IMG/VR virus record: IMGVR_UViG_3300019742_000001 | Direction: 5' to 3' (one strand) | Length of the DNA stretch: 64,000 nucleotides | Source of the DNA: a virus | Taxonomy: Duplodnaviria > Caudoviricetes | Shown here: positions 1 through 64,000 of the stretch, piece by piece | Position numbering within the stretch: position 1 is the stretch's first letter | Layout of the letters: the number at the start of each line of letters is the position of its first letter | Translations under genes and position numbers: made by a program | Notes under the pieces: model-generated | Databases searched by the model: none | What the model saw: only the letters and a program-made list of their open reading frames with translations | What the model was told of the DNA's origin: nothing

Positions 1-1601
1 TTGGTGTTATTATTCACACCAAGTTGTTTACCAAAATCGGTAATCCACCAATCTTCCCATAACTTTGTTTCCATATCAATCATTTGAAATTGAGTTGAAC
101 CCAAATCTGGTATTTGTGTTAATATCTTTGCACTACCATTGTAATCAATTACTTGTGCGTGAACTGGATGTTTATGGTCAACAGTATCAACTTCGTGTGT
201 TGTGTAATCTGACCAAAAATCGGTATCATCTTCAAACTCAAATATTAAAAACTTGTAACGATCAATTGTCGATGGGTACGCGTCACACAACTGACAAAGA
301 TATTTTGGAGCAATACCATCATCATGACAAATGTATCCACCACCAAACATAGGACCTACAGCAGCATACTCATCAGACTCCAAATCATACATCACCGTAG
401 ACAGAGCAGTATCATACCCCGAAGGATCGTTACTATCTGTTCTTCGAGCACTCTTAATAACCAAAGTACGACCAAATTTCTCCATTACTTCAATATTTTT
501 GTTGTCACCGTTACCGTAACCACTCGGATTACCGGTGTTCAAAATTTCTCCAGCGGTTAAAAACAGTGTGTTCAATTCTGTAGAATAAACATAGTTTGAA
601 ACACCTAAACCACCACTAACCAACGGATAAATTGAAAATTTGTTTGACGACTTCCAGTGAAAATCATCATCTGTTACAGATCTAAAATTAACCGACTTCC
701 ACCAACCCGAAGGAATTGCTTCTATTGAACTATCAAACCAATCAGCCGTTGACCAACGATTTTTAATCCATGTTCTTCCGATGAATTTACCAGAAAACTT
801 TGTCACTCCTCCCCAATAAGCCACGGAAATACCTGTTATCGCAGGAGAAGTATATCCAGATAAATCACCCGACGAACCAAAAGATTGGTTTTTTATAAAC
901 CTTCTATATTTCGTACTTGATATTTCCAACCCTGTCCCTGGCCAGTTAGTATCAGTGGAACATCCACCTGCAACAACGGAGTAGTTATCTACTGGACTAA
1001 CATACTTCGTATTTGATATTGTGGGGATGAGGTTCTTATAATAACCATAGGTATCATTTTGGCCATTACATGTAGAATTTTTACCCTGAAATGGAACAAA
1101 CTCTTTCCATCTATCAGCCTCATATTTTGATATACCACTTGAAAAACCAAAATCAACATACACATAATAATATATATAAATAATCTGCCCTTCTAACTGA
1201 ACATATGGTTCGGTTAATGTAGTACAACAATACGCAGATGTACCAGTACTTCCATAAGACAAACCTATTCTATTAAAAGTTCTATCTGCCGATTGAAATA
1301 CACCACCAAATTTATGTCTACTGTATTCTTCTTCGTATGTCCTAGTAGGTGAAATATTTGTAACATACCCTGTACTAATATCTGTTGTTTTGTATGTATA
1401 TTCAGTGATTTCATCATTAACCAGAACCATATATACACCATGACCATTAATGAAATTAGTTAGTCCTTGGTCAAACCACATATTAGACTGTTTGTGACTA
1501 TATATTTCTTCGCCTGTCAATTCATCTACTACTGTAAATTCAACCTCACCCCTCATACTTGGTGACATTTGTGTTGTTATATCATTGAATCTATCTATCA
1601 T
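1..1601 (-). CDS. Large tail-fibre/receptor-binding-like protein, partial (runs off left edge); paralog of 2754..7253
   Basis: Not in the ORF track. ATG at 1601 gives MIDRFNDITTQMSPSMRGEVEF; the stretches I translated by hand are open and still match the paralog at the edge (KLWEDWWITDFGKQLG). Confidence 0.85.
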   Translation of the reverse strand, partial: MIDRFNDITTQMSPSMRGEVEFTVVDELTGEEIYSHKQSNMWFDQGLTNFINGHGVYMVLVNDEITEYTYKTTDISTGYVTNISPTRTYEEEYSRHKFGGVFQSADRTFNRIGLSYGSTGTSAYCCTTLTEPYVQLEGQIIYIYYYVYVDFGFSSGISKYEADRWKEFVPFQGKNSTCNGQNDTYGYYKNLIPTISNTKYVSPVDNYSVVAGGCSTDTNWPGTGLEISSTKYRRFIKNQSFGSSGDLSGYTSPAITGISVAYWGGVTKFSGKFIGRTWIKNRWSTADWFDSSIEAIPSGWWKSVNFRSVTDDDFHWKSSNKFSIYPLVSGGLGVSNYVYSTELNTLFLTAGEILNTGNPSGYGNGDNKNIEVMEKFGRTLVIKSARRTDSNDPSGYDTALSTVMYDLESDEYAAVGPMFGGGYICHDDGIAPKYLCQLCDAYPSTIDRYKFLIFEFEDDTDFWSDYTTHEVDTVDHKHPVHAQVIDYNGSAKILTQIPDLGSTQFQMIDMETKLWEDWWITDFGKQLGVNNNT

Positions 1602-1612
1602 ACATATTCTCC

Positions 1613-2698
1613 TTAAACTATAAAGTTACCAAAATAATCTGTGTATACAAATGTGTCAGGTTCGATACTAACAACAAAATTGGTGCTCACTTCACTCTCT
1701 ATATATTCTATTTCATCGGTATACAACTCAGTAAATACTGGTATTATATCTATTCTTGTATCAACAGACACCAAACCAAAATTAGAATAGCAACCAGACT
1801 CATTAGTATTTATAATTATGGTTTGTGTTGTTACTGGTATAAAGGTAGAATAATCATATTGAAACGGTGTATATATTGGTCTTGTGTCATAAAAACTAAA
1901 TGTGTTATTGGCACTATCATCACCAACATCAGGAATAAACAACGAAACTGTTTGTGGTATTGTATCAACACCATATGACTGATTTCCAGAAAAGTAATCA
2001 CGACGAGTACTTATAAATGTATCAGAAGGACTCCATATATGTTCAAATATAGCCTCTATTGAATATGTTTTGTTCGCCTTTAAGTCATAAATAGCAAGTG
2101 TGTCTCTGTCAACTTCTAATATGAAAATATCATCTTCATAAATTCTATATTTTATTGTATCAGGGTTTAATGTAGAAGCTACTATAGTTGGAACATTCCA
2201 ATCAAATTCCATACCTTCCGCGATGAAATTTATCGGTGCTGGTGGTATCTGTTGTTGGTCATAAACTCTAAGACCTGACCCTAATTCATTATTAGTATAA
2301 TAATCACCATTCTTATTAATGGGGGTTACGTTGATTTCTTTGTGTATTGGTGAAAATTCCCAATTCAGAATACCATCCCATAGGTCAACTGGTTGTTGTT
2401 TTATACCAGTTACGATATCAGTATACAGAACATCCAATTGTTGTGACTTCTCATTAAATATATACTCCAATACTACATAATCACCATCACGTGTTGGGGA
2501 AGCACTTGTACCGTCAACCAACACAAACGCATCAGTAAATGTATCACTATCATTTGAGTATATGGTTGAGTATATAGAGTTATCTTTTTCAATAAAGACG
2601 ATAGTTTCATTAGTTTCTGTCCATTCCAATAATGAATATATAATTCCTGCATCACTAAGGTCTTTGAATAGGTCTTTTGTTAATCTTTTATATAACAT
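1613..2698 (-). CDS. Fibre-module partner protein; paralog of 7266..8330
   Basis: First ~110 aa nearly identical to 7266..8330 (MLYKRLTKDLFKDLSDAGIIYSLLEW...); C-terminal part divergent. Confidence 0.8.
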   Translation of the reverse strand: MLYKRLTKDLFKDLSDAGIIYSLLEWTETNETIVFIEKDNSIYSTIYSNDSDTFTDAFVLVDGTSASPTRDGDYVVLEYIFNEKSQQLDVLYTDIVTGIKQQPVDLWDGILNWEFSPIHKEINVTPINKNGDYYTNNELGSGLRVYDQQQIPPAPINFIAEGMEFDWNVPTIVASTLNPDTIKYRIYEDDIFILEVDRDTLAIYDLKANKTYSIEAIFEHIWSPSDTFISTRRDYFSGNQSYGVDTIPQTVSLFIPDVGDDSANNTFSFYDTRPIYTPFQYDYSTFIPVTTQTIIINTNESGCYSNFGLVSVDTRIDIIPVFTELYTDEIEYIESEVSTNFVVSIEPDTFVYTDYFGNFIV

Positions 2699-2715
2699 TA
2701 ATACTCACATTAATA

Positions 2716-2743
2716 GTTGGAGGAGACGTTAACCCCCTCCAAC
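2716..2743 (-). terminator. Stem-loop between the two fibre modules
   Basis: Inverted repeat gttggagg / cctccaac just after the 2754 stop; U-tail weak. Confidence 0.4.
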
Positions 2744-2753
2744 CCATATTTTA

Positions 2754-5700
2754 TTACCATGTTCTATATATTGCAATGTATGTAAAGTCAACTTTGTGAC
2801 TAACACCATCAGGTGATGGTGTTATAATACCTGTTTCGTCATCTAACATGAATTCATTATCACCAACAAACTCAGTAACCAATGTTGCTGGTTGTTCTAC
2901 TACGAGTTCCACACCATTTCCTGTTGTCGGTGTTAATGTGAACGCGGAATCCAATACAAATGTCTTGTAGAAATGATCATATTCAAGTATTGTCCTTGTT
3001 TCACCAAGATATCTCAAGTGCTTGCCTTTGTAGATATCATAAGTTGGATCTAATAAATCATTTTCTATTTTTAATGTAATACCACCATCAGTTGTTGTTA
3101 TAGTATCACCAGCATCAAATTCAACGACCACATCAAAATACTTGTGTCTATCTGTGATGTTGTCTTTGTAGAAAAACTTATACATCAAAGGGTCACCGTT
3201 ATCAATAGAGTGAAATTTGATATCAGCAGTTTCACTTACTTCGTGTGTTGCTGCTGGCGTAAATACATCATTGTGCCTTTCTGCTCTTGTCCAATACATT
3301 ATATGACTGAATCCAGTGATATATTGTTGATTATCCTTTGAAATACCATCCTGTGTGAAATAAGTGGTATAGTAATCATCTGGTGATAACGTATTCGATG
3401 GACTAGATGACAATTCATTAAACCTAACCTGTATATCAGCAGAGAATGGGTGTAATTCCTGAAAATCTGCATGTGATGGTTTTGGTGTAATCAAAGATGT
3501 CATATCATAATCAACATCGTCTCTAATTCTGGTGTCTAACAATGTATCGTAATTTTTACTGTTTAATCCATATGTTGGTCTTAACACCCATTTACTCAGA
3601 CCAGAATCCCACGAAAATTTGAAATTAGTCATAGTTCTAAAATTTTCCGTTATAGTAGTTGTTGAAGACCAACATACACCATGCATCATAATCCATCCTT
3701 TTTTATAAGGTATTGCAGCCGAATAATTGTCGAGGGTATCCTCTTGAGAATTATATGGTGAGTAAGTCGGAATATTGTATGATGTATCAACAACAGAACC
3801 ATTAACCGGATCTATAGTAAAAATCTTAAATAACGACTGTATATAGTGGTATGCTTGGTCGTCACGAACATGCTTATTGCTTCGTTTTGTATTATCTGTG
3901 TACCCCGAAGTATAAAACCTTCTTGGGTAATTATTAGCATACAATACTATCCCACCTAATGCATCACCAGTAAGATCAAAATCATCGAACTTTATATACC
4001 CTTCATTATAATCACGAGGCAACCCATTAAAACTATTTGTCTCTGGTAAGAAAACCTCATTTCTTTTCAACTCAAATGTAGTTGCGTCATAAACACGACA
4101 CATATACCTATATAACACATATATCTCATTCTTATCAGTATAACATGCCATACCATCTTTTGATGTCGAATATGCATCTCCAAACACACCATAGTCATGA
4201 ATATGTTCATCTGTAATCTCTACCATCTTAGGTAACGCCAATACTTTTCTGTCAATTGTACCTGAATTTATGGTATAGTTTAATAAATCTGTTGTGAATG
4301 ATTTCAAATTACCATCACCATTCTTCATATACAATGCGACATATGCATTACCTGTGATCACATTACTTGAAATCCCTGAATTAAGTTCTATCCATACTGA
4401 CCAACTAACACCATTCCATGTAGCATAATATGTTTGTATTTCATTTAACGCATTTCTTACAACTTTTAACTTACCGTGTGGTTTTGTTTCGTCGATATCA
4501 GTAACATGTACAAGTGTTGTAGAAGTTGGGTTGATAGTGTCATAAGGATCTACATTACTAATATCATAACTTTCAACATTAAAATCATATGTAGAAATAT
4601 CTTCATTTATACTATCATAATCAAATGAATGTATATCTGTTTCATGAAACGTGAAATTACTATATGCAATATATGAATCTATTTCAGTATTATTGTCATT
4701 TTCTGTTCGATATACAATTCTAATATTTGTTACATTAGGTGGTATGCCAATATACGGTGATGTATGCCAAACAGTATCATTATATAATGGACGCCAACTA
4801 AACCTTGAAACACCCTGTACATAAGTATATGCATAATTATTATCATCATTACCACTATCAAGAATGTTATGTTTGTAATCATATGAAAAAAATCTAAATT
4901 CCTCAGAGGGAGGAAACTCTATCTCCACATACGAATAGTCATATACATCATAATGATAAAGGGATGTGACATTATTCTGAATATACGTTCTCTCTCCATC
5001 AACACCCATCTGCCATTGTGGTGTACTCCAACTATTATACAATTTAATTTCTGTTCCTGTCATAACACCAGAATCATATGTCCATGATGCTTCATTTGGG
5101 TTATTAACATCAATAACATCACCATCAGAAAAACTAGACCCTGTGACGGGATTAATATCAAACGATTCCAGTACATAAGTTGATGTTATATTATCAACAT
5201 TACCCGCCCATTCTACAGAATCAACATCAGATGATGTGGTAAATCCTATATATCTTCCGGGTAAATGTCCTGATAATATTGGTGATTCATCGTAAATATC
5301 AGATGTGTCCATTACAGACAATCCTATTGACTGACCACTTAAAAATGGTTTAATGTTATCTAACTCAATTTCTATGTCAAACTCACCATCTTCTATCATA
5401 AATCCATACAATGTTGATGATGAATCCAAAAATCCTCCTGTGGATGACAGTAATCTACTACAAGAACTTAATTTTAGTGAATCAACACCCTTTACATACT
5501 TTGACCCATTTAACTGTCTGGTTTTTGACCAACATCTATAAGATGAGTATATATCAACATCACCAGTAACTCCATCAACAACTACATTATTAACATCAGT
5601 TAATCCATCAATTGACATTATTTGGGTACAATCATCAGACACCAATATGAAACTATCAGTTGATTTGTTATAATTACCCCATACAACATTAGTATTTGAT

Positions 5701-7253
5701 TGAACATTTGTACCAAGTTGTTTACCAAAATCGGTAATCCACCAATCTTCCCATAACTTTGTTGTCATATCCAACATTTTGTATTGTGGTGAAGAACTGT
5801 CAAGTTGGGTTAATATTTTTGGTGACCCATTGTAATCTATCATTTGTGCATGATAAACATCACGTTGATCTGGGGTATCAACTTCATATGTTGTATAATC
5901 AGAGTACATATTATTTACATCATCGAATTCAAATATTTCAACTAAATATCTTGAGTTGTAGTAAGGATGCCCTTCATGTACCTGACACACATAATCAGTT
6001 ATATCATCATGTATAACATACCCACCTCTGTTAACATCACCAATGTTATTATATTCATCAGAATCAAGATCATACATCAACAACCCACTTGGTGGTGCAT
6101 ATTTATACGTTGAACTTGATCCTCTCACCAACAACTTCCTACCAAATCGAACCATAGTCTCAAGATTTCTTGTTCCATTATTGTGGTAATTTGAACTACC
6201 AGACTCAGCCAACATAAAATCATACGCCCCTGATTGTCCATATACATATGATGAATTAGTTATATCACCACCATCTATAGGATAAATAGAAATTTTATTT
6301 GAAGCCTTCCAACTAAAATCATCTGAAGTTGTTGATCTCAAATCAACTGCCTGCCACCAACCAGAAGGTATCGCTTCAAGTGAACTATCAAAATATGCCG
6401 CAGATGACCAACGATTTTTTATCCATGTTCTTCCCGCATATTTACCTTTAAACTTTGTCCATCCACCCCAATTGTATACACCTATCCCTGTTATCGCACT
6501 ATATGCATATGAGCTCAGACTACCAGAATCCCCCAAAGATTGATTTTTGACATGTCTTCTATATTTTGTTGGTGATATTGTTGGATCAGACCAGTTACTT
6601 GACAAATTTATACAATCTCCGGTATAACCATAATACCCAAGCAATTCTCCTCTATTTTTTGTATTCAACACTGTGAGTATATTATCTCTACATAGAGTAT
6701 AATAATCGTTTTGTCCATTATATACAGAATTTTTGGTTTGAAATGGAACAAACTCTTTCCATCTATCCACCTCATATGATGATATTCCAGTAGAAAATCC
6801 AACATCAACATACACATAGTAATAAACATATAGTATCTGACCTTCTAATTGGGTGTATGGTTCTGTTAATGTCGTACAACAATACGCAGATGTTCCCGTA
6901 CTACTTGCAGCCAAACCTATTCTATTAAAAGTTCTGTTTGCCGATGCAAATACACCACCAAATTTATGTCTATTATATGCCGATTCCCATGTTCTCGACG
7001 GTGTTGTTGAAGTGACACGACCAACATCAATGGCAGTGGTTCTGTATGTATATTCAGTAACCTCATCGTTAACTAGAATCATGGATGCACCTAACCCATT
7101 AATGAAATTAGTTAGTCCTTGGTCAAACCACATATTAGACTGTTTGTGACTATATATTTCCTCACCCGTTAGTTCATCTACTACTTTAAATTCAACCTCA
7201 CCTCTCATACTTGGTGACATTTGTGTTGTTATATTATCAAAATTATCTATCAT
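2754..7253 (-). CDS. 1499-aa tail-fibre/receptor-binding-like virion protein
   Basis: Long, Tyr/Asp/Ser/Thr-rich, beta-rich composition; downstream of baseplate genes; paralog at 1..1601. Confidence 0.7.
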   Translation of the reverse strand: MIDNFDNITTQMSPSMRGEVEFKVVDELTGEEIYSHKQSNMWFDQGLTNFINGLGASMILVNDEVTEYTYRTTAIDVGRVTSTTPSRTWESAYNRHKFGGVFASANRTFNRIGLAASSTGTSAYCCTTLTEPYTQLEGQILYVYYYVYVDVGFSTGISSYEVDRWKEFVPFQTKNSVYNGQNDYYTLCRDNILTVLNTKNRGELLGYYGYTGDCINLSSNWSDPTISPTKYRRHVKNQSLGDSGSLSSYAYSAITGIGVYNWGGWTKFKGKYAGRTWIKNRWSSAAYFDSSLEAIPSGWWQAVDLRSTTSDDFSWKASNKISIYPIDGGDITNSSYVYGQSGAYDFMLAESGSSNYHNNGTRNLETMVRFGRKLLVRGSSSTYKYAPPSGLLMYDLDSDEYNNIGDVNRGGYVIHDDITDYVCQVHEGHPYYNSRYLVEIFEFDDVNNMYSDYTTYEVDTPDQRDVYHAQMIDYNGSPKILTQLDSSSPQYKMLDMTTKLWEDWWITDFGKQLGTNVQSNTNVVWGNYNKSTDSFILVSDDCTQIMSIDGLTDVNNVVVDGVTGDVDIYSSYRCWSKTRQLNGSKYVKGVDSLKLSSCSRLLSSTGGFLDSSSTLYGFMIEDGEFDIEIELDNIKPFLSGQSIGLSVMDTSDIYDESPILSGHLPGRYIGFTTSSDVDSVEWAGNVDNITSTYVLESFDINPVTGSSFSDGDVIDVNNPNEASWTYDSGVMTGTEIKLYNSWSTPQWQMGVDGERTYIQNNVTSLYHYDVYDYSYVEIEFPPSEEFRFFSYDYKHNILDSGNDDNNYAYTYVQGVSRFSWRPLYNDTVWHTSPYIGIPPNVTNIRIVYRTENDNNTEIDSYIAYSNFTFHETDIHSFDYDSINEDISTYDFNVESYDISNVDPYDTINPTSTTLVHVTDIDETKPHGKLKVVRNALNEIQTYYATWNGVSWSVWIELNSGISSNVITGNAYVALYMKNGDGNLKSFTTDLLNYTINSGTIDRKVLALPKMVEITDEHIHDYGVFGDAYSTSKDGMACYTDKNEIYVLYRYMCRVYDATTFELKRNEVFLPETNSFNGLPRDYNEGYIKFDDFDLTGDALGGIVLYANNYPRRFYTSGYTDNTKRSNKHVRDDQAYHYIQSLFKIFTIDPVNGSVVDTSYNIPTYSPYNSQEDTLDNYSAAIPYKKGWIMMHGVCWSSTTTITENFRTMTNFKFSWDSGLSKWVLRPTYGLNSKNYDTLLDTRIRDDVDYDMTSLITPKPSHADFQELHPFSADIQVRFNELSSSPSNTLSPDDYYTTYFTQDGISKDNQQYITGFSHIMYWTRAERHNDVFTPAATHEVSETADIKFHSIDNGDPLMYKFFYKDNITDRHKYFDVVVEFDAGDTITTTDGGITLKIENDLLDPTYDIYKGKHLRYLGETRTILEYDHFYKTFVLDSAFTLTPTTGNGVELVVEQPATLVTEFVGDNEFMLDDETGIITPSPDGVSHKVDFTYIAIYRTW

Positions 7254-7265
7254 ATATTTTCTCCT

Positions 7266-8330
7266 TTAAAGTATAAAGTTTCCGTAGTAATTTACTATTA
7301 TTAATTCCGTGTCTTCGTTTGATATCAAATAACCAAAATCACTACTTGTAACCAAAGATGGTGATTCAATTTCCGATGTATACAATTCAGTAAAGAACGA
7401 TATTACCTCAACCCTTGTGTTATATGCAGTCAATCCAAAATCCGAACTTGTACTTGTAACAGTTGTATTTATGTTTATTGGATCAACAGAAGAAAAAGAA
7501 TTTGTTACACTGTCATTCGGGAATGGTTGTAAAAACACAGGTCTTGTGTTATACCTAACATAATCTACACTACTATCAATTCCTGACGTAACAAAAGGAT
7601 GATAATCTATACCAGTAGTCTGATAACCAGAATTTATAGTAACACCAATACTCTCAAGTTTTTCGTGTGGAGGAAACACTACAGCATAATTTCCGGTTAT
7701 TGTATACTCTGTATCAGGTTTTACATCCAGATATAATAATAATAAATCATCAGTTTCACCTATTAAAATACCTTCTTCGTATATTTTATATGATGTTCCA
7801 TAGTCTACGGCTGTTAGTGATGTTGTTGTGGCAACCCACTTAAACTCTATACCCTCAACAACGAAACCGGATGGTGGTGGTCTTCTGGTTAGAGGTGAAT
7901 ATGTAAATAATGAATCACCACCAGAAGAATGTTTAACTCCATCAGGAGAATACAAACCACGATCCAAATCAATATCAACACTTGATGTTTCCCATGGCAA
8001 TAAACCATCCCACAAATCAACTTCTTGTTGTTTAATACCAAGAACAACATCAGTATACAGAACATCAACTTGTTGTGACTTCTCATTAAATATATACTCC
8101 AATACTACATAATCACCATCACGTGTAGGGGAAGCACTTGTACCGTCAACCAGTATAAACGCATCAGTAAATGTATCACTGTCATTTGAATATATTGTTG
8201 AGTATATAGAGTTATCTTTTTCAATAAAAACTATAGTTTCATTGGTATCCGACCATTCTAATAATGAATATATGATTCCTGCATCACTAAGGTCTTTGAA
8301 TAGGTCTTTTGTTAATCTTTTATATAACAT
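7266..8330 (-). CDS. Fibre-module partner protein; paralog of 1613..2698
   Basis: Shared N-terminus with 1613..2698; TAATG overlap with the upstream gene. Confidence 0.8.
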   Translation of the reverse strand: MLYKRLTKDLFKDLSDAGIIYSLLEWSDTNETIVFIEKDNSIYSTIYSNDSDTFTDAFILVDGTSASPTRDGDYVVLEYIFNEKSQQVDVLYTDVVLGIKQQEVDLWDGLLPWETSSVDIDLDRGLYSPDGVKHSSGGDSLFTYSPLTRRPPPSGFVVEGIEFKWVATTTSLTAVDYGTSYKIYEEGILIGETDDLLLLYLDVKPDTEYTITGNYAVVFPPHEKLESIGVTINSGYQTTGIDYHPFVTSGIDSSVDYVRYNTRPVFLQPFPNDSVTNSFSSVDPININTTVTSTSSDFGLTAYNTRVEVISFFTELYTSEIESPSLVTSSDFGYLISNEDTELIIVNYYGNFIL

Positions 8331-9022
8331 TAATACTCACCCCAAACGATAGATCCATATACTTCACTGACCGCACAATCAGATGTAAATCTATAAATGT
8401 ACATCATACCATCATCACCATAATACGATATATCGGTTCCATCAGGTATTCTTATCTCACCACCATTCATACTAAATACTGGAGCATTTATTCCATTATG
8501 AACTATTTTTAATATCAACACCCAATTCAAATCTGTTGGTGATGTATCTGGTAATTGTATATTAACGTCACCTGACATTGTTAGTCTTTGTACATTTCCT
8601 TGTGATATGTATATAGGAACATCACCACTAACAGACCCCAAATCGTGTTCTGTTTCTGTATAACCACCTATAGACATATTATTATCGTCTATCCAGTTAA
8701 CAGTATCAAACACCAATGATTGTCCAACAACAGGATTTGTTGTTGTCACGTCTCCTATATCGGTAATACTTAATATATATTCTAATGTGTTTTCCCAAAC
8801 ACTACCGGTATACACAAGTAATTGATTTTCGACTTCACTTTCCAAAGTAACATCTAATAGATCACCAACAGACAGACCATTCAATAAAGGTAGAATAACA
8901 CCTGTTTTTACGTGATCAAATGTTGATGTTTTACTAATACCTTCTTGTCTTACTATAAAAATCTCATCACCAACCAATGTTCCTGCTGGTGTATATTCTG
9001 TTATGTCATAAAACTTAGCCAT
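8330..9022 (-). CDS. Short tail-fibre-like protein (MAKFYD family, copy 3)
   Basis: MAKFYD start, LxDLxDV repeats and a GNVQ-containing C-terminal domain shared with 9040..9735 and 9748..12882. Confidence 0.75.
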   Translation of the reverse strand: MAKFYDITEYTPAGTLVGDEIFIVRQEGISKTSTFDHVKTGVILPLLNGLSVGDLLDVTLESEVENQLLVYTGSVWENTLEYILSITDIGDVTTTNPVVGQSLVFDTVNWIDDNNMSIGGYTETEHDLGSVSGDVPIYISQGNVQRLTMSGDVNIQLPDTSPTDLNWVLILKIVHNGINAPVFSMNGGEIRIPDGTDISYYGDDGMMYIYRFTSDCAVSEVYGSIVWGEY

Positions 9023-9039
9023 TATTCCTCCCTACAATG

Positions 9040-9735
9040 TTAAATTGATTCTATTAAATCAAACGTCCCATATACCTGAGACGAAGAGACATCAGAAGTA
9101 AACCTGAATATAGTCAAATCTCCATTTTCACCCATATCAGTTGGTGATATTCTCTTATACCAAATCAACTCTCCATCATCAGAACTGAAAGTTGGTATAT
9201 TAGATCCATCAAACAACACTTTCAAAACTAACGTCCAACTATAACCATCTTCTGGTAATGGAGGAAGGGTAATATCCAACCCTCCTGTGATCTGCAATCG
9301 TTGTACATTACCCAACGATAGATCTATAGAATATGTACCAGAGTGCATTCCCAAATTCGTCTCTGTTTCCTTATACCCTTTGAGTAGGAGACTATTACTA
9401 TTAGACCATAGATCATCGTTCACAACCAAGATTTGACCCTTTGATGGAGTAACAGTTGTAACATCTTGTAGTTCGTTTATACTTTCCAAAACGATTTTAT
9501 TGTTTACCCACACATCACCAGAATAAATCAACACATCACCTCTTGATATATTGGTAATTGTAACATCTGATAATTCTGATATACTCATTTCTGACAACAA
9601 AGTTGATAATATACTACCAACTATCGACGAGAAATTTGTTGTTCTACACGTATCTTCTTTATGTATAATAAAATACTCATCACCAACTAATTCGTCAGTT
9701 AAAGGATATTCTGTTTGATCATAAAATTTAGCCAT
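9040..9735 (-). CDS. Short tail-fibre-like protein (MAKFYD family, copy 2)
   Basis: Same architecture as 8330..9022; SD GGGAG upstream. Confidence 0.75.
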   Translation of the reverse strand: MAKFYDQTEYPLTDELVGDEYFIIHKEDTCRTTNFSSIVGSILSTLLSEMSISELSDVTITNISRGDVLIYSGDVWVNNKIVLESINELQDVTTVTPSKGQILVVNDDLWSNSNSLLLKGYKETETNLGMHSGTYSIDLSLGNVQRLQITGGLDITLPPLPEDGYSWTLVLKVLFDGSNIPTFSSDDGELIWYKRISPTDMGENGDLTIFRFTSDVSSSQVYGTFDLIESI

Positions 9736-9747
9736 TTTTGCTCCCTA

Positions 9748-12700
9748 TTAATCCAAAACTGTTATAGAATATGTATACACAACACCATATGTACCAAAGA
9801 TCATTTCACCAGTTATAACCTCTTCCCCTTCAGCGGAAACAACAAAATAATTATCAGACATAGCAACAGCAGAACCAAACCAATCATAATAACTGGTACT
9901 ATATTCATTTGGAGAATCTATTGTTTTTATCAATTCTCCTGTCAAGTTGTCAAATAGATAAGCCTTTCCTACTGTGTTATAGGAAGAATCATCCTCGTAC
10001 GAGGCACCAACTACTGTATATAAATTATTACAACTAACTGACCCACCAAAGTAATCACCATCACTTGTTCCGTATGCATTTGGATTATCTAATGTATGTA
10101 ACAACTCCCACGTAGAGGTAGAATAAATAAACGCTTTACCTGACTCATCACCACCAGCATCACTCTCTTCTGATCCAATTACACAGTAATCACCTGACAT
10201 CGAAACTGACCTACCGAAAGAATCGTATAGACTCACATCATATGCATTGGGATTAATCAATGTATGTAACAACAAACCTGTTGTCGTACTAAACACATAT
10301 ACCTTACCAGAACTACTTTCTGGTTCGTCTGCATTAGGACAACAAACAACAGCATAATCATCTGACACAACAACCGACTCACCAAATCTGTCATATTGAC
10401 TCTGGGATAATACATTAGGATTATCTAATGTATGTAGTAATCCACCCGTTGATGTATCAAATATATACGCTTTTCCTGTATCAGATTGACCAACATCATC
10501 CTCACTCCAAGCACTAACTAATGTGTATAAATCAGTGCAACTAACCGAATACCCAAATTCATCATTTGTGCTTGTTCCGTATGGATTTGGATTATCTATC
10601 GTGTGTAATAACTCCCATGTAGATGTTGAATATACATACACTTTACCCGATGATGATCCATCAATATCATCTTCTCGATAAGCACTACACACAGCATATG
10701 AATCTGATAATGCGACACTCCAACCAAAATGATCATAATAATGGGTTCCGTATGGACTAGGATTTTCTAATCTAACCAACAGATCACCTGTTGTGGTGTC
10801 ATAAACAAAAACGCTACCAGATTTCTCTTCCAATTCGTCATTTTCTGTTGGAGCACCGACCAAAGTATAATCATCATTTATCGCAATAGATGTTCCATAT
10901 GCATTTGAATCAATATTAGCCAAACCACCTTCATTTGGATTTGCTATTGTAAGTAAAGTGTCACCTGTCACAGCATCAATTTTATAAACAACACCAGAAT
11001 ACTCACCTTGTGCATCGTCTTCATACTTTGCACCAGAAATAATTTGGTCACCTACCAGACCAACAGACCAACCAAAAAGATCACCGTCCATAGTAAAGTT
11101 TGTATTAGGATTTTCTAAAGAATGTGACAAATTACCTGTCACTACATCAAATATGTAAACAGCCCCAGAACTTGTTCCGTCAATACTATCTTCATATGGA
11201 GCACCTACTACAGCATATGTATCAGATATTGCAACCGAAGTTCCATAAAAATCACCACTTGGTGTGTTATATAGATTTGGGTTAGTGAGTGTATGTAACA
11301 AATTACCTGTTACATTATCAAATACATACGCCACACCTGACTCATATCCAGTTGCATCTCTTTCTTGATTGGTGCCAACTATACTATAAGAATCACTTAT
11401 AGAAACTTGTTTCCCAAAATCATCACCATAACTCGTACCATAAGAAGTTGGGTTATCTAATGTGTGAAGGAATCCACCTGTAACTGTATCAAATATATAT
11501 GCTTTACCTGCGCTGGTTCCACCCGCATCATCTTCGAAAATCGCACCAACTATACAATATGTGTCTGTTATTGACACCGAAACACCAAACTGATCACCAG
11601 CAACGGTTCCATAGGCATTTGGATTATCTAATGTATGTACTAAATTACCGGTTAAATTGTCAAAAATATATACTTTACCTGAACTTGTCCCACCTGATTC
11701 ATCTTCATATTTCGCACCAACTGCACAATATGTATCTGATATTGCAACGGCATATCCATAATAATCACCTGATGTCGTACCATATGCATTTGGATTAACC
11801 AGATTGTGTAGTAGTTCACCTGTCGTTGTACTGTAAACATAAACGGCTCCTGTATACGTACCACCAGAACCATCTTCTCCATAAGCACCTACTATCGCAT
11901 ATAATTCAGATATTCCAACAGAGTAACCAAAATAATCAGCATATGGTGTGTTATATATATTTGGGTCAGACAATGAATGTAATAATTCACCTGTTGTAGA
12001 ATCAAATATATAAGCCATTCCAGATGAATTTGCACTTGACGCACTAACAATATCTTCTTCCCATGCACCCGATATGATATAACTACTAGAAAATCCAACA
12101 GCAGCACCAAAAGAATCTCTAGTTGACGAATAATATTTCAATGAATCTGTGTTAGAATAGATATAATCAAATTCTGTTATTTTCTCATTACCAGAAATCC
12201 AAGCAAGTGATCCATACACATTATCCAAAAATGCATCAGATAAAAATGTGTATATCAATGTGTTATCTCTTTCTGTTGTGATCGTAGGTAAAATACCTCT
12301 TGACCACATAAGTGTACCATCTATAGACTCAAATGTTGGGATAGTTGATGAATTACACACAACCTTTACAGCGAATCCCCAATGCTCGTTTATTGGTGGT
12401 AATGATGGAAGTCGTAACGTCAGTCCACCAGACGAAACAACATTTTGTACGTTACCGTTGTTTAGATCTATCTCATACGTTCCTGTTGTAACAGGAATGG
12501 TATACTCAACTTCGGTAGAACCACATAGAATTGGATCGTTTCCGTTTACCCAATCATAACCGTTCCATATTAATGTCTGTCCATCTGTTGGTGTGTGTAT
12601 TGATACATCACCAACAACAACCCCTAATTTTCCAATGGATGATTCACCGTTTGTATAAACACTACCATCAAACAACAATATATCACCGTAAGATGGGGTT

Positions 12701-12882
12701 ACAACCGTTACATCATAGAAATTACTAATAGATAGTCCGTCCAACATCGGTACAACTACATCAGAAACTATTTGGTCAACTGTGACAACTTTTGTCACAT
12801 CATCTTGGTATATCATGAAACTCTCTTCACCAAGTAATACATCTGTCTCAGCGTAAGTGTTTCTATCATAAAACTTTGCCAT
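9748..12882 (-). CDS. MAKFYD-family fibre protein carrying 14 FG-GAP-like repeats (two 7-bladed beta-propellers)
   Basis: N-terminal ~230 aa paralogous to 8330/9040; then 14 repeats of DxFGxSV...VGA..ED...SGxVYxF...TGxLLHTLxNPN. Confidence 0.85.
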   Translation of the reverse strand: MAKFYDRNTYAETDVLLGEESFMIYQDDVTKVVTVDQIVSDVVVPMLDGLSISNFYDVTVVTPSYGDILLFDGSVYTNGESSIGKLGVVVGDVSIHTPTDGQTLIWNGYDWVNGNDPILCGSTEVEYTIPVTTGTYEIDLNNGNVQNVVSSGGLTLRLPSLPPINEHWGFAVKVVCNSSTIPTFESIDGTLMWSRGILPTITTERDNTLIYTFLSDAFLDNVYGSLAWISGNEKITEFDYIYSNTDSLKYYSSTRDSFGAAVGFSSSYIISGAWEEDIVSASSANSSGMAYIFDSTTGELLHSLSDPNIYNTPYADYFGYSVGISELYAIVGAYGEDGSGGTYTGAVYVYSTTTGELLHNLVNPNAYGTTSGDYYGYAVAISDTYCAVGAKYEDESGGTSSGKVYIFDNLTGNLVHTLDNPNAYGTVAGDQFGVSVSITDTYCIVGAIFEDDAGGTSAGKAYIFDTVTGGFLHTLDNPTSYGTSYGDDFGKQVSISDSYSIVGTNQERDATGYESGVAYVFDNVTGNLLHTLTNPNLYNTPSGDFYGTSVAISDTYAVVGAPYEDSIDGTSSGAVYIFDVVTGNLSHSLENPNTNFTMDGDLFGWSVGLVGDQIISGAKYEDDAQGEYSGVVYKIDAVTGDTLLTIANPNEGGLANIDSNAYGTSIAINDDYTLVGAPTENDELEEKSGSVFVYDTTTGDLLVRLENPSPYGTHYYDHFGWSVALSDSYAVCSAYREDDIDGSSSGKVYVYSTSTWELLHTIDNPNPYGTSTNDEFGYSVSCTDLYTLVSAWSEDDVGQSDTGKAYIFDTSTGGLLHTLDNPNVLSQSQYDRFGESVVVSDDYAVVCCPNADEPESSSGKVYVFSTTTGLLLHTLINPNAYDVSLYDSFGRSVSMSGDYCVIGSEESDAGGDESGKAFIYSTSTWELLHTLDNPNAYGTSDGDYFGGSVSCNNLYTVVGASYEDDSSYNTVGKAYLFDNLTGELIKTIDSPNEYSTSYYDWFGSAVAMSDNYFVVSAEGEEVITGEMIFGTYGVVYTYSITVLD

Positions 12883-12895
12883 TATATATCTCCAA

Positions 12896-14629
12896 TTAAT
12901 CGTATAGATATTCTTCTATGTTATCTATTAGTGGTTCACCTGTATGGTCTAATAATATACCATCTAGTATTTTAGCTTCCTTCTTAATCCTAAAATGGGT
13001 CACAAAATTCATACCCTCTGGTTTGTAAATACCACTAAGTTTGCTGTAAACTATCCTTGTTCTATTAATTCTTTTTACACGATTATTTATCAATTCCACA
13101 CCGATTATTTTGTAATCTCGGATACCTAATTGTTCAATAGCTTCTGAGGTAGCCGTAAATGTATAATAATAATTCTTGTCATCCATTTCCTCAAGATCAG
13201 TGGTACCTGACACAAATGGTCTATAATCTGGGTTATATGGATCAAAGTAATGTATTGTTTTATCCTCTTTACCAACCATCATTGCGATTGCGTCTTTTGA
13301 ACCTTCAACAAGACTTGTGAAAACTTCATCATCTGTCTCTATTGATAGTCTCCACTCAACATCCATCATGACACCATCGGCACCTATCGGACAAATACCA
13401 AAGAATGACACAACATCACCAACTGGACTTATTGCGGCAAATCCAAGAAATGGTATCAACAAATCATCAATATCAAGTGATTCACCCAAAGGATTAACAT
13501 TGTCTGTTGGACACCAAAGGATTGTGACCTGTGGTAATCCAAGATCATCCAATTCATCCAACAGAACATGTGTTGGTTGAACCAAATCATTGTCTGGGTT
13601 GTAACAATTCACCTGAAATATATTAGAATCTAATGGGTGATCAATTTGCCATGCAATCCATTCCTGACCTTCATATACATAATCTGTTGTTATCTTTGAA
13701 ACATCATCGAATATCCAGACTTCCTCTGTTACCTCAACATCATTAACACCATCATCATCAGCATCATCATAATATGTTAATGTTAAAGCCTCATGTACAT
13801 ATGCCTGTGAATTTGGATAAACACCGTCGATTTGGTTTGTATTAACGTCAATACTTATACCATCTTGTGGGAAATACACGGTATTTTCTTCGTCACGTAC
13901 TTGTGTAATCACCTCTCTACGATTCAAACCATGTCTCATTCGTATGGAAGTAGGTGACACATAAACCCCACTTGGTGTTGATTTGGATAATAACACTACA
14001 CCGTTTGTTGGTCTATCAAACCTAACCAACACAGTATTTTTATCTATAACTTGCACAAACGATGGTACTTGTTTGTTAAAGTTCTGATCATATGATGTGA
14101 TAATAAGGTCTTCTGTAAACAATGTATGTCTAACAGACCAACTATCAAATTCTTCTCGTTGAATGTGTATAAAACTTTCACTATCAAATTTTAAGTTTAC
14201 ATTTGAATACGAAAGACTTTGTGTTGTATTTGGTCGTTCATATAATGTATACACCTTTCCAGTTAAATCACAATAAGGAGAATAAATTATATTATATTCC
14301 GCATGTCTATTTACTGGTCGTTGTTGTTCCCAATTCTTATACAAAGCAATAGACATTTCTTTAGGAAGTATCTCAAATGTAGTGAATGGTTCAACACTTA
14401 AATCAAGTTCTGCCTTGAAATGTGGAGACAACATTTTACCATCAGCGGCAAGATATCCTTCTGGATAGTTGGCTGAGTTATATTTCGAATACCAGAAGTC
14501 ACCAGCACCTTTAGACCCATCAGGTCCAGTTTTACCATACAATCCATAATAGATATAATCCTCAAATACAACTTCTGGTGTATATGTTTCCATTGATGGT
14601 AATGAATAAATTTTTACACTACTTGACAT
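12896..14629 (-). CDS. Baseplate wedge / fibre-attachment protein (putative)
   Basis: Follows the gp7-like gene; repeated HxL motifs (VRHTL, MRHGL, IDHPL); own SD GGGAG. Confidence 0.55.
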   Translation of the reverse strand: MSSSVKIYSLPSMETYTPEVVFEDYIYYGLYGKTGPDGSKGAGDFWYSKYNSANYPEGYLAADGKMLSPHFKAELDLSVEPFTTFEILPKEMSIALYKNWEQQRPVNRHAEYNIIYSPYCDLTGKVYTLYERPNTTQSLSYSNVNLKFDSESFIHIQREEFDSWSVRHTLFTEDLIITSYDQNFNKQVPSFVQVIDKNTVLVRFDRPTNGVVLLSKSTPSGVYVSPTSIRMRHGLNRREVITQVRDEENTVYFPQDGISIDVNTNQIDGVYPNSQAYVHEALTLTYYDDADDDGVNDVEVTEEVWIFDDVSKITTDYVYEGQEWIAWQIDHPLDSNIFQVNCYNPDNDLVQPTHVLLDELDDLGLPQVTILWCPTDNVNPLGESLDIDDLLIPFLGFAAISPVGDVVSFFGICPIGADGVMMDVEWRLSIETDDEVFTSLVEGSKDAIAMMVGKEDKTIHYFDPYNPDYRPFVSGTTDLEEMDDKNYYYTFTATSEAIEQLGIRDYKIIGVELINNRVKRINRTRIVYSKLSGIYKPEGMNFVTHFRIKKEAKILDGILLDHTGEPLIDNIEEYLYD

Positions 14630-14661
14630 TTATAATATTCTCCCGTTTATTTCATATAAAA

Positions 14662-17061
14662 CTATAATGGAACAGGTCCAGTTGACTCGGATATGTTGTG
14701 TGTAAATCCAAAGAAAGTGTTTGATATCGCAACCTGACCCGCCAGTTCCGTATCAAAGTCATTGTCATCAGTATCTTCTATAACCATGATCAGTTCCCAT
14801 GTAGATGTGTCATAAACATATGCTTTACCTCTATGATCATAATTACTTGTATATGCATCTGGGGAACCAATTATCGCATGTGTATCTGATATTGCAACAG
14901 ATGATCCAAAATAATCTTTGTATGTACCCTGTATGTTTGTATTTTGTATTGTCTGTACCAACAAACCAGTAACAACATCAAATATATACGCTGCTCCTGC
15001 ATTATATGAATCACCAACCCCTTCTTCATAGTGAGCACCAACTATCGCATATGTGTCTGATATATCAACAGACCACCCAAATTCATCATAATTTGGTGTG
15101 TCTTGGTCGTTTGGATTTTCAATTGAATGTAATAATGCACCTGTTTTAGTGTCATAAATGTAAACATAACCAGAAGTCAAACCTTCTCTATACGCACCAA
15201 CTATTGCATAATTATCTGTTATTCCAACACTCCAACCAAAATAATCATATTCATACCCTGAACTACCTCTTGGATCTTCAAGTGACCACAACAATGTACC
15301 AGTATTGACATCAAATATATATGCCGCCCCAACATACCAATGATTCAACTGACTTTCTTCGTATGCACCAACGATCAAATAATTCTCTGATAACGCAACA
15401 CTTGTACCAAACTCATCTGAATCACTTGTATCAAACATATTGGGATCATCTAACGTATACAATAATTCCCCTGTTGATGGATTAAATACATATACTTTAC
15501 CTGCATATGAACCATCGGCATCATCTTCCATCCACGCACCGACTGCGGCATGTGTGTCAGTTATAGCAACACTATGACCAAATTCGTCACGATCAGGTGT
15601 GTCATATCCATTCGGGTTAATTAATGTATGTAAAGTTTCTCCTGTTTCATTTGAGAAAATATACGCTCTACCAGAATTATATGCATCTTGATCGTCACCT
15701 TCGGCACCACTTATGGTATATAATGAAGAAACATCAATGTCTACACCAAAATAGTCAGTATCAACATCAGCAGGGTTATCAAATGTTTGCATCAACTCAA
15801 ACCCCTCACTACCAGTTGTTATTGGAGCCACATCATCATGCCATCTTTCCAACACATTAAATATATTTTGTGAGTTTCCACAAAAAACACTGTAAATAAT
15901 ATACATTGAAGCATAAGTACCTTTACGTTTCATCAACCATATCAACTCATCGGCATATTCTCTATAGGCATCAACAAACCATGCTGGTATAATGTCTGTC
16001 TTTGGTGCATCATACAGTGTAGGAATGTAACCAAGATATTTAGGATCACACTCTCTACCATCACGCAACGACCAAATATCTTTAAGTAATTGATAACCCT
16101 CTCCATATACTTGATCAAAATACGTATCTAAAAATTCAACCAAATTAGGTGTTCTGTTATTTTCAGGTAGTGCCGCCTGAACCCAATCCTTCAATCCATT
16201 AAAAACGACATGGTATCTGTTTGGGTCAGATACATTATCCTTTGGTGAAGTAAAAACTTCCCCGAAATACAAAAATCTCTTGTCTGTATTGACATAGTTT
16301 CTAACAACAAAATCGATTTCATATTCTGTCTCGTAATAATCCTCAGCAAATTCTTTCATCCAATCGTGGAATGAACTATCCTTTCTGAAATATAATTCAA
16401 CACCATTTTGGAGGATATCATCAATCTGCAAATTACCCCATTTAATAGGGCTTATATCAAATTCATAATCTTTTGTCTGGATACTAACAAACTCACTGTC
16501 ATAATATGGTTCATCAGCTCCATCATCAGAATCATATACTGTAGTATCAGAACCATCCATTGTAATAGTACTAACTTCAACTAAATCAAACCTAAAGTAC
16601 TTCTTTTCCTCTGGATCTTCGTATAATGGTTTTAGTCTAACAGGAACAAAACCGTATTCATCAAGTTTGGCATACATATTTACATATGATCCACCATCAA
16701 CAACGATTTGACCGTAGTTATCACCACCTCTCAACAATCCAGCATGAGGCAATGATGTATCAGAATAGTACATTGATACTGGTGACCTATCCATCCAAGC
16801 ATTCCACACAACATCATTACCTTCAAACTTAATAGCATCATCGGTAACAGAATCAAATTCTGTGTGTCTATCCAACGTATTTGTAAGTTGTGTACTTGTC
16901 TCTATGCTTGTCTCACCACCAACCCAAATGACATCTGTAAACGAAACTCTGGTGTACATATTTACAACATCTGGAAGTATGTACTCTGTGTCTGCTGGAG
17001 AAGTAATTACTTTCATGAAGTCTTTTAGTATAAAATAGGGAGAATCTGAAAATCTACTCAT
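14662..17061 (-). CDS. Baseplate wedge protein (T4 gp7 / P2 gpI-like domain) with C-terminal 7-blade FG-GAP propeller
   Basis: Follows gp6; motif LLKDIWSLRDGRECDPKYLGYI...LMKRKGT; seven FG-GAP-like repeats in the C-terminal half. Confidence 0.7.
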   Translation of the reverse strand: MSRFSDSPYFILKDFMKVITSPADTEYILPDVVNMYTRVSFTDVIWVGGETSIETSTQLTNTLDRHTEFDSVTDDAIKFEGNDVVWNAWMDRSPVSMYYSDTSLPHAGLLRGGDNYGQIVVDGGSYVNMYAKLDEYGFVPVRLKPLYEDPEEKKYFRFDLVEVSTITMDGSDTTVYDSDDGADEPYYDSEFVSIQTKDYEFDISPIKWGNLQIDDILQNGVELYFRKDSSFHDWMKEFAEDYYETEYEIDFVVRNYVNTDKRFLYFGEVFTSPKDNVSDPNRYHVVFNGLKDWVQAALPENNRTPNLVEFLDTYFDQVYGEGYQLLKDIWSLRDGRECDPKYLGYIPTLYDAPKTDIIPAWFVDAYREYADELIWLMKRKGTYASMYIIYSVFCGNSQNIFNVLERWHDDVAPITTGSEGFELMQTFDNPADVDTDYFGVDIDVSSLYTISGAEGDDQDAYNSGRAYIFSNETGETLHTLINPNGYDTPDRDEFGHSVAITDTHAAVGAWMEDDADGSYAGKVYVFNPSTGELLYTLDDPNMFDTSDSDEFGTSVALSENYLIVGAYEESQLNHWYVGAAYIFDVNTGTLLWSLEDPRGSSGYEYDYFGWSVGITDNYAIVGAYREGLTSGYVYIYDTKTGALLHSIENPNDQDTPNYDEFGWSVDISDTYAIVGAHYEEGVGDSYNAGAAYIFDVVTGLLVQTIQNTNIQGTYKDYFGSSVAISDTHAIIGSPDAYTSNYDHRGKAYVYDTSTWELIMVIEDTDDNDFDTELAGQVAISNTFFGFTHNISESTGPVPL

Positions 17062-17064
17062 ATA

Positions 17065-19332
17065 TTATCCTTCGTTAGTGAATGTACAGAAGTCCGAAGC
17101 CAACTGTGGAAATTGATTGTACCCTAACGCTATTGGTTGTAATGTATTATACGTTGTATCTATTGTATTCTTTCCGTATCCAGTGTTTTCGTAATGTGGG
17201 AAATATCCCGCCACGTTCTCTGGATATATATACATTTCATCTGGTACGATAGAACATGTCTCATCCCAAGTACCACCAAAATATACACATCTTGACTCGG
17301 TGTCTATAGTTTCCAGTGTAGATGGGTCACGGTAAATTAGAATATCTCTAATGACCAAACTTGAAATACCTCTAATCATATCAAAATTGTCTGTAGATGA
17401 AACATTATTAGTATCCATTATATAATTGTAAACATCCCTAAAGTCAATAGTTTCACCAAATGACCTGTTACTGTTCTGGAAGTAGTATATTAATTTATTC
17501 TTCACAACTTCTTTGACTTTTACAAAACTATAAGTTCTGTTTACCCTCAAACCGATATCAAATCGGAAGTAGATTAATTCAGGTAAAACAAACTCCTCCC
17601 ATATACCCAACATCTTACGTGGCTCTAAATATTCCAAAATCTGTGACTGCCATAACGGATTATATACTGAACTACCCACCGTTTCAACCCAAGCACCAAC
17701 CTTAACGGTAACACCACCAGTATCACCACCAACCCATTCAACCATATCACCAGTAACCCACAGGTAATCTCCTACCAAATACCCACTACCACCTTCTGAT
17801 ACGGCTGTTATTTCTGCGTTACCATTTAAAACCACAACTTGTACTGTACACCCAACACCCAAACCATCTGTTACCGTAACAACATTGTCATAGGTTCCAT
17901 CAATCAGAGTATCCAGACCGGTTTTGGCGAATGATTTATCCCCAAAAGTTTCTACATCAGTGTCGTAGGTTTCTATTGGATACTCCAAAGTTTTTAATGT
18001 TGTTGTTAGGTTACCACTGAAATCATCACTAACATCAACATCAACCAAGTTGATATTTCCACTAACACCAGTATCCCATTCCGTGGGTATCAATGCAACA
18101 TATGCCCTATTGTAATATATAGAGTTTACATCATCATAATTTTGTTCGTGTTCACCCCATACATTAGCAACGGTTATATCACCTCTCGACTCAAGGTTTC
18201 CTTTGTAATCTTTTTTTGTAACATTTCTAAGTTGTGAGTGTGAGTATGATTGACCAGCCTCTTTCAGTTCACTTAGTACCTGTGCGTTTGATCCACCAAC
18301 AGAAGCATTATAATTAACAACAGTATATCTATCCTCTGGTATCACTGTTGGTTCCGCAGTAGAAATATTTGACAAGAATGCAACATCATCTACTCCCAAT
18401 ATGGTGTCAACTACTGGTTTATTTGAATCACCGAAAACAAGTTTTGCCACTTTTCCATTCAAACCCAAAGTTTTTATTGGATATATCTTTATAACCTCAT
18501 CATCTGTTGGGACATTTCTATTTGAAGAAAATGAAATAACTGTTCTCTTATACTTGTCATAATATAATACATACACATTCTCTTCGTCACCACTAAGACC
18601 TGAAATGTCATCAAAGAAGTCTGATATTCTTATCCATGCAGTTTCTTCTGACCCGACAGTAACCAATAATGAATCAAGGGTGTCTTCGTATGGATAAACA
18701 CCCATATCATAGTCAACCAATGGTAATACGATCTGGTTTGAAATCACATCCTCACCTGTATACGTCAATGGTTCTTGTAATGGAACACCTTGTTTCATTA
18801 CAATATCAAATTCAACATACTCATATGTAGTCTCAAGTTCTTCGTCATAGTCTGTGCGGAGATTTGTATCAGTGACATCATATATAAAATCTTCTGGTAA
18901 ACAGTAATATATACTGTTTCCGTCATCATCAGATAGACCGGTATTAATTTTAAACCATTTCGGTATATATAGTTGACTTCCTTGTTCAAAATATCCTATA
19001 GTTTGATCATCATTTCTTCTTCTCACCCTCACAGTCAACGTAACCTCCGATGACACAAGACCAGAAGGAACATATCCTTGTTGTCTTGTAAGTGAATGAA
19101 CAACCTCATATATATTAGCTGTTTCTAAATGAATATTTTGCGCCAATCTATTTGTGTAATATGTATTAAGATCTCCTACATATGACAACAATTCCATCAA
19201 CAATGTAATGTTCGCACCTTCAAAATCATAATCCTTGAACGTGGCTGTTTTACTAAGAATAGATTTCAATCTGGTAACCAGTGTTTCAAAATCGGCTTCT
19301 GTATATTTTGGTACTAATCCAAAGTCACTCAT
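17065..19332 (-). CDS. gp6: Baseplate wedge subunit gp6 with an inserted GGSGY module
   Basis: T4 gp6-type N-terminus DFETL...FKDYDFEGANITLLMELLSY...NTYY; next to gp25. Confidence 0.92.
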   Translation of the reverse strand: MSDFGLVPKYTEADFETLVTRLKSILSKTATFKDYDFEGANITLLMELLSYVGDLNTYYTNRLAQNIHLETANIYEVVHSLTRQQGYVPSGLVSSEVTLTVRVRRRNDDQTIGYFEQGSQLYIPKWFKINTGLSDDDGNSIYYCLPEDFIYDVTDTNLRTDYDEELETTYEYVEFDIVMKQGVPLQEPLTYTGEDVISNQIVLPLVDYDMGVYPYEDTLDSLLVTVGSEETAWIRISDFFDDISGLSGDEENVYVLYYDKYKRTVISFSSNRNVPTDDEVIKIYPIKTLGLNGKVAKLVFGDSNKPVVDTILGVDDVAFLSNISTAEPTVIPEDRYTVVNYNASVGGSNAQVLSELKEAGQSYSHSQLRNVTKKDYKGNLESRGDITVANVWGEHEQNYDDVNSIYYNRAYVALIPTEWDTGVSGNINLVDVDVSDDFSGNLTTTLKTLEYPIETYDTDVETFGDKSFAKTGLDTLIDGTYDNVVTVTDGLGVGCTVQVVVLNGNAEITAVSEGGSGYLVGDYLWVTGDMVEWVGGDTGGVTVKVGAWVETVGSSVYNPLWQSQILEYLEPRKMLGIWEEFVLPELIYFRFDIGLRVNRTYSFVKVKEVVKNKLIYYFQNSNRSFGETIDFRDVYNYIMDTNNVSSTDNFDMIRGISSLVIRDILIYRDPSTLETIDTESRCVYFGGTWDETCSIVPDEMYIYPENVAGYFPHYENTGYGKNTIDTTYNTLQPIALGYNQFPQLASDFCTFTNEG

Positions 19333-19334
19333 AA

Positions 19335-19724
19335 TTATTTCGCCCTTATAATGTTAGTTATTGTTTGTAGACTATCAGCATTACCTGTATTACCGACATA
19401 GTAGTTCAAATTCACTTCATACGAATTGTTATCTTCGTCGGCAACAACTTCCAGACCTTCTATGATTATACGTGTTTCCCATCGTTCTATTGCAGACCAA
19501 ATCATTTCCGCCAATCTACCAGCAGTATATTCGTCAATAGGTTCAAATAATAAATTGTATATCGGGAGAGCAAATTCAGGTTTCATTCTCCTACTTCCCT
19601 GCATTGTTTGGAAGATGTTGGTCAGTGAATTAACGATTGCATTATTGTTTGTCATATCAACAACGTCGCCATTATTTTTCTTTTCTAATTTTATATCTAT
19701 ATCTTTCCAGTAAGTTGTTGTCAT
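19335..19724 (-). CDS. gp25: Baseplate wedge subunit gp25 (GPW/gp25 family)
   Basis: AIVNSLTNIFQTMQGSRRMKPEF...LLFEP...IERWETRI pattern; 129 aa. Confidence 0.92.
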   Translation of the reverse strand: MTTTYWKDIDIKLEKKNNGDVVDMTNNNAIVNSLTNIFQTMQGSRRMKPEFALPIYNLLFEPIDEYTAGRLAEMIWSAIERWETRIIIEGLEVVADEDNNSYEVNLNYYVGNTGNADSLQTITNIIRAK

Positions 19725-19739
19725 TTAATACCTCTACTA

Positions 19740-19746
19740 TATTTAT
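19740..19746 (-). promoter_or_regulatory. T4-type late promoter (ATAAATA) upstream of gp25
   Basis: tatttat on the + strand, 15 nt before the gp25 ATG. Confidence 0.45.
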
Positions 19747-20543
19747 TAAAAAAATGATGGTGGTGTAGGTGTTTTCGGAATAGAATCTTTAGCTGTCTGT
19801 TTTAACGCTGATATTTTTGACGATGCCGCTGATTTCACCGCATCTGACATCTCATTACTCTTCTTTGTCATAACCGCCAACCCATCAGACATCGAATCCG
19901 TAAACGATGTGTCTATCCCAGCGTCACTTGCTTTTGATGCCAAATCAGATTTCATATTACTATAAAAAGTTTCATCATCAAGTTTACCTGAACTATCCAA
20001 CCCTAATTCTGAGGTCAATGACGATATCTCACTCTGAACCGAAGATATCATTGACGAATCACTCAAACAACCCAATGATGAATTTATATCAGATATCAAT
20101 CCATCCAATCCCAATGATCCTAAAAATGACCCTATCTGACTATATATACCTGATATATCAAACATTTGTGATGGCATACCAGCCAGATCAGAAAACCCAC
20201 TTAATATATCATCAACCATCCCAAGACCATTATCTGACAAACTTTTTATTGACCCAATCGCACCACCAAAACATCCTCCTGTGATATCATCAATATCATC
20301 AAGAACTGCCAATTTGGTTGATAACTGAGAATCAAAATCTCCTGCAATATCTTCCAAGTCACTCACTGATGGGACATCTGGTAAATTATTATTATCTAAT
20401 GTCTCCAATATACCATCAATACTACTCGTTTTCTCATTAATTAATCTCTTTGCGTCACGAACCTTTGACAACTGTGACGCTATACTATTACTTACCCCAG
20501 CATCTAAACTCGTAGCACTCTTGACAAATGTCGGTAAAGCCAT
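19746..20543 (-). CDS. Hypothetical Ser/Asp-rich helical protein in the baseplate cluster
   Basis: 265-aa ORF tightly packed between PAAR and gp25. Confidence 0.75.
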   Translation of the reverse strand: MALPTFVKSATSLDAGVSNSIASQLSKVRDAKRLINEKTSSIDGILETLDNNNLPDVPSVSDLEDIAGDFDSQLSTKLAVLDDIDDITGGCFGGAIGSIKSLSDNGLGMVDDILSGFSDLAGMPSQMFDISGIYSQIGSFLGSLGLDGLISDINSSLGCLSDSSMISSVQSEISSLTSELGLDSSGKLDDETFYSNMKSDLASKASDAGIDTSFTDSMSDGLAVMTKKSNEMSDAVKSAASSKISALKQTAKDSIPKTPTPPSFF

Positions 20544-20545
20544 TA

Positions 20546-20839
20546 CTAACCTCCTGCGAATACATCACCTGATCCTGTGTCAACGGTTGAACCACAAGAT
20601 ATAGGATCTCCAATACGACCTAATTGTTTTCCGTTTGCAAATACTGTCCCAGAACCAGCAAGTAATGTAGCTCCGTGTGGTGAAGAACCGGGACATGCGT
20701 GTGGTTCCCATGCATCATTCTCTCTATGAACTGGTATCCCATTAGCATATACATCACCAGAACCCTCTGACGATGGTCTTGGAGGGGCACCACATGGATC
20801 ACCTGTACTATAATCACCTAATCTTGTTACTGCGGGCAT
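20546..20839 (-). CDS. PAAR spike-tip protein (T4 gp5.4-like)
   Basis: MPAVTRLGD...H..GATLLAGSGTVFANGKQLGRIGDPISCGS; start moved to ATG 20839, which has SD GGGAG. Confidence 0.92.
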   Translation of the reverse strand: MPAVTRLGDYSTGDPCGAPPRPSSEGSGDVYANGIPVHRENDAWEPHACPGSSPHGATLLAGSGTVFANGKQLGRIGDPISCGSTVDTGSGDVFAGG

Positions 20840-20853
20840 ACTCCCTCCCAATA

Positions 20854-21855
20854 TTAATTAAGATCAATCTGTGCTCCTGTTATTTTAACATTCCCACCAG
20901 CAGTGATTGTGATATTACCTGTTACTGATATATCCCAATCACCACCAACAGTCTGTGTCTTATCTCCAACTATAGACTGTGTTTCATTGGCACCAACATC
21001 TTCTGTTAAATTATTACCAACAGTTATCTTTTGGTCACCATCTATTTTGTTTGTCTCATCACCTTTGACATAAGATTTCTTATCGACATCAACAGTCTCA
21101 CTATCGTCACCGAAAATGTGTTTGTTTCTGTCACCTTTAGTTATCTCAAATCTATTACCTTCGTTTCTAAAAACAACATTGCCATCAGCATCAATCTCTA
21201 TGTATGTGTTTGATGGATGAAATATATGTACTCGTTCTGATCCCGTAGTACTGTCAATCTCAACCGTTATTCCTCTGTGGGTAGTCAGAACAATATTTTT
21301 TGGATACTCTGCAGCAAACGCGGATTCTGGTTCATCCCACGTTTCATCATCAGACTGAACGACACCCAAATCAAGATTGTCATTCTTGTGATCAACTATT
21401 GTCCCATCAGATATACCTCTGGATAATCTGTGATAATCAGACTCACCTAATCTATCACTTCTTGGATAATCTCCATCAGGATCATTAAACCCCTTAGTTG
21501 GATCTGATTCCTCTATTGGTAGACCCGGAACTGTAGCGAAATACCTCAATGACTCCCAATTTCCACCCTCAAAGAAACAAAAGACATGTGACCCTTGTAA
21601 CGGTACAGAAAACAAACCATGACCACTCATAGACCCTTCTATGAGTCCGAGTGCTGGTTCCCCCCACGGTAGGTTGTCGGTTGAAATACCTTCCTGTTGA
21701 CCTTCTTCTTTTAATTCGTCATGGACACCCCACACCCGTATCTTACACCTACCCAACTGATCAGGATCATTGTTATTTTCTATTACACCTCTGTAAATAG
21801 CACCAAACTTTGATGTACTTGGTTCAAGGTGTCTCATATCTGTTCTTGTCGCCAT
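20854..21855 (-). CDS. gp5: Baseplate central spike gp5 (OB-fold plus beta-helix, no lysozyme domain)
   Basis: YRGVIENNNDPDQLGRCKIRVWGVH...LPW OB-fold; C-terminal VGxNxTxxV beta-helix repeats. Confidence 0.92.
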   Translation of the reverse strand: MATRTDMRHLEPSTSKFGAIYRGVIENNNDPDQLGRCKIRVWGVHDELKEEGQQEGISTDNLPWGEPALGLIEGSMSGHGLFSVPLQGSHVFCFFEGGNWESLRYFATVPGLPIEESDPTKGFNDPDGDYPRSDRLGESDYHRLSRGISDGTIVDHKNDNLDLGVVQSDDETWDEPESAFAAEYPKNIVLTTHRGITVEIDSTTGSERVHIFHPSNTYIEIDADGNVVFRNEGNRFEITKGDRNKHIFGDDSETVDVDKKSYVKGDETNKIDGDQKITVGNNLTEDVGANETQSIVGDKTQTVGGDWDISVTGNITITAGGNVKITGAQIDLN

Positions 21856-21864
21856 CGTTTATCC

Positions 21865-23124
21865 TTATATGTTAGTTTTTTTGGATTTAACTAATGTTTT
21901 GTTTGACGAATCACTGTAACCATTCTTAATACAAACCAATTTCTGTTTATATCCACCAGCCACATCATTACTAAGATAATGTGTCACTGATTTTACCAAA
22001 TACTTACCATCCATTTGTTTATTCTGGACCTCTTTGACCTCGTTTTTACTAGGCCACAAAACTCGTATCAAACCACCAGCACATCTTCTCTCATGTCCCT
22101 GTACTGTTATTTCAAGTAATTGTTGTTGACAATACTCTTTTATCCAGTTACCATACCATATATTATCTAAAATGTCTTCATTAGAATCACCATCAACTTG
22201 TTTTTGTGGTCTTTCTACAACCAATGACTCAGAAAATAAAGTCTTCTTCCCTAGAATAGTGAATCTATCTATAGCATCAGTATAAGTATAATCTCTCCGC
22301 AAAAGTTTCTTACGTTTGATATCATATCCCAACAAGGTACCACCAACTAACGACTTTAATGCAGTAAAATCAACGTGTTGTATACTAAAATCTTGAATCT
22401 TATTGATATAAATCGGATTTTGTTGGTCAAACCCATATACATTATCATCACCTATCGGTTTCATATAATTTGTCTGTGACAACAAAGACTCTAATGTTGT
22501 AAACGCATACTTGAAATCCTTCTTATCCCCATACCTATAGAACAAATACCCTGATTGTCCTGACTTTAACCCACTCGCTCTATTCATCAACCATACAATA
22601 CTCTCAGATGGTGTCTTTAAATGAGTATCAAAATGTTCTATAGACTCTTTTGATTGTTCAAAATTCTCTATCTTGTCTATACCCAAGTGGTTCTCGGCAA
22701 TGTCTTTTACTATTGTTGATATCTTTTTGTTTGACCATGCCTTACACCACTTACTTGAATGGAATTGTTGGAAATGTTCATCCACCAACATTAACTCAAT
22801 TTTAACATCACCATGCATCTTAGATTTCGCCTCTGGTGTTACTTTGTTGATCTTGTATATCTTCATATCAATAGTTCTGTAGTCACCAGAACCAGCAGTG
22901 TTACCAAATGTTATTCTGAACGTTTCGTTTCCGTTGATAACACCGAATTCCATTAGACCTATCCGATCCCAAAAACTTATCTTTCCTGTTATTGACAACG
23001 AAAATATATCCTCTATTAGATATACATATTCTACAGCAGACCCTTTCAGTAGGATTGTATCCTCACTGTCTGTTATTATTTCAACAGAAAAAACCTCTGT
23101 ACCTAATTGACCACCCAAACTCAT
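21865..23124 (-). CDS. Baseplate hub protein (gp27-like)
   Basis: Lies between gp53 and gp5; C-terminal GKYLVKSVTH motif of hub/late-control-D proteins. Confidence 0.75.
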   Translation of the reverse strand: MSLGGQLGTEVFSVEIITDSEDTILLKGSAVEYVYLIEDIFSLSITGKISFWDRIGLMEFGVINGNETFRITFGNTAGSGDYRTIDMKIYKINKVTPEAKSKMHGDVKIELMLVDEHFQQFHSSKWCKAWSNKKISTIVKDIAENHLGIDKIENFEQSKESIEHFDTHLKTPSESIVWLMNRASGLKSGQSGYLFYRYGDKKDFKYAFTTLESLLSQTNYMKPIGDDNVYGFDQQNPIYINKIQDFSIQHVDFTALKSLVGGTLLGYDIKRKKLLRRDYTYTDAIDRFTILGKKTLFSESLVVERPQKQVDGDSNEDILDNIWYGNWIKEYCQQQLLEITVQGHERRCAGGLIRVLWPSKNEVKEVQNKQMDGKYLVKSVTHYLSNDVAGGYKQKLVCIKNGYSDSSNKTLVKSKKTNI

Positions 23125-23492
23125 TATAAACCCTCAATTTTAGAAATATCATCAAATATTGTATAAATATTGTTGTATTTTAATATACGCAAAACATTAC
23201 CCTCTTCCAATTCTTCATATGGATTTGTTATCCCATTAAATAAAGCAACAACCCACCATAAAAATGGCGTACTATAAAATCTATATGATATATCATCCAA
23301 CCAATCATCATTTTGTACCATATAATAATCAAACATTATTTCATTGTTATATACATCATCGTCAACAACATAGGAACGAAATACGTTCAAGAACACTTCT
23401 CTTGTGTCACTATCTTGTAATACAGGATATAACCGTAAACTTGATGATACAGGTAAATCCCTATCATAATCAGATAAACTTAATATTGACAT
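23124..23492 (-). CDS. gp53: Baseplate wedge gp53 (LysM-like)
   Basis: YMVQNDDWLDDISYRFYSTPFLWWVVALFNGITNPY motif. Confidence 0.88.
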   Translation of the reverse strand: MSILSLSDYDRDLPVSSSLRLYPVLQDSDTREVFLNVFRSYVVDDDVYNNEIMFDYYMVQNDDWLDDISYRFYSTPFLWWVVALFNGITNPYEELEEGNVLRILKYNNIYTIFDDISKIEGL

Positions 23493-23495
23493 TTA

Positions 23496-24242
23496 CTACC
23501 CCCTGCTCGTTGTTGTAGATTTTCTGGTACTCGTTGTCATTTTTTTATTCTTTTCTGCACTTAAAGTTGATCTGTACAAAGGATTAGCGTCAATAAAATT
23601 AATGTCAACCGTAGCCTTTGATGGGTAACCATCAATCCAAGGTCCGTAATAAGTTGGGGCGACTGATTGAATAGCAACAGTTTTAACACTTATGATATCA
23701 ACAGAGTTTCCATCACCTGTGTATGTCTGCAACCTAAAAACATACGGATAACTAAACTGTGTACTTCCTGTCATAATTTCAGGACAAGAATATTCAACCA
23801 ACTTCTGAACTGGAACGTATACATCGTTGTAAGTATCTTGATATACAACAAAATCCAATTGAACCTTAAATGCTCGTCTGGTTGAGTTTGTATACAAAAT
23901 AGGATTATCTGCCTTGTGTCCATCGGTTATAGATACTCCACCCTCACCCAACAATGAATTGTACTGACTCCCAACCTTAGCCTTTATCTCTTTGAATGCA
24001 CCTGAAATAGACGACAAGTCTTCCCATGTGTGATCTATATTATAACTCCATTCGGTTGGCATCAAAAACCACATAGGACTTTCACCTTTTAACTCGTTTC
24101 CGTTAAATGCATCCACCCTTGACCTGATGTTTTCTAAGTTTAGTGCCCGTGGAATGACCTGTAACCAAAGAGTATCCTTTGATTCAGCCCTTTCTCTATC
24201 TATACCGTTTGGATAAAACTGTCCACCAAAATTATTTGCCAT
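23496..24242 (-). CDS. Baseplate-tail tube initiator/cap (gp48/gp54-like)
   Basis: Tube-fold features (RRAFKVQLDF...YPYVF...); start moved to ATG 24242, which overlaps the tape-measure stop as TAATG. Confidence 0.65.
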   Translation of the reverse strand: MANNFGGQFYPNGIDRERAESKDTLWLQVIPRALNLENIRSRVDAFNGNELKGESPMWFLMPTEWSYNIDHTWEDLSSISGAFKEIKAKVGSQYNSLLGEGGVSITDGHKADNPILYTNSTRRAFKVQLDFVVYQDTYNDVYVPVQKLVEYSCPEIMTGSTQFSYPYVFRLQTYTGDGNSVDIISVKTVAIQSVAPTYYGPWIDGYPSKATVDINFIDANPLYRSTLSAEKNKKMTTSTRKSTTTSRG

Positions 24243-26452
24243 TATCCACCTAACCCCCATGTCTTATTATGTAACATCATACCCATGTTTTCTGGGTCTG
24301 TAGGTATATCATTATCTCTACTTTGTATGCTATTCATAATATTAGTTTGTTGTATTGCATTCCGTTGTCTCTCATCATTCGCTGTTGTCAATGTTGAATT
24401 AGTAATATCCAATTTTCTTCCTGTATCCTCAACAGCCGATGTCTGTCTTCCTGTCTGTTCTGCCCTCGCCCTATCTTTATCAGCAAATGACGGTAACGAT
24501 GACACAACCTGTTTTTTCGCATCCAACGATGCCATATAAGTGTCAATCTTCTCAGTTTGCTCCCTGTCCCAAAGATATGCACTACTAGGATATTCTTTTT
24601 CTGACCACCCACGACTTGCCAGAAATGCTTCATACTCTTTCCTCATAGTAGGAATATCTTCTTGTAATTGATCCACGGTCTTTCCACTAGGAGAAGTTCT
24701 CAGTGATATTCCATTTACTTCCTCATCAAAAAAACTAACGTCTCTATTTCCTTTCGAATATCTACTATAATAGGGAGAATATTCTGATTCTTTTTTTACT
24801 ATACTTGGTGTACGACTTGATGCTGGAGCAGAAACTTCACCATCTTCATCATCGTCACCAAAACCGGGAATCCAACTTGTAGCTTTATCCCATATCTTCC
24901 CAGCGGCACCCATAAGACCATCTTTTATAGAAGTGAATACCTCACCGACTTTCCCAAAAAATCCCATTAACGAATCCCAGATACCACCAATCCATCCTGT
25001 AACACCATCATACAGTTCTAATATAGCGTCCTTACCAAAATCAACCTGAAAATCAACCCCAAACATTTTTAATGCAGTATTAATAAGCCATTCTGGTATC
25101 ATCAATAATCCATCATAAATATCCGCTATTATCAATCTAGCCATTCCAGCCCAATCACCATCTTTAAACATCACAGATAACTTATCAAAATCCTTAAATA
25201 AATTATAAACAATCTTACCAACTGACATCACAACGGCAATAACACCTACGATTATTGGGATTGCTGGAATCAACGTGGTAGTAACAAATGCTGTTATAAT
25301 TGGAACAACCGCCATTAACATTGGACCGAGCCTCATCAAAGCAGACCACATACCCATACCGACATCCTTAGCCTTACTCAATCCTGCTTTCAATCTTTCC
25401 CGTTTATCGGCAAGCCAACGTTTAGCAGTTTCCCGTTTGTCAACAAGCCAACGTTTAGCAGTCTCATTTTTATCAACAAGCCAACGTTTAGCAGTCTCAT
25501 TTCTATCAACAATCCAACGTTTGGCAGTCTCATTTTTATCAACAAGCCAACGTTTAGCAATCTCTCTTTTCTCAACCATTCTCTCTTGTTTGTCAATAAA
25601 CCACATACGATAAGTATCTTTTTTGTTCTCCCACCACCGTTTAGTTTCTTCTTTTCTAGTACCAACCAATTCATTACGAATATCTCTCAAAGAAACAGCA
25701 GACTCTTTCTCGTAGTCTGTAGGACCAGAAAATAATGTCTTTCCGATAGTGAACATTGATTTTGATACAGCAACCAACGGTCCTGTTAGTGCATCAATTG
25801 GTGCCATAATAGCACTCATGTGCGTCTTAAAGTGACCACTAATCTCTTGTATTCCTGTCTTATAGTGTTCCATCATACCATCAGTCATTAACCTACCAAA
25901 CAACGGAACTGTTGTCAGAACACTTGACCTCCAACTATCCAATGTTCTTGTAAAACCAGAAATGATTGGATATAGTGAACTACTTCCAGTTTCAACGATT
26001 TCATCCATCGAAGATTCGACTTTAACCATCGCATTCTTAATAAACTCTTTGTTCTCTTTATAAAACTCTTTATTTTTCATGTAACGTTTGATGGTTTCTT
26101 GTTTCATCTGATTTACCATAAACTTCTTGTCTTCATCAGAAGCCTTCTCATAAGCAAGACGTTTATTGTCATCACGAGCAAACTGAACAGATACATCGTG
26201 GGAAATTTCTTTAGCGAACGTATCTTCTTTACCAAGTGCTTTTGATACCATCTTGGCTGTCTGTTCAGAAGTCTTTGCATTCTCCAACCTGACTCTGTTC
26301 TGAAAACGTTCCAATGCGGCTATCCCATCAGTTGACATTTCCAAATTGGTCTTTCCAAGATTCACCAACTTCTGTAGATACTCTGATTGTTTCGCCAATT
26401 GACTTTGATTAAGTATGCTACTTTTATCTGTATATTTTGTTGTATTCGCCAT
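24242..26452 (-). CDS. Tail tape-measure protein (gp29 equivalent)
   Basis: Helical, with 11-aa Trp repeats and a hydrophobic segment; follows tube and chaperone genes; start moved to ATG 26452 (SD GGAG, late promoter upstream). Confidence 0.8.
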   Translation of the reverse strand: MANTTKYTDKSSILNQSQLAKQSEYLQKLVNLGKTNLEMSTDGIAALERFQNRVRLENAKTSEQTAKMVSKALGKEDTFAKEISHDVSVQFARDDNKRLAYEKASDEDKKFMVNQMKQETIKRYMKNKEFYKENKEFIKNAMVKVESSMDEIVETGSSSLYPIISGFTRTLDSWRSSVLTTVPLFGRLMTDGMMEHYKTGIQEISGHFKTHMSAIMAPIDALTGPLVAVSKSMFTIGKTLFSGPTDYEKESAVSLRDIRNELVGTRKEETKRWWENKKDTYRMWFIDKQERMVEKREIAKRWLVDKNETAKRWIVDRNETAKRWLVDKNETAKRWLVDKRETAKRWLADKRERLKAGLSKAKDVGMGMWSALMRLGPMLMAVVPIITAFVTTTLIPAIPIIVGVIAVVMSVGKIVYNLFKDFDKLSVMFKDGDWAGMARLIIADIYDGLLMIPEWLINTALKMFGVDFQVDFGKDAILELYDGVTGWIGGIWDSLMGFFGKVGEVFTSIKDGLMGAAGKIWDKATSWIPGFGDDDEDGEVSAPASSRTPSIVKKESEYSPYYSRYSKGNRDVSFFDEEVNGISLRTSPSGKTVDQLQEDIPTMRKEYEAFLASRGWSEKEYPSSAYLWDREQTEKIDTYMASLDAKKQVVSSLPSFADKDRARAEQTGRQTSAVEDTGRKLDITNSTLTTANDERQRNAIQQTNIMNSIQSRDNDIPTDPENMGMMLHNKTWGLGG
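25398..25565 (-). repeat. Five 33-bp tandem coding repeats (ETAKRWLVDKN) in the tape measure
   Basis: caagccaacgtttagcag-type core at 25411, 25444, 25477, 25510 and 25543. Confidence 0.92.
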
Positions 26453-26470
26453 TATATTCTCCAAAAAACA

Positions 26471-26507
26471 AAAGGATCTAAGAGTATTTATATCTCTTAG
26501 ATCCTTT
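26471..26507 (-). promoter_or_regulatory. Late promoter TATAAATA forming the loop of a perfect 14-bp inverted repeat
   Basis: aaaggatctaagag (26471-84) + tatttatat + ctcttagatccttt (26494-507); U-rich tail on the minus strand. Confidence 0.8.
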
Positions 26508-26542
26508 ACGAATCTCATTAGGGTTAATTCCCTAAGATTATG

Positions 26543-26734
26543 TTATTTTTTATATGCTTCTGATTCTTCTTTCATGTCCTTTGACAACATTCCGACGATC
26601 ATCTTACGCTCAAATTCTGGCATCGCGTTACTATCCGAAATTGTTATATTCGCCCCTCTTGCCAGAAAATACTGTTCTTTCAATATAGAATCAAGTGAAC
26701 AGTCATTACACAGAACGAATATTAGATAAAAAAA
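26543..26734 (-). CDS. -1 frame extension of the gp26-like chaperone (T4-like gp51-type segment), reached by a probable programmed frameshift
   Basis: Unlisted 61-codon frame YLIFVLCNDCSLDSILKEQYFLARGANITISDSNAMPEFERKMIVGMLSKDMKEESEAYKK*; slippery T TTT TTT at 26734-26728; no SD-led start of its own. Confidence 0.72.
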   Translation of the reverse strand, partial: FFYLIFVLCNDCSLDSILKEQYFLARGANITISDSNAMPEFERKMIVGMLSKDMKEESEAYKK

Positions 26735-27471
26735 TCGTTTAATGGTATATCAACAACCTTTTCGTTCATACAACTCACACAAGATATGTCCTTCTTGAAT
26801 ACCACTCCAAACTCGTTATCAGTAAACCAATCAGTAAACACATCAAACACATCACTTTTGATATTATCAAGAATGTACTGTTTGTCTTCAAATGGAACGT
26901 TATCAAGTATACCAGATGGTGTATGAACCAATTTAACACAATTAACCAATGTTCCTGTTTGAATATCAATCTGTCTCTCACGCAAACTTAAATTCTTTTC
27001 GTTAGACCTACTAACAGCATTTTTCTGACCACCACGTGTCGGGTAATCAACTTCAAACTTCAAATCATCATTGATCGGTATAACAGCATCAACCTCTGGT
27101 CTTTGAACTACTTCCAGTTTCGTAAGATCAATACTAACCATGTTCTCTACACCACATTTAGGACACTTATACGTGAAACGATACATATTACCTTTCGTCA
27201 CTTTTCTAAGCTCTAATAATAGATTAAACCTATCTTGTAGATAGAGATCATCTATATTAAAATCCTCTGTGATCACACAATCGGATATTAACTTGTCTAG
27301 TGCCCTCTCAACAACATAAGGATCACTTTCATCCTCATACGCAAGAATCTTTTTCATTTGACCGGTAGTGATAGGCTTTATCATTAATTCCTGACCACTA
27401 CCAACCAACTTACAAGGAAATTCATAGGTTTCTATTAGACCTTTGATGTCCACAAATTTTGACTCACTCAT
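26722..27471 (-). CDS. gp26: Baseplate hub / tail assembly chaperone gp26-like
   Basis: YEFPCKLVGSGQELMIKPITTGQMKKIL...LRKVTKG...YKCPKC; ends DFFI. Confidence 0.85.
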   Translation of the reverse strand: MSESKFVDIKGLIETYEFPCKLVGSGQELMIKPITTGQMKKILAYEDESDPYVVERALDKLISDCVITEDFNIDDLYLQDRFNLLLELRKVTKGNMYRFTYKCPKCGVENMVSIDLTKLEVVQRPEVDAVIPINDDLKFEVDYPTRGGQKNAVSRSNEKNLSLRERQIDIQTGTLVNCVKLVHTPSGILDNVPFEDKQYILDNIKSDVFDVFTDWFTDNEFGVVFKKDISCVSCMNEKVVDIPLNDFFI

Positions 27472-27491
27472 TTATATATCCCCTTTGTTTT

Positions 27492-28031
27492 TTATGCTGA
27501 CGCTTCTGTAGCAGAAGGTCCAGCTTGAATATCATCAATTACGTGATATTGGTATGTAAAGACAACATCAAAAGATGAAATCTCCTTATTACCATAATCC
27601 AAACTAATTTCACTTATAGAACTAGGCCATGCTCTGTGTAGACTATAATTCATAATTGAATTTCCATCAGAATCTAGTTGGGTCAAATCAACCTGACCAA
27701 AATAATCAGATGGTACCCCATGAGCATTACTCACAGGATCATGGATCTTGTTCATCCATTCCAGAAAATTGGTTCTGAGTGCATTTGCCGTATCAGATTT
27801 AAAATTAATGGTAAACTCAGCGAAAGTATTTGTTCCACCAAATTTATATTCGGCACCCTGCCATTTAGTTGTAATAGCTTCAATTGTTTGGGTTGGTAAT
27901 GATGCTGTATTAACTAAATATGGGTGGTCTTTTAAAATCTCTACTGGACTGTTAGATATTCTCGCATAAAACAAATACCCTCTTGAAAAATCACTATACG
28001 CCCCAATAAAATCATCTATCTTGAATCCCAT
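27492..28031 (-). CDS. gp19: Tail tube protein gp19
   Basis: Directly downstream of the sheath; ASLP...AWPSSISEISLDY...FDVVFTYQY tube motifs. Confidence 0.9.
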   Translation of the reverse strand: MGFKIDDFIGAYSDFSRGYLFYARISNSPVEILKDHPYLVNTASLPTQTIEAITTKWQGAEYKFGGTNTFAEFTINFKSDTANALRTNFLEWMNKIHDPVSNAHGVPSDYFGQVDLTQLDSDGNSIMNYSLHRAWPSSISEISLDYGNKEISSFDVVFTYQYHVIDDIQAGPSATEASA

Positions 28032-28051
28032 GTTTCCTCCTAATATTATAA

Positions 28052-28081
28052 GGTTAAGGGATCAATTAAGACCCCTTAACC
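28052..28081 (-). terminator. Stem-loop between sheath and tube genes
   Basis: ggttaaggg...cccttaacc inverted repeat; U-tail weak, so it could be a stabilising or processing hairpin. Confidence 0.5.
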
Positions 28082-28091
28082 AGATTGTTAA

Positions 28092-30365
28092 TTATACTGC
28101 CGCTGCAGCTTCTTCAAACGATGCACCTGTTTTAGTTGCAACAAAGTTAAGAACAATAAATTCTGCTGTTCTTGTTGGTTTGATAAGAATATCACACCAT
28201 AATTCGTTACGATCAACTCTCTCAGGTGTATTGTTACTATCGTCACAAATAACCTTGAAATCATAGATACCTCGTCTTGACTGTACATCCCTCAAGAAAG
28301 GGTTAATCATATTCACCAACAAACTTCTGGTAACCTTGTCATTTGGCTCAAACAAGAAATACTTAGCTGATGTTGAAATAGCTTTCTCTAATGTAATAAA
28401 CAAACGACGAACATTGACACGGTTGAAAGCAGATGATTTAGCCAACATTGTCTTCTGACCCCAAACAACCTTACCTTGTCCTGAAAAGGATACGATAGGG
28501 TTAAGACCATTTGAGTATAGAATATCTCTGTTACCTTGTTTTGGGTTCCAAGCTAGTCTACGAACACCAGTAAGAACCGCTCTGTTAAGACCAGCGGGTG
28601 CCCACCAAGGATCTGTTACATCATCAGTTTTTGCATAAATCCCACCAATGTAACCAGCAGTTGGAATCCAACGATACTTCTGATTGTATTTATCATAAAC
28701 TTCAATCCAGTTTCCGTAGATAGATGCATATGATGTGTTCTCATTAAATCCACCTTGTGAGAATGAACCTGTACCATTTCTCCAATCACGAAGTTGAACT
28801 GTCTCGTTACCTTTATTGTTAATAACCAATGTCTTTGGAACATCAAGAATTGCCATACAATCAAGACGCTCTTCACACATAGCAATGATATCTGATTTTA
28901 CTGTTTCTGATTTACCAGAATCAAGGATTAGGTTAACATCAACAGTCTCAGGATCTTCATACAATCTATAAGCCTCAATGATATCAGCATCAGATGGAGC
29001 ACCTGTTCCGTCACTACCACCAGCAAATCGATGGAATGTATCTACACATAACATAGATGGAAAGTCTTGACCTTCTAATGAAGATACATCAACCGAAATT
29101 CTAATGTAAGAAGATTGGTTATTAATGATGTCTTCAACAAATCTCTTACCACCTGTTTCATCAAGTGCATTTGGATCTGTTGATACATTAAATGTTTCTT
29201 TTGTAACCCATGTTGATTTTCTTTGTGGTTTCTCTTGAACCAATACCAAGAAATCTGTTGAACTTTCCAACTGTGAATCTATAGATGATAGTGCAGAAAA
29301 TGCATCACCATATTGAGTTGTATCTAATGTACCATCTAACATACTCTTTTGTGTATCGTAATCTAAGAATGCAATTCTAATATTATCACCCCAATCACCT
29401 CTTGAAGAAGCAATGAACCAGAAATAATCACTTACATTAGTTACTTGTACATCATCACCAAAGTCATCAGGATCTTCACTTGGAAGAACACTAAAATCAA
29501 GATCTGTTCCATTAATATCAAATGTACCACCACCAGAACTTAAAAGAACCTCGTCTGTCTGTAAAACACCGTCAACGATATTCTCAGTGATGTTAACAGT
29601 AAAACCAGAACCAGATCCACCAGTTGTCTCAACGTTTATTGCGGTTGAATAACCAGTACCACCATCAAGAACCGAGAATGTTAAAACTGTTCCATCTGTA
29701 TCAACAGTTTCTATGGTAAGTGTTGCGTCTTCATTACCACCTGTTACTGTAACGATATCCCCTTCAAGATATCCACCAACAGATAACAAATCACTCATTA
29801 CTGTTGATGTAGTTGTTTCACCAGTTACATCAACACCATAACCACCACCGCCAGCAACAAGGTCAACTGTAACAACAACCCCATCAATAACATTGGTAAC
29901 TTGAACAACAGCGTCAACTGAACCTTCTGTGTTCCCATTGATTGTAACCATTTCACCGATCTTGTATCCAGTACCACCAACGTTCAATTCCACTTCTGTT
30001 ACCGAACCTACTGTGTCACCAAATGGTATCGTTACAGTAGTATCTACTGTTAGACCAACACCACTTCCTGTACCTACTGTTAAACTTGCAAATGTTGCAT
30101 CTGAGTTTGCCACTCTTGTCGCATACAATTTGTTACCGTATTTCAGAAAACCCGCTGATGATAAAATATCTTCATATGATTCATCGGTTGGTTCCCCAAA
30201 CGCACTGATAAGATCACTCTCATCCGTAACGAGTGTTTGTTTCTTTTCAGCACCTTTGTATGTTTCTCTAAGGGCAATAACTCCAATACTTGTAGCAACG
30301 GCTGGAATAGTCGTAGACAAGTCAATCTCGTTTACATCTACAAGTGGAGACAAATAAAAAGCCAT
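28092..30365 (-). CDS. gp18: Tail sheath protein gp18 with inserted GGxGY modules
   Basis: LSPLVDVNEIDL start; PWWAPAGLNR, NPI...WGQKT...FNRVNVRRLF and P.RT.EFI motifs. Confidence 0.97.
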   Translation of the reverse strand: MAFYLSPLVDVNEIDLSTTIPAVATSIGVIALRETYKGAEKKQTLVTDESDLISAFGEPTDESYEDILSSAGFLKYGNKLYATRVANSDATFASLTVGTGSGVGLTVDTTVTIPFGDTVGSVTEVELNVGGTGYKIGEMVTINGNTEGSVDAVVQVTNVIDGVVVTVDLVAGGGGYGVDVTGETTTSTVMSDLLSVGGYLEGDIVTVTGGNEDATLTIETVDTDGTVLTFSVLDGGTGYSTAINVETTGGSGSGFTVNITENIVDGVLQTDEVLLSSGGGTFDINGTDLDFSVLPSEDPDDFGDDVQVTNVSDYFWFIASSRGDWGDNIRIAFLDYDTQKSMLDGTLDTTQYGDAFSALSSIDSQLESSTDFLVLVQEKPQRKSTWVTKETFNVSTDPNALDETGGKRFVEDIINNQSSYIRISVDVSSLEGQDFPSMLCVDTFHRFAGGSDGTGAPSDADIIEAYRLYEDPETVDVNLILDSGKSETVKSDIIAMCEERLDCMAILDVPKTLVINNKGNETVQLRDWRNGTGSFSQGGFNENTSYASIYGNWIEVYDKYNQKYRWIPTAGYIGGIYAKTDDVTDPWWAPAGLNRAVLTGVRRLAWNPKQGNRDILYSNGLNPIVSFSGQGKVVWGQKTMLAKSSAFNRVNVRRLFITLEKAISTSAKYFLFEPNDKVTRSLLVNMINPFLRDVQSRRGIYDFKVICDDSNNTPERVDRNELWCDILIKPTRTAEFIVLNFVATKTGASFEEAAAAV

Positions 30366-30380
30366 AATTGTATAATCCTC

Positions 30381-30884
30381 CTAATTAATATTTCTTATTT
30401 CATATCTATCGTAAACTAAGTTCGCAGATGATTCCAAATTTTGCGACCCTTCACGATAGGTTAAACTTATTTCACCTAACATGTTTATCCAAACTCCTAT
30501 AAGATCAACAACCATTATTTCTTCCTGAAAATTATCCAAGATTCTTAATGTAGCATCTATCTTATATTCGTTTCTTGTTCGACCATATCGGTCACTATTA
30601 TTATTTATAAAAGTTATCCATTTATAAAGTGTTGACCAGTTATTAAATTTCGAATCAACGGTGAATGTTACCAACCAAGGTTCGAATGTTATACTTCCTG
30701 AGTCCTGATGTATCGTTCCACCCTGCCAATTGATCTCTGTTGTATCAAGTGTCACAGAAGGGATAACTGTTGTATGGATATTCAAAGTCAACCCCTGCAT
30801 GTCTCGTATGTTGTCACTTACAGGAATTTTAGGGAAAATTAATTCAAAATTACTTGGTGTTGCTTTATTTAAATTAGTTCTCAT
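30381..30884 (-). CDS. gp3: Tail tube terminator / completion protein gp3-like
   Basis: NxATPSNFELIFPKIP start, tube-like fold, between gp15 and gp18. Confidence 0.75.
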   Translation of the reverse strand: MRTNLNKATPSNFELIFPKIPVSDNIRDMQGLTLNIHTTVIPSVTLDTTEINWQGGTIHQDSGSITFEPWLVTFTVDSKFNNWSTLYKWITFINNNSDRYGRTRNEYKIDATLRILDNFQEEIMVVDLIGVWINMLGEISLTYREGSQNLESSANLVYDRYEIRNIN

Positions 30885-31733
30885 TTATTTCTCCCCATTA
30901 ATAACATGTTCGTATTTAAACAATTCTCTTATTGAGTCATCCACTGGCACACCTTCTACTGGAATCTCAGTCGCAAATAAATTTCCCTGCATTGACTGAT
31001 TACCCAATTCACCTATCAACAACTCTGTATCCTCACCCCGATTTTCAAAAGATGAGTCACTTGTATATATGTTCTGAACAACACTATGAACTCTCTTGGT
31101 ATCATATGTAGGTGAAAATAAATAACCTTGTACCTTGAATGTTAAATCCCAACGTAGTACTCTATAACCAGCCTCATCTAAATCAACAGTTGCCTCTTTC
31201 GACGCACTTTCATAAACAACACGTAGGTCCAATTTATCCGAACCTGATTCTCCATCCTCTGACAAACCATCTATGTTTAATTCTGGTATCGTTATTCTTA
31301 TATATGACTCTGGTGTAAAAAATGGGAATATCTGTTCTACTATTTGTGTTATATCAACCATATACTCTGATGCAATCATAACTTTGAAAGTAAAATCATA
31401 TGGCACTGGATTGAAAAATTGTTTGTTACTGGAAGAATCACTTGATAGTGTTACCTTGTGATTACGGTTTACTTGTCTATCCAGTGCATATTCAACGTTT
31501 TCCATCTCTATTGCCATTGTAGGCAACACTTGGTCACGAACATCACCAGCTTCTTTTAACTCTGTCCAATACCATTGTTTGGTTTTTGGAGCAAAACTCA
31601 ACGGAACTTTTACATATTTAATAACCTCACCAGTTTCTTCATTGTATCTAGCAATAACTATGTCATTAAATAGATCAAGAAACTGGATGATGGTTTTTCT
31701 CATCACATTATAAAAAAAGTGTTGTTGTGCCAT
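30885..31733 (-). CDS. gp15: Tail sheath terminator gp15
   Basis: HFFYNVMRKTIIQFLDLFNDI...KVPLSFAPK...PVPYDFTF motifs. Confidence 0.93.
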   Translation of the reverse strand: MAQQHFFYNVMRKTIIQFLDLFNDIVIARYNEETGEVIKYVKVPLSFAPKTKQWYWTELKEAGDVRDQVLPTMAIEMENVEYALDRQVNRNHKVTLSSDSSSNKQFFNPVPYDFTFKVMIASEYMVDITQIVEQIFPFFTPESYIRITIPELNIDGLSEDGESGSDKLDLRVVYESASKEATVDLDEAGYRVLRWDLTFKVQGYLFSPTYDTKRVHSVVQNIYTSDSSFENRGEDTELLIGELGNQSMQGNLFATEIPVEGVPVDDSIRELFKYEHVINGEK

Positions 31734-32002
31734 TATTCCTCACATCCCATTTCCATCTTAGCAAGTCTTGTGTAATAATCAGGGCATTCGGCAAGATGAT
31801 CTAAAGCAATTCGTTTGGCTATCTCAGGGTTACTTGTGTGTTCATATTCAACTTTGATACCCATCTTGAGTTCTTTAGGGTCACAATCTTCTTCTTTAAG
31901 ACCCTTTTCTTTAGCACGACCTTTATTTAAAAACTCATCTACAAAGTTTATGTCACCATCGGCTTCACTAACCAAACCCATAAAATCCATTAATCTTGAC
32001 AT
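31733..32002 (-). CDS. Small DUF5661-like protein
   Basis: ELKMGIKVEYEHT...IALDHLAECPDYYTRL motif; own late promoter and SD GGAGG. Confidence 0.8.
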   Translation of the reverse strand: MSRLMDFMGLVSEADGDINFVDEFLNKGRAKEKGLKEEDCDPKELKMGIKVEYEHTSNPEIAKRIALDHLAECPDYYTRLAKMEMGCEE

Positions 32003-32029
32003 CTGTATCCTCCATCTGTCTGTTATTCA

Positions 32030-32036
32030 TATTTAT
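32030..32036 (-). promoter_or_regulatory. Late promoter ATAAATA
   Basis: Intergenic tatttat, 27 nt before ATG 32002. Confidence 0.65.
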
Positions 32037-32056
32037 CAAAAATATCACGGTAATCT

Positions 32057-33166
32057 TTATCTAAATAAAATATTATCCAGATCAGTATTGTCTATATAAT
32101 CTGATTCAACCTCAACCCAATCATTGTCACCATATGTATCTGTAGATCTATCCTCTAAAGGTATACCAGTGTCTTCATATGTTGGATGTGGATCTTTGTC
32201 ATCTTCAACATAAACTTCTGTTTCTAATAGATCATAACTACCATCATCATTTTTCTTGTAAGTTGAACCACAATCCAAACTACCAACATCAATATCCAAT
32301 GTTGAGACTGGTACGTATGTCATTTCATCACCATTAGCATATATTAAATCAGCAGTCAAACCGTCAGGACTTATATGAATCTGTGTCCATCCAACTTTAC
32401 CCGTATGGATTTGTTCAGCCATTAATGATTGTTCACTGTAACGATATGGCCTAAGAATAAATTCCCATACCAATTTCTTCGCCATAAATATCGATTGTTC
32501 TGCACCAACGTCTGCAATTTCATAATTTCTGTTATTCCACAGAGTTTTTATGACATCTCCTGCCATTGGAGTGATATCGGAAGTTGTTGTTGTAGAAATA
32601 ATAAATGATGCGTTACTATCTCCACCAACTATTGTTATAGTGTCACCGATAACATAACCAGATCCTTTATTAAAAGAATCTAGTTTTATACTTGTAACTG
32701 ACCCATTCGATGTGGTTATATCAACAACCAACCCCGTACCAGTACCACCAGTAGTGGATACTTGGTTTTTTGTTAGATATCCTGTTCCACCAATTGCCCC
32801 ACCGATAGTCTGAGGAACACCACTTATAACAGCACCTATATCACGTGAAAATGTTGACTTAGGTATCAAAGAGTATTCTAATGTTTCATCTGATCGTATA
32901 CCCATCATATCTATCATGTTTGGTTCATCTGATGGTTCATAGTATAATTTGGTGGTAACTGGATCATGATAATTCTGATTAGCATCTTCACCATAAAGTC
33001 TATCCATCTTAGACTTTGCCCTATAATATTGCACAGGGAATCCTGCTATGTCTGTATACTCACCAACAACAGACTCATACATACAATATGCTGGGTTATT
33101 CTCTGTTACATCATAAAGACTCCACAATGGAGTACCTTTTATGCAATTAGGAGGACATGTAGACAT
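32057..33166 (-). CDS. gp14: Neck protein gp14 with an inserted GGxGY module
   Basis: GFPVQYY...DRLYGED...LYYEP...GDVIKTLWNNRNYEI motifs; follows gp13. Confidence 0.85.
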   Translation of the reverse strand: MSTCPPNCIKGTPLWSLYDVTENNPAYCMYESVVGEYTDIAGFPVQYYRAKSKMDRLYGEDANQNYHDPVTTKLYYEPSDEPNMIDMMGIRSDETLEYSLIPKSTFSRDIGAVISGVPQTIGGAIGGTGYLTKNQVSTTGGTGTGLVVDITTSNGSVTSIKLDSFNKGSGYVIGDTITIVGGDSNASFIISTTTTSDITPMAGDVIKTLWNNRNYEIADVGAEQSIFMAKKLVWEFILRPYRYSEQSLMAEQIHTGKVGWTQIHISPDGLTADLIYANGDEMTYVPVSTLDIDVGSLDCGSTYKKNDDGSYDLLETEVYVEDDKDPHPTYEDTGIPLEDRSTDTYGDNDWVEVESDYIDNTDLDNILFR

Positions 33167-33176
33167 TTATTACTCC

Positions 33177-33425
33177 TTAAACCGGATCTGGTATTTGAAA
33201 CCACATATCTCTGGTCATATCTCGTTCTGGATCTTCGATTGGATCACCTTGTGACAGTGTACGTACCTCTATCTTACTTCCATTTATATATTCAACTCCA
33301 ACACCTTCCAACACAATATCTTCTCTGATCGATAGATAGTTTGTTATTACACCATCAACCTCTTCGGAAATTGTTGTTAGTTTTGTGTCATCAAAGAGTA
33401 TCCATTTAGCATCTATTTGAGCCAT
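33177..33425 (-). CDS. Hypothetical protein
   Basis: 82-aa ORF, TAATG-coupled to the upstream gene. Confidence 0.65.
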   Translation of the reverse strand: MAQIDAKWILFDDTKLTTISEEVDGVITNYLSIREDIVLEGVGVEYINGSKIEVRTLSQGDPIEDPERDMTRDMWFQIPDPV

Positions 33426-33676
33426 TATAACCCCCTTCTTTTAATTTCTTGTTTGATTATTTTTATTTGTAAATCTCTTGGGGTTTTTTTCAAAGTTTTT
33501 TCATCTTCTCCCCCAGACAGATTGATTAAATCTTCATCTGACATTTTTCTGACATTATCCCTAACTTTTTTAGGGTCAGAAAAATCCTTGTCCCACCAAA
33601 ACATTTTATTGAATTTATCACCCAAAGTATCTTTTTTTGATTCACCAAGATATTTTTTCACTATTTCATCAATCAT
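33425..33676 (-). CDS. Small basic hypothetical protein (possible internal head protein)
   Basis: MIDEIVKKYLGE leader; SD GGAG. Confidence 0.7.
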   Translation of the reverse strand: MIDEIVKKYLGESKKDTLGDKFNKMFWWDKDFSDPKKVRDNVRKMSDEDLINLSGGEDEKTLKKTPRDLQIKIIKQEIKRRGL

Positions 33677-33714
33677 TATCAGTCTCCTTTATATCCATCC
33701 ATAAGTAATTGATT

Positions 33715-35460
33715 TTACATCATTCCTATACTCACACCGTACCCTTCGTACGCTTCTTCATCTCTAAGTGTCTGTTCTAAATATTCTTTTTCAGACTGAC
33801 CTTCTGAGATCAAATCACTACCATCAAGACTAATACCTTGGTTACCCAATGAACTGAAATTAGCAAACTTTCTACGAATCAAACCAAGACTCATCTTTGA
33901 CATTGCTGTAACATAATCAAGAATCCAATCTTCGTCATACATTGCCTCTTCAACATCTTTCTCAAAAGGTGTTGCTGATGTATAACTCACAACAATATCA
34001 TCACCAACATTTAATATTAGATTCCCTGATCCATCAACACCATCTAACGCCAATCCATCCCACGAAACAATAGTAGAATCCTCTAACCTAAAATCAATCC
34101 CATAAACACGATCAAACGCACCAACAGTGATTTTCATCCCATCACCAACCGATACTGGATCTTCTGTCTCTAATGACTTATTATCAATCTCTTCTTGTGT
34201 TAATTTTCTATTCTCTATTCTTGTCGTATACTGTCTTGTTACACTCTTATTAGCCTTAGAGTTGTTTGGTCTACGACTCCGAACAGCAACATATGTGATA
34301 ATAATTTCATCACCTATTCCTAACACCCCATCAAGTCCAAGATCTTTCCACGTCAATATTTTCTTGTCATTCGTTTCCATTTTGAAATCTTCTCCAAAAT
34401 TATGAACGATACCACCAGCAGAAACAGTCACGTTGTCATCCCATACAGGCCAAGACAATGTAACCTTACCAGTGTCAATATGATTTTGATTAATTCTATA
34501 TTGTTCAACTTCCTTTGAAGTCGATGTAACATTTGTCCATTCGTCTGGGTAATATTCTGACTCAAACAATACAGGATATGAAATTGATACTTCATCACCT
34601 ATAACCAATTGACCATCTAACCCCAACTCAGACCACGTAAGAACACGTCTATTCGTGTACAGTTGATCAAAGTCAACAAACTTTGTAGTAGTTATTCCAT
34701 TTACAGTTAATTTAATATCAGATTGTACATTGGTATCAAACTTATCACTGTAATCAATACAAGGTGTGTGTTTCAACACCAACGACTTATTCAATATATT
34801 ATTAGTAGTGATTGTTACATCCTCTACTACCGTTTTAACTTCCTTGAGTACATCCTTCCATTCTGGTTTATATGTCGGCAGAGTAGATCCCTGTAACACA
34901 TATGATCGTAATAATACATATCCCGGAGAATCAAAGACATATTCCTTCGGTAACCCTGTGTCATCATCATTTCCCCACCTATAAACCATACTCTCATTCA
35001 ATGGTGGTGCTGGATTAATCTCAAGTTGATTTGTTGATCTATGGTATTTCCAATTATATCTGGATGGTGTATATTTTTCTAATGTCTTTAGGAAATCCAA
35101 TGCTATATGATAACTTACCAAATCAGGTCCACCACTTATCATGTTCCCAAACATACCTTGTCCAAACATATAGTTCTCTATTGTGAACAGGGTATTAATA
35201 CCACCACTACGAATCGCATGATCATCATACTCAATAACCTCACAAACCCCAGCAGGCAAATCATATAAGGTTTTTCCTCCTTGTAACATAATCGTAAAGT
35301 ATGCTTCTTGTGTCGCGTTACCAATCGCCCACTTGATCCATTTCTGTCTGGCATAATCAATGTGCTCGCTTATCTGGTCATCACACATTTCAACCTTGAC
35401 CATCGGTTCACCTAAACGATTACGAACTTTTTGTATTAATTGACTTCTTGAGATCGCCAT
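33715..35460 (-). CDS. gp13: Neck protein gp13 with three inserted repeat domains
   Basis: RLGEPMVKVEM.DDQI N-terminus and WILDYVTAMSK...GISLDG C-terminus; 581 aa. Confidence 0.92.
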   Translation of the reverse strand: MAISRSQLIQKVRNRLGEPMVKVEMCDDQISEHIDYARQKWIKWAIGNATQEAYFTIMLQGGKTLYDLPAGVCEVIEYDDHAIRSGGINTLFTIENYMFGQGMFGNMISGGPDLVSYHIALDFLKTLEKYTPSRYNWKYHRSTNQLEINPAPPLNESMVYRWGNDDDTGLPKEYVFDSPGYVLLRSYVLQGSTLPTYKPEWKDVLKEVKTVVEDVTITTNNILNKSLVLKHTPCIDYSDKFDTNVQSDIKLTVNGITTTKFVDFDQLYTNRRVLTWSELGLDGQLVIGDEVSISYPVLFESEYYPDEWTNVTSTSKEVEQYRINQNHIDTGKVTLSWPVWDDNVTVSAGGIVHNFGEDFKMETNDKKILTWKDLGLDGVLGIGDEIIITYVAVRSRRPNNSKANKSVTRQYTTRIENRKLTQEEIDNKSLETEDPVSVGDGMKITVGAFDRVYGIDFRLEDSTIVSWDGLALDGVDGSGNLILNVGDDIVVSYTSATPFEKDVEEAMYDEDWILDYVTAMSKMSLGLIRRKFANFSSLGNQGISLDGSDLISEGQSEKEYLEQTLRDEEAYEGYGVSIGMM

Positions 35461-35780
35461 TATTCAGATCCTCCATCACCATTATAATTAGGGTCAACAT
35501 CTGCCTTATTTGGTATTTTATCAAGGACTTCTTGTAGATCCGTATTAATAGACTCACCTAATTTCTGTGACATCTTTTGTATCTTCTCTTTTAAATTTAT
35601 AATGTTCTTTTTTAAATTAACAATGCCTTCTTTCTGTCTCCTACGTCTTTCGTTATCCTCATCAGGCTTTTCCCCCTTTGCATACTCCAAATCACCCAGA
35701 GCAACATTCAAATCGAAAATAGCCTTCTTGTATTCTCTAACCATTTCATAATCTTCTTTTATATATCCAAAAAATCTCAT
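35460..35780 (-). CDS. Small coiled-coil hypothetical protein (possible internal head protein)
   Basis: MRFFGYIKE leader; SD GAGGT; late promoter upstream. Confidence 0.72.
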   Translation of the reverse strand: MRFFGYIKEDYEMVREYKKAIFDLNVALGDLEYAKGEKPDEDNERRRRQKEGIVNLKKNIINLKEKIQKMSQKLGESINTDLQEVLDKIPNKADVDPNYNGDGGSE

Positions 35781-35795
35781 ATTTACACCTCAATG

Positions 35796-35802
35796 ATATT
35801 TA
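35796..35802 (-). promoter_or_regulatory. Late promoter ATAAATA
   Basis: Intergenic tatttat, immediately after the terL-C stop. Confidence 0.6.
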
Positions 35803-36885
35803 TCATTTACTGGCCAACCAAGACCAATCCTCTTCCATTGCACCATCCCCAAAATCTGCCAGAACTCCCCACGCCTCATCCTCATTCTCTTCTGCGACAA
35901 ATTGATATGATTCATCAAACACTTCTTGTTCTAATACAAATATTGCCCAGTACAATGCAGATACAAGGTCATCAGCGATATTAACACCAGCATACCTACC
36001 GTTACCTACATCTTGAAAGTCGGCTAGTTGTTCAACGGTTCTTGGGTCAATAATCTCAACACATTTATCTTCAAGTATCTTTTTCATCAAAAGAACTGCC
36101 AGTGTTTTTGATTTTGTTGTAGCTCGTATACCCAAATCTCGTTCTTTACTACCTGTATTTATAAGATTTTCGTTCTCGTATTCCCACCACAGTCTATTTA
36201 CTACCGGAGCACCCTCTCCATTATTCTCACACATTATATGAGCATCATTATAATAGTATGAAGTTCGGTTAACAATTGACGCAAAACTGTATACATCTGT
36301 ATAGTTATCTTCCCATACAGCAACCTGTGTCATCGTTACTGGTGTGATACTATCAATCCTAAGTATCTGAATAACTGATGAGTTTTCTCCTGTACCTTTG
36401 GCTGTATCAACTCCCATTACATAAGTACAACCAGACTTTGGTTTCTCCCAAATTCTGAACTTACCTAACATATCAAGGAACTCTGGCTCTTTTCTTCGTT
36501 TAAATAATCTCTCAATACAAACAGAATCTATAACTGTATTACTTGAACCGATAAACTCACAATTGTGGTGAACGAAACCATCACCGTAATACACATCACC
36601 ACCAGTGACACCCAATAGATCATATACATCTGACCCACCAAGATTAATTATCTTTTTTATCTTGACCTCGCCATAATGTCTATGTATGATGGTATCGTTA
36701 ACAGATAGGTCATCCGCAAACACTTCACCAGAAAGAGTGACAAATCGGTGACCAACAGAAACTTCACAATACAATCCATTGTCACATTCAAATCTATAAC
36801 CCTCTTTTTCCAACTTCTGTACACCAACAAAACTTTGAAATCCTGTAGGTGTCAACACTTTATATTTTGTATTTCCTTTCAACAT
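35803..36885 (-). CDS. gp17: Terminase large subunit, C-terminal nuclease half, preceded by a 108-aa split-intein C-fragment (36885..36562)
   Basis: IntC ends VHHN, then C-EFIGSSNTVI; nuclease motifs MGVDTAKG, CENNG and DDLVSAL. Confidence 0.95.
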   Translation of the reverse strand: MLKGNTKYKVLTPTGFQSFVGVQKLEKEGYRFECDNGLYCEVSVGHRFVTLSGEVFADDLSVNDTIIHRHYGEVKIKKIINLGGSDVYDLLGVTGGDVYYGDGFVHHNCEFIGSSNTVIDSVCIERLFKRRKEPEFLDMLGKFRIWEKPKSGCTYVMGVDTAKGTGENSSVIQILRIDSITPVTMTQVAVWEDNYTDVYSFASIVNRTSYYYNDAHIMCENNGEGAPVVNRLWWEYENENLINTGSKERDLGIRATTKSKTLAVLLMKKILEDKCVEIIDPRTVEQLADFQDVGNGRYAGVNIADDLVSALYWAIFVLEQEVFDESYQFVAEENEDEAWGVLADFGDGAMEEDWSWLASK

Positions 36886-37510
36886 TTTTCCACACCTTAC
36901 CCTTTATGATCCGTTCAATTTGTTGTGGTGTAACACCATATTCACCTGCAAACTTCAAACTGAACGCCCTAATGTATGACATTGGTCTTCCATTCTTCAT
37001 GACTTGACCAACACCTTCTATATATGGCTGGTCTTCAAACATTTCAATGATTTGTATAACAATTGATTCTGTCAACTTTGTATTTGGTGGAAGAATCCCC
37101 TTACGAGTATCACACCACTTTTTACGCTGTTCTTCGGTGTGATTACATCCTTTAAATGGGATACCATCACGTTCCACTCTCTTCTTTGCTGACTCACTCA
37201 TCTTCTGTCTTGATTCTTCTGTATAAATATATCCTCTGGTTGTAAAATCATGACAAAGATGGTTACCCTTACCGTCAATTGATTCATTCAATCCATTATT
37301 GTAAGTATCATACAACTCTATATAATATTCCTCTCTGACACCAATATGAGAATAATCATCACTTCTTTCTAATATATCAAATTCAAATGAAAATCCCAAG
37401 AACCTATCTGATCTGGAATGGGCTGTCATTCTTCGTTTCAACCCTTTGTCAAATGTTGTTCCTATATAAAGTTGACCATCACTTCTGGTTATTTTATAAA
37501 CTATGTACAT
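36860..37510 (-). mobile_element. Free-standing GIY-YIG homing endonuclease (NUMOD3-like and HTH C-terminus)
   Basis: YIVYKIT...LYIGTT, EEYYIELY...GLN; HTEEQRKK motif; start moved to ATG 37510, which has SD GGAGG. Confidence 0.9.
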
Positions 37511-37530
37511 AATTTCCTCCATATATACAG

Positions 37531-37538
37531 TATTTATA
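37531..37538 (-). promoter_or_regulatory. Late promoter TATAAATA for the endonuclease and IntC-terL-C
   Basis: Exact T4 late consensus in the 32-nt gap after terL-N. Confidence 0.8.
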
Positions 37539-37553
37539 AAATCCTATGAATTG

Positions 37554-38444
37554 TCAACCGAAATTATCATACAGATCCGAAATCTTTATGTCCTGTATAA
37601 TTCCTGTCGATTCATCCTTTATTGTCACCAAAGAATTTTCACCCAAGCAACCAAACTCTTGATTAAATTTGACTTTACCAAGGTTAGACATCTGTTCTGC
37701 CGCCCACTCTTCATCCCTTCCGGGAACTGCACGATAATCAAAACGAGCGTGTTTAAATGTATTCTTACCTTCTTCCGCCTTTGAATAAATTTCATGGAAC
37801 TTATTATACAATCCATTTGGTGTGGAAATTATAATAATCTTTGATTCTTTTGACGCTGAAATTGTTGGGTAGTTTGATGCCCAAAATTCATCTGCTTTCC
37901 ATGAAGGTTCAACGAAAGCAAACTCATCACAAATCAACATTCCCATCGGCTCACCACGAAATGAATCTTTTGATGTCGCCGCAATATAAATCTTTGTATG
38001 GTTGTCAAACTCTATGGTAGTCTGTGCCCATCCCGGAACTCCGGGTTTTAACCAAACTGGTAATAATTCATACATGTATTTCAGTCGTGCCAAAAAGTTC
38101 TTTGCGGCATCAGCTTTGTTGGATACGATACCAATATTCTTATGACTGTGAAAACATGCAAACCATAATGCGTATGCAGCAACAATGGTTGATTTACCTG
38201 ACTGTCGTGATAACAAACATACATTAAAACGATTGTCTATAAAGTTTTGTATTAGTTCTCTCTGATAGTCGTATGGTTGAAATGTTTCAACACCACTATC
38301 TTGACTAACTATTTTTATATAATGACTAATAAAGTATAATACATCATTCTTACACCTATTAAGTTCTCTAACTTCCGTTGGAGTATAATCATATTCCAAA
38401 TTAGGAGCTTTTACATAGTCATCATATTTGACGTTACCACCAAT
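37554..38444 (-). CDS. gp17: Terminase large subunit, N-terminal ATPase half, ending in a 31-aa split-intein N-fragment (37649..37557)
   Basis: Walker A SRQSGKST, Walker B LICDEFAF, coupling motif ISTPNG; ends FNQEFG|CLGENSLV...DLYDNFG*. Start uncertain: TTG 38399 in the track, ATT 38444 proposed here. Confidence 0.93.
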   Translation of the reverse strand: MGGNVKYDDYVKAPNLEYDYTPTEVRELNRCKNDVLYFISHYIKIVSQDSGVETFQPYDYQRELIQNFIDNRFNVCLLSRQSGKSTIVAAYALWFACFHSHKNIGIVSNKADAAKNFLARLKYMYELLPVWLKPGVPGWAQTTIEFDNHTKIYIAATSKDSFRGEPMGMLICDEFAFVEPSWKADEFWASNYPTISASKESKIIIISTPNGLYNKFHEIYSKAEEGKNTFKHARFDYRAVPGRDEEWAAEQMSNLGKVKFNQEFGCLGENSLVTIKDESTGIIQDIKISDLYDNFG

Positions 38445-38460
38445 AACACACCTTCCCTAA

Positions 38461-38494
38461 AATGGGTGACCCCTGTATTTCAGGATCACCCATT
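38461..38494 (-). terminator. Stem-loop after phoH, within the terL leader
   Basis: aatgggtga...tcacccatt stem with a short U-run on the minus strand. Confidence 0.7.
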
Positions 38495-38501
38495 CACATT
38501 T

Positions 38502-38509
38502 TATTTATA
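38502..38509 (-). promoter_or_regulatory. Late promoter TATAAATA upstream of terL
   Basis: Exact consensus overlapping the phoH stop codon. Confidence 0.65.
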
Positions 38510-39689
38510 AACCTGTCTCTCTAACCATATCGGCTATTGGACCTCTTGATTTGTTTCCACCAAGGACAACATGTCCATAGTTAGGTTGTCCTTTGAATAA
38601 TCTAACCATCCAATTCAATCCATTATTCTCTGCATTCAAATGAATATTATCAATCTGTCGTACATCTCCTGTACAAATAACTTTTACATTATCCCCCATA
38701 CGAGAAAGAACCGTTCTCATTTCATCTCGTCCAAGGTTCTGAACCTCATCAATCAACACAATTGCATCATCAATGTTCATACCCCGTAAAAAGTTTATAG
38801 GTAACATTTCAACTGCCTTATGATTCAGTTCCAACTTGTTTGTCTCTACATCTTCCCATGCTCTGTTAGCTGGTCTAAGATCGTGTAATTTTTCCATTAA
38901 ATCCTGAATAGGTCTAAAATATGGATACATTTTATCACTGACATCTCCGGGTAAGAACCCAAGTTCATTACCTATTTCGATGTTTGCTTTAAATATAAAA
39001 ATCTTCTTGTATTTCTTTTTTTCAAATACCTGATCAAACATTGATGCTAGTGTGATAAAGGTCTTACCGAATCCTGCCTCTGATTGTATCGTCACTAAAT
39101 CAATCTCTGGGTCTGTAATTAGTTCTATGGCGGCTTTCTGATACTGTGTCCTTGGTGATACCTTCCATACAGTATTTTCGCCAACTGCTGACTCCTCTCC
39201 ATACTTGTTATTGAAATATAGTTTCCCTTCATTCCAATAAAAACAGTTCTTTTCTAATTGTTCTCCCTCATCAACATTAACAAACCCCGTATATCGTTGT
39301 GATTCTGATTGAAATGGGTTACTATCTCTAAACTCTTCTGATTCAATACCTAATTTCTGTGCCTTAAATCTTAGAAGATTATCGTTTGTAACAAAGATAG
39401 CATCTGTAATCTTATCTTGGTTTGATTGGATCTCTCGTAGAATCGAATTATCGGGTGATTCGTGTTTTACCCCGTTATGTATAATTGTTACGTATTCAAA
39501 ATTTTCTCTGATTACATTTATTGCTCTTGTAACTTGATGTCTTTTCTTTTGGTTTCCTTTTAGTTTATCTAACTCTTCTATAACAGTAGCAGGAATGTAT
39601 ATATTGTTCTCTTCTCCATTCCTTAAAATTTCAATGCAATTTTCATTATCCAGTAACACGTTAGTGTCAAGAACGTAATTTTTTTTCAT
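38505..39689 (-). CDS. phoH: PIN-domain PhoH-family ATPase (PhoH2/YlaK-like)
   Basis: N-terminal YVLDTNVLL...VIEELD PIN motif; AGFGKT, ELGFLPG, RGMNI, DEVQN, GDVRQID and SRGPI motifs. Confidence 0.93.
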   Translation of the reverse strand: MKKNYVLDTNVLLDNENCIEILRNGEENNIYIPATVIEELDKLKGNQKKRHQVTRAINVIRENFEYVTIIHNGVKHESPDNSILREIQSNQDKITDAIFVTNDNLLRFKAQKLGIESEEFRDSNPFQSESQRYTGFVNVDEGEQLEKNCFYWNEGKLYFNNKYGEESAVGENTVWKVSPRTQYQKAAIELITDPEIDLVTIQSEAGFGKTFITLASMFDQVFEKKKYKKIFIFKANIEIGNELGFLPGDVSDKMYPYFRPIQDLMEKLHDLRPANRAWEDVETNKLELNHKAVEMLPINFLRGMNIDDAIVLIDEVQNLGRDEMRTVLSRMGDNVKVICTGDVRQIDNIHLNAENNGLNWMVRLFKGQPNYGHVVLGGNKSRGPIADMVRETGL

Positions 39690-39725
39690 ATTAGGGAAAC
39701 TCCTGTATTTTTTAATTTTTATATC

Positions 39726-40310
39726 TTATTCACTTGTTTCTGTACTATCATCGATGGGATCATCAATGGTTTCCACACACACCTCCCTTTGTATTTCATC
39801 AGCGTGAATCATATCCAACAGATCTTCTCTGGTCATAACCATTACAGTATTATTTGTATCTGTACCTGTTCCTGAAACTCTACTCCCAGCTTTCTCTGCG
39901 GCTAATGCGGCTTTGACAGCCACTTCTTTTTCCTTTACTTCTACCATCTTCATATTGTATTCATGTTTCCATAATCCAAACGATGAGTTTTGTACGGATG
40001 TTGCTGCTGATGTGATTGAATTGATTAATTGACCACACACTTCATACATTCGTGCGTTCGTCTCACCACCATTAAGAATAGCGTTCTGTGCGGTGTCTAA
40101 TAGGGTGTTGGCTCTCTCAATATTTGTTAAGAGTATGATATCAGGGTCTTGATCTTTTTGACCTCTTATAACCTCTGCCAGTTGATTTCTCATATCCCTT
40201 ATTTCTTGGATTTGTTGTTCGTTCTCTTCTGTTGTATCTATATCAAATTCTTGTTCAAGTATATTTGTGTTTACTTGTGAATTAGCTCTGTCTTCATCAT
40301 ACTGAGACAT
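39726..40310 (-). CDS. gp16: Terminase small subunit gp16-like
   Basis: ARMYEVCGQLI and NNTVMVMTREDLLDMI resemble T4-like gp16; start moved to ATG 40310 (SD AGGAG). Confidence 0.78.
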   Translation of the reverse strand: MSQYDEDRANSQVNTNILEQEFDIDTTEENEQQIQEIRDMRNQLAEVIRGQKDQDPDIILLTNIERANTLLDTAQNAILNGGETNARMYEVCGQLINSITSAATSVQNSSFGLWKHEYNMKMVEVKEKEVAVKAALAAEKAGSRVSGTGTDTNNTVMVMTREDLLDMIHADEIQREVCVETIDDPIDDSTETSE

Positions 40311-40445
40311 ATATTTTATTCTCCTGTTTACATATTTATTGGAATGATTTAGACTAAGGTTATTAACCGCCGAGGGTAATATGATATATACTACTACACT
40401 ATCTGTACCAAGTTTCATCCCTATACATTTTATTTCTTCTAATTG

Positions 40446-40452
40446 TATTTAT
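40446..40452 (-). promoter_or_regulatory. Late promoter ATAAATA upstream of terS
   Basis: Intergenic tatttat. Confidence 0.5.
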
Positions 40453-40472
40453 GTATTTTATATAGAAGATAG

Positions 40473-40512
40473 AAGAAATATTTACACTGGTTTCTTAGTG
40501 TAAATATTTCTT
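40473..40512. repeat. Perfect 16-bp inverted repeat with 8-nt loop
   Basis: aagaaatatttacact ggtttctt agtgtaaatatttctt. Confidence 0.9.
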
Positions 40513-40532
40513 TATCCGTAGGATGATTATAC

Positions 40533-40561
40533 TTGTAATGGTTAAACCTATTTGATATAAT
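40533..40561 (+). promoter_or_regulatory. Host sigma70-type promoter
   Basis: TTGTAA, 17-nt spacer, TATAAT with extended -10 TG; upstream of the + strand gene. Confidence 0.75.
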
Positions 40562-40599
40562 CTTTTTGTTGGTTGACAAAACCCTTGAAAGGATAACTT

Positions 40600-40863
40600 A
40601 TGAAAACTGTAACAAAGAAGTTTTTATCAGATGACAATCACGGATGGCTTTCAGTTAAGAAGAAAGAGTTGTTTGATTTAGGTATTTCACAAGAGATTAG
40701 TGGATGGTCATATATGAAAGGTCAATCAGTTTACTTGGAAGAGGATGCTGATGCTGATATTTACATTAAAGCCCAAAGAAGTATTGGGGTCACTGTGTTG
40801 ATCATTCGTGGTAAACAATATAAGACTTCTCCAATTCGTAAATATTCAGGATATAGTGTATAA
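40600..40863 (+). CDS. Small hypothetical protein; the only convincing + strand gene
   Basis: SD AAGGA, sigma70 promoter, terminator right after the stop; HGWLxV...SY...YLEED motif of a type I recall from phage hypothetical proteins. Confidence 0.85.
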   Translation: MKTVTKKFLSDDNHGWLSVKKKELFDLGISQEISGWSYMKGQSVYLEEDADADIYIKAQRSIGVTVLIIRGKQYKTSPIRKYSGYSV

Positions 40864-40893
40864 AAAAAGGGATACACAATTAAGTGTATCCCT
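40862..40893 (-). terminator. Rho-independent terminator of gp23 (probably bidirectional)
   Basis: agggatacac aattaa gtgtatccct with a 7-nt U-run on the minus strand. Confidence 0.9.
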
Positions 40894-40919
40894 AAATTTA
40901 ACTTATATCAACTTACCGA

Positions 40920-42215
40920 CTAAGGTAGGTTTTGTGCCGCTACATTGATGTAGTAGTTTTCAGCACCAAAGATGTGTTGATGAATTGCATAACGACTCAT
41001 CAAACCAACTGTTGGGTTGAAACTATCCTCAAACACAGCCTTGGAAACCAATAACTGAATGTAAGGAAGATAGATGATACCAGTATCATACTCACTTGGG
41101 CCTTTGTAACCAATTACAACATCATCTTTAGTTGCGAAAGTGTCACGATAAACAGTCATACGACCATCAAGTGAACCAATTTTAGCAACACCAGTTACAG
41201 CCGCAGTTACGTCAGTAGCAACTGGTTGGATTGTAAATGAAGATGTTGTTTCAAGTGCTGCACAAATACTAGGTGCGGAAACAACAAAGTTACCAGCTCC
41301 ACGACGAGTGTCAACTGCGATACGGTTAGCCTTACGAATCAAGAGGTTGTAGAAGTTACGATATTTCTCAGCTTCCCAACGACCATCAGCAGTAGCATAA
41401 TCCCATGTAGTTGAAGAAGCGTTATTAGCAGATACACTTCTCATTGTGTTGATAAGTTCACGGTCAATCTCTGCAGTGATTTCATATGCAAGAACGTCCA
41501 TCATTTCTTCTTCAAGATCAAGACCATGCATTGCTTTCAAATCCTGTGCAACCTCAAGTGACCAACGGCTTCTCAACTTACGAGTACCTGCTTCAACTTG
41601 AGCTTTTTCAACTGTCATGCTTAGTTCTTTGATTTGTTTACCACTACCGATACCCAAACCACGATCACCAACACCCTCACCAGCTTGACCTTGTTGTAGA
41701 TACCCATCAGCCGAAGTTGATGCTGCGGTATTAGAACCAAGTTCTTCACCAGAAATTGTATCCATAGCACGACTGTCTTGGTTATCACCAGTGTAATAAG
41801 GATCAATTGTGTTGTAACCTACTTCTGATCCAGTTTGACCAGCATACTCTTGGTCAGCACGGAAACGGAGTGCAAATGCAAGACCAACAGGACCAGTCAT
41901 TGGCTGAACACCGACGATATCATGAGCGATTAACTCAGGAAATGTACGACGAACCATTGGGATTGCAATTTTGTGAAATTCTGCATTGGAGTGATAGTTA
42001 CCACTACCTGCATATTGATCATTACCAGCGTCAGGTGCGATGGTACCACCGATGCTTGATGTTTCGTTCATGCTTGGAGTCTTACCAGTTAAATAGTTCA
42101 TCTGGTTTTCAAGCATAACCGCTGTTGCTCTTTTTACTTTGCGATTGGTAATTTCCTCACCTTCACAAAGAATTTCATCCCACTTAGTTGTGAGATTTTC
42201 TACGTATTTACTCAT
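40920..42215 (-). CDS. gp23: Major capsid protein gp23
   Basis: RRTFPELIAHDIVGVQPMTGPVGLAFALR, RKLRSRWSLEVAQDLKAMHGLD, YLPY and SRYA motifs. Confidence 0.99.
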   Translation of the reverse strand: MSKYVENLTTKWDEILCEGEEITNRKVKRATAVMLENQMNYLTGKTPSMNETSSIGGTIAPDAGNDQYAGSGNYHSNAEFHKIAIPMVRRTFPELIAHDIVGVQPMTGPVGLAFALRFRADQEYAGQTGSEVGYNTIDPYYTGDNQDSRAMDTISGEELGSNTAASTSADGYLQQGQAGEGVGDRGLGIGSGKQIKELSMTVEKAQVEAGTRKLRSRWSLEVAQDLKAMHGLDLEEEMMDVLAYEITAEIDRELINTMRSVSANNASSTTWDYATADGRWEAEKYRNFYNLLIRKANRIAVDTRRGAGNFVVSAPSICAALETTSSFTIQPVATDVTAAVTGVAKIGSLDGRMTVYRDTFATKDDVVIGYKGPSEYDTGIIYLPYIQLLVSKAVFEDSFNPTVGLMSRYAIHQHIFGAENYYINVAAQNLP

Positions 42216-42242
42216 TAGAATATTCCTCCTATTTTATTATGA

Positions 42243-43040
42243 TTAATCAAACTTGTTTTCACGAATCATTCTTTTCCATTCTTTCATCATTGGACTAGAA
42301 CTCTCGCTAACTACTTGTGTTTCTTCTTCCGTAACAACTTCTGTAACCGAAGTTTGTGTTTCTTCTTCATTGATAATAGTTGATGTCTCGGTATCAACAT
42401 CAGACTCAGCAATAACTTCTGAGGTTTCTGAACTAATTGATTCAAGAACAACATCAAATTTCTTTTCAATTTCTTCTTGACTTGAACCTTCAAGAATATT
42501 CATTACATTAGTTTTCTGACTTTCGGTTAGACCATCACACTTCTTACGGAGTAAAATATGTGTTGCCATTTCCTTAGCATCTTGTTCAAGTTGTAGTTTG
42601 GCACCAGTTGCCTCATTAACTTGATCACGTAATGATTGAATTTCACTTTTAGCTTCTTTCAACATACCTTTAACTTCTGTATCAAGTAGCCCTTCATCAA
42701 TTGCAAGACGAACTTTGAATTGGTCAATGAGGTCTTCATATAATTCACCCAAACGAGCATATCGTACGATTTTCTCAGGAATAACCATTTCTTCTTCCAG
42801 AATACTATCAACAAAGTTTGAAAATTTGGATGTTACATCCTCTTTATAATCCTCAAATTTTGTTTCAAATTCTTCTACAAGCTTTTCCTTCTCTACAACT
42901 AATTGTTCATCTACTTTACTTCCAACAAGTTCTTGTGACTTGGTTTCGATAATAGTAGTAAGCATTTCCTTGATTTCTGTTTGTTTGGATTCATCGATCT
43001 TCCCCACACCCAGCATTTCAAGAACCTTTTCAATATCCAT
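42243..43040 (-). CDS. gp22: Prohead core scaffold gp22
   Basis: Acidic coiled-coil between gp21 and gp23; start moved to ATG 43040 (SD AGGAGG). Confidence 0.88.
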   Translation of the reverse strand: MDIEKVLEMLGVGKIDESKQTEIKEMLTTIIETKSQELVGSKVDEQLVVEKEKLVEEFETKFEDYKEDVTSKFSNFVDSILEEEMVIPEKIVRYARLGELYEDLIDQFKVRLAIDEGLLDTEVKGMLKEAKSEIQSLRDQVNEATGAKLQLEQDAKEMATHILLRKKCDGLTESQKTNVMNILEGSSQEEIEKKFDVVLESISSETSEVIAESDVDTETSTIINEEETQTSVTEVVTEEETQVVSESSSPMMKEWKRMIRENKFD

Positions 43041-43171
43041 TCTGTGTTCCTCCTTCACTTTATTTTTAGGCAGTAAAACCTTTTTCTTACATATATTTAG
43101 CAATATATTAAGTCATTTGCACCGACTATGAATATTACCTTTAATATCAACAGTTTATAATTGCGCGTTTC

Positions 43172-43801
43172 TTACAAGTTCTTCATTATTTTTTGGATAT
43201 TTTCCATAATGTAATTGTAATACTCATCTTTTGCGTCACTCTCTGACATTATTTGTGAAACTTCATCTTTAACTTCTTGTTCAACATCTGAACCTAATTC
43301 CCAAGTCTTTCCTTCAAAAATGCCGTTAACCCACGACGGACCATTTGATGGATCTGTTACTAAATCCCATGTAAGTAAATTATAATCTTCGTTAACAGTA
43401 CCGTCTTCCGATACAGTTCCAAGACCTCTTGAAGAAATACCAATCATCCCTTCTTTGACAAGAGTCTTTGCGATCTTACCTTGTGGTGTATCTAATATTT
43501 TTGCTTTCCCGTACAAGTCTTTCCCGTTCCATTCCAGTGATTCAACTTTGATGGCGATTTTGTCTGGATTAACTTCTGGGTTAGGTGGATGACCTAATTC
43601 ACCCCACAGACATTTCTTTTCGATCTTTTCCATGATCTTGTCAACTTCACGTTTCATTGTAGATTCTTCGTACACACGGTTGTTATTGTTACGTCTATCG
43701 TATGAGGAGAAGATACCAGTTACATACAGATCTCCTCCCTTACTAGATTCGTTAATTTCAATGTCGTGTGAACATTCTGTAATCAATAATCCTTTCTTCA
43801 T
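43172..43801 (-). CDS. gp21: Prohead protease gp21
   Basis: NNNRVYE, GELGHP, GISSRGLG and WDLVTDPS motifs; start probably ATG 43801. Confidence 0.96.
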   Translation of the reverse strand: MKKGLLITECSHDIEINESSKGGDLYVTGIFSSYDRRNNNNRVYEESTMKREVDKIMEKIEKKCLWGELGHPPNPEVNPDKIAIKVESLEWNGKDLYGKAKILDTPQGKIAKTLVKEGMIGISSRGLGTVSEDGTVNEDYNLLTWDLVTDPSNGPSWVNGIFEGKTWELGSDVEQEVKDEVSQIMSESDAKDEYYNYIMENIQKIMKNL

Positions 43802-43817
43802 TTTATTCACTCCCTAT

Positions 43818-44036
43818 TTATTCAGAGTCTCCTTCACCACCACCATCAACCTCAGTTTCGGTTTCAGTTGGTGTTTCTGTTGGAGGATCTAAATCTCGTT
43901 GTAAGTCTAGTTTCTCTTTAAAGTAATCGGTGACAGCACCGTGTATCTCTTGTTTTAGTGTATCCTTGGCACTTAAAAAATCATCATTTTCAAAATCATC
44001 CAAAGCACTCTTAATTTTTTTATCATCTACTGGCAT
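43818..44036 (-). CDS. Small acidic prohead core protein (gp67/gp68 position)
   Basis: 72 aa, acidic, between portal and protease; SD AGGAG. Confidence 0.65.
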   Translation of the reverse strand: MPVDDKKIKSALDDFENDDFLSAKDTLKQEIHGAVTDYFKEKLDLQRDLDPPTETPTETETEVDGGGEGDSE

Positions 44037-44068
44037 TTCACATTCTCCTTGTCACATATTTAATTTAT

Positions 44069-45643
44069 TTAAAATCCGAACCCACCCTCATCATCAGGTA
44101 ACAATTCTTTGTCTTTCTTAAATCCTTCAGCATTCGCTTGAATATCATCATCAGTCCATTTCAAGAACTTCTTTTGTAAATAGTATTTAGAAAATTCTTC
44201 ATTATTTGATAATGAATTGTAGTTATTAAAACTTGTTTCTAATAATCCTTGTCTCATATGATCCCTGTATTGATTAGGGGATGTCATTGTCATACGCAAT
44301 TTATCTTCATCAAGTCCGTATTGTTTCTTTAATCCTTTTAAATCCAAGTGAACTAAGAACATATTTAACAGTTCCCAACAGAATCTTGTTTGTTGTCTCT
44401 CAAGAAACTTAGCCCATTTGATTTCATCACGGGTTATTTCTCCCATTTGACCTGATCCAAAGAGTATGTCACCCTCTGTACGGTCTTGTAATGATGATAC
44501 CCTTGACATAGGATACTTCAACGCCTTATACATCTTACGTTGGAAATAATACAAGTCATCCAATTCAGCAAAACCAGATGGGTTACCACCAACAGAATCA
44601 ACCTGTGAACCACGACCATCAGCAGACTGAGGCAAGAAAAAGTTTTCTAGTATTGAGAACACTTCTGGATCGTGTGTCAATTTACCTGTCTGTGAATCAT
44701 ATGTTTGTTTCTTGGTAAACTTCTGTTTAATTTTTTCTACATACTTCATTGCCTTATCCTTAGGCATATTTCCAGTATCAATACGGAATACAAACCTTTC
44801 AGGGGCACGAATCATTCTGTAAATAACGACAGATGTTTCTAACAATCTCAGATTATTATATGGTTGTTTAACCTTCTCTAAGTAACCAAGAAAGTCACGT
44901 TTCGTGTCACCTTGATATCCATAGTGAACTAATGATATTTGGTCAGGATAAAAGACAATAATATTAGGGTCTTTCTTCGCATCCTCAACTGTAGGTGGTT
45001 TTTGTCTTGGCTTTAATGACAAATACTGGTAATATGCCAGTGTATTGCCCGTCATAGGGTCATATTCAAAATCCATAGTTTCACATGGTAATTTCTTAAT
45101 ATCTATGATACCTTGTTTTGGTCTGTTCTTATTAATAACGTGTTCAAAATAAACCTTACCATCAACAAAATAACTGTACATCAAATCCCACATTTTCCAT
45201 TTGATCTTTAGTTTTTTGTAGAATAGTTCATTAAACTCATGGTGAATATTTTTTGCAATATTGGAATTAGATGATAGTTCGTCATCAGTAATTTCAAGTT
45301 TTAATAGTTTTCCTTCGTAATCTTCTTGTGTTGACTCCATAGTGGCATCTTCAATAACATCAGAAACCTCTGGATACTGAGACATTTCACGGTAATATTT
45401 GAGTCGATCCAATTCACTTTGGAACGATTGATTAACGTATGTCTTATAGAAATTATTAAACCCAAGGGAGTTGTACTGTCCCTGTAAAAGAAAGTCAATG
45501 TCCTCAAGACCTTCACCTTGTTTCGCTTTCTTTGTGGTTTCACGTTCCTTTTTTGGTCTAAATGATTCAATGTGCTCGTCAATCCTTTTCATAGGTTGTT
45601 CGTACATTTCACCTAAACCGAACCATTTTCTTTTCTTTTCCAT
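44069..45643 (-). CDS. gp20: Portal protein gp20
   Basis: IYRMIRAPERFVFRIDTGNMPKDKA, ENFFLP...GRGSQV and RDEIKWAKF motifs. Confidence 0.98.
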   Translation of the reverse strand: MEKKRKWFGLGEMYEQPMKRIDEHIESFRPKKERETTKKAKQGEGLEDIDFLLQGQYNSLGFNNFYKTYVNQSFQSELDRLKYYREMSQYPEVSDVIEDATMESTQEDYEGKLLKLEITDDELSSNSNIAKNIHHEFNELFYKKLKIKWKMWDLMYSYFVDGKVYFEHVINKNRPKQGIIDIKKLPCETMDFEYDPMTGNTLAYYQYLSLKPRQKPPTVEDAKKDPNIIVFYPDQISLVHYGYQGDTKRDFLGYLEKVKQPYNNLRLLETSVVIYRMIRAPERFVFRIDTGNMPKDKAMKYVEKIKQKFTKKQTYDSQTGKLTHDPEVFSILENFFLPQSADGRGSQVDSVGGNPSGFAELDDLYYFQRKMYKALKYPMSRVSSLQDRTEGDILFGSGQMGEITRDEIKWAKFLERQQTRFCWELLNMFLVHLDLKGLKKQYGLDEDKLRMTMTSPNQYRDHMRQGLLETSFNNYNSLSNNEEFSKYYLQKKFLKWTDDDIQANAEGFKKDKELLPDDEGGFGF

Positions 45644-45667
45644 ATAATCTCCAAGTGTATTCTCTAT

Positions 45668-45675
45668 TATTTATA
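45668..45675 (-). promoter_or_regulatory. Late promoter TATAAATA upstream of portal
   Basis: Exact consensus 24 nt before the portal ATG. Confidence 0.8.
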
Positions 45676-46225
45676 TATTTTCTACTGGTATTCTTTCCTT
45701 TCCGAAAAAAAGATCTATTCCTTCCCTCGTTAGTAGTTGTTTATATACAAAAAAGTTTTCATTAAAAGGGAAACAAAAACTAGAAATGTTAATGTTATGG
45801 GAACGGAAACTGTTCATCATACACTCACATTCATCTTTCGCTTTATTGTAACCATCCACAACCTTTTTATATTTTATTTTTGGATGGGTGTGACTGTGAC
45901 CACCTATGAAACAATTATCTGTGTTATATAGTTCTTTGATCTGTGACCATTTCATATAATTTGATCTGTCGTTATCTTCTCTATATCGTCTGTGTGATTC
46001 GGAACAAGAAACAACATCTTTATTCTGTTCTATATATAATGGACATACGATATCCGTGGTAATAAAAAAATATAATGGCTTGTTATATTTTAAAAAGTGT
46101 GAGATATTAGTATACTGAGAGTAGAGTCCATCGTCAAATGTGATGATATCAAAATCCGACAAATCTTTTGATAAAACATCATCGGTCACCTCATGTATCA
46201 TTACAACTTTTAACATATCCTCCAC
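45671..46225 (-). CDS. Polysaccharide deacetylase (NodB-type)
   Basis: ITFDDG, FITT and IGGHSHTH motifs. Confidence 0.88.
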   Translation of the reverse strand: MEDMLKVVMIHEVTDDVLSKDLSDFDIITFDDGLYSQYTNISHFLKYNKPLYFFITTDIVCPLYIEQNKDVVSCSESHRRYREDNDRSNYMKWSQIKELYNTDNCFIGGHSHTHPKIKYKKVVDGYNKAKDECECMMNSFRSHNINISSFCFPFNENFFVYKQLLTREGIDLFFGKERIPVENI

Positions 46226-46836
46226 ACATCCCTCAATAATTCAATATAACCTATTCCATATAATATACCGTCACCACGATTAACATTCCTTATACCAATA
46301 AGAGAATTTGGTTTATACCCATCATCACACAACTCAGTTTGATATAAACAACACATTTCAATTTTCTCATTAATCACCCCTGTTATATCAACAGCAATAT
46401 TGAATGTATCATCACCTGAACTACAAGGTATCTTAAATTCTTGTAAAACTTTAACATTAGATTTATAAGGTCTACATGCGATACGAGTTGCTTTTGATGT
46501 TATAACATGATCTTGGTGTATATCACTAATACTATTTGTTATAACTCTTTCTGGTTCAAACTTATCAATTTCTTCTTTAATTTGATCTGATAATACATGC
46601 AATGGTTTATCAGGTAACGATAAATCATCGTAACCCAATACACTACAACTACACCCCAATTTATTCATGTTATTCATAAAAGATGTCTGTCGTTCTATCT
46701 TATTTTCAATATCCCTTCCGTTACAAATGGATAACACCTTCACTTGTGTTGGATCTTCTTGACACAATCTTATAAGTGTCCCACCTAATCCAAATGACTC
46801 ATCATCCATGTGTGATACCACTACTAAAGTTTTCAT
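46210..46836 (-). CDS. PIG-L/LmbE-family deacetylase
   Basis: SHMDDESFGLGGTL and DIHQDH motifs. Confidence 0.9.
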   Translation of the reverse strand: MKTLVVVSHMDDESFGLGGTLIRLCQEDPTQVKVLSICNGRDIENKIERQTSFMNNMNKLGCSCSVLGYDDLSLPDKPLHVLSDQIKEEIDKFEPERVITNSISDIHQDHVITSKATRIACRPYKSNVKVLQEFKIPCSSGDDTFNIAVDITGVINEKIEMCCLYQTELCDDGYKPNSLIGIRNVNRGDGILYGIGYIELLRDVWRIC

Positions 46837-47750
46837 ATGTTTTTAAAAATATCCTCTAAACTATATTTACATTCATAATATTGTTTAATCTTGTTGGTGT
46901 TGGGATACCTGACGAATATCTCACCGAAGTTTTCATGAGTGGTCGGTTCGTATCGTATACTTGATTTCGATTCTAGTGTTCCAATACAAATATCAGCCAG
47001 TTCTTTTATGGTACACTTATTTTTGTCGTTACCGATATTATAGATCTCACCATCATGTTTTTTGTCAATAAGAATTTTTAACATATCAACAGCATCCCGT
47101 ATGTCACAGAAACTCCTAATCTGTGTACCAGAACCATTAATTATTAAATCAGATCCTCTTTTTGCACTCCGTACAAACCTTGGTACCACATGACCGTAAT
47201 ATGGTAGTTGTGTTGGACCTACTATATTAAAGAACCTTACGATGGTGCTAGGGAATGTATAAGACCGAATCATAAACTCTGACATGAGTTTAGAACACGC
47301 ATAACCACCTCTAATTTTATATGGTGATAATATCTCTAACTTGTCTGTCTCCACAGAACCACTAACAAACTTTGTCTCACCGTAAACCTCTGATGTACTT
47401 GCGAAAATTACCTTCTTCTGGTACAATTCAAATAAAGGAAATAAATGATTACTGATATTTATGTTGTTTTGTAATGTGATATTTGGATTTGATTGTATCA
47501 AATCAACACCTATACTTGCTGCAAAATGATATACAAGATCACACTCTTGTATTAACCGTTCTGCTTCAATATTAGAATAATCAGAAGTGTCACCTAAATG
47601 TATATTGTGACATTTGATACAAGGATCAATGTTTGACTGTTCACCTGTGGAAAAATTATCTATTAATACAACATCATGTCCATCATCCAATAGTGATTTT
47701 GATAATGAACTTCCAATAAACCCAGCACCACCAGTAATAAGTATTTTCAT
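46833..47750 (-). CDS. NAD-dependent nucleotide-sugar epimerase/dehydratase (extended SDR)
   Basis: ITGGAGFIGS, ASTSEVYG, YACSK, RFFNIVGP and QIRSFCDIRD motifs. Confidence 0.93.
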   Translation of the reverse strand: MKILITGGAGFIGSSLSKSLLDDGHDVVLIDNFSTGEQSNIDPCIKCHNIHLGDTSDYSNIEAERLIQECDLVYHFAASIGVDLIQSNPNITLQNNINISNHLFPLFELYQKKVIFASTSEVYGETKFVSGSVETDKLEILSPYKIRGGYACSKLMSEFMIRSYTFPSTIVRFFNIVGPTQLPYYGHVVPRFVRSAKRGSDLIINGSGTQIRSFCDIRDAVDMLKILIDKKHDGEIYNIGNDKNKCTIKELADICIGTLESKSSIRYEPTTHENFGEIFVRYPNTNKIKQYYECKYSLEDIFKNI

Positions 47751-48316
47751 TTAATATATCTTTCCTTTATTTGAGATATTGTATTTTTACTGTAATCACC
47801 AGTATACTGTAATGTACCGTATTCGTCAATATTAGATAAGAACCATTTTTTGAAAACTTCTATGTCTATATATTCAATCTCGTTTTCATAATCATTGATA
47901 TCAACTTCATTCATTCTTAATTGTTTCATAAGACCTTTTGTTCTTTTCTCCCCATAAACTCTAGGGATACGATAGATCAAATGGTTGTCAGTAAGACCTT
48001 GTATATAACGTTCAAAGAATAATTTGTATATACCATAATCATTATCTGGATGTTCTGCTGCCTCTGAGCTGGCGAATATAAATTTCGCATCGTTATATAT
48101 GGATTGTTTGAGTATTGATATACTATAATTAACCATAGAAAATGCCATGTTACTCTTATTTTCAAATTCATACTTATCATTGGGGCTAGCAAAATGTATT
48201 ACAGTGTCAATGTTGTAATATTGTTTACCGAAATCATAGTGTATAATTTCTCCTTCCAATTCATCAAGACAATGTGATAGAAGGAACCCTTTTTCACCAG
48301 AAACTAAATATCTCAT
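47747..48316 (-). CDS. Short, degenerate SDR epimerase/reductase
   Basis: LVSGEKGFL, FASS, YGIYK and YRIPRVYG motifs; only 189 aa. Confidence 0.72.
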   Translation of the reverse strand: MRYLVSGEKGFLLSHCLDELEGEIIHYDFGKQYYNIDTVIHFASPNDKYEFENKSNMAFSMVNYSISILKQSIYNDAKFIFASSEAAEHPDNDYGIYKLFFERYIQGLTDNHLIYRIPRVYGEKRTKGLMKQLRMNEVDINDYENEIEYIDIEVFKKWFLSNIDEYGTLQYTGDYSKNTISQIKERYIK

Positions 48317-48331
48317 ATATACTCCGACGCA

Positions 48332-49126
48332 CTATCTCCCCATATGATTAATGAAAGATAATATTCTATTTTTGATTATGGGTGTTAGTGAACCAAAATC
48401 ATACAACCCATTTTGTATGAAATAGTTGTGTCTCATTTTACAGTAAGTTATAAAATCACAGTAAAACTCAGTGATGTTATTGTATTGTGTTAATCTAGGA
48501 TATATATAAGATTCAACAAACAACTTAAATTCCGATATATCTGATACATCAAACCGTGACTTCTTGTATGGACGTTCAATGAACCATTCATATAAAAATG
48601 AATCATATCTATGTCTACTCTCAACCATAAAAATAGAATCCAAATCCATCATCAACAGGTTAGATCCATCGTCATATATATTTGTAGGATTCGTATCACA
48701 GTGAACCAATATACAATCATCTTTGTCATAATATGAAGTGTTATCACCAAACATCACATAATATTTATTTGACGTGTTTATATGGTTTATATGTTCTGTT
48801 ACAATATCAAAGAATATTAATGTTTGATAGGGGGTGATGGTTGGTACAGTAATATTAGGTATGTATTCATATTTCGTGACTAGAATATTATCGTGAACTG
48901 TTATATCATAAGGTGTTAATAATACTTTACTATTTTCTAACATCAACAGAGAATATAACTCTTCTATGTATTTAAGATGTGATAAGTCATTGAAATGTAA
49001 CAACTGAACATATACATCAATATCTCCTGTAATTACAGCAGAAGACTTATCCCATGTATCATTAGAACCTATACATAAATCATACGACATGTTTGGATAT
49101 AACTTCTCCAACACATCAACAAACAT
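48332..49126 (-). CDS. Phosphotransferase (APH/choline-kinase-like)
   Basis: LVHCDTNPTNI and MDLD motifs. Confidence 0.65.
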   Translation of the reverse strand: MFVDVLEKLYPNMSYDLCIGSNDTWDKSSAVITGDIDVYVQLLHFNDLSHLKYIEELYSLLMLENSKVLLTPYDITVHDNILVTKYEYIPNITVPTITPYQTLIFFDIVTEHINHINTSNKYYVMFGDNTSYYDKDDCILVHCDTNPTNIYDDGSNLLMMDLDSIFMVESRHRYDSFLYEWFIERPYKKSRFDVSDISEFKLFVESYIYPRLTQYNNITEFYCDFITYCKMRHNYFIQNGLYDFGSLTPIIKNRILSFINHMGR

Positions 49127-49581
49127 TAGTGGTCACTTCCTAACTGTATGTAATATATACCAGTTTTTTGTTTATTGATATGATCTAATACATATTCAAA
49201 GTCATATAGATCAACTGGTTGGTAGGTTTGTATATTCAATATGTTCATTATTTTGATATCGTCGTCTAATGAATGACCAGCACCGAACTTATCATATCCA
49301 TATTTTCCAGCATTACATATTATTATCTTTCCATATTTACTTCCAAATTGACAACAACTAAATTTCAATTGTTCGTATCGGTGAATTATGAATCCAGCAA
49401 CACCATATACATACACGGTTTTACCTGTCTTTGATAACCCACCAGCTATATTAAGTAAATTAGATTCCCCTAGACCAACGTTGACAATGTTGGCACAAGT
49501 CGGGAACCTGTTATCATCAAACATATCTGAGTGTAAAAGATAGTCTGTTGATGACATGTAACTACCTAACTTCTTTCTCAT
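49126..49581 (-). CDS. Transketolase-like pyrimidine-binding subunit (truncated)
   Basis: NIVNVGLGESNLLNIAGGL, RYEQLK, GAGHS and YYIQLG; no C-terminal TK domain. Confidence 0.82.
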   Translation of the reverse strand: MRKKLGSYMSSTDYLLHSDMFDDNRFPTCANIVNVGLGESNLLNIAGGLSKTGKTVYVYGVAGFIIHRYEQLKFSCCQFGSKYGKIIICNAGKYGYDKFGAGHSLDDDIKIMNILNIQTYQPVDLYDFEYVLDHINKQKTGIYYIQLGSDH

Positions 49582-50255
49582 ACCTCTCCTAATTTATCGG
49601 AAATACTTAAAGTTTCGTTTTCAATTGGTTTGTAATGCCAATACGTAGGGTTGTTCTCCATTTCAATGACACCATCACCTTTTTTTGTGTGAACAAAATA
49701 TACAACTGGTTTGTCATCAAAAAGTTCATAATTTAATGACTTTACATCATAGACTTCAACCACCTTCCATCCGTTATTCTCAAACATTGATATATCAGAA
49801 TCAATATTTGTTAAAAGATTTGATGTTAATTGTTGTTTGTTATAATCAATAGTCAATACAATTTTTTGTTGATGTCTCCCTATAAATTGTATTGATTCAA
49901 GAATTGATCCCATCTGTAGTTGTGAGTCGGATATATTAACATATGTCTTCTTGCCATTTCCTATCACCATTCCACTGGCAACACCAAGGGCATTACCTAA
50001 TGTCTCATCACTGAAATCCACCCAATCAATTTCATATTCTTTCACACCAGCACTATATGTCTGGGAGTCAATGTAACCCATTTTATCCCAGACATAATAG
50101 TAAGCACAACTCCCAAAAGGTTTTCCTATAACTATATTATGTTCGTATGGAACAACTAATTTATTACAAAATATTTCATTTATGTAATAGAGTTGTGACA
50201 ATGCTGATGGTATATGTCCGTATCCATGTTGTTTTGTGTAATCAATAAAATTCAA
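49578..50255 (-). CDS. Transketolase-like ThDP-binding subunit
   Basis: GHIPSALS, LGNALGVASG, SDSQLQMG (GDG variant), TKKGDGV...WHY. Confidence 0.85.
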   Translation of the reverse strand: MNFIDYTKQHGYGHIPSALSQLYYINEIFCNKLVVPYEHNIVIGKPFGSCAYYYVWDKMGYIDSQTYSAGVKEYEIDWVDFSDETLGNALGVASGMVIGNGKKTYVNISDSQLQMGSILESIQFIGRHQQKIVLTIDYNKQQLTSNLLTNIDSDISMFENNGWKVVEVYDVKSLNYELFDDKPVVYFVHTKKGDGVIEMENNPTYWHYKPIENETLSISDKLGEV

Positions 50256-50258
50256 TTT

Positions 50259-51125
50259 TTATCTTATATCCCTTAAAAATTTACGAATGTCATCCAACAA
50301 ATGATCGGATGTATTTTCTCTACCAGCTAATTTAAATGATGTGAATCCCAAATCAAGTGCTCGTGAATACATTTCATCGTTATAATCCATACCCAATTTA
50401 GGTCCGTACTCCTCAATTTGTTCAGGACTTCCTTTATCTGGGTCAAACTCTGGGATGAAACATTCTTCTGTATCAAAACATTGTTTGAACCCAACTTCTT
50501 CCCAAGGTTTATTGGATACTCGGTTTAAGTTTGCAATGGCTTCAAAATGTTCTCTGAAATAAGGACACGCATAACTACATGTGTCATTGGTCAAAAGTTC
50601 ATATTTGGATCTATCTACTCTTGAGTACCATTTCTCTTCAAATACTACTTCAAATTTAGGTACTATCATATCATACTTTGTCTCTAATTCCAAATACCTA
50701 TTAATTAATCCTTCCGTTATTTCCACATCACTTGGATGACCTGTTACACTGTACACTAAAGTAAAGTCATACCTATTTCTGATATATTTACGTAATTCAT
50801 CGTTAACCAAAATTATTTTATTTCTAATGTTATATTTCTTGCCATAGAAATTTAATAGTTCCAGTAATTCATTGCCAACTTTATCATCAAGTTCTATTAT
50901 AGGGTTAGTGAATGTTAGTGCCACCTTTATACCCAGCTTATTGTACATTTCAATCATTCTTGGTTCTAGTACAATATCTCTATTTACTCTTCCACCATTC
51001 CATCGACATAAATTAGGTCCGTCATATACCGTAAAGTTTATATCCTTATTCTTTGATCTCACCTTTAATATATTTACAATCAACTCATCAAAGTGTGTTA
51101 CTGCTCCTGCTATATTTAAATTCAT
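50259..51125 (-). CDS. Peptidase U32-family (Fe-S hydroxylase-like) protein
   Basis: ELLTNDTCSYACPY and FKLAGR resemble the U32 Cys and KIEGR motifs. Confidence 0.65.
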   Translation of the reverse strand: MNLNIAGAVTHFDELIVNILKVRSKNKDINFTVYDGPNLCRWNGGRVNRDIVLEPRMIEMYNKLGIKVALTFTNPIIELDDKVGNELLELLNFYGKKYNIRNKIILVNDELRKYIRNRYDFTLVYSVTGHPSDVEITEGLINRYLELETKYDMIVPKFEVVFEEKWYSRVDRSKYELLTNDTCSYACPYFREHFEAIANLNRVSNKPWEEVGFKQCFDTEECFIPEFDPDKGSPEQIEEYGPKLGMDYNDEMYSRALDLGFTSFKLAGRENTSDHLLDDIRKFLRDIR

Positions 51126-51147
51126 CGTTCCTCCGTTTTTATAATTG

Positions 51148-51912
51148 TCACATTAAAAAGCATTGATCGTTTGGACAATCATTGTTATTTTGTCTGTAGT
51201 TACACGTATATTTATGTAAAGATGCGTCAAACAACACATACTTGTCCTTGTATATACACACGTCCCCTTTATAACTAATTTCACCTTTCATCTGTCGTTC
51301 CCACTTGAAACTTCTATCACCTTTTTCGAATCTATATACTTTACCTATAACTGTTTTCTTTAAACGATTGAATTCAAATAAATGGTTGTTACACACATCA
51401 TCTAAATTGAAATCCGCTATTGGGGTGACATACAATATGTCCCTGTTATCCAGTATCGGTAACACCTGTTTGTATAAATCTAATGATTGTTGACCATCAT
51501 ACATAACATCAATACGCCTGATTATGTGTTGTAGGTCTGATATATCATATATTAGTTTAGGTATATCAACGATCTCTGTGTCGTGTAAACTTATCTGTAT
51601 TTCAAATTGTTCGTTGTCTAATATTCTTCTAATTTTATCAGTCAATGAAAAATTGGTCTGGATTATATAGTTCAATCCTATCTCGTTCATATGGTGTATG
51701 ATCTCACCGATAAATGGGTGACAGAATGGTTCCCCGCCAAATACGAACAGTTCATCGTCTGGGTAATGTAATTTGATGTCATCAAGAAATTTAAATACCT
51801 TTGTCTTATCTTGTTCGTGTGGTATTGATTCATCCAACATATCATTTCTACCATTACCACAATAAAAACATTTATAATTACATTCTAATATACATTCCCA
51901 TTCAATAATCAT
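51148..51912 (-). CDS. Radical SAM protein
   Basis: CNYKCFYC, FGGEP, C-terminal Cys cluster. Confidence 0.92.
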   Translation of the reverse strand: MIIEWECILECNYKCFYCGNGRNDMLDESIPHEQDKTKVFKFLDDIKLHYPDDELFVFGGEPFCHPFIGEIIHHMNEIGLNYIIQTNFSLTDKIRRILDNEQFEIQISLHDTEIVDIPKLIYDISDLQHIIRRIDVMYDGQQSLDLYKQVLPILDNRDILYVTPIADFNLDDVCNNHLFEFNRLKKTVIGKVYRFEKGDRSFKWERQMKGEISYKGDVCIYKDKYVLFDASLHKYTCNYRQNNNDCPNDQCFLM

Positions 51913-52844
51913 ACCCGTTCCTTGTGGATCTTCATTAAACCATCACAACTACAGAATTCATGTGGACAGATTCTCGGATCTATGTGTTTAATATTCTTGA
52001 AGAAATCAGTTGGAATGTTGATTGAATTTCTGTCAAAACACTGGTCCGATATTTTACAATTATTATCAATTTCAAAATTATTCTGCCAACATTTCCATCC
52101 TTTGAACTGGTTGTATTCATTACTAAATATTTCATAATCACTGAATATATATTCATCTGATTCGGTATTGAACACAAATTCCTTGACCCTCTGTGACTCT
52201 AGGAACTTAAAGAACTTGAAGAAATCCTCAGTATAATCAACATCTTGGTTGAATCCTCCATATATGAAATGGGGGTGTAATATTGCATACTCAAGTTTGT
52301 TGAGTTTTTCGTACCTGTGTTTCGTCACATCCCAATACTTAGGATCAGGGTGAAGCATAAGGTTTATCTTGGTTTTGTACCCCTTGTTGTGCATTAAAAC
52401 AATATTATTATAGAATTGTTCAAATTCCTCACCACCAACTGATTCAGGGTGAAGACTCCAAAGCATATAAGTCTTACCATCACTCTCAAGGTGTTTTTCA
52501 AAAAACGATGTGTCCTTGTGTCCATTGGTGGTTATATAAAGTCTTGAATCTTCATGAGTCAGAACCTTTTCTCTAATTATATCAAGTAGTTTGAAGTATC
52601 TTTGGTGTAGTGTTGGTTCTCCACCCAACAACCCTAGAAACACAGGCAATTCACTTTTTGACAATTCATCTATAACATGTTGTTGTTTTTTCCATAGAGC
52701 AGGTATACCCCATCTATCACCATATTGTTTTCTGGCATAACAATATGAACATTTGTATTGACACATTGTTGTGATGTCCCAGTGAACATATAGTCGTTGG
52801 ATATAGTGATCAACCCCTTGAGCCGATATAAAATCATTTTTCAT
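51909..52844 (-). CDS. Radical SAM protein with Twitch-like C-terminus
   Basis: CQYKCSYC, LGGEPT, FKGWKC...C...CPHEFCSCD. Confidence 0.93.
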   Translation of the reverse strand: MKNDFISAQGVDHYIQRLYVHWDITTMCQYKCSYCYARKQYGDRWGIPALWKKQQHVIDELSKSELPVFLGLLGGEPTLHQRYFKLLDIIREKVLTHEDSRLYITTNGHKDTSFFEKHLESDGKTYMLWSLHPESVGGEEFEQFYNNIVLMHNKGYKTKINLMLHPDPKYWDVTKHRYEKLNKLEYAILHPHFIYGGFNQDVDYTEDFFKFFKFLESQRVKEFVFNTESDEYIFSDYEIFSNEYNQFKGWKCWQNNFEIDNNCKISDQCFDRNSINIPTDFFKNIKHIDPRICPHEFCSCDGLMKIHKERV

Positions 52845-53428
52845 AATATGATCCTATCAATATCCCTTGACCCATACTCCAACACCAGTTGTAAGTTTTC
52901 TTTTGTCATATACCCCTTGTATTTTATGATGATCTTTGTTATGTTCTTTTTACTCAAGTAATCTCTTCGTTCACTGTATGTTGCTGGTGTGATTGTAATG
53001 TAAATATCATCATGTTTTTCTATAAATGGGTCTAAGTTGTGGAAATTTAGATCAGATGCCACAACTATATATTCAGTTTTTTCTTTATAGTCTTTGTTTA
53101 CTATATCATCAATTTCCATGTCCATAGAGCAATGGTAATAGATTTCATCAACCATTTCAACTACTTCCTTGTGGTCAAAAATTCTACCGTTTGACGCAAT
53201 GGCAACTTTACATCCCTTGTCTTTTAATATAGACACAACTTCAACCAATCGTTCGGTTTTTAATATTCCGGGTTCTCCGCCAGACAAAACAACATGTGAG
53301 TTCTCTGGTATCCCTTGTGCCTTTGATATAATTTCACCAAATGGTATATCTTTTTTGTAAATACGTGATAAACAATAAGAACATGTCCAGTCACAAGAGT
53401 GTGTCATTAGTATGCAATATTTTTCCAT
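52841..53428 (-). CDS. Short radical SAM protein (paralog of 55065..55661)
   Basis: CDWTCSYC, LSGGEPG, SNG; start moved to ATG 53428 (SD AGGAG). Confidence 0.9.
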   Translation of the reverse strand: MEKYCILMTHSCDWTCSYCLSRIYKKDIPFGEIISKAQGIPENSHVVLSGGEPGILKTERLVEVVSILKDKGCKVAIASNGRIFDHKEVVEMVDEIYYHCSMDMEIDDIVNKDYKEKTEYIVVASDLNFHNLDPFIEKHDDIYITITPATYSERRDYLSKKNITKIIIKYKGYMTKENLQLVLEYGSRDIDRIIL

Positions 53429-53429
53429 G

Positions 53430-54068
53430 TTACTCCTTTCGTTCCCATCTCCCATCAGTATTTAAGTATGGAAAACTTATATTGTCACCACCGTCAGTGG
53501 TTTGTGTGAACATAAATCTATTTATTTTTCTAAAAGATCCTTCTAATAATTTGAATATTACAAAATCATTCTGTATATAATTATCGTCAGGAAAGTCATT
53601 CACATCCAAACATTTCTTTTTAAAGCAAATCTGCCCAAACTGAAAGTTGTGGTTGTTGTATCCCACCATAAAATCATCTTTGGTGCAGTCACCGATTGTC
53701 TGTTTAAAAAATGACAAGAAGTTGGTTGACCATTTATACGGTATGTAATTAAAGTAGAATATGTCTTCTGTATAACCATCCAATACTTCAAAGAAATCGA
53801 TGCTAAGAATATCATCATCCTCTAAAAAATATACATAACCATCACCAGATTGTTTGTATAAATCCAAGTATAGGTCACATAAATTATCAGATGTCTTGTA
53901 TTGGTATTTTATCATATCAGTATACACTTCTGTTATGTCATTACTATCATTATTAACAGTAATACACAAATCTACATTGTAATGATGGAATGCATCAATA
54001 ACCGAATCAATACATCGTTTGAAAAGTGTTGGTCTGTTATGGGTTAATATCAACACATGTATTTTCAT
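53430..54068 (-). CDS. Glycosyltransferase family 2 (GT-A)
   Basis: VLILTHNRPTLFKRCIDSV and YFLEDDD motifs. Confidence 0.88.
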   Translation of the reverse strand: MKIHVLILTHNRPTLFKRCIDSVIDAFHHYNVDLCITVNNDSNDITEVYTDMIKYQYKTSDNLCDLYLDLYKQSGDGYVYFLEDDDILSIDFFEVLDGYTEDIFYFNYIPYKWSTNFLSFFKQTIGDCTKDDFMVGYNNHNFQFGQICFKKKCLDVNDFPDDNYIQNDFVIFKLLEGSFRKINRFMFTQTTDGGDNISFPYLNTDGRWERKE

Positions 54069-55068
54069 ACAAACCTTTCCTGTAATAATTCACTTGTTTT
54101 ATTTTTTCACCATCAACAGGTCGCACTTCTTGAATAATATCATTTTCTATGCCATCACATATATAAAAATACTTACATTTTATACATTCAGGTTGCTTTT
54201 TGTAACTATTAATACGATCCTTTTTTGCGTCATTAAATAGAGACTTTAGTTCATTTCCGATATATTTCTCTGGTTTCAATCTCCCACTATAAACTGACAT
54301 GTTCCAATCGTATATGTCATAGATATGTTGGTATACATTACACACGTATTTCTCGTATCCGACCATAAAACAATAAGGGGTATACCTTACGTTGATAATG
54401 GGGACAAAATCCAACCTGTCTATACAGGGTTTGATGTAATCAGTGATTTCTTCATATGATATGTCAGTGATGACACCAGTATTACCCCACTTATTCAATG
54501 TTAGAAAATTAACCTCATATGGATTCAATTCTCTTATTATGCCCGAAAACTTGTCAAGATGTTTGTAGTTCATATGACTAACAACACAGTTAATACGAAC
54601 CAACAAACCCAACTCATTAGCATTGTTTATAGATTTGATAATCCATTTATAATTACCAAATCCACCTGTCATTTTATTGTGTCGGTCACTGTCTCCATGT
54701 AGACTAAACAGTATCTCTTTAAGTCCGTGTTCTACAGACTTCTTTAGGAAATCCATATCAGAAAACATGACACCATTACTTAAAGTGCTTATTGACATCC
54801 CTTTGGAAACACAATAGTCTAATATCTCAAACCAATCTTCGTGTAATGAACTTTCCCCTCCACTCAAATCAACTTCTTTGATACCACATGACACCAAATA
54901 ATCAACACGTTCCTTAATCACTTCAAGGGGTGTTATTTCAGTAAGACTACCTTGATAATAACAGAACCAACAATTCTGGTTACACATAGTACCTGTGTCT
55001 AGCTTGGCTCGTTTGCAATATGGTTCTGTGTAATCGATTTCTATAGCCGTACTGATACCATTGATCAT
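54037..55068 (-). CDS. Radical SAM protein with C-terminal CxxCx5C
   Basis: CNQNCWFC, SGGE, SNG, FSLHG, CIKCKYFYICDG. Confidence 0.93.
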   Translation of the reverse strand: MINGISTAIEIDYTEPYCKRAKLDTGTMCNQNCWFCYYQGSLTEITPLEVIKERVDYLVSCGIKEVDLSGGESSLHEDWFEILDYCVSKGMSISTLSNGVMFSDMDFLKKSVEHGLKEILFSLHGDSDRHNKMTGGFGNYKWIIKSINNANELGLLVRINCVVSHMNYKHLDKFSGIIRELNPYEVNFLTLNKWGNTGVITDISYEEITDYIKPCIDRLDFVPIINVRYTPYCFMVGYEKYVCNVYQHIYDIYDWNMSVYSGRLKPEKYIGNELKSLFNDAKKDRINSYKKQPECIKCKYFYICDGIENDIIQEVRPVDGEKIKQVNYYRKGLYENTCVDINP

Positions 55069-55661
55069 ATAAACTCACCACATGATTCAGGGGAAAATGA
55101 TAATAATAGTTTTAGGTTCTCTTTTGTCATATATTCTCTATAAGACCGTATCATTCTTATGATGTTACCGTGACTTAAATTTTCTGATGGATCATTTAAT
55201 ATATTTCCTTTTCCGGGGATTAATGATATCTTAATGTCATTATGTTTCTTCAAGAATCCATCCAAGTTATTGAAATTATTGTCTGTTACAACCACCATAT
55301 ATTCTATGAATATATCACCCACGTTCTTTACAACGACATCATCTATGTCCATATTCATAGAACAGTGGTACAATATATGTTTGGTTACCTCAAGAACTCG
55401 TTTGTGTTTGAATATCTCCCCATTAGAACATATAGTAACAACACAACCCTTTTCCTGTAAGATGTTCATTAGTTCTAATAAATCATCTTCTTTTAATGTT
55501 CCGGGTTCTCCCCCACTAAGTGATACTTCTGAGTTTGGTTCTATGGTAAGAGCAGCATCTAATACATCACGGAAATTTCTGTGTTTGTTGTTAGTAATAC
55601 GAGGACAATAAGGACAATCCCAATTACAATTATACGTGGTTATTATACTATATTCTTTCAT
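55065..55661 (-). CDS. Short radical SAM protein (paralog of 52841..53428)
   Basis: CNWDCPYC, LSGGEPG; shares YHCSM and YMTKENL with its paralog. Confidence 0.9.
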   Translation of the reverse strand: MKEYSIITTYNCNWDCPYCPRITNNKHRNFRDVLDAALTIEPNSEVSLSGGEPGTLKEDDLLELMNILQEKGCVVTICSNGEIFKHKRVLEVTKHILYHCSMNMDIDDVVVKNVGDIFIEYMVVVTDNNFNNLDGFLKKHNDIKISLIPGKGNILNDPSENLSHGNIIRMIRSYREYMTKENLKLLLSFSPESCGEFI

Positions 55662-56551
55662 TATTCTATTATCCCCTTAATAATATTGATGATTTCGTCA
55701 CCATCATTCAGAAACAACCCTTTGAAATTGTGTTCAATGTCATATCTACGCCAGTACAATCCCTTATCAGTTGTGTGATAATCTATCTCGTACACAACCT
55801 CTTTGTTATAATACTCACATTCGGTGACAAATCTAGGACTACAATCTTTCTTGTTCATTGTTGGTGTGTATATATAGACACCAAACTTTTCAAATAAATT
55901 CTTAATGGGCATTGGTTCTTGTATGAACCTATCCGATAGATCCATATGTTCGTTTGTCACCAACAGAAAATTACCTTTATATTTTTCTTCTATGGATTGA
56001 AGGTATTGTTTATTCAGTTTGCGTGAGTTTGTGGTGGCATATATAAGATTGTTGTCAACAGAATCCCCTATATCCTTGTATCTACTGAACAATATCTTCT
56101 TGATATAGTTTATGGTGTTACTTCCTTCCCCATAGATCCTGTTATCTTGTAGGACAGTGATGTTATCCATTGATTGGAATGTCAGATCATTACAAGGGAA
56201 TGCCATTATATTATCAAAGAATAATGATTTATCAGAAAGGTTTTTGAAGTTACCGTCAACAACAAGAAGATTCTTGCCCTTGACGATTTTTGGTTGATCA
56301 GCAAACACAATATCAGACAACAGTTCATCTATTTCATCAGATGTGAAGTCGTATTTCTCTTGTACAACAGTTCGTATTGTATTAGGAACCATTTCGTCAC
56401 ATATCAATATACCAACTTTGATGTGATTTTTTAATATAGAATAATACTCAATCATTTCAAATAGATGTCCGTTCACGCCCTGTTTGGACCTACTCCCACA
56501 CCAAGACGAACATAAAAATAGATCATATGAGGTGTCAAGAATTACAATCAT
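55661..56551 (-). CDS. Hypothetical protein, possibly GT-B glycosyltransferase-like
   Basis: VNGHLFEMIEY N-terminal loop; DCSPRFVTEC resembles the GT-B nucleotide-binding motif; paralog of 56535..57344. Confidence 0.5.
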   Translation of the reverse strand: MIVILDTSYDLFLCSSWCGSRSKQGVNGHLFEMIEYYSILKNHIKVGILICDEMVPNTIRTVVQEKYDFTSDEIDELLSDIVFADQPKIVKGKNLLVVDGNFKNLSDKSLFFDNIMAFPCNDLTFQSMDNITVLQDNRIYGEGSNTINYIKKILFSRYKDIGDSVDNNLIYATTNSRKLNKQYLQSIEEKYKGNFLLVTNEHMDLSDRFIQEPMPIKNLFEKFGVYIYTPTMNKKDCSPRFVTECEYYNKEVVYEIDYHTTDKGLYWRRYDIEHNFKGLFLNDGDEIINIIKGIIE

Positions 56552-57344
56552 TTAGAAAATCCCTTATTAGTTTGTCATCATCAGACAAAAACAACACATC
56601 TGGATCACCGTTGCATATAATATCATGTCGTTCTTTGATACTATCATTCTCATTGCCATTTAAATATACCTTGATTGGTATATCATGTAAGTATGATTCG
56701 GCCACTATTCTATTGTTTTTGTCTAGTTGTCCTGTGTGCCAATATATAATCTCGTTGATATTTTCGAACAGTTTTTCATTGTGTTGTAAATATTTCTTGG
56801 TATATACTTTGTTTTCATCAAGACCCAATTTTAATACTATAGAATCATTATCCTTTTGTGGTGAGGATAGAAAAATACTATCACCCTTAGTATTATATGT
56901 TATATGAACTTCTTTGTATAACTTCAACCGTTCTTTTATATTAAATATTTGGTATGGATACCACCCATAGAACGTGTGATTGGGTTTCGTGTTTATGAAT
57001 TTGTGTGTATCGTTACTATAAATCCTAACGTTATCAACCTTTGATAAAAAATACCTTACCTTTGTGTAGGTATTAATATCAAGAATCAATAAGTTTTTAA
57101 TATCACTTCTGGCGATATCCGTTAGTTTAGGTATCAACACAAAATCTTCTAAGAATTTATGGTCAAATGTATATTTTTCCTTAAATACTGACTTGAACAT
57201 TTCAAAATTGTCCAAGTCAGCGTTAAGTATGAAATATTTTATATCTGGTTGGTATTGTTTTATATACAAAAAATATTCAAAGCAATAAAAAAGTGTGCCG
57301 TTTATAGTCTTATGATTATTTGAATTGTATAATATTACATTCAT
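56535..57344 (-). CDS. Hypothetical protein, possibly GT-B glycosyltransferase-like
   Basis: INGTLFYCFEY and DKNNRIVAES; paralog of 55661..56551. Confidence 0.5.
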   Translation of the reverse strand: MNVILYNSNNHKTINGTLFYCFEYFLYIKQYQPDIKYFILNADLDNFEMFKSVFKEKYTFDHKFLEDFVLIPKLTDIARSDIKNLLILDINTYTKVRYFLSKVDNVRIYSNDTHKFINTKPNHTFYGWYPYQIFNIKERLKLYKEVHITYNTKGDSIFLSSPQKDNDSIVLKLGLDENKVYTKKYLQHNEKLFENINEIIYWHTGQLDKNNRIVAESYLHDIPIKVYLNGNENDSIKERHDIICNGDPDVLFLSDDDKLIRDFLNDCNS

Positions 57345-57922
57345 CTCCTTTTATCAAAATCATCAACCAAAGCATCAAGTTCTTCCTTATTTTTGCAGTT
57401 CAATGCATCTTTTTCAAATTTTCGTGTTTTGTGGTACGTATATGAAATATGACTTAGTTTATCCATAGACTCTAAATACAATTCCAAATCTGATATCAAT
57501 TCTTCGTCACCAGTTTCGATAATTTCAAGATATTTTTCCTCTCTATTATCATCAGTTATAAAATAACCCAATGAAGCAAGTTTACTAAAAACAGTCAGAT
57601 AATCAAAATAATTAATGGCACCAACATTAAATAAACCGTAATCCATTTTACGATATACATCAGATAACGCAATCATTATATCTTTCGTCAAACCATCAAC
57701 TTCGGTTATGACAACATCCATACTTGTCAGCTCACCCTGAACACCTTTCGGCAAAAAAACCATTTTGTTTTTTGATATAGCATCTCTGATAGCATCACCA
57801 GCTGCATTAGAACATTTAATATAATGCTCGTCATTCTTCATTAGTGAGTTCTCATAGGTATCCACAAATCTTGCTCTATATTTGTCTCCTACATCCCTTA
57901 CCGCCACAACGTCAAATTTCAT
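57341..57922 (-). CDS. Hypothetical acidic helical protein
   Basis: GYFITDDNREEKYLEII motif; start probably ATG 57922. Confidence 0.75.
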   Translation of the reverse strand: MKFDVVAVRDVGDKYRARFVDTYENSLMKNDEHYIKCSNAAGDAIRDAISKNKMVFLPKGVQGELTSMDVVITEVDGLTKDIMIALSDVYRKMDYGLFNVGAINYFDYLTVFSKLASLGYFITDDNREEKYLEIIETGDEELISDLELYLESMDKLSHISYTYHKTRKFEKDALNCKNKEELDALVDDFDKRR

Positions 57923-57948
57923 TTTATTCCCCCACAAGTTTTATTGTT

Positions 57949-58443
57949 TTAATAGTTACATCCACAGTCATTGTGGCAGTCGCACCATGTATTACCACCA
58001 CAATCAGTGTTACATAAACAGTTGGATCTTAACGAATCTATCTTTGTTCTTGCTTCTATAAGTTTACTTGCACTAATTGGTATACCAGATCTTGTATAAT
58101 ACGTCACATAACCAGAATATATTTGGTTGATTGATAGTTTAATTTGATCCATTGTGGCCGAACTCGGATGAGTCCCACCACCTTCATCACTACCACTTAC
58201 ATCAGTAAATGAAAATGAACCGATCCCTCTTCTCGCACGTTCATCATTTATCGATCCCGCCAATCTATCTATATTTTCATCATGACATTTTGACCCTGCT
58301 CCTGTTGGAAATATCGCACTAGAAGCGGTTGGTGTTACAGCAAACCCACCACCGTTATAGTTCCATACCTCATTCGGGGGCACATAGGCACTACATGTGT
58401 CTGTCGTGCATTGTGTTTGACAATAATCTAATGGTTGTGTCAT
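57949..58443 (-). CDS. Cys-rich protein; putative radical-SAM substrate and virion component
   Basis: N-terminal CQTQCTTDTC and C-terminal CLCNTDCGGNTWCDCHNDCGCNY; TAATG-coupled to the SPASM gene; SD AGGAGGT. Confidence 0.8.
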   Translation of the reverse strand: MTQPLDYCQTQCTTDTCSAYVPPNEVWNYNGGGFAVTPTASSAIFPTGAGSKCHDENIDRLAGSINDERARRGIGSFSFTDVSGSDEGGGTHPSSATMDQIKLSINQIYSGYVTYYTRSGIPISASKLIEARTKIDSLRSNCLCNTDCGGNTWCDCHNDCGCNY

Positions 58444-59582
58444 TACCTACCTCCTATAATATCTCTCAAAGAGATACTAACCTTACTGAATTCTCTATAC
58501 ATATCACAGAGTTTTGTCTGGCATGACAAATCATACCACCTTTCTATAAATGTTTCCTTGTCACTGTATTCATATTTAACCACGTTACACGTAACACAAT
58601 TAACAGCCATACAATTTTTACATTCTTCTGATTTTTCTGGTTCTATGAAGAAATAAAAATTATTTTTTATCTTGTCAACAATATCATCATCTGATATGTG
58701 ACCAAATTCAAAATTGGATGATTCGGGAGAATACCCACATCCATGACAATTCACCATTTTTCCATTAGTATTTATAGAAAACCCACATCTAAAAAAACTA
58801 CAAGTCTTTGGTTGTGTGGATTCAAACCATGTGAACAAAAAATATTTATGTTGTGAATAAAAATCAATTTCTTTTTTTGCTACATCAATGAACGATTTTT
58901 TAAATAAACCCATATCAATAACATCAGGCACATTAAAATAGTCAATAGTGATACTGTATCTCATATTATCACCTAAATCATCATTGATCTTTTTTATGTC
59001 ATCCCAACAATCAGACATATACTGGATGGTGTCATACGTCACTGTCGATTTTAATGATACTTTATATCCATTTTCGTGTAACTTATATATATTCTTTTTG
59101 ACCCTTTCTGACGTTGGTTTATTTCCGACGGTTAATCTCTTTATGTCATGTATACGAGCACCATCATATGACACTTGAATACTGATGCGGTCTTTAATTG
59201 GTTTAAATATATCAATCATTCCATCGACAACATATCCATTTGTGTATATATTAAAACTAATAAAGTCATTATTTTTATATTTATCGACAAACAGTTTCAA
59301 AATATCTGGTCGTAATGATGGTTCTCCACCCCAAAAACCAATACGAATACCACCAAAATTTTGTAAGAACCATTCATCATTCATCATTCTTTCGATTCCG
59401 TCAAATACATCATCAACACAATCTAAAGTAGTGGTTTTTGTACACTCATCACCTTCAAAACAATATTTGCACCTGAAATTACACTCATCAGTTAATGTGA
59501 TTTCAATATTATAATTACCTTTGGGTTTTATTTTATCACTCATGTATTTGATATCACTACCAAAATCGTCTATACTACCCAT
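58443..59582 (-). CDS. Radical SAM/SPASM maturase
   Basis: CNFRCKYC, FWGGEP, then C...CHG...CKNCMAVNCVTC...C. Confidence 0.93.
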   Translation of the reverse strand: MGSIDDFGSDIKYMSDKIKPKGNYNIEITLTDECNFRCKYCFEGDECTKTTTLDCVDDVFDGIERMMNDEWFLQNFGGIRIGFWGGEPSLRPDILKLFVDKYKNNDFISFNIYTNGYVVDGMIDIFKPIKDRISIQVSYDGARIHDIKRLTVGNKPTSERVKKNIYKLHENGYKVSLKSTVTYDTIQYMSDCWDDIKKINDDLGDNMRYSITIDYFNVPDVIDMGLFKKSFIDVAKKEIDFYSQHKYFLFTWFESTQPKTCSFFRCGFSINTNGKMVNCHGCGYSPESSNFEFGHISDDDIVDKIKNNFYFFIEPEKSEECKNCMAVNCVTCNVVKYEYSDKETFIERWYDLSCQTKLCDMYREFSKVSISLRDIIGGR

Positions 59583-59775
59583 CAGATAAAATCTCCTTCT
59601 TGATATCTTCTATTTCAGATTGTACATCATCGGGTAAATTAATTCGTTCAAGTAATTCCATAGATTTTGATGCCATATCCAATAAAATATTTGAGGATTC
59701 GAAGCTAATCTCTTTCATTGTTATCGAACATTCGTATAACTTAATTGTCATTTCATATATATCTTGTTTTGTCAT
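59575..59775 (-). CDS. Small hypothetical protein between the SPASM genes
   Basis: 66 aa, overlaps both neighbours. Confidence 0.7.
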   Translation of the reverse strand: MTKQDIYEMTIKLYECSITMKEISFESSNILLDMASKSMELLERINLPDDVQSEIEDIKKEILSDG

Positions 59776-60755
59776 TAGGATACTCCTTTGTTAAAATCCG
59801 TAAATATTTTGTGTATATAACAATGAATCCAAACAAAATCATCATTTAACTCATGGTTGAATTTTATCGTCTGTTCAAATATAAATTTCTGTATTTCACA
59901 TAATTTAGTGTCGATGCCATTCATCTTGACAAGTCTGTGACATCCCTTACCACAGAAGTTTGTATATTCACAGTCAATACATTCCTCGTACAAATGATCA
60001 TAATCTTCTGGTATAGTAAAATCACCATTTGTACATTTCATTGCACAAAACCCTTGTTGTCCGTTAGGCATAAGACATATATATTTTGAGTCAACACACT
60101 TTTGTTTAGGTGTTCCTTTTTTTATACCCTCATATAAGACAGATACATCCCTGATAATATTTGGTGGGATTTTTATTCTATTGGATTTGAATTCATCGAG
60201 AATAAATCTCATATAAGATTCATATTGTATTTTGAGTTCGTTTACACTCTCGTCTGTCCATCCACTTTTGGCAAATTTGATATCAGCGGTTACACCAAAG
60301 TCTTTATAAAATAGTTGGTGTTTTCCGATTATATCCAAATTATTAGGGGATGTTGTGACGGATACTTTATCACATAACTGTCGTATTAATCCAATTTTGT
60401 TCATATAAAGTGACAAATCATCAGATATTAGACCATCACATGACCAATGAAATTGAATATTATTATCAGATATGTAATCAACCATTTCTTGTGTAATCAA
60501 TAATCCATTTGAAAACAAGGAAAGTTCTTTAAACCGTGTGTCATTTTTTACAGTTTCGGTTATGAACTTAATGATATCAAAATTCAGTAATGGTTCTCCA
60601 CCAAAAAAATCTATGGAAAAATCTTGATTGGAAGGAAGACTTTCATAGAATTCCATAAAAGTCTCCCTTGTTAGGTATGTATTATTATTGTTCATGTAAC
60701 AATACGAACAGTTTAAGTTACACTTTTCGGTAACCACAATTTGCAATTTTATCAT
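59775..60755 (-). CDS. Radical SAM/SPASM maturase
   Basis: CNLNCSYC, FFGGEP, then C...CLMPNG...C...CIDCEYTNFCGKGC...C. Confidence 0.93.
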   Translation of the reverse strand: MIKLQIVVTEKCNLNCSYCYMNNNNTYLTRETFMEFYESLPSNQDFSIDFFGGEPLLNFDIIKFITETVKNDTRFKELSLFSNGLLITQEMVDYISDNNIQFHWSCDGLISDDLSLYMNKIGLIRQLCDKVSVTTSPNNLDIIGKHQLFYKDFGVTADIKFAKSGWTDESVNELKIQYESYMRFILDEFKSNRIKIPPNIIRDVSVLYEGIKKGTPKQKCVDSKYICLMPNGQQGFCAMKCTNGDFTIPEDYDHLYEECIDCEYTNFCGKGCHRLVKMNGIDTKLCEIQKFIFEQTIKFNHELNDDFVWIHCYIHKIFTDFNKGVS

Positions 60756-60770
60756 TATAACATCCTTTTT

Positions 60771-61958
60771 TTATTTAATGATACATGTTACCAGTTTCTC
60801 ACTGATTTGTAAATTATCTTCAAGAACTACAGCGAATTTCAAGAACCTATCATTTGAACTATTAATATCACCTTTACGGGCAACACCACCATCAACAGGT
60901 ACTAGAAAATCACCCTTGTCAACGACGCCAATGACCCTTACAGGGATCTTTCCTGTTAATGCGATAGGTAACCCATCTGAACCTGAATTCATCACGTAGG
61001 CGGGAGAATCAGAAACAACACCAATAACCCCGTTCATAAAATCACCTGTATATGGTTCAACTTCGTATTCTGAGTTTGGCATAACACCAACAACCGTTCC
61101 AACTGGTAGAGATTCATCACAATCATAAATCTCGGCAAGGTCAGCGTATAATGCAGATGTAGCAGTACCGTGTAGAACATTACAATATATATCAGAACTT
61201 GAATTTCTCTCCACAACTGTATTAGCTATGTTTGATGTGGTTGAATATATTGCTCTGGTTGATGGGGAATTAATGGACCAATTAGAAGATCTTACAAATC
61301 CGTTCCATGCCTCATTGGTTCGGTATAAAACTCTTGTTCCCAAACTATCATCAGTCAAAGAATACCAATCATCATAAGAAGTATTGTTTGCGGCAGTTGC
61401 GTTCTGAGTCGCTCTACGTACAAACATCTGATCAATTTCCACATCAGACCACCTATTAGACTCAGATACGTTTATAGCAGATGTTAGATCACCAGTTGTT
61501 GCTATAATCGCATTTGAATATCCACCACCATTCAATGTCCATAATGATGTAGAACCATTGTAAAACAATGATATATCATCATTATCACTTCCCGGATCAC
61601 CAGATTCTATTTTAATACCAACTTGTCTTGTTCCAATTGGATTGTTATCTGATAATTTCACCCAATCATCAGAAATTCGTAAGTGGTTGGAACCGTCACC
61701 AGAATATGTTGATGATATAAATGCATTTGATGTAGTTCCACCCAATGGATGATATGTAACATCCAAATCATCATATAATGTTTGAGGTAGTGGTTGACCT
61801 TCCATTACAAATCTAATAAATTTTGTATCTGTACCCAACAAAGTATAACCTGTGTTTGTATCAATCAAAAATCTTCTTTCGTCGGTTGAATTCCAAGTAG
61901 GGGATGCAAACTCCTCCATCAAATATTTTCCTTGCATATCTATACCATGAAACTTCAT
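60771..61958 (-). CDS. Tail-fibre-like protein with C-terminal intramolecular chaperone (peptidase G2-like) domain
   Basis: ATSALYADLAEIY...VIGVVS..PAYVMN...IALTGKIPVRV.G.V.KGD motif. Confidence 0.8.
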   Translation of the reverse strand: MKFHGIDMQGKYLMEEFASPTWNSTDERRFLIDTNTGYTLLGTDTKFIRFVMEGQPLPQTLYDDLDVTYHPLGGTTSNAFISSTYSGDGSNHLRISDDWVKLSDNNPIGTRQVGIKIESGDPGSDNDDISLFYNGSTSLWTLNGGGYSNAIIATTGDLTSAINVSESNRWSDVEIDQMFVRRATQNATAANNTSYDDWYSLTDDSLGTRVLYRTNEAWNGFVRSSNWSINSPSTRAIYSTTSNIANTVVERNSSSDIYCNVLHGTATSALYADLAEIYDCDESLPVGTVVGVMPNSEYEVEPYTGDFMNGVIGVVSDSPAYVMNSGSDGLPIALTGKIPVRVIGVVDKGDFLVPVDGGVARKGDINSSNDRFLKFAVVLEDNLQISEKLVTCIIK

Positions 61959-62003
61959 AATCCTTTCTCCTTTATTTTTTATTCCTTTCTATCTCTAATC
62001 TGT

Positions 62004-62037
62004 GTTCCCTTACCCAGAAAGGTTTGGGTAAGGGAAC
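62004..62037. terminator. Strong 13-bp stem-loop in the intergenic gap
   Basis: gttcccttaccca gaaaggtt tgggtaagggaac; no clear U-tail. Confidence 0.5.
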
Positions 62038-62075
62038 CTGAATTTAATCAGTCAGTCATTAGAGTGTAAATATAA

Positions 62076-63338
62076 TTAAACCAGTTTGTAAAGGTAAGCT
62101 TTTCCTCCATCTAATCCAGTAGCGTCATCCTCTTTCCATGAACCGATTACAGCGTAATCCCCGTCACATGCTACAGACCATGAAAACCAATCCTGTGTAC
62201 CAGTTCCATAAGGATTTGGGTTTATTATAGAGTGTAATAAATTACCGGTAACAATATCAAAAATATAAGCTGCTCCACTGTATGTCGAACCAGTTTCGGA
62301 TACTTCACCCGACGCACCAACTACAACATAAGTATCAGAACATGATATAGTACGACCAAAGGTATCACCCTCAGTTGTTCCTAAAGCATTTGGATCATCT
62401 AGTGTATGTAATAGTTCATATGTATTGACATCGAATATATAAGCAAGTCCACTATTCCATGCCAAAACAGCCACGTCATCTTCACCAGAAGCACCGACTG
62501 TTATATAGGATTCTGAACATGATACATCAGACCCAAACTTATTTTCCATCGATACGTTGGGGTCTGAGATCGTCTGTATCAACGAACCAGTTGCATTATT
62601 AAAAACATAAACACACCCAGCATTAGTTTGACCAAGATCTTCATTAGGATTACCTACTACAGTAATTGTCTCGTTACAGTCAACAAATTTACCAAACTGA
62701 TCACTTGACGCTACATCCGACGCATTAGGGTTGATAATGGAGTGTAGAAGTTGTCCTGTTACAACGTTGAAAATGTAGATCGCCCCACTTTCATTTCCAC
62801 CATCATCCTCGGCATAAGCTCCTACCACAGCGTGTGTTTCTGAACACGCCACAGATGAACCAAAGACATCCCCAGTAGGTACATTATAAGCATTAGGATT
62901 ATCTAATGTATGTAATAAGTTACCAGTTGCGTTATCAAAAATATACGCTTTACCTGAATTACCACCAGTATCTTCATCTTCCCACTCGGCACCAGCTATA
63001 GTATAAGTCACTGAACAATCCACACTATAACCAAAATGGTCATATGCATCAGTATTATATGCATTTGGATTTGATAGGGTGTGTAACAAAGAACCAGTTG
63101 AATTGTTGTATATATACACGACACCTGCATTAGTACCGTTAGCATTATCCTCTTGATATGCCCCAACCGCTGTGTATGATGGTGAACAACCCACAGCAAA
63201 TCCAAAATAATCCGTTTCAGTTGTCCCAAAGGAATTTGGATTATCTAGTGTAAATGTTGGTGAACTAAGGTCCACCGGCCCTGATGATGGTGTTGAGTTT
63301 AACTCATTGATCGACCTACGTAATTTGGTAGATAACAT
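62076..63338 (-). CDS. FG-GAP 7-bladed beta-propeller virion protein
   Basis: Seven DxFGxxV repeats; start moved to ATG 63338 (TAATG overlap). Confidence 0.87.
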   Translation of the reverse strand: MLSTKLRRSINELNSTPSSGPVDLSSPTFTLDNPNSFGTTETDYFGFAVGCSPSYTAVGAYQEDNANGTNAGVVYIYNNSTGSLLHTLSNPNAYNTDAYDHFGYSVDCSVTYTIAGAEWEDEDTGGNSGKAYIFDNATGNLLHTLDNPNAYNVPTGDVFGSSVACSETHAVVGAYAEDDGGNESGAIYIFNVVTGQLLHSIINPNASDVASSDQFGKFVDCNETITVVGNPNEDLGQTNAGCVYVFNNATGSLIQTISDPNVSMENKFGSDVSCSESYITVGASGEDDVAVLAWNSGLAYIFDVNTYELLHTLDDPNALGTTEGDTFGRTISCSDTYVVVGASGEVSETGSTYSGAAYIFDIVTGNLLHSIINPNPYGTGTQDWFSWSVACDGDYAVIGSWKEDDATGLDGGKAYLYKLV

Positions 63339-64000
63339 TACGATACACTCCCGACATATGCTCCATATAGTGTACCATTTATGTTCCACAAGTCAATAAA
63401 ATCTGATGATGTTAGTGTTGGTTCAACACCACCAACCCAAGATATTGTAGGCCATGTAACAGCATTAACATCACCATTATGTAGTAATAATACTATTGAT
63501 TGACCAGACACAAAAGATTCTGTGAAAGTGACATCACCACTTAAAGTTTTGATTTGGATTCCTCCATTATCGGCTGATATTTCATTACCAGATAAATCAT
63601 AAACTGTTTCTGTTACATTTCCTGTTACATTTCCTGTTACATTTCCTGTTACATTTCCTGTTACATTTCCTGTTACATCACCAGTTACATCACCAGTTAC
63701 ATCACCAGTGAATACAGCATCACTACCATCAGTACCGTTATCAAGAATTGTCACTAAACCATCTTGGGATAATACGTCTCCGGTTACATTACCAGTAAGA
63801 TCACCAGTAAATACTGCATCCGTTCCATCTATACCATTATCAAGAATTGTTACTAAACCATCTTGAGATAATACATCACCAGTTACGTCTCCTGTAAGAT
63901 TACCAGTTACGTCTCCTGTAAGATTACCAGTTACGTCTCCTGTAAGATTACCAGTTACGTCTCCTGTAAGATTACCAGTTACGTCTCCTGTAAGATTACC
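63338..64000 (-). CDS. Tail-fibre protein with GxVT/GxLT repeats, partial (continues past the right edge)
   Basis: Frame open to 64000: (GNLTGDVT)x5, two copies of VLSQDGLVTILDNG, then (GDVT/GNVT)n. Confidence 0.85.
   Translation of the reverse strand, partial: GNLTGDVTGNLTGDVTGNLTGDVTGNLTGDVTGNLTGDVTGDVLSQDGLVTILDNGIDGTDAVFTGDLTGNVTGDVLSQDGLVTILDNGTDGSDAVFTGDVTGDVTGDVTGNVTGNVTGNVTGNVTGNVTETVYDLSGNEISADNGGIQIKTLSGDVTFTESFVSGQSIVLLLHNGDVNAVTWPTISWVGGVEPTLTSSDFIDLWNINGTLYGAYVGSVS
63611..63709 (-). repeat. 12-bp tandem coding repeats (GNVT/GDVT)
   Basis: tgttacatttcc x5, then three (t/a)gttacatcacc units. Confidence 0.92.
63881..64000 (-). repeat. Perfect 24-bp tandem coding repeats (GNLTGDVT), at least 5 copies
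   Basis: agttacgtctcctgtaagattacc x5 up to the window edge. Confidence 0.95.

Follow-up and report, generated by a model that had tools for sequence, protein, structure and literature searches.

Does the gp26-like tail assembly chaperone gene of a T4-type phage yield a single protein, or is it read in two frames to give a short and a long form? The question is raised by a stretch of viral DNA of 64,000 nucleotides (hereafter the window), which represents an uncultured lineage from a microbial mat. Its chaperone ORF (26722-27471) ends with GAT TTT TTT ATC TAA, and the -1 frame that can be entered at the T-run continues toward the tape-measure-like gene. The tail-chaperone frameshift of long-tailed phages, with lambda G/GT as its model, is textbook knowledge; its conservation was reportedly described by Xu, Hendrix and Duda in 2004, the lambda gpG/gpGT pair by Levin, Hendrix and Casjens in 1993 and the P2 E/E+E' pair by Christie in 2002 (all as cited in PMC12859696). 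A preliminary description of the window had proposed that an event of the same kind fuses gp26 to a gp51-like extension in a product of about 309 aa.

The tail module of the window is of the T4 type and lies on the minus strand (Table 1). Its genes follow the order sheath, tube, chaperone, extension and tape-measure-like gene, which is identical in the relatives inspected, and the coordinates and profile matches bear out the order tube, chaperone, extension, tape measure given in the preliminary description. The chaperone gene sits between the tail tube and tape-measure-like genes, as in the lambda G/GT type, and the arrangement sheath-tube-chaperone-tape measure resembles that of non-T4 myoviruses, unlike that of T4. 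One copy each of the chaperone and the extension is present within the 64-kb window. All sequence statements of the preliminary description proved correct on re-reading, including the T TTT TTT heptamer in the gene end quoted above, the TGA closing the -1 frame shortly before the slip site and the 61 codons open to TAA. Because of the TGA, entry into the -1 frame is confined to positions 26728-26749.

Table 1. Features of the tail module and of the chaperone locus in the window
Feature	Position	Strand	Basis or detail
gp15-like gene	30885-31733	minus	
Tube-fold gene	30381-30884	minus	
Sheath gene	28092-30365	minus	
Tail tube gene (gp19-like), directly upstream of the chaperone	27492-28031	minus	PF06841 and phrog_45
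gp26-like short-form tail assembly chaperone, 249 aa	26722-27471	minus	PF12322, phrog_150; TAA 26722-26724 included
Slippery heptamer T TTT TTT	26728-26734	minus	X XXY YYZ phase; P-site TTT, A-site TTT
TGA that shuts the -1 frame, seven codons ahead of the slip site	26750-26752	minus	
-1 frame extension, 61 codons, gp51-like C-terminal module	26546-26728	minus	TAA 26543-26545
Predicted stimulatory RNA structure	26646-26722	minus	12-bp outer stem and inner helix
Tape-measure-like gene	24242-26452	minus	Weak PHROG tape-measure matches; position; size

The region between the extension stop and the tape measure gene contains, on the minus strand, a perfect 14-bp palindrome (26471-26507), the 9-nt loop of which includes the T4 late-promoter octamer TATAAATA. 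The palindrome is followed by TGTTTTTT, a GGAG and an in-frame ATG at 26450-26452; therefore, the true start of the tape measure gene is probably 26452 (736 aa) and not the first in-frame ATG, at 26518. In the gene calls of relatives, the next gene begins approximately 275 nt past the chaperone stop. A promoter and terminator scan of the minus strand returned nothing relevant, the scan missing the palindrome because its loop measures 9 nt, and an Rfam search of 26300-26900 likewise returned nothing relevant. In one relative, a 217-kb contig (L174:2548-3750), the gene at the expected place of the tape measure matches Cas12f1-like_TNB (TnpB-type, PF07282), which may reflect the insertion of a mobile element.

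The 249-aa protein scores 101.7 bits with PF12322 (T4_baseplate), for which the curated cut-off is 24.5, and aligns to positions 4-218 of the 219 in that profile; it also matches the baseplate hub family phrog_150 with an E-value of 7e-26, and 58 homologues were found in the databases. Its AlphaFold2 model has a pLDDT of 90. When the N-terminal domain (residues 5-100) was compared with 48,161 PDB representatives by VIA-align, the best match was YqbN, an XkdN-type prophage tail chaperone (3klu; Z 7.1, 89 aligned residues, rmsd 4.7), ahead of 2ob9, the tail assembly chaperone of HK97 (Z 6.8), and of 3fgx (Z 6.7), with the following row at 4.5; at Z of about 7 these matches are moderate, since VIA-align values below 8 may reflect a common arrangement. 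The similarities of the modeled domain and the position of the gene point the same way, toward a tail chaperone. A Foldseek search of the PDB gave no significant match for the chaperone or the extension model (2ob9 appeared only at E 0.55), and a sequence-profile search of the PDB returned nothing. Residues 95-249 carry two invariant CxxC pairs, C103/C106 and C231/C234, and the C-terminal two thirds show weak structural matches to the zinc-ribbon proteins ZitP and LysW (Z 3.4-4.5). At 249 aa, the window chaperone is larger than that of lambda, and lambda-type chaperones are without a zinc-binding module such as these zinc-ribbon-like motifs suggest.

Taken alone, the heptamer is within what chance would give; what goes beyond chance is where it lies and that 97 distinct relatives keep it there. 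TTTTTTY occurs 38 times in the window, compared with 60.8 expected, and 99 of 100 shuffles contain at least 38; the low count is consistent with avoidance of slippery runs in an AT-rich phage. Another in-phase TTTTTTY lies at 24728-24734 in the tape measure gene, where a -1 stop follows immediately. The relatives were drawn from IMG/VR, metagenomes and one genome collection, together with eight contigs fetched by exact protein, and form a set of 97 distinct loci at 30-61% protein identity. The T-run with a -1 frame ORF behind it, the conservation of which among gp26 homologues the preliminary description had named as a check, is kept in this set: the gene ends with NNT TTT TTY NNN stop, and in 95 of the 97 the 0-frame stop stands exactly one codon past the heptamer. 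An in-phase T TTT TTY is found at the first position in 88 of 97, and most others have it one codon later. T TTT TTT accounts for 47 of the heptamers and T TTT TTC for 41.

The two codons of the heptamer are under different constraints. The P-site codon is TTT in 97/97 relatives, against a background of 0.79 among the Phe codons of these genes, and TTC fills the A-site in 42/97, double its background share. Ahead of the two Phe codons stands a T in 89/97; seven of the remaining eight read TTT TTT TTC and thereby have the heptamer one codon later. Where a Gly codon precedes the slip, it is GGT in 13 of 13 cases, compared with T at 42% of fourfold sites. With X and Y fixed and Z free, this is the pattern required by tandem tRNA slippage. 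The FF dipeptide is also kept in lineages without a slippery run, as in T4 gp26 (..EFFELL) and in Streptococcus phage GXN1 (TTC TTT), and part of the motif conservation therefore lies at the protein level. A conserved Phe-Phe dipeptide alone would not produce the asymmetry between the P-site and A-site codons, and the slip site seems to have arisen on an FF motif that was already present.

Some sequencing chemistries are prone to errors at homopolymers, and a miscount at the T-run could have split one 309-aa gene into two frames. Such an assembly artefact is excluded in practice, since 97 independent contigs share the layout; the two frames and the stop one codon past the run recur in distinct contigs from many studies and assemblers, with runs of 5-9 T, and three further runs carry the stretch of the window identically. 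We assign it a negligible probability. The sequencing runs that contain the window sequence are DNA metagenome runs only.

Across the 97 loci, the -1 frame is closed 10-91 nt upstream of the slip, and downstream it is open for 56-74 codons in every complete locus (loci cut by a contig end are left out of this count) except L115 and L130, two near-identical contigs in which a -1 stop comes after 17-18 codons. In the +1 frame, a stop is reached by about codon 10 in most loci and by codon 30 in all but one. The 92 extension peptides of sufficient length, from 91 relatives and the window, align end to end from the first post-slip codon and share the strongly conserved core EQY.LA..ANISI.ES..MPDFERE. 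In pairwise comparisons within the window's clade, the differences at the three codon positions amount to 0.25/0.12/0.45, a coding signature. AlphaFold2, supplied with an alignment of 46 relatives, predicts with confidence (pLDDT 89) that the extension folds into a small domain of helices. Fusion would give a product of 309 aa, with a predicted junction of ...DFF/YLIFVLCNDCSLDSILK.

These 61 codons could also be a separate small gene whose translation begins independently or through termination-reinitiation past the chaperone stop. GenBank cyanophage records do annotate a free, gp51-like ORF of 34-57 aa as 'baseplate hub assembly catalyst', S-CAM9 has ATGs just past the chaperone stop, and in some relatives gene callers report ORFs of 48-58 aa in the extension region. 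The distribution of start codons argues against this explanation, as no start codon is conserved in the -1 frame (94 loci). The only start codons that the window offers are a TTG (codon 16) and ATGs, the first of them at codon 36, none with a Shine-Dalgarno sequence, so that the preliminary description was right to report no start led by one. The frame of L021 contains no ATG, GTG or TTG anywhere, and in several loci the only ATG encodes the conserved Met of MPDFERE at codon 36, yet the peptide is conserved from codon 1. Gene callers leave the gap between chaperone and tape measure empty in L169, L172 and L173, and in T4 gp51 a tail of similar appearance is joined in frame to a chaperone body. 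A separate gene is thus very improbable. On the evidence of alignment and codon positions, the -1 frame is protein-coding from its first codon, without a start of its own.

The extension can be placed in a known family. Of 46 extension peptides, 33 match phrog_634, 'baseplate hub assembly catalyst', with a best E-value of 1.2e-10; the window's own extension gave no match in PHROG at E 0.01. Alignment by hhalign of the extension profile with the 'gp51' ORF of cyanophage S-CAM9 gave a probability of 89.5 and an E-value of 2e-6. The gp26-like gene of S-CAM9 ends with AGT TTT TTC GCT TGA and that of C48C1 with GAT TTT TTT TAA, and in both phages the 'gp51' ORF lies behind it in the -1 frame, the same combination of T TTT TTY and -1 ORF as in the window. 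By these profile comparisons, the extension is a gp51-type module, homologous to the cyanophage 'gp51' ORFs and to phrog_634. The preliminary description had called it gp51-like, and the matches to S-CAM9 and phrog_634 add support to that designation, while the link to T4 gp51 itself is weak: its C-terminus resembles the extension by eye, and hhalign places the profile at residues 221-247, the right location, with an E-value of only 0.098. In T4, gp26 (208 aa) and gp51 (249 aa) are encoded by separate genes on opposite strands. Both are listed as hub assembly chaperones, and gp51 is required for assembly but absent from the particle (PMC3004832).

The lineage has no close cultured relatives, the best tblastn match in phage records showing 22% identity. 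Its closest relative at the chaperone locus, L165 (= L002, L083), shares 61% identity and lies on a 9,280-bp contig that was binned in the MAG 'Candidatus Izimaplasma bacterium HR2' (JRFF01000034.1); this bin could be a hint at the host or could contain a mis-binned phage contig. A different layout is seen in three cultured phages, Listeria phage LIS04 (L175:3078-3383), L176 and L177: behind the PF12322 gene, it is the +1 frame that contains the gp51-like extension. For LIS04, hhalign of the +1 frame against the extension profile gave a probability of 95.5 and an E-value of 1.5e-8; the profile match of L177 falls short of significance (E 0.083), and L176 was assigned by visual inspection alone. 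In the LIS04 record, the extension gap carries no annotation. The +1 layout of LIS04 may correspond to a +1 or -2 recoding site or to an overlapping start.

The region downstream of the heptamer contains a predicted RNA structure that is specific to the window's clade. RNAalifold applied to 46 diverse loci gave no pairs, so there is no family-wide structure. The window itself folds with an MFE of -21.5 kcal/mol (z -3.2), and a consensus fold was derived with RNAalifold from 19 sequences of its own clade. The outer stem of 12 bp (26711-26722 with 26646-26657) begins 5 nt past the heptamer and encloses an inner helix (26699-26703 with 26671-26675). The clade structure has 17 pairs, and 96% of the cells are paired, compared with 35-54% when the partners are slid. 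Covariation is evident from 37 double-change cells versus 14.1 in shuffles, with 0 of 500 shuffles reaching the observed score, and compensatory changes occur in 7 pairs. Pair 18-84 is the clearest: it joins synonymous sites of a Phe codon and an Ala codon 66 nt apart, and it appears as UA in 11 sequences, as CG in the other 8 and never with a change on one side alone. In a second clade, a 10-bp GC-rich hairpin is located 6 nt after T TTT TTC. Spacers of 5-6 nt are usual for stimulators of -1 frameshifting. A candidate stimulatory structure that combines a spacing of 5-9 nt with covariation was found for the window's clade only. An upstream Shine-Dalgarno-like stimulator is absent in 78 of the 97 loci.

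Run length varies from 5 to 9 T across the relatives: half have 8-9 T, 42 have only 6, and the window has 7. In loci with T5-7, the mean MFE is -21.6 kcal/mol, compared with -16.6 kcal/mol for in-locus controls (p 4e-9), and in loci with T8-9 it is -16.4 versus -15.2 kcal/mol (p 0.13, not significant). A rule by which a short T-run needs structure and a long one does not is no more than a lead, since a tree offered only 5-9 independent contrasts, and these revealed no association (sign test p ~1).

These observations bear on transcriptional slippage, in which RNA polymerase would add one U on the T-run and ordinary translation of the altered transcript would give the fusion. The abundance of 8-9 T runs and the lack of significant downstream structure in the T8-9 loci as a group would suit this route, yet the 7 T of the window and the 6 T of 42 relatives do not, as runs of 6-7 T are short for efficient polymerase slippage, and the link between run length and structure is gone once relatedness is considered. 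Moreover, the T-run never departs from the X XXY YYZ phase, no codon other than TTT occurs at the P-site, and the excess of TTC at the A-site makes the run shorter. The covarying stem of the window's clade is kept at the 5-nt spacing typical of ribosomal stimulators. Transcriptional slippage is accordingly improbable, although somewhat less so than a separate gene.

Considering the conservation of the heptamer and of the -1 ORF, the start codons, the stem and the homology together, a programmed -1 ribosomal frameshift very probably generates two forms, a short one of 249 aa and a long one of 309 aa, and the proposal of the preliminary description is supported on this basis, the long form being deduced from the DNA. 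In the proposed mechanism, most ribosomes would read GAT TTT TTT ATC and stop at the following TAA, yielding the 249-aa equivalent of gp26. A minority, with tRNA-Phe occupying both the P-site and the A-site on U UUU UUU, would pause at the RNA stem that begins 5 nt further on, slip back by one base and read 61 codons to the TAA of the -1 frame, yielding the 309-aa form with the gp51-type helical module as its tail. The slip would be helped by the downstream stem and perhaps also by the adjacent stop. By analogy with lambda gpG/gpGT, both forms may together cover the tape measure protein and bring in tube subunits, assisting tail or hub assembly while staying out of the virion. From the observed anatomy of the sequence, its conservation, the coding of the -1 frame, the RNA covariation and the homology of both parts, we infer the occurrence of the slip, its efficiency and the protein partners.

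The likeness to lambda gpG/gpGT lies in the position between tube and tape measure, the heptamer close to where the short ORF ends, a second frame that lacks a start of its own and the long form as the presumed minor product. The heptamers differ, G GGA AAG in lambda and U UUU UUU in the window, and no sequence similarity of the window proteins to lambda proteins was detected; the moderate structural similarity of the N-domain is to the HK97 chaperone. In T7 gene 10A/10B, a U-rich slip site a few codons before the 10A stop gives rise to a C-terminally extended minor form. The U-run a few codons ahead of the 0-frame stop is the feature shared with the window; the T7 product is a capsid protein of unrelated sequence. 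This -1 frameshift is mentioned in PMC12846349, in which a chaperone frameshift at GTTTTT is described for Pakpunavirus/Andersonviridae. The argument for that system is similar, built on a T-run that does not vary where the short chaperone ORF ends and on a -1 frame that stays open among divergent relatives; the protein family and the motif are different ones, and no RNA covariation is reported (PMC12846349).

T4 gp26 and gp51 belong to the same Pfam family as the window gene, PF12322, and the C-terminal FF is common to T4 gp26 and the window gene. The two forms of T4 come from two separate genes on opposite strands, whereas here one gene and a slip are proposed. PMC10885494 and PMC12846349 credit Vladimirov, Gautam and Davidson (Virology 2022) with identifying the T4-like chaperone genes; both papers, citing that work, refer to these genes and to poly-T slip sites, and in the passage of PMC10885494 that concerns it, T4-likes are said to have one short gene and one long fused gene in place of a frameshift. 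The frameshift idea is not new in kind: lambda G/GT is the known precedent, and for T4-like phages the idea has been in print since 2022, to the extent that the citing passages convey (Vladimirov et al. 2022, as cited in PMC10885494, PMC12846349).

The variety of layouts in the family raises the possibility, which we regard as tentative, that the chaperone family reached its short and long forms by several different mechanisms. Candidates would be a heptamer with a long-range covarying stem that encloses the first 25 extension codons, as predicted for the window's clade; a heptamer with a local GC hairpin; runs of 8-9 U without detectable structure, possibly acting through polymerase slippage; the +1 extension of the LIS04 group; and the two genes of T4.

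For tail assembly, the window leaves existing knowledge unchanged, as the G/GT logic and the T4-like extension have already been published. For annotation, its value is more immediate: gene callers and GenBank records leave the gap empty or call a truncated 'gp51' ORF, and the real products are probably chaperones of 249 and 309 aa. What the window adds is a deep uncultured clade of approximately 100 distinct contigs, covariation support for a clade-specific stimulatory stem and a concrete construct for reporter tests. The main value of the locus thus lies in annotation and in comparative work on recoding; if several mechanisms have indeed been used, the family would constitute a natural series on how recoding signals are gained, swapped and lost.

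Follow-up and report, generated by a model that had tools for sequence, protein, structure and literature searches.

In an uncultured T4-like myovirus known from metagenomes of microbial mats, the large terminase gene (terL) is interrupted by a gene for a homing endonuclease, which raises the question of how an intact TerL protein could be obtained from its pieces. The window analysed here is a stretch of 64,000 nucleotides of this phage. We read the locus, with a probability of about 0.88, as a terL gene fractured by a mini-intein at the site QEFG-CEF, the intein itself being split by a free-standing GIY-YIG gene. The insertion site would correspond to the point in TerL where the ATPase domain gives way to the nuclease domain, and the GIY-YIG gene would have broken the mini-intein after its first helix. 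An earlier note on this DNA had proposed a terL gene split by an intein with a GIY-YIG gene between the halves. The ORF anatomy, the intein-family matches, the junction in relatives and the endonuclease fold all agreed with that proposal, and the strings and coordinates that it gave were all found on the minus strand.

Organisation of the locus and its exteins

Three ORFs were located on the minus strand, each in a different frame (Table 1): TerL-N with IntN (37554-38444), the GIY-YIG endonuclease, and IntC with TerL-C (35803-36885). Because the three frames differ, joining of the ORFs by stop-codon read-through is impossible. The extein halves lie in order on the same strand, each carries a split-intein half and an endonuclease ORF is placed between them, which is the arrangement of a fractured gene as defined by Dassa and co-workers.

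Table 1. Features of the interrupted terL locus, in window coordinates.
Feature	Position	Strand	Remarks
TerL N-extein (ATPase domain)	37650..38444	-	Pfam Terminase_6N, E 2.3e-20; T4 gp17 PDB 3ezk/3cpe, E about 1e-43
IntN, 31 aa (C1...DLYDNFG), block A and helix alpha-1	37557..37649	-	TGA stop at 37554-37556
TATAAATA, match to T4-type late promoter (candidate)	37531..37538	-	Within the 43-nt gap from IntN stop to endonuclease start
GGAGG Shine-Dalgarno sequence	37516..37520	-	5 nt ahead of ATG 37510; read from the sequence
Free-standing GIY-YIG homing endonuclease gene, 216 aa	36860..37510	-	N-terminal catalytic domain, NUMOD3 motif, C-terminal helical domain
IntC, 108 aa (MLKGNTKYKVLTPTGFQSF...VHHN)	36562..36885	-	Blocks B (S43-x-x-H46), F (D86-V-Y-D89-L) and G (H107-N108); followed by CEFIGSS
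TerL C-extein (nuclease domain)	35803..36561	-	252 aa and stop; first residue Cys+1 (CEFIGSS); RB49/T4 gp17 nuclease domain PDB 3c6a, E 4.9e-16

The N-extein comprises 265 aa if counted from ATT 38444 or 250 aa if counted from TTG 38399, where the ORF 37554..38399 opens. The residues ahead of TTG 38399 (GGNVKYDDYVKAPN) align with the ATG-started N-termini of relatives, which read MGGNV... or MAGNV.... The C-extein scored 21.1 bits against Pfam Terminase_6C, slightly below the cut-off of 22.6 bits, and shared 78-88% identity with the corresponding half of TerL proteins that lack the interruption. Judged from these matches, the exteins represent a T4 gp17-type TerL, one half being its ATPase and the other its nuclease. 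A blastn search of cultured phages with the region returned no match, and the best cultured TerL relatives, at about 46% identity, were those of T4-like cyanophages.

The TerL-N ORF ends in ...KFNQEFG followed by CLGENSLVTIKDESTGIIQDIKISDLYDNFG and a stop codon, and the predicted junction peptide after splicing is ...FNQEFGCEFIGSS.... Uninterrupted relatives, up to 88% identical, read QEFGCEFIGSS, exactly the predicted spliced junction; this was found in L004 (520 aa) and in at least 12 proteins from the search. The predicted product thus matches the intein-less relatives, in line with the earlier claim that splicing would restore a conserved sequence. At the insertion site the window reads QEFG, then the intein (C...HN), then CEFIGSS, and in the Cat chains the intein is preceded by EFE and followed by CE.

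The split intein halves and the free-standing endonuclease

IntC matched CatC (PDB 6DSL_B) best, with E 1.6e-9 as a single sequence and with the alignment starting at IntC residue 1. When a family profile was used, 6dsl_B was found at E 6e-25 and the next intein at 1.8e-13. It was also the top fold match (TM 0.82/0.80) of the AF2 model of IntC (pLDDT 89). For IntN the best PDB match was CatN, 6dsl_A (E 0.17 with a 38-aa query, 13/32 residues identical), the alignment extending through ...DLYQR. IntN also aligns with the IntN of four relatives (L001, L017, L019, L020) and with the N-terminal part of a contiguous intein in a fifth (P0028). A catalytic set complete for a class 1 intein was present, namely C1, the block B His (H46), the block F Asp (D89), H107-N108 and Cys+1; H46, D89, H107, N108 and C+1 did not vary in any of 30 relatives, the most distant of them at about 30% identity. 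When representatives were searched with IntC, P0143 (3796 aa, 27 stretches) came out on top but was rejected as an InlB B-repeat protein that contains no intein and ranked first as a summed-repeat artefact.

The shared site EF(G/E)-CEF and the shared split point after helix alpha-1 support the assignment of both halves, on sequence, to the Cat/AceL/GOS intein family, for which Cat (6DSL) served as proxy in all alignments in place of AceL-TerL and GOS-TerL themselves. In this family a short IntN of 15-37 aa goes with a long IntC of about 100-115 aa, and the break lies after helix alpha-1 and not in the loop where endonucleases usually insert. The 31/108 aa layout, the break after helix alpha-1 and the best match to Cat bear out the comparison with atypical TerL split inteins drawn in the earlier note, and the alignment to Cat that it proposed gave matches for both halves. 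It listed Cat-TerL beside AceL and GOS; Cat, however, is an engineered consensus and no natural intein.

The endonuclease matched the homing endonuclease family phrog_314 (E 1.4e-18). Pfam GIY-YIG (PF01541) was matched by 16 of 21 family members, the protein of the window itself falling under the Pfam threshold. Conserved residues were Y5, Y15, G17, R27, H31, E60 and N75, together with the motifs IVY...YIG. PDB sequence searches, by single sequence and by profile, returned nothing significant, and the identity of the enzyme was settled by the fold search: the top PDB matches of the AF2 model (pLDDT 82) were the I-TevI catalytic domain structures 1ln0/1mk0 (prob 1.0, TMt 0.65). Fold and motifs support an I-TevI-type GIY-YIG catalytic domain in the intervening gene, as had been claimed.

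A longer endonuclease ORF, 36860..37522, would encode 220 aa, and the gene calls are divided, one assembly having the 216-aa form and another the 220-aa form. Since GGAGG serves the second ATG at 37510, the protein is probably the 216-aa form (MYIVYK...). The same GGAGG precedes the MYIVYK-type start in L001, L017 and L020. As to transcription, TATAAATA occurs in the same gap of relatives, exactly in L017 and L020 and with one mismatch in L001. Its enrichment in the window was dropped as promoter evidence, as 12 copies were found and 10.8 expected; its weight as a candidate promoter comes from its retention in the gap of three relatives, not from its frequency. Of the promoter and Shine-Dalgarno sequence that the earlier note had ascribed to the endonuclease gene, the two motifs are present and shared by relatives, but TATAAATA, as a candidate promoter, is not above chance frequency. 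Sigma-70 and terminator scans of the region were uninformative, and among RNA runs none was found to contain the region. At the other end of the gene, the IntC ATG overlaps the endonuclease gene by 26 nt, and a Shine-Dalgarno-like AAGGTG lies inside the last codons of the endonuclease. Owing to this overlap, expression of TerL-C may be coupled to the endonuclease gene.

From these features the following course may be proposed. Three proteins would be made: TerL-N with the 31-aa IntN, the endonuclease, and the 108-aa IntC with TerL-C. The short IntN would dock into the nearly complete IntC and so complete the HINT fold. Class 1 trans-splicing would then proceed through a Cys1 thioester, trans-thioesterification by Cys+1, cyclisation of Asn108 and an S-to-N acyl shift, and would yield a covalent TerL of ~517 aa, ...KFNQEFG-CEFIGSS..., like the uninterrupted relatives. 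The endonuclease would be dispensable for splicing and would spread or keep the cassette by cutting alleles without it during co-infection; its gene appears to bring with it the late-promoter-like TATAAATA and the Shine-Dalgarno sequence. Both the trans-splicing of the TerL halves and the DNA cleavage by the endonuclease are inferred here from homology.

Alternatives and the locus in relatives

It is very improbable that the true gene is continuous and its interruption an artefact, or that the phage is defective and the locus a decaying pseudogene. The window comes from a metagenome assembly, and the comparison was made with Logan contigs rather than raw reads, three of the four runs being possibly the source of the window. 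However, across 35700-38500 the contigs of all four metagenome runs are identical (0 differences), so that the artefact to be checked for according to the earlier note was not seen. One contig of the possibly independent run X4 spans 37008-38500, the identical C-half protein occurs on seven contigs, and the three-gene layout is the same in separate assemblies. The layout, split and with the endonuclease, is repeated with intact ORFs in L001, L017 and L020 at 47-80% identity. Against a pseudogene, pN lies far under pS in both intein halves, in the endonuclease and in the exteins. Values of dN/dS against L001 were about 0.15 for IntN, 0.16 for IntC, 0.06 for the endonuclease and 0.10 for the exteins, and are rough because synonymous sites are near saturation.

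GIY-YIG endonucleases such as I-TevI are usually intron-encoded, and a contiguous intein exists at the same site in P0028. Both facts would fit an endonuclease housed in a self-splicing group I intron, with the spliced mRNA encoding a contiguous cis intein. We nevertheless give this explanation hardly any credence. No Rfam match to a group I intron core was found at E up to 1 across 35600-38700. The endonuclease ORF has 43 nt of non-coding sequence upstream and, because of its overlap with IntC, zero downstream. Moreover, the IntC ORFs of all relatives open with a separate Met at the corresponding place, and 118 of the 171 counted IntC matches sit at the N-terminus of their proteins.

Alternatively, the intein halves could be splicing-dead, TerL-N and TerL-C forming a non-covalent two-subunit terminase in which the intein fragments act only as dimerisation tags, like NrdA of phage Aeh1, which is fractured by an endonuclease. 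Genes that work in pieces without splicing are known, as in the case of Aeh1 nrdA cited in PMC2677866, and the break falls on the gp17 domain boundary. This alternative is nonetheless improbable, since the catalytic residues named above, the block F Asp and the His-Asn pair included, are all kept, both intein halves are under purifying selection and the closest characterised relatives do splice. We therefore retain protein trans-splicing as the probable route to an intact TerL.

Five states were found at the same terL site among relatives: no intein, a contiguous mini-intein, a split intein with a GIY-YIG gene, a split intein with a Vsr-like nuclease gene, and a split intein without a nuclease. 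The contiguous mini-intein of P0028 (133 aa) bridges exactly the break point of the intein in the window. The nearest extein relative (88% identical) lacks the element, and relatives at 82-84% have it; such presence or absence among close relatives marks the cassette as actively mobile. Movement of the endonuclease independently of the intein was tested for. Its identities to L001, L017 and L020 (75%, 69% and 44%) fall off roughly in step with the values for the exteins (83%, 71% and 55%) and IntC (75%, 55% and 31%), which gives no sign of a separate recent transfer.

In nature the endonuclease may be directed at intein alleles that have no nuclease gene, rather than at the terL junction of intein-less phages. 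Natural allele types that could be substrates are L004 (intein-less), P0028 (contiguous intein) and L019 (split, without endonuclease), and this set provides ready substrates for asking what the endonuclease cuts. More speculatively, and with considerable doubt on our part, the endonuclease cassette might be hard to lose because it supplies a late promoter and translational coupling for the essential TerL-C. Two unrelated nuclease families, GIY-YIG and Vsr-like, would then have captured the same intra-intein site independently, and the clade would form a natural series in which every stage in the life cycle of such genes is represented, from the empty site and the contiguous intein to the split intein with and without a nuclease.

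Comparison with known split inteins and fractured genes

The locus is a further natural representative of the known AceL-TerL/GOS-TerL/Cat family, and it leaves the current understanding of split inteins unchanged. These inteins (Thiel 2014; Bachmann and Mootz 2015; Stevens 2017, as cited in PMC11766414 and PMC13014065) are reported to splice in trans according to the accounts in the same two papers, and the S2 split site after helix alpha-1 is described in PMC13014065. The intein in the window shares with AceL-TerL, GOS-TerL and Cat the host protein TerL, the site EF(G/E)-CE(F) and the S2 split point. Its IntN/IntC sizes of 31/108 aa compare with 25/104, 37/115 and 30/104 in AceL-TerL, GOS-TerL and Cat, respectively, and Cys1/Cys+1 are shared with AceL and Cat. 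Cat is the best match in both sequence and fold, but identity, counted on the alignments, is about 38% to CatC and about 40% to CatN, so that the intein of the window is a distinct natural sequence. A further difference is that the element described here is carried by a phage contig of great length (up to 239,651 bases), its endonuclease and neighbours intact, and not by a short piece of metagenome sequence.

The locus thus adds a natural Cys1/Cys+1 atypical split intein whose 31-aa IntN is synthesizable. In view of the low identity to Cat, it is a candidate for a further protein-labelling tool, perhaps without cross-reaction with Cat. It would also make an essential phage packaging motor dependent on protein trans-splicing, as far as splicing can be predicted from the sequence.

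The endonuclease resembles I-TevI and the free-standing Seg-type GIY-YIG enzymes of T4-like phages in its N-terminal GIY-YIG domain, NUMOD3 motif and C-terminal helical DNA-binding-like domain, and the Seg-type enzymes in that its gene stands free and appears to have start signals of its own. It differs in being only 22-26% identical in the catalytic domain and in lying outside any intron.

By tblastn, IntC of the window matched cultured-phage records only in the Campylobacter Fletchervirus phages CP39, PC5 and vB_Cj_QDYZ (35% identity). Their split TerL likewise has a short IntN (31 aa by alignment) and a long IntC. However, the intein is inserted at Walker B (...IDE-CAF...), and the halves are separated by about 24 kb in which no endonuclease lies.

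Fractured genes with intervening endonucleases, which the earlier note had described as already known, were reported by Dassa, London, Stoddard, Schueler-Furman and Pietrokovski (2009; PMC2677866). The arrangement was found there mainly in phages, and a gp17-like terminase from Lake Gatun was the sole case with an unusual break point. The present locus and phage differ from theirs, and the relatives of the window show all five states at one site.

Split TerL genes and the predicted spliced junction

Three ORFs were read on the minus strand of 35803-38444, and the strings and coordinates given in an earlier note for the terL halves and the gene between them were correct. The TerL-N ORF, in whose frame no stop was found upstream as far as 38456, ends with KFNQEFG, CLGENSLVTIKDESTGIIQDIKISDLYDNFG (the 31-aa IntN) and TGA. 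The third ORF starts with MLKGNTKYKVLTPTGFQSF, and the 108-aa IntC ends in GFVHHN at residue 108, followed by CEFIGSSNTV. A small-terminase-like gene, a PIN-PhoH gene, terL, a 106-aa gene and a gp13-type neck protein gene make up the neighbourhood. The neck protein of a related locus (L013) was 282 aa in length and similar only to the N- and C-terminal parts of the 581-aa protein of the window, indicating a large internal insertion in the latter.

Features of the terL region in the window
Feature	Coordinates	Strand	Remarks
TerL-N + IntN ORF	37554..38399	minus	281 aa counted from TTG
Endonuclease ORF	36860..37522	minus	220 aa; 216 aa with second ATG at 37510
IntC + TerL-C ORF	35803..36885	minus	360 aa
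gp13-type neck protein	33715-35460	minus	581 aa
TATAAATA	37531-37538	minus	in gap between IntN stop and endonuclease start
GGAGG	37516-37520	minus	in gap
Strong hairpin, then UUUU	~38461-38494		upstream of terL start; -22.4 kcal/mol, z -3.9
Further TATAAATA copy	38502-38509	minus	above the hairpin (region 38397-38509)

The TerL-N ORF matched Pfam Terminase_6N (E 2.3e-20) and the gp17 structures of T4 and RB49 (E about 1e-43). Past residue 108, the third ORF matched the gp17 nuclease domain 3c6a (E 4.9e-16), with a Terminase_6C match slightly under threshold. The break thus lies at the boundary of the ATPase and nuclease domains. The nearest cultured TerL proteins were those of T4-like cyanophages (~46% identity). 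The relative L004, with the same PhoH-TerL-105 aa gene order, encodes a single uninterrupted 520-aa TerL reading KVKFQQEFGCEFIGSSNTVIDSVC (78% identity to the C-extein of the window), and QEFGCEFIGS or QEFGCEFLGS was found in at least 12 more uninterrupted proteins. The most similar of the uninterrupted proteins, P0013, was 88% identical over the C-extein. Joining the window's flanks without the 31-aa and 108-aa segments gives exactly this junction; splicing would restore the conserved TerL sequence, as had been proposed. The predicted spliced TerL would have 265 + 252 = 517 aa from the ATT start, compared with 515-521 aa in uninterrupted relatives.

Stop-codon read-through is unable to join the three ORFs, as they lie in three different frames. 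The earlier note had also raised the objection of one continuous ORF broken by an assembly artefact, but contigs of four runs (contigs, not raw reads) covered 35700-38500 without difference or gap, and 37008-38500 was spanned by one contig of the only run not flagged as a possible source of the window. The DNA derives from microbial-mat metagenomes. Separate assemblies agreed on genes of 281, 216-220 and 360 aa, and the identical C-half was present on seven contigs; the longest contig found with it measured 239,651 bases. A group I intron around the endonuclease gene is very unlikely, because the ORF has just 43 nt of free sequence before it and shares 26 nt with IntC; Rfam gave no match over 35600-38700 at E up to 1. 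Between the window and its relative L001, where synonymous sites are near saturation, pN/pS was 0.17/0.61 for IntN, 0.15/0.56 for IntC, 0.15/0.73 for the endonuclease and 0.13/0.64 for the C-extein, which indicates purifying selection on all parts.

Intein and endonuclease

IntC alone retrieved the consensus engineered intein CatC (6dsl_B, E 1.6e-9), aligned from the first residue through HN|CE. With a profile of 30 IntC relatives the E value was 6e-25, followed by gp41-1 (1.8e-13), VidaL and DnaE. The AlphaFold model of IntC (pLDDT 89.3) had 6dsl_B as its top structural match (TM 0.82/0.80, 35% identity), other inteins coming next. For IntN with seven extein residues, a very short query, the top PDB match was CatN (6dsl_A, E 0.17), with EFG-C...GIIQDI...DLY aligned to EFE-A...GIIQKI...DLY. 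The insertion site (EF-x|CE) and the break after helix alpha-1, a split point named S2 (PMC13014065), agree with the AceL/GOS/Cat family, and the short-IntN/long-IntC layout is of the AceL-TerL and GOS-TerL type, as first noted from the sequence. The catalytic set is complete, consisting of Cys1, S43-x-x-H46 (block B), D86-V-Y-D89-L (block F), H107-N108 and Cys+1; H46, D89, H107, N108 and C+1 were invariant across the 30 relatives. The TerL halves of the window would accordingly be expected to undergo trans-splicing.

The gene between the halves matched only NUMOD3 in Pfam, and phrog_314 ('homing endonuclease'). Its assignment to the GIY-YIG family, in line with the earlier reading, is based on the motifs kept in its family of 21 proteins (GIY (IVY), YIG, R27, H31, E60 and N75), PF01541 matches in 16 of them, and an AlphaFold model (pLDDT 82) whose three top PDB matches were the I-TevI catalytic domain (prob 1.0, TMt 0.64-0.65, rmsd 2.6-2.9 A). 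The enzyme is predicted to cleave DNA, and may recognise a nuclease-free intein allele rather than the intein-less junction.

States of the TerL site and expression signals

Five states were seen at the QEFG|CEF site, and the relatives may represent stages in a life cycle of the element. The three-gene layout also occurs in L001, L017 and L020 (80%, 65% and 47% identity over the IntC/TerL-C protein). In P0028 a short RNKKRN linker spans the break point of the window intein. The intein is absent in the nearest extein relative (88%) and present in relatives at 82-84%, a presence/absence polymorphism among close relatives.

States of the QEFG|CEF site among related loci (L) and database proteins (P)
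State	Examples
No intein	L004, P0013, P0015, P0018-20 and others
Contiguous 133-aa mini-intein	P0028
Split, GIY-YIG gene between halves	window, L001, L017, L020
Split, Vsr-like (MTES_1575-type) nuclease gene in place of GIY-YIG	L002, L018
Split, no nuclease, 1-nt gap	L019

In a library clustered at 50% identity, a search with IntC retrieved 245 representatives with E no higher than 0.001. Among the best 150 of the 245, 118 of 171 near-full matches were at the extreme protein N-terminus, the split form, and C-x-F-(L/I)-G came next in most of the 118. In P0170, P0211, P0231, P0242, P0251 and P0255 the match was internal, and nuclease-like sequence rather than an IntN stood before it; they could be genuine fusions of endonuclease and IntC, or artefacts of gene calling where ORFs overlap.

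TATAAATA, a match to the T4-type late promoter, occurs in the window at chance level (12 seen, 10.8 expected). Its presence in the equivalent gap of L017 and L020, and with one mismatch in L001, gives moderate support to a candidate late promoter travelling with the endonuclease gene. AAGGTG precedes the IntC ATG within the final codons of the endonuclease gene, and a putative coupling of TerL-C translation to that gene is plausible. The terL start is probably ATT 38444 rather than TTG 38399: the 15 codons before TTG (IGGNVKYDDYVKAPN) match residue for residue the ATG-started MGGNVKYDD/MAGNVRYDD of L017, L004 and several proteins, and GGAAGGTG lies 4 nt upstream of the ATT. Hairpins were found at the equivalent place in L017 and L004.

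Other TerL inteins and known systems

TerL of L019 (1-4592) is in at least three pieces with three inteins: one at the Walker B site, atypically split and accompanied by a gene for a Vsr-like (MTES_1575) nuclease; a contiguous LAGLIDADG type before TPNGLY, apparently ending in His-Gln; and one split as in the window, with halves 1 nt apart and no nuclease. Besides the window-type split intein, L020 (1-3514) has one of the contiguous LAGLIDADG type inserted at its P-loop (SGK|...HN|TTT), and the SpoVR-like neighbour gene has a LAGLIDADG match as well. L013 (719-2365) has its atypically split intein at the P-loop; upstream of it lies a gene for a Vsr-like nuclease. In this group of phages, TerL is a hot spot for inteins. 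In cultured Fletchervirus phages, TerL is encoded by two genes ~24 kb apart on opposite strands, as in Campylobacter phage CP39 (MH107028.1; L021/L022), annotated just 'terminase subunit', PC5 and vB_Cj_QDYZ. The N-half ends with LIFIDE|CVAGDTKITVRNKKTGVIEDITMEELYNRIG*, a short IntN, and a 100-aa IntC (FVSHN|CAFIDKW) forms the beginning of the C-half. This atypically split intein is at the Walker B site and has no endonuclease between its halves.

Fractured genes were defined by Dassa et al. 2009 (PMC2677866), among which a gp17-like terminase was the single case with an unusual break point. Trans-splicing has been characterised for AceL-TerL (25/104), GOS-TerL (37/115) and the consensus Cat (30/104) (PMC11766414, PMC13014065). 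The window intein (31/108, Cys1/Cys+1) is about 38-40% identical to Cat and agrees with the AceL/GOS/Cat family in all features compared; it is a new natural member of that family, not a new kind.

Follow-up and report, generated by a model that had tools for sequence, protein, structure and literature searches.

The cassette described here lies on the minus strand of the window, that is, the whole 64,000-nucleotide stretch of DNA that was analyzed, and its source is an uncultured, T4-like phage. Five minus-strand genes form a chain in which each stop overlaps or abuts the next start: rSAM1 (59775..60755; 326 aa), a radical SAM protein with a canonical seven-Cys SPASM-type C-terminal motif; sm66 (59575..59775), a small acidic, all-helical protein of 66 aa that overlaps rSAM1 by 1 nt and rSAM2 by 8 nt; rSAM2 (58443..59582; 379 aa), a radical SAM/SPASM-type protein without an N-terminal RRE domain; CYS (57949..58443), a 164-aa Cys-repeat protein of the fibre class and the probable substrate; and p198 (57341..57922), a conserved gene most likely starting at the ATG at 57922 to give 193 aa, the alternative TTG start at 57937 being less likely. 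The stop codon of rSAM2 overlaps the start codon of CYS in the sequence TAATG (58445-58441), which together with the Shine–Dalgarno sequence AGGAGGT of CYS (58455-58449) forms an element, read from the sequence (58441..58455, minus strand), that couples translation of rSAM2 and CYS. A sequence-only reading of this DNA had reported two SPASM-type radical SAM genes upstream of a 164-aa protein, and TAATG coupling with a strong Shine–Dalgarno sequence before the latter; both statements are borne out by these elements, by the minus-strand ORFs, and by the conserved Cys sets described below. Immediately upstream lies fib395 (60771..61958, minus strand), a 395-aa tail-fibre-like protein matching phrog_19602 'tail fiber protein' (E 1.7e-9), phrog_22593 and, weakly, the Peptidase_G2 cleavage domain, which confirms the earlier placement of the cassette next to tail-fibre genes; an FG-GAP repeat protein is also found upstream. 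On the other side, a conserved extension (51909..57344, minus strand) encodes p269, the GT-B-like p296 (a GT4/GT1-like fold in Atlas, TM 0.58-0.69), rSAM3, rSAM4, GT2, rSAM5, and rSAM6, with four Pfam matches to Radical_SAM and one to Glycos_transf_2.

The CxxxCxxC motif, GGEP, and seven auxiliary Cys are kept in both rSAM1 and rSAM2. The cluster motif of rSAM1 reads CNLNCSYC (PF04055, 41.9 bits; cutoff 29.5), and ten Cys in total are invariant among nine homologues, including the auxiliary C220, C237, C259, C262, C268, C272, and C286 with the canonical CX2CX5CX3C spacing. That of rSAM2 reads CNFRCKYC (PF04055, 59.3 bits), and across 12 homologues the cluster residues C34, C38, and C41 and the auxiliary residues C261, C279, C321, C324, C329, C332, and C359 are all invariant. 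The Pfam SPASM model matched neither protein, and the scores of both fall far short of all the curated NCBIfam cutoffs; the best NCBIfam match of each is the ranthipeptide maturase PapB (74 bits for rSAM1 versus a cutoff of 340), to which rSAM2 aligns over its full length (27-330 to PapB 6-312 of 330), as it also does, again far below the cutoffs, to the CXXX-repeat maturase, QhpD (26-366 to QhpD 96-440), and anSME. By sequence, the best solved relative of rSAM1 is CteB (5wgg; E 3.7e-12). The AF2 model of rSAM2 (pLDDT 70, pTM 0.75) is most similar in fold to anSMEcpe (4k39; E 1e-11, TM 0.65-0.68), followed by CteB (5wgg), ChlB (9gmc), and TigE (8vpo), these four (E 1e-11 to 3e-8) ranking ahead of the sugar-modifying DesII (2e-6) and BlsE (1e-5). 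Both the model and the HMM alignments place rSAM2 nearest to SPASM enzymes that modify peptides and proteins, not to those acting on sugars.

CYS contains 11 Cys residues, C8, C12, C17, C53, and seven within the last 23 residues, so that the earlier count of three N-terminal Cys and a seven-Cys tail holds. In a 71-sequence alignment, five positions never vary (C142, C154, C156, C160, Y164) and another five (C8, C17, C144, C148, C162) reach at least 90% conservation; on this evidence the Cys pattern is not a product of chance. The N-terminal motif (C8, C12, C17; 58393..58422, minus strand), in which C12 is invariant among close relatives, takes the form MACSGxHCxxHxTGTxTCxGHR in distant family members. 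The C-terminal module (residues 142-164; 57952..58020, minus strand) consists of hexad-like repeats, CxCNxD / CxxNxx / CxCHxD / CGCNY, and its non-Cys columns are also conserved among 79 members (N4 70%, D6 86%, N10 76%, D18 65%, G20 75%, N22 68%, Y23 87%). The family comprises 92 clusters at 50% identity, with a repeat number ranging from about three units in the window CYS to dozens in relatives (35 Cys in 245 aa in L038, 59 Cys in 291 aa in L042); by analogy, such variation is the pattern of substrates of iterative SPASM maturases. CYS itself matched no Pfam, NCBIfam, or PHROG family.

The pairing of enzyme and Cys-repeat protein recurs in about 40 other phage contigs. Among 21 distinct loci with readable flanks, drawn from IMG/VR, Logan, ENA, and NCBI at 23-60% identity and including one TAG=Q recoded phage, an rSAM2 homologue lies directly upstream of the CYS homologue in every case, with a spacing of at most 5 nt in most related loci; rSAM2 is thus the constant partner of CYS. 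Conversely, a Cys-repeat protein is adjacent or in the cluster in 28 of 32 full-length viral loci of the rSAM2 clade in IMG/VR. These two surveys support the earlier proposal that the enzymes are functionally coupled to the Cys-rich protein, and the synteny survey detected none among the 21 Cys-protein homologues without a SPASM gene. The gene order is sometimes permuted (L036, L049, L062) with the genes still together, one rSAM2-type enzyme (L053) has no Cys-rich neighbour, and more distant viral SPASM enzymes adjoin other CxC-repeat proteins (L065, L074, L076, L111). In contrast to rSAM2, rSAM1 is dispensable for the core, since its gene is missing from L001 and L034, and its presence is uncorrelated with the N-terminal Cys motif (L001 has the motif without rSAM1, L008 the reverse). 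Most loci have an ORF of 62-100 aa at the sm66 position, nearly all have a p198 homologue after CYS, and fib395 is conserved upstream in L001, L004, L008, L028, and many of L034-L064. No paper describing a pairing of radical SAM enzymes with a Cys-repeat fibre protein was found in our literature search.

The CYS family is linked to tail fibres mainly through Peptidase_S74, an intramolecular chaperone characteristic of trimeric tail fibres and spikes. The domain is matched in 11 of 71 family members, occurs fused or split in about 50 of 96 representatives, being a separate TAATG-coupled ORF in a third of the relatives, and makes up 91% of one of the viral clusters that are the Atlas neighbours of CYS; the family profile also matches the solved tail-fibre chaperone domains 8jov, 6f45, and 3gud. 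Relatives continue past the C-terminal module with SDxRLK, the start of the S74 chaperone, and in the family as a whole 27 members stop at NY, 33 carry a stub of 12-13 aa, and 17 are fused. The mature end of T5 pb1 is the residue preceding the Ser, which itself departs with the chaperone (PMC4690869). The window CYS, from which the chaperone has been lost entirely, ends ...CGCNY, directly ahead of where the Ser removed along with the chaperone would stand; because CYS stops exactly at the predicted cleavage site, its Cys module is predicted to be the mature, distal C-terminal tip, a supported conclusion that agrees with the tip location originally suggested.

A distant relative with CxCxCNY repeats is encoded in Campylobacter Firehammervirus phages, about 2.2 kb from an rSAM2 homologue. 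This protein, gene 3-9 of phage IBB_35 (60.3 kDa; related to CYS by hhalign at 89.8%, E 1.8e-6, and by BLASTP at 1e-12), is among the proteins identified in published virion mass spectrometry, with 2.6% coverage, and the radical SAM gene product 3-5 is not among them. The Peptidase_S74 matches and this virion-detected relative together support the view, already taken in the sequence-only reading, that what is modified would be a fibre-like virion component of protein size.

We therefore favour, at somewhat better than even probability, a conserved phage cassette in which SPASM-type enzymes modify a short, trimeric virion protein of the fibre class at its Cys-repeat ends, and phages of this kind probably cross-link or otherwise chemically modify the fibre tip. 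If this is true, radical-SAM/SPASM maturation would be aimed at a virion protein, which is previously undescribed. In the predicted scheme, one or two SPASM-type radical SAM enzymes, always including rSAM2, would act on CYS in the cytoplasm, before or during assembly, with the assistance of sm66. It is assumed that the C-terminal repeats, while unfolded, are threaded through rSAM2 and that each is modified once in turn, in the manner of iterative SPASM maturases. The most likely product would be an intrachain thioether between the Cys sulfur and a carbon of the conserved Asn/Asp/Tyr neighbours, in the style of ranthipeptides or QhpC, an outcome to which, by analogy, we assign rather more than half of the weight of this hypothesis; links of this kind would make the tip rigid and insensitive to redox conditions, able to persist outside the cell. 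SPASM enzymes also make C–C links, cyclopropanes, formylglycine, and epimers; with chemistry so diverse, and with TigE, ChlB, and anSME all ranking high among the fold matches, the thioether is a leading guess only, and other radical chemistry on the same repeats may take place. Several observations weigh against the favoured scheme: the low NCBIfam scores of both enzymes, the 2.2-kb gap between repeat protein and enzyme in Firehammervirus, the solitary enzyme in L053, the 2.6% coverage of the IBB_35 protein, and the mismatch between the presence of rSAM1 and that of the N-terminal Cys motif.

The predicted system resembles the ranthipeptide and SCIFF thioether synthases PapB and CteB, the former being the best NCBIfam match of both enzymes and the latter a top relative of rSAM1 in sequence and of rSAM2 in fold, in combining a radical SAM core and a SPASM domain of seven auxiliary Cys with an adjacent substrate gene rich in repeated Cys and conserved Asp/Asn neighbours. 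The links made by PapB join Cys to Asp within repeated CX3D units, whereas the phage repeat unit is CxCNxD or CxCxCNY. Unlike PapB and CteB, the phage enzymes score about a fifth of the family cutoffs and have no RRE, and their substrate, encoded in a phage structural module, is a folded protein of at least 164 aa with (in the family) a fibre chaperone, not a leader-core peptide; a search of the system found no RRE domain, leader-like region, protease, or exporter. Closer in the nature of the substrate are anSME and QhpD, which act on real proteins, not secreted peptides; QhpD forms thioethers between Cys and Asp/Glu within the subunit of an enzyme, and anSMEcpe has the same size as rSAM2 and likewise no RRE. 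However, the phage enzymes are far below the cutoffs of these families too, the phage substrate is a repeat array on a virion protein, and CYS lacks C/S-x-P/A-x-R, the motif targeted by anSME. A single SPASM enzyme with an adjacent tandem-repeat substrate is shared with TigE/TigB, in which the chemistry is cyclopropylglycine formation (PMC10878394), and with the CXXX-repeat and Cys-every-fifth (CefB) systems, of which TIGR04115 aligns to rSAM2 over the full length and NF038107 only over its first ~200 residues (12-214); those systems have other repeats and belong to bacterial RiPP clusters, in contrast to the fibre-class repeat end in the phage. Among Peptidase_S74 fibres and spikes (K1F endosialidase, T5 pb1, phi29 gp12), the SDxRLK start and the full domain are shared by CYS family members, whereas the window CYS has no chaperone and a Cys ladder replaces the known triple β-helix; we know of no radical SAM partner for the classical S74 fibres.

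Another class of fibre tips offers a different explanation of the repeats. Metal-lined tips are known from the HxH-iron needle of T4 gp37, the zinc of gp12, and the P2/phi92 spike apex, and in these, as in CYS, a short X-x-X motif repeated along a trimeric tip would bring six side chains of one kind together about the three-fold axis, although CYS has Cys instead of His and is accompanied by dedicated radical SAM enzymes. The Cys repeats could accordingly be a structural metal or disulfide ladder, with the radical SAM enzymes acting elsewhere, for example in the downstream sugar or glycan pathway, and sharing only a host-recognition island with CYS; we regard this as unlikely, but as the most serious alternative. 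CxC pairs (i, i+2, on the same strand face) every 6-7 residues before a trimer-specific chaperone would suit axial metal sites or interchain disulfides, and because the cassette always travels with GT-B-like, GT2, and further radical SAM genes (relatives also carry Gly_transf_sug and DegT), the enzymes could serve a glycan pathway. The gain and loss of radical SAM cassettes reported for host-recognition clusters of Pelagimyophages (PMC7029224) fits the same explanation. Against it, the pairing is tighter than island co-residence, with stops and starts overlapping or abutting in most loci and the association surviving rearrangement; the protein-modifying neighbours of rSAM2 point away from sugar chemistry, and the distant viral SPASM enzymes adjoin unrelated CxC-repeat proteins with no sugar genes in view.

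That CYS is modified without being a virion part, either as a RiPP-like product released at lysis (a bacteriocin or signalling protein) or as an intracellular effector, seems improbable. The AF2 monomer, with a confident three-helix core (20-140) and low-confidence Cys-rich ends, resembles a compact helical domain with floppy ends, not a long fibre, it has no fold match in PDB or BFVD, including to known fibre domains, and the window CYS has no chaperone domain; but the S74 association of the family, the gene position inside the structural module (after fibre genes and before the portal), the virion-detected relative, the lack of an exporter or leader protease in the system and, weakly, the conserved p198 in the usual position of a fibre-assembly helper all argue for a virion protein. 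Least probable is a role of CYS as an iron–sulfur or thiolate-cluster protein, serving as electron donor, cluster scaffold, or cofactor-precursor carrier for the six radical SAM proteins encoded within 9 kb of this phage. These would need reductant and Fe–S supply, both CYS termini are Cys-dense, and the invariant C-terminal Tyr recalls the mycofactocin precursor, MftC being a weak rSAM2 match (E 7.5e-9). CYS has no ferredoxin-type CxxCxxCxxxCP motif, however, and an electron carrier would have no use for expansion to dozens of repeats or for fusion to a chaperone of fibre trimerisation; the detection of a relative in virions likewise speaks against such a role.

Returning to the favoured modification of a fibre tip, the smaller genes may have accessory roles. 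A Cys precursor peptide was ruled out for sm66, which has no conserved Cys; it matched nothing in Pfam, NCBIfam, or PHROG, and its Atlas model resembles FlgN/FliT-type helical hairpins (TM 0.76-0.80), a low-specificity lead. p198, matching phrog_25260 (function unassigned in PHROG), is possibly a fibre assembly helper: Atlas hints weakly at a structural similarity to DUF4376 and to tail-assembly chaperones (TM 0.38-0.43), for which profile searches of Pfam and PDB gave no confirmation. In the downstream extension, the GT-B, GT2, and small radical SAM genes may add more decoration to CYS or make a glycan; the gene order of the whole extension recurs in L004, L009, L012, L020, L023, and others, and rSAM4 is the best-conserved gene (E about 1e-130).

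All genes of the window lie on the minus strand and form the structural module of a large myovirus resembling T4, with genes for the tail sheath (28092–30365), the major head protein (40920–42215, about 35% identical to its cyanophage counterparts), the portal (44069–45643), and a baseplate hub. The source contig, about 240 kb long, occurs only in microbial-mat metagenomes, and the phage is uncultured. In transcription order, a repeat-rich fibre ORF of GN(V/L)TGDVT octads (63338–64000, running past the window edge) and a seven-bladed FG-GAP repeat protein of 437 aa (62076–63389; its counterpart in the related locus L001 has 1,827 aa) are followed by fib395, a 395-aa tail-fibre-like protein (60771–61958), the radical SAM enzyme rSAM1 (59775–60755), the 66-aa ORF sm66 (59575–59775), a second radical SAM enzyme, rSAM2 (58443–59582), the 164-aa Cys-rich protein CYS (57949–58443), and p198 (57341–57922); p269, p296, four further radical SAM genes, and GT2 (51909–57344) come last before the portal. 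From rSAM1 through CYS, every stop overlaps the following start, and the rSAM2/CYS junction is AGGAGGT-N5-TAATG. The sequence-only reading had placed two radical SAM enzymes with SPASM-type Cys sets upstream of a TAATG-coupled, Cys-rich protein with a strong Shine–Dalgarno sequence, in a block following fibre genes, and all of this holds: the coupling and the ribosome-binding site are read at the junction, the octad ORF, the FG-GAP protein, and fib395 precede rSAM1, and each enzyme matches PF04055 and carries seven invariant auxiliary Cys. A perfect match to the T4-type late-promoter-like sequence TATAAATA lies within rSAM2 (58769–58776, minus strand), some 325 nt before CYS begins; it may be a chance occurrence, and as the window shows no enrichment of the sequence (12 observed versus 10.8 expected), no claim is made on expression timing.

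Against the Pfam model PF04055 (cutoff 29.5), rSAM1 and rSAM2 score 41.9 and 59.3 bits, respectively, and the three Cys of CxxxCxxC and a GGEP motif are invariant among their homologues. When aligned with 8 and 11 homologues, each enzyme has, in addition to the three cluster Cys, exactly seven invariant auxiliary Cys, which include the canonical CX2CX5CX3C pattern in rSAM1 and CX2CX4CX2C in rSAM2. Judged by the C-terminal seven-Cys motif C-x9-15-G-x4-C ... CX2CX5CX3C ... C, which is associated with two auxiliary [4Fe–4S] clusters, both can be assigned from their sequences to the radical SAM superfamily and to the SPASM-domain enzymes, with no match to the Pfam SPASM model itself at E ≤ 0.01. 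The search of maturase families that the sequence-only reading had suggested gives matches to PapB, QhpD, CXXX-repeat, and anSME enzymes, all below their cutoffs. The closest NCBIfam family of both enzymes is the PapB ranthipeptide maturase (NF047865), at 74 bits versus a curated equivalog cutoff of 340, which makes it their nearest family and not one of which they are members. rSAM2 also aligns over its full length with the CXXX-repeat maturase, QhpD, and anSME families of NCBIfam, with scores far under the cutoffs; for the anaerobic sulfatase maturase (TIGR03942), a candidate identity that we reject, the score is 39.9 bits versus a cutoff of 349, and the sulfatase-maturase target motif C/S-x-P/A-x-R is absent from CYS. 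PADLOC gave only a generic radical-SAM-core likeness to pVip.

By sequence, the closest solved relative of rSAM1 is CteB (5wgg), and rSAM2 has none at E ≤ 1e-3. An AF2 model of rSAM2 (pLDDT 70, pTM 0.75, from a 12-sequence alignment, with low confidence over the Cys loops) matches anSMEcpe (E 1e-11, TM 0.65–0.68), CteB, ChlB, and TigE in fold, ahead of the sugar-modifying DesII and BlsE. anSME, CteB, ChlB, and TigE are all SPASM enzymes, of which anSME, CteB, and TigE modify peptides or proteins, and the crystal structure of ChlB is reportedly of a complex with the precursor peptide ChlA. anSME and rSAM2 are alike in fold, architecture, and size, and both are without an RRE, but the likeness ends there. 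TigE turns a repeat substrate into a cyclopropylglycine-bearing product (PMC10878394), and since SPASM chemistry is diverse, the fold does not fix the reaction of rSAM2.

The candidate substrate CYS contains C8, C12, C17, C53, and seven further Cys among its final 23 residues. Four close homologues (51–54% identity) were found by word search, and a profile search of 1.84 billion representatives extended the family to 92 clusters, with the C-terminal module consensus C-[ILV]-C-N-x-D-C-x-x-N-x-x-C-x-C-[HY]-x-D-C-G-C-N-Y, in which Asn, Asp, and Tyr are conserved beside the Cys. Neither CYS nor seven expanded relatives have a family in Pfam, NCBIfam, or PHROGs, and tblastn of CYS and one distant family member against 50,697 GenBank phage records gave no match. 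In the AF2 monomer (pLDDT 79.6), residues 20–140 form a confident three-helix core, and the Cys-rich ends are of low confidence; fold searches with this model found nothing in the PDB at E ≤ 0.001 (Foldseek), a best E of 0.24 in BFVD, and, in a wide VIA-align search, only generic helical bundles and CH domains (Z ≤ 6.1), which we treat as non-informative. In the ESM Atlas, CYS has viral clusters as neighbours, including one in which 91% bear S74. A division of labour, with rSAM1 acting on the N-terminal Cys and rSAM2 on the C-terminal Cys, is without support, given L001, which lacks rSAM1 (as does L034) and nonetheless retains the N-terminal Cys motif, and L008, in which rSAM1 is present and the motif absent.

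Peptidase_S74 is an intramolecular chaperone of tail fibres and spikes, and its start, S-D-x-R-L-K-x-x-I, follows the Cys module in most relatives. The family profile matches solved structures solely via S74 (8jov, tail fibre; 6f45, T5 long tail fibre; 3gud, phi29 appendage). Three C-terminal states are distinguished: 17 members have an extension of at least 60 residues that holds the fused chaperone, L004:8089–8799 being an example (Peptidase_S74 is confirmed in 11 of 71 family members, Pfam giving no other family); 33 end 12–13 residues into S74, the remainder being encoded by a distinct ORF of about 90 aa that TAATG couples to them; and 27 end at NY. CYS of the window belongs to the last group, ending ...CGCNY, and with no S74 residues thereafter it is not itself a Peptidase_S74 protein. 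Because the chaperone is present, fused or split, in relatives, the CYS family is assigned to the fibre class, of which the window member is a chaperone-less derivative; the fibre-like character proposed for CYS from the sequence is thereby borne out at the level of the family. In pb1 of T5, residue 1263 is the last of the mature fibre, and the departure of Ser1264 with the chaperone unmasks the receptor-binding end (PMC4690869). By analogy, the Cys module, the end of which precedes the S74 Ser, would be the distal extremity of the mature protein, in line with the fibre tip envisaged earlier, and CYS of the window would be encoded already 'pre-cleaved'. The split arrangement is seen in about one-third of the CYS relatives (L002:1938–2737; L026:61–839; L028:6001–6917; L034:4589–5574; L025:372–1177), where the gene ends after SDxRLKxxIxxL and the remaining ~90 aa are encoded in a different frame by an ORF that TAATG couples to the gene and that often has an AGGAG of its own; from the position of the split, the Ser/Lys cleavage motif remains on the fibre and the chaperone body is supplied in trans.

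The genomic contexts of CYS were gathered by exact-protein look-up, by a degenerate motif scan of IMG/VR (5 of its 18 matches, L005, L007, L011, L014, and L018, being out-of-frame chance hits), and by ORF/phmmer annotation. Of the distinct loci where the sequence upstream of CYS can be read, 21 of 21 have an rSAM2 homologue directly ahead of it, usually across a gap of 0–5 nt, and the distant members P0062, P0083 (on a contig recoded with TAG=Q), and P0016 (413 aa) are paired likewise. An apparent counter-example, L028, proved to be an artefact of missing precomputed Pfam data, rSAM1, sm66, and rSAM2 all being present. The minimal conserved core is sm66-rSAM2-CYS-p198. In the reverse direction, a scan of IMG/VR with the rSAM2 alignment yielded at least 260 confirmed relatives, and among the best 80 of these, 28 of the 32 full-length rSAM2-clade loci have a Cys-repeat protein. 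In 23 of the 32, a CYS-HMM match is adjacent or in the cluster; in five more (L038, L042, L057, L059, and L060), the protein directly downstream of rSAM2 was missed by the HMM because its repeat is hugely expanded. L053 and the three Campylobacter Firehammervirus genomes of the set make up the exceptions, and in L036, L049, and L062 the order is permuted with the genes still together. Homologues commonly occurring without SPASM genes would have spoken against the sequence-only reading; both directions of the survey instead show a conserved core pairing with an occasionally permuted gene order.

Extreme CxCxCNY expansions, tandem paralogues among them, directly follow the rSAM2 homologues in L038 (4634–5371, 35 Cys in 245 aa, ending ...CNCAYSDKRLK, with a further ORF at 5401–5778), L042 (4561–5436, 59 Cys in 291 aa, in CxCxCNY units), and L045 (4635–5210 and 5223–5783). 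More distant viral SPASM enzymes adjoin other CxC-repeat proteins (L065, L074/75, L076, and L111), and radical SAM pairs of Erwinia jumbo phages have no Cys-rich neighbour. Variation in repeat copy number next to a SPASM enzyme fits an iteratively modified substrate and equally fits a modular fibre shaft. In L029 (Logan SRR14574040 contig), the gene at 5001–5513 encodes a very distant relative of CYS and can be translated only with TAG=Q, so that its phage is recoded; even here, a radical SAM gene immediately precedes it, and two Gly_transf_sug genes as well as additional radical SAM genes come after it.

The Firehammervirus relative was located only via the reciprocal rSAM2 scan. In CP220, CPt10, and CP21, a Cys-rich ORF lies 2.2–2.6 kb upstream of the rSAM2 homologue, which in CP220 is gp136. 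The ORF of CP220 is APL47_gp140, a 534-aa 'hypothetical protein' (L003:5191–6795); CxCxCNY heptads are encoded by its 21-bp 'Repetitive region x.1-x.6', as annotated, and before them stands a helix resembling the one ahead of the CYS module. The protein aligns with the CYS family over the first conserved helix (hhalign, 89.8% probability, E 1.8e-6) and with the expanded relative of L038 over helix and repeats (BLASTP, 1e-12, to be read with caution for low complexity), and it is present in 15 of 15 Firehammervirus records. Its orthologue in vB_CcoM-IBB_35, gene 3-9 (60,318 Da; L114:4501–6105), is listed in the ESI-MS/MS table of purified virions at 2.6% coverage, similar to the portal at 2.5%, and the radical SAM gene 3-5 is absent from that table (PMC3322345). 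This listing gives weak but real experimental support for proteins of this kind being virion components; as to the presence of CYS itself in particles, it is the only evidence, indirect and from a distant relative. CP21 and WX1 label the repeat protein 'putative N-acetylneuraminate pyruvate lyase', a label that looks unfounded.

Established targets of radical SAM/SPASM maturases are small secreted peptides and a few enzyme subunits. The pairing described here belongs with such maturase–substrate pairs, and it is widespread and undescribed. The comparisons best support a reading in which the repeated Cys of CYS, a short virion protein of the fibre class, would be modified by rSAM2, probably together with sm66 and, in most phages, with rSAM1; that CYS undergoes an enzyme-dependent modification at all we slightly favour. 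As to chemistry, the SPASM enzymes would join Cys to a carbon atom of an Asn, Asp, or Tyr neighbour in each repeat. Such a thioether is the leading candidate, held tentatively and at less than even odds, because ranthipeptide, SCIFF, and QhpD-type enzymes make up the nearest families, the Cys are invariant in every repeat, and Asn/Asp are conserved at fixed offsets. The same Cys might instead form a plain metal or disulfide ladder, the enzymes serving a glycan pathway, which we consider rather unlikely. The operon does continue (51909–57344) with GT2, two GT-B-like proteins, one of them p296 with a GT-B glycosyltransferase-like fold, and four further radical SAM genes, and relatives add other glycosyltransferases and a DegT aminotransferase; the rSAM2 model, for its part, ranks peptide- and protein-modifying enzymes ahead of sugar-modifying ones.

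A RiPP-like product outside the virion seems improbable. The cassette shares with RiPP clusters an enzyme encoded beside its candidate substrate, the latter bearing repeated motifs of varying copy number; it is not a classical RiPP cluster, with a short leader–core precursor, an RRE/PqqD-like element, and a leader protease and/or exporter, because the candidate substrate, at 164 aa, has a core that is confidently folded, and no RRE, protease, or transporter family was matched in any cassette gene (Pfam, NCBIfam, PHROG). sm66, whose position and acidic, helical character are conserved, is ruled out as the true Cys-bearing precursor peptide, since its distant homologues have no conserved Cys. 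That CYS acts as an Fe–S helper for the radical SAM battery is very improbable, for although the battery is large, relatives of CYS bear a fibre chaperone. Modification of a fibre-class protein by rSAM2 is the interpretation we retain, supported to the limit of comparative genomics and extending well beyond the window. In its broadest form, which we regard as plausible though short of an even balance, a widespread, hitherto unrecognised class of phage systems would use SPASM enzymes to install covalent radical cross-links (thioether or similar) per repeat in a virion fibre, at its distal tip or in its shaft; a virus-particle protein would then, for the first time, be matured in RiPP fashion. 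The class would take in over 90 protein clusters, among them relatives carrying dozens of repeats, along with cultured Firehammervirus phages. A full-text literature search found remarks only on the radical SAM genes of Campylobacter phages (PMC2853527) and of pelagimyophage host-recognition clusters (PMC7029224), and none that connects a phage fibre with Cys repeats to a radical SAM/SPASM enzyme, an absence that is not proof, most subscription journals lying outside its scope.

If true, a SPASM-modified receptor-binding fibre would represent a new viral route to redox-proof, protease-resistant adsorption organelles, and repeat number and cross-link pattern within a host-recognition island would add a layer of host-range evolution. 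It would also offer a hypothesis for the 11–12 radical SAM genes of Campylobacter phages, without explanation since 2010 (PMC2853527), and for the radical SAM cassettes gained by pelagimyophage host-recognition clusters (PMC7029224). The repeat proteins and the compact, RRE-less SPASM enzymes would form a large natural library for peptide-stapling biotechnology. The idea is testable in culture, since the pair has a relative in Firehammervirus phages and the repeat protein is already on record in one published virion proteome.

The remaining cassette genes are conserved to differing degrees. The four further radical SAM proteins comprise two of about 200 aa with an HxsC-like N-terminus, one of 343 aa that is MoaA/BlsE-like, and one of 311 aa; rSAM4 (343 aa, 54037–55068) is by far the most conserved cassette gene across phages (E about 1e-130). 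For sm66, which has no family, the only lead is a FlgN/FliT-like hairpin shape. p198 follows CYS in nearly all loci, and its start is better placed at the ATG at 57922 (MKFDVV...), which has a GGGGGA Shine–Dalgarno sequence and is also where the ESM Atlas record begins, than at the TTG of 57937. Its identification as a DUF4376 tail-assembly chaperone is rejected, having weak Atlas TM scores only and no Pfam or PDB profile support. The p198 family (phrog_25260), the sole cassette stretch with DNA-level similarity to any GenBank phage, also occurs in Campylobacter phages, in CP220 as APL47_gp015 (L022:6718–7416), where it is away from the repeat protein and has a QueE-like radical SAM gene on one side and a baseplate hub gene on the other.
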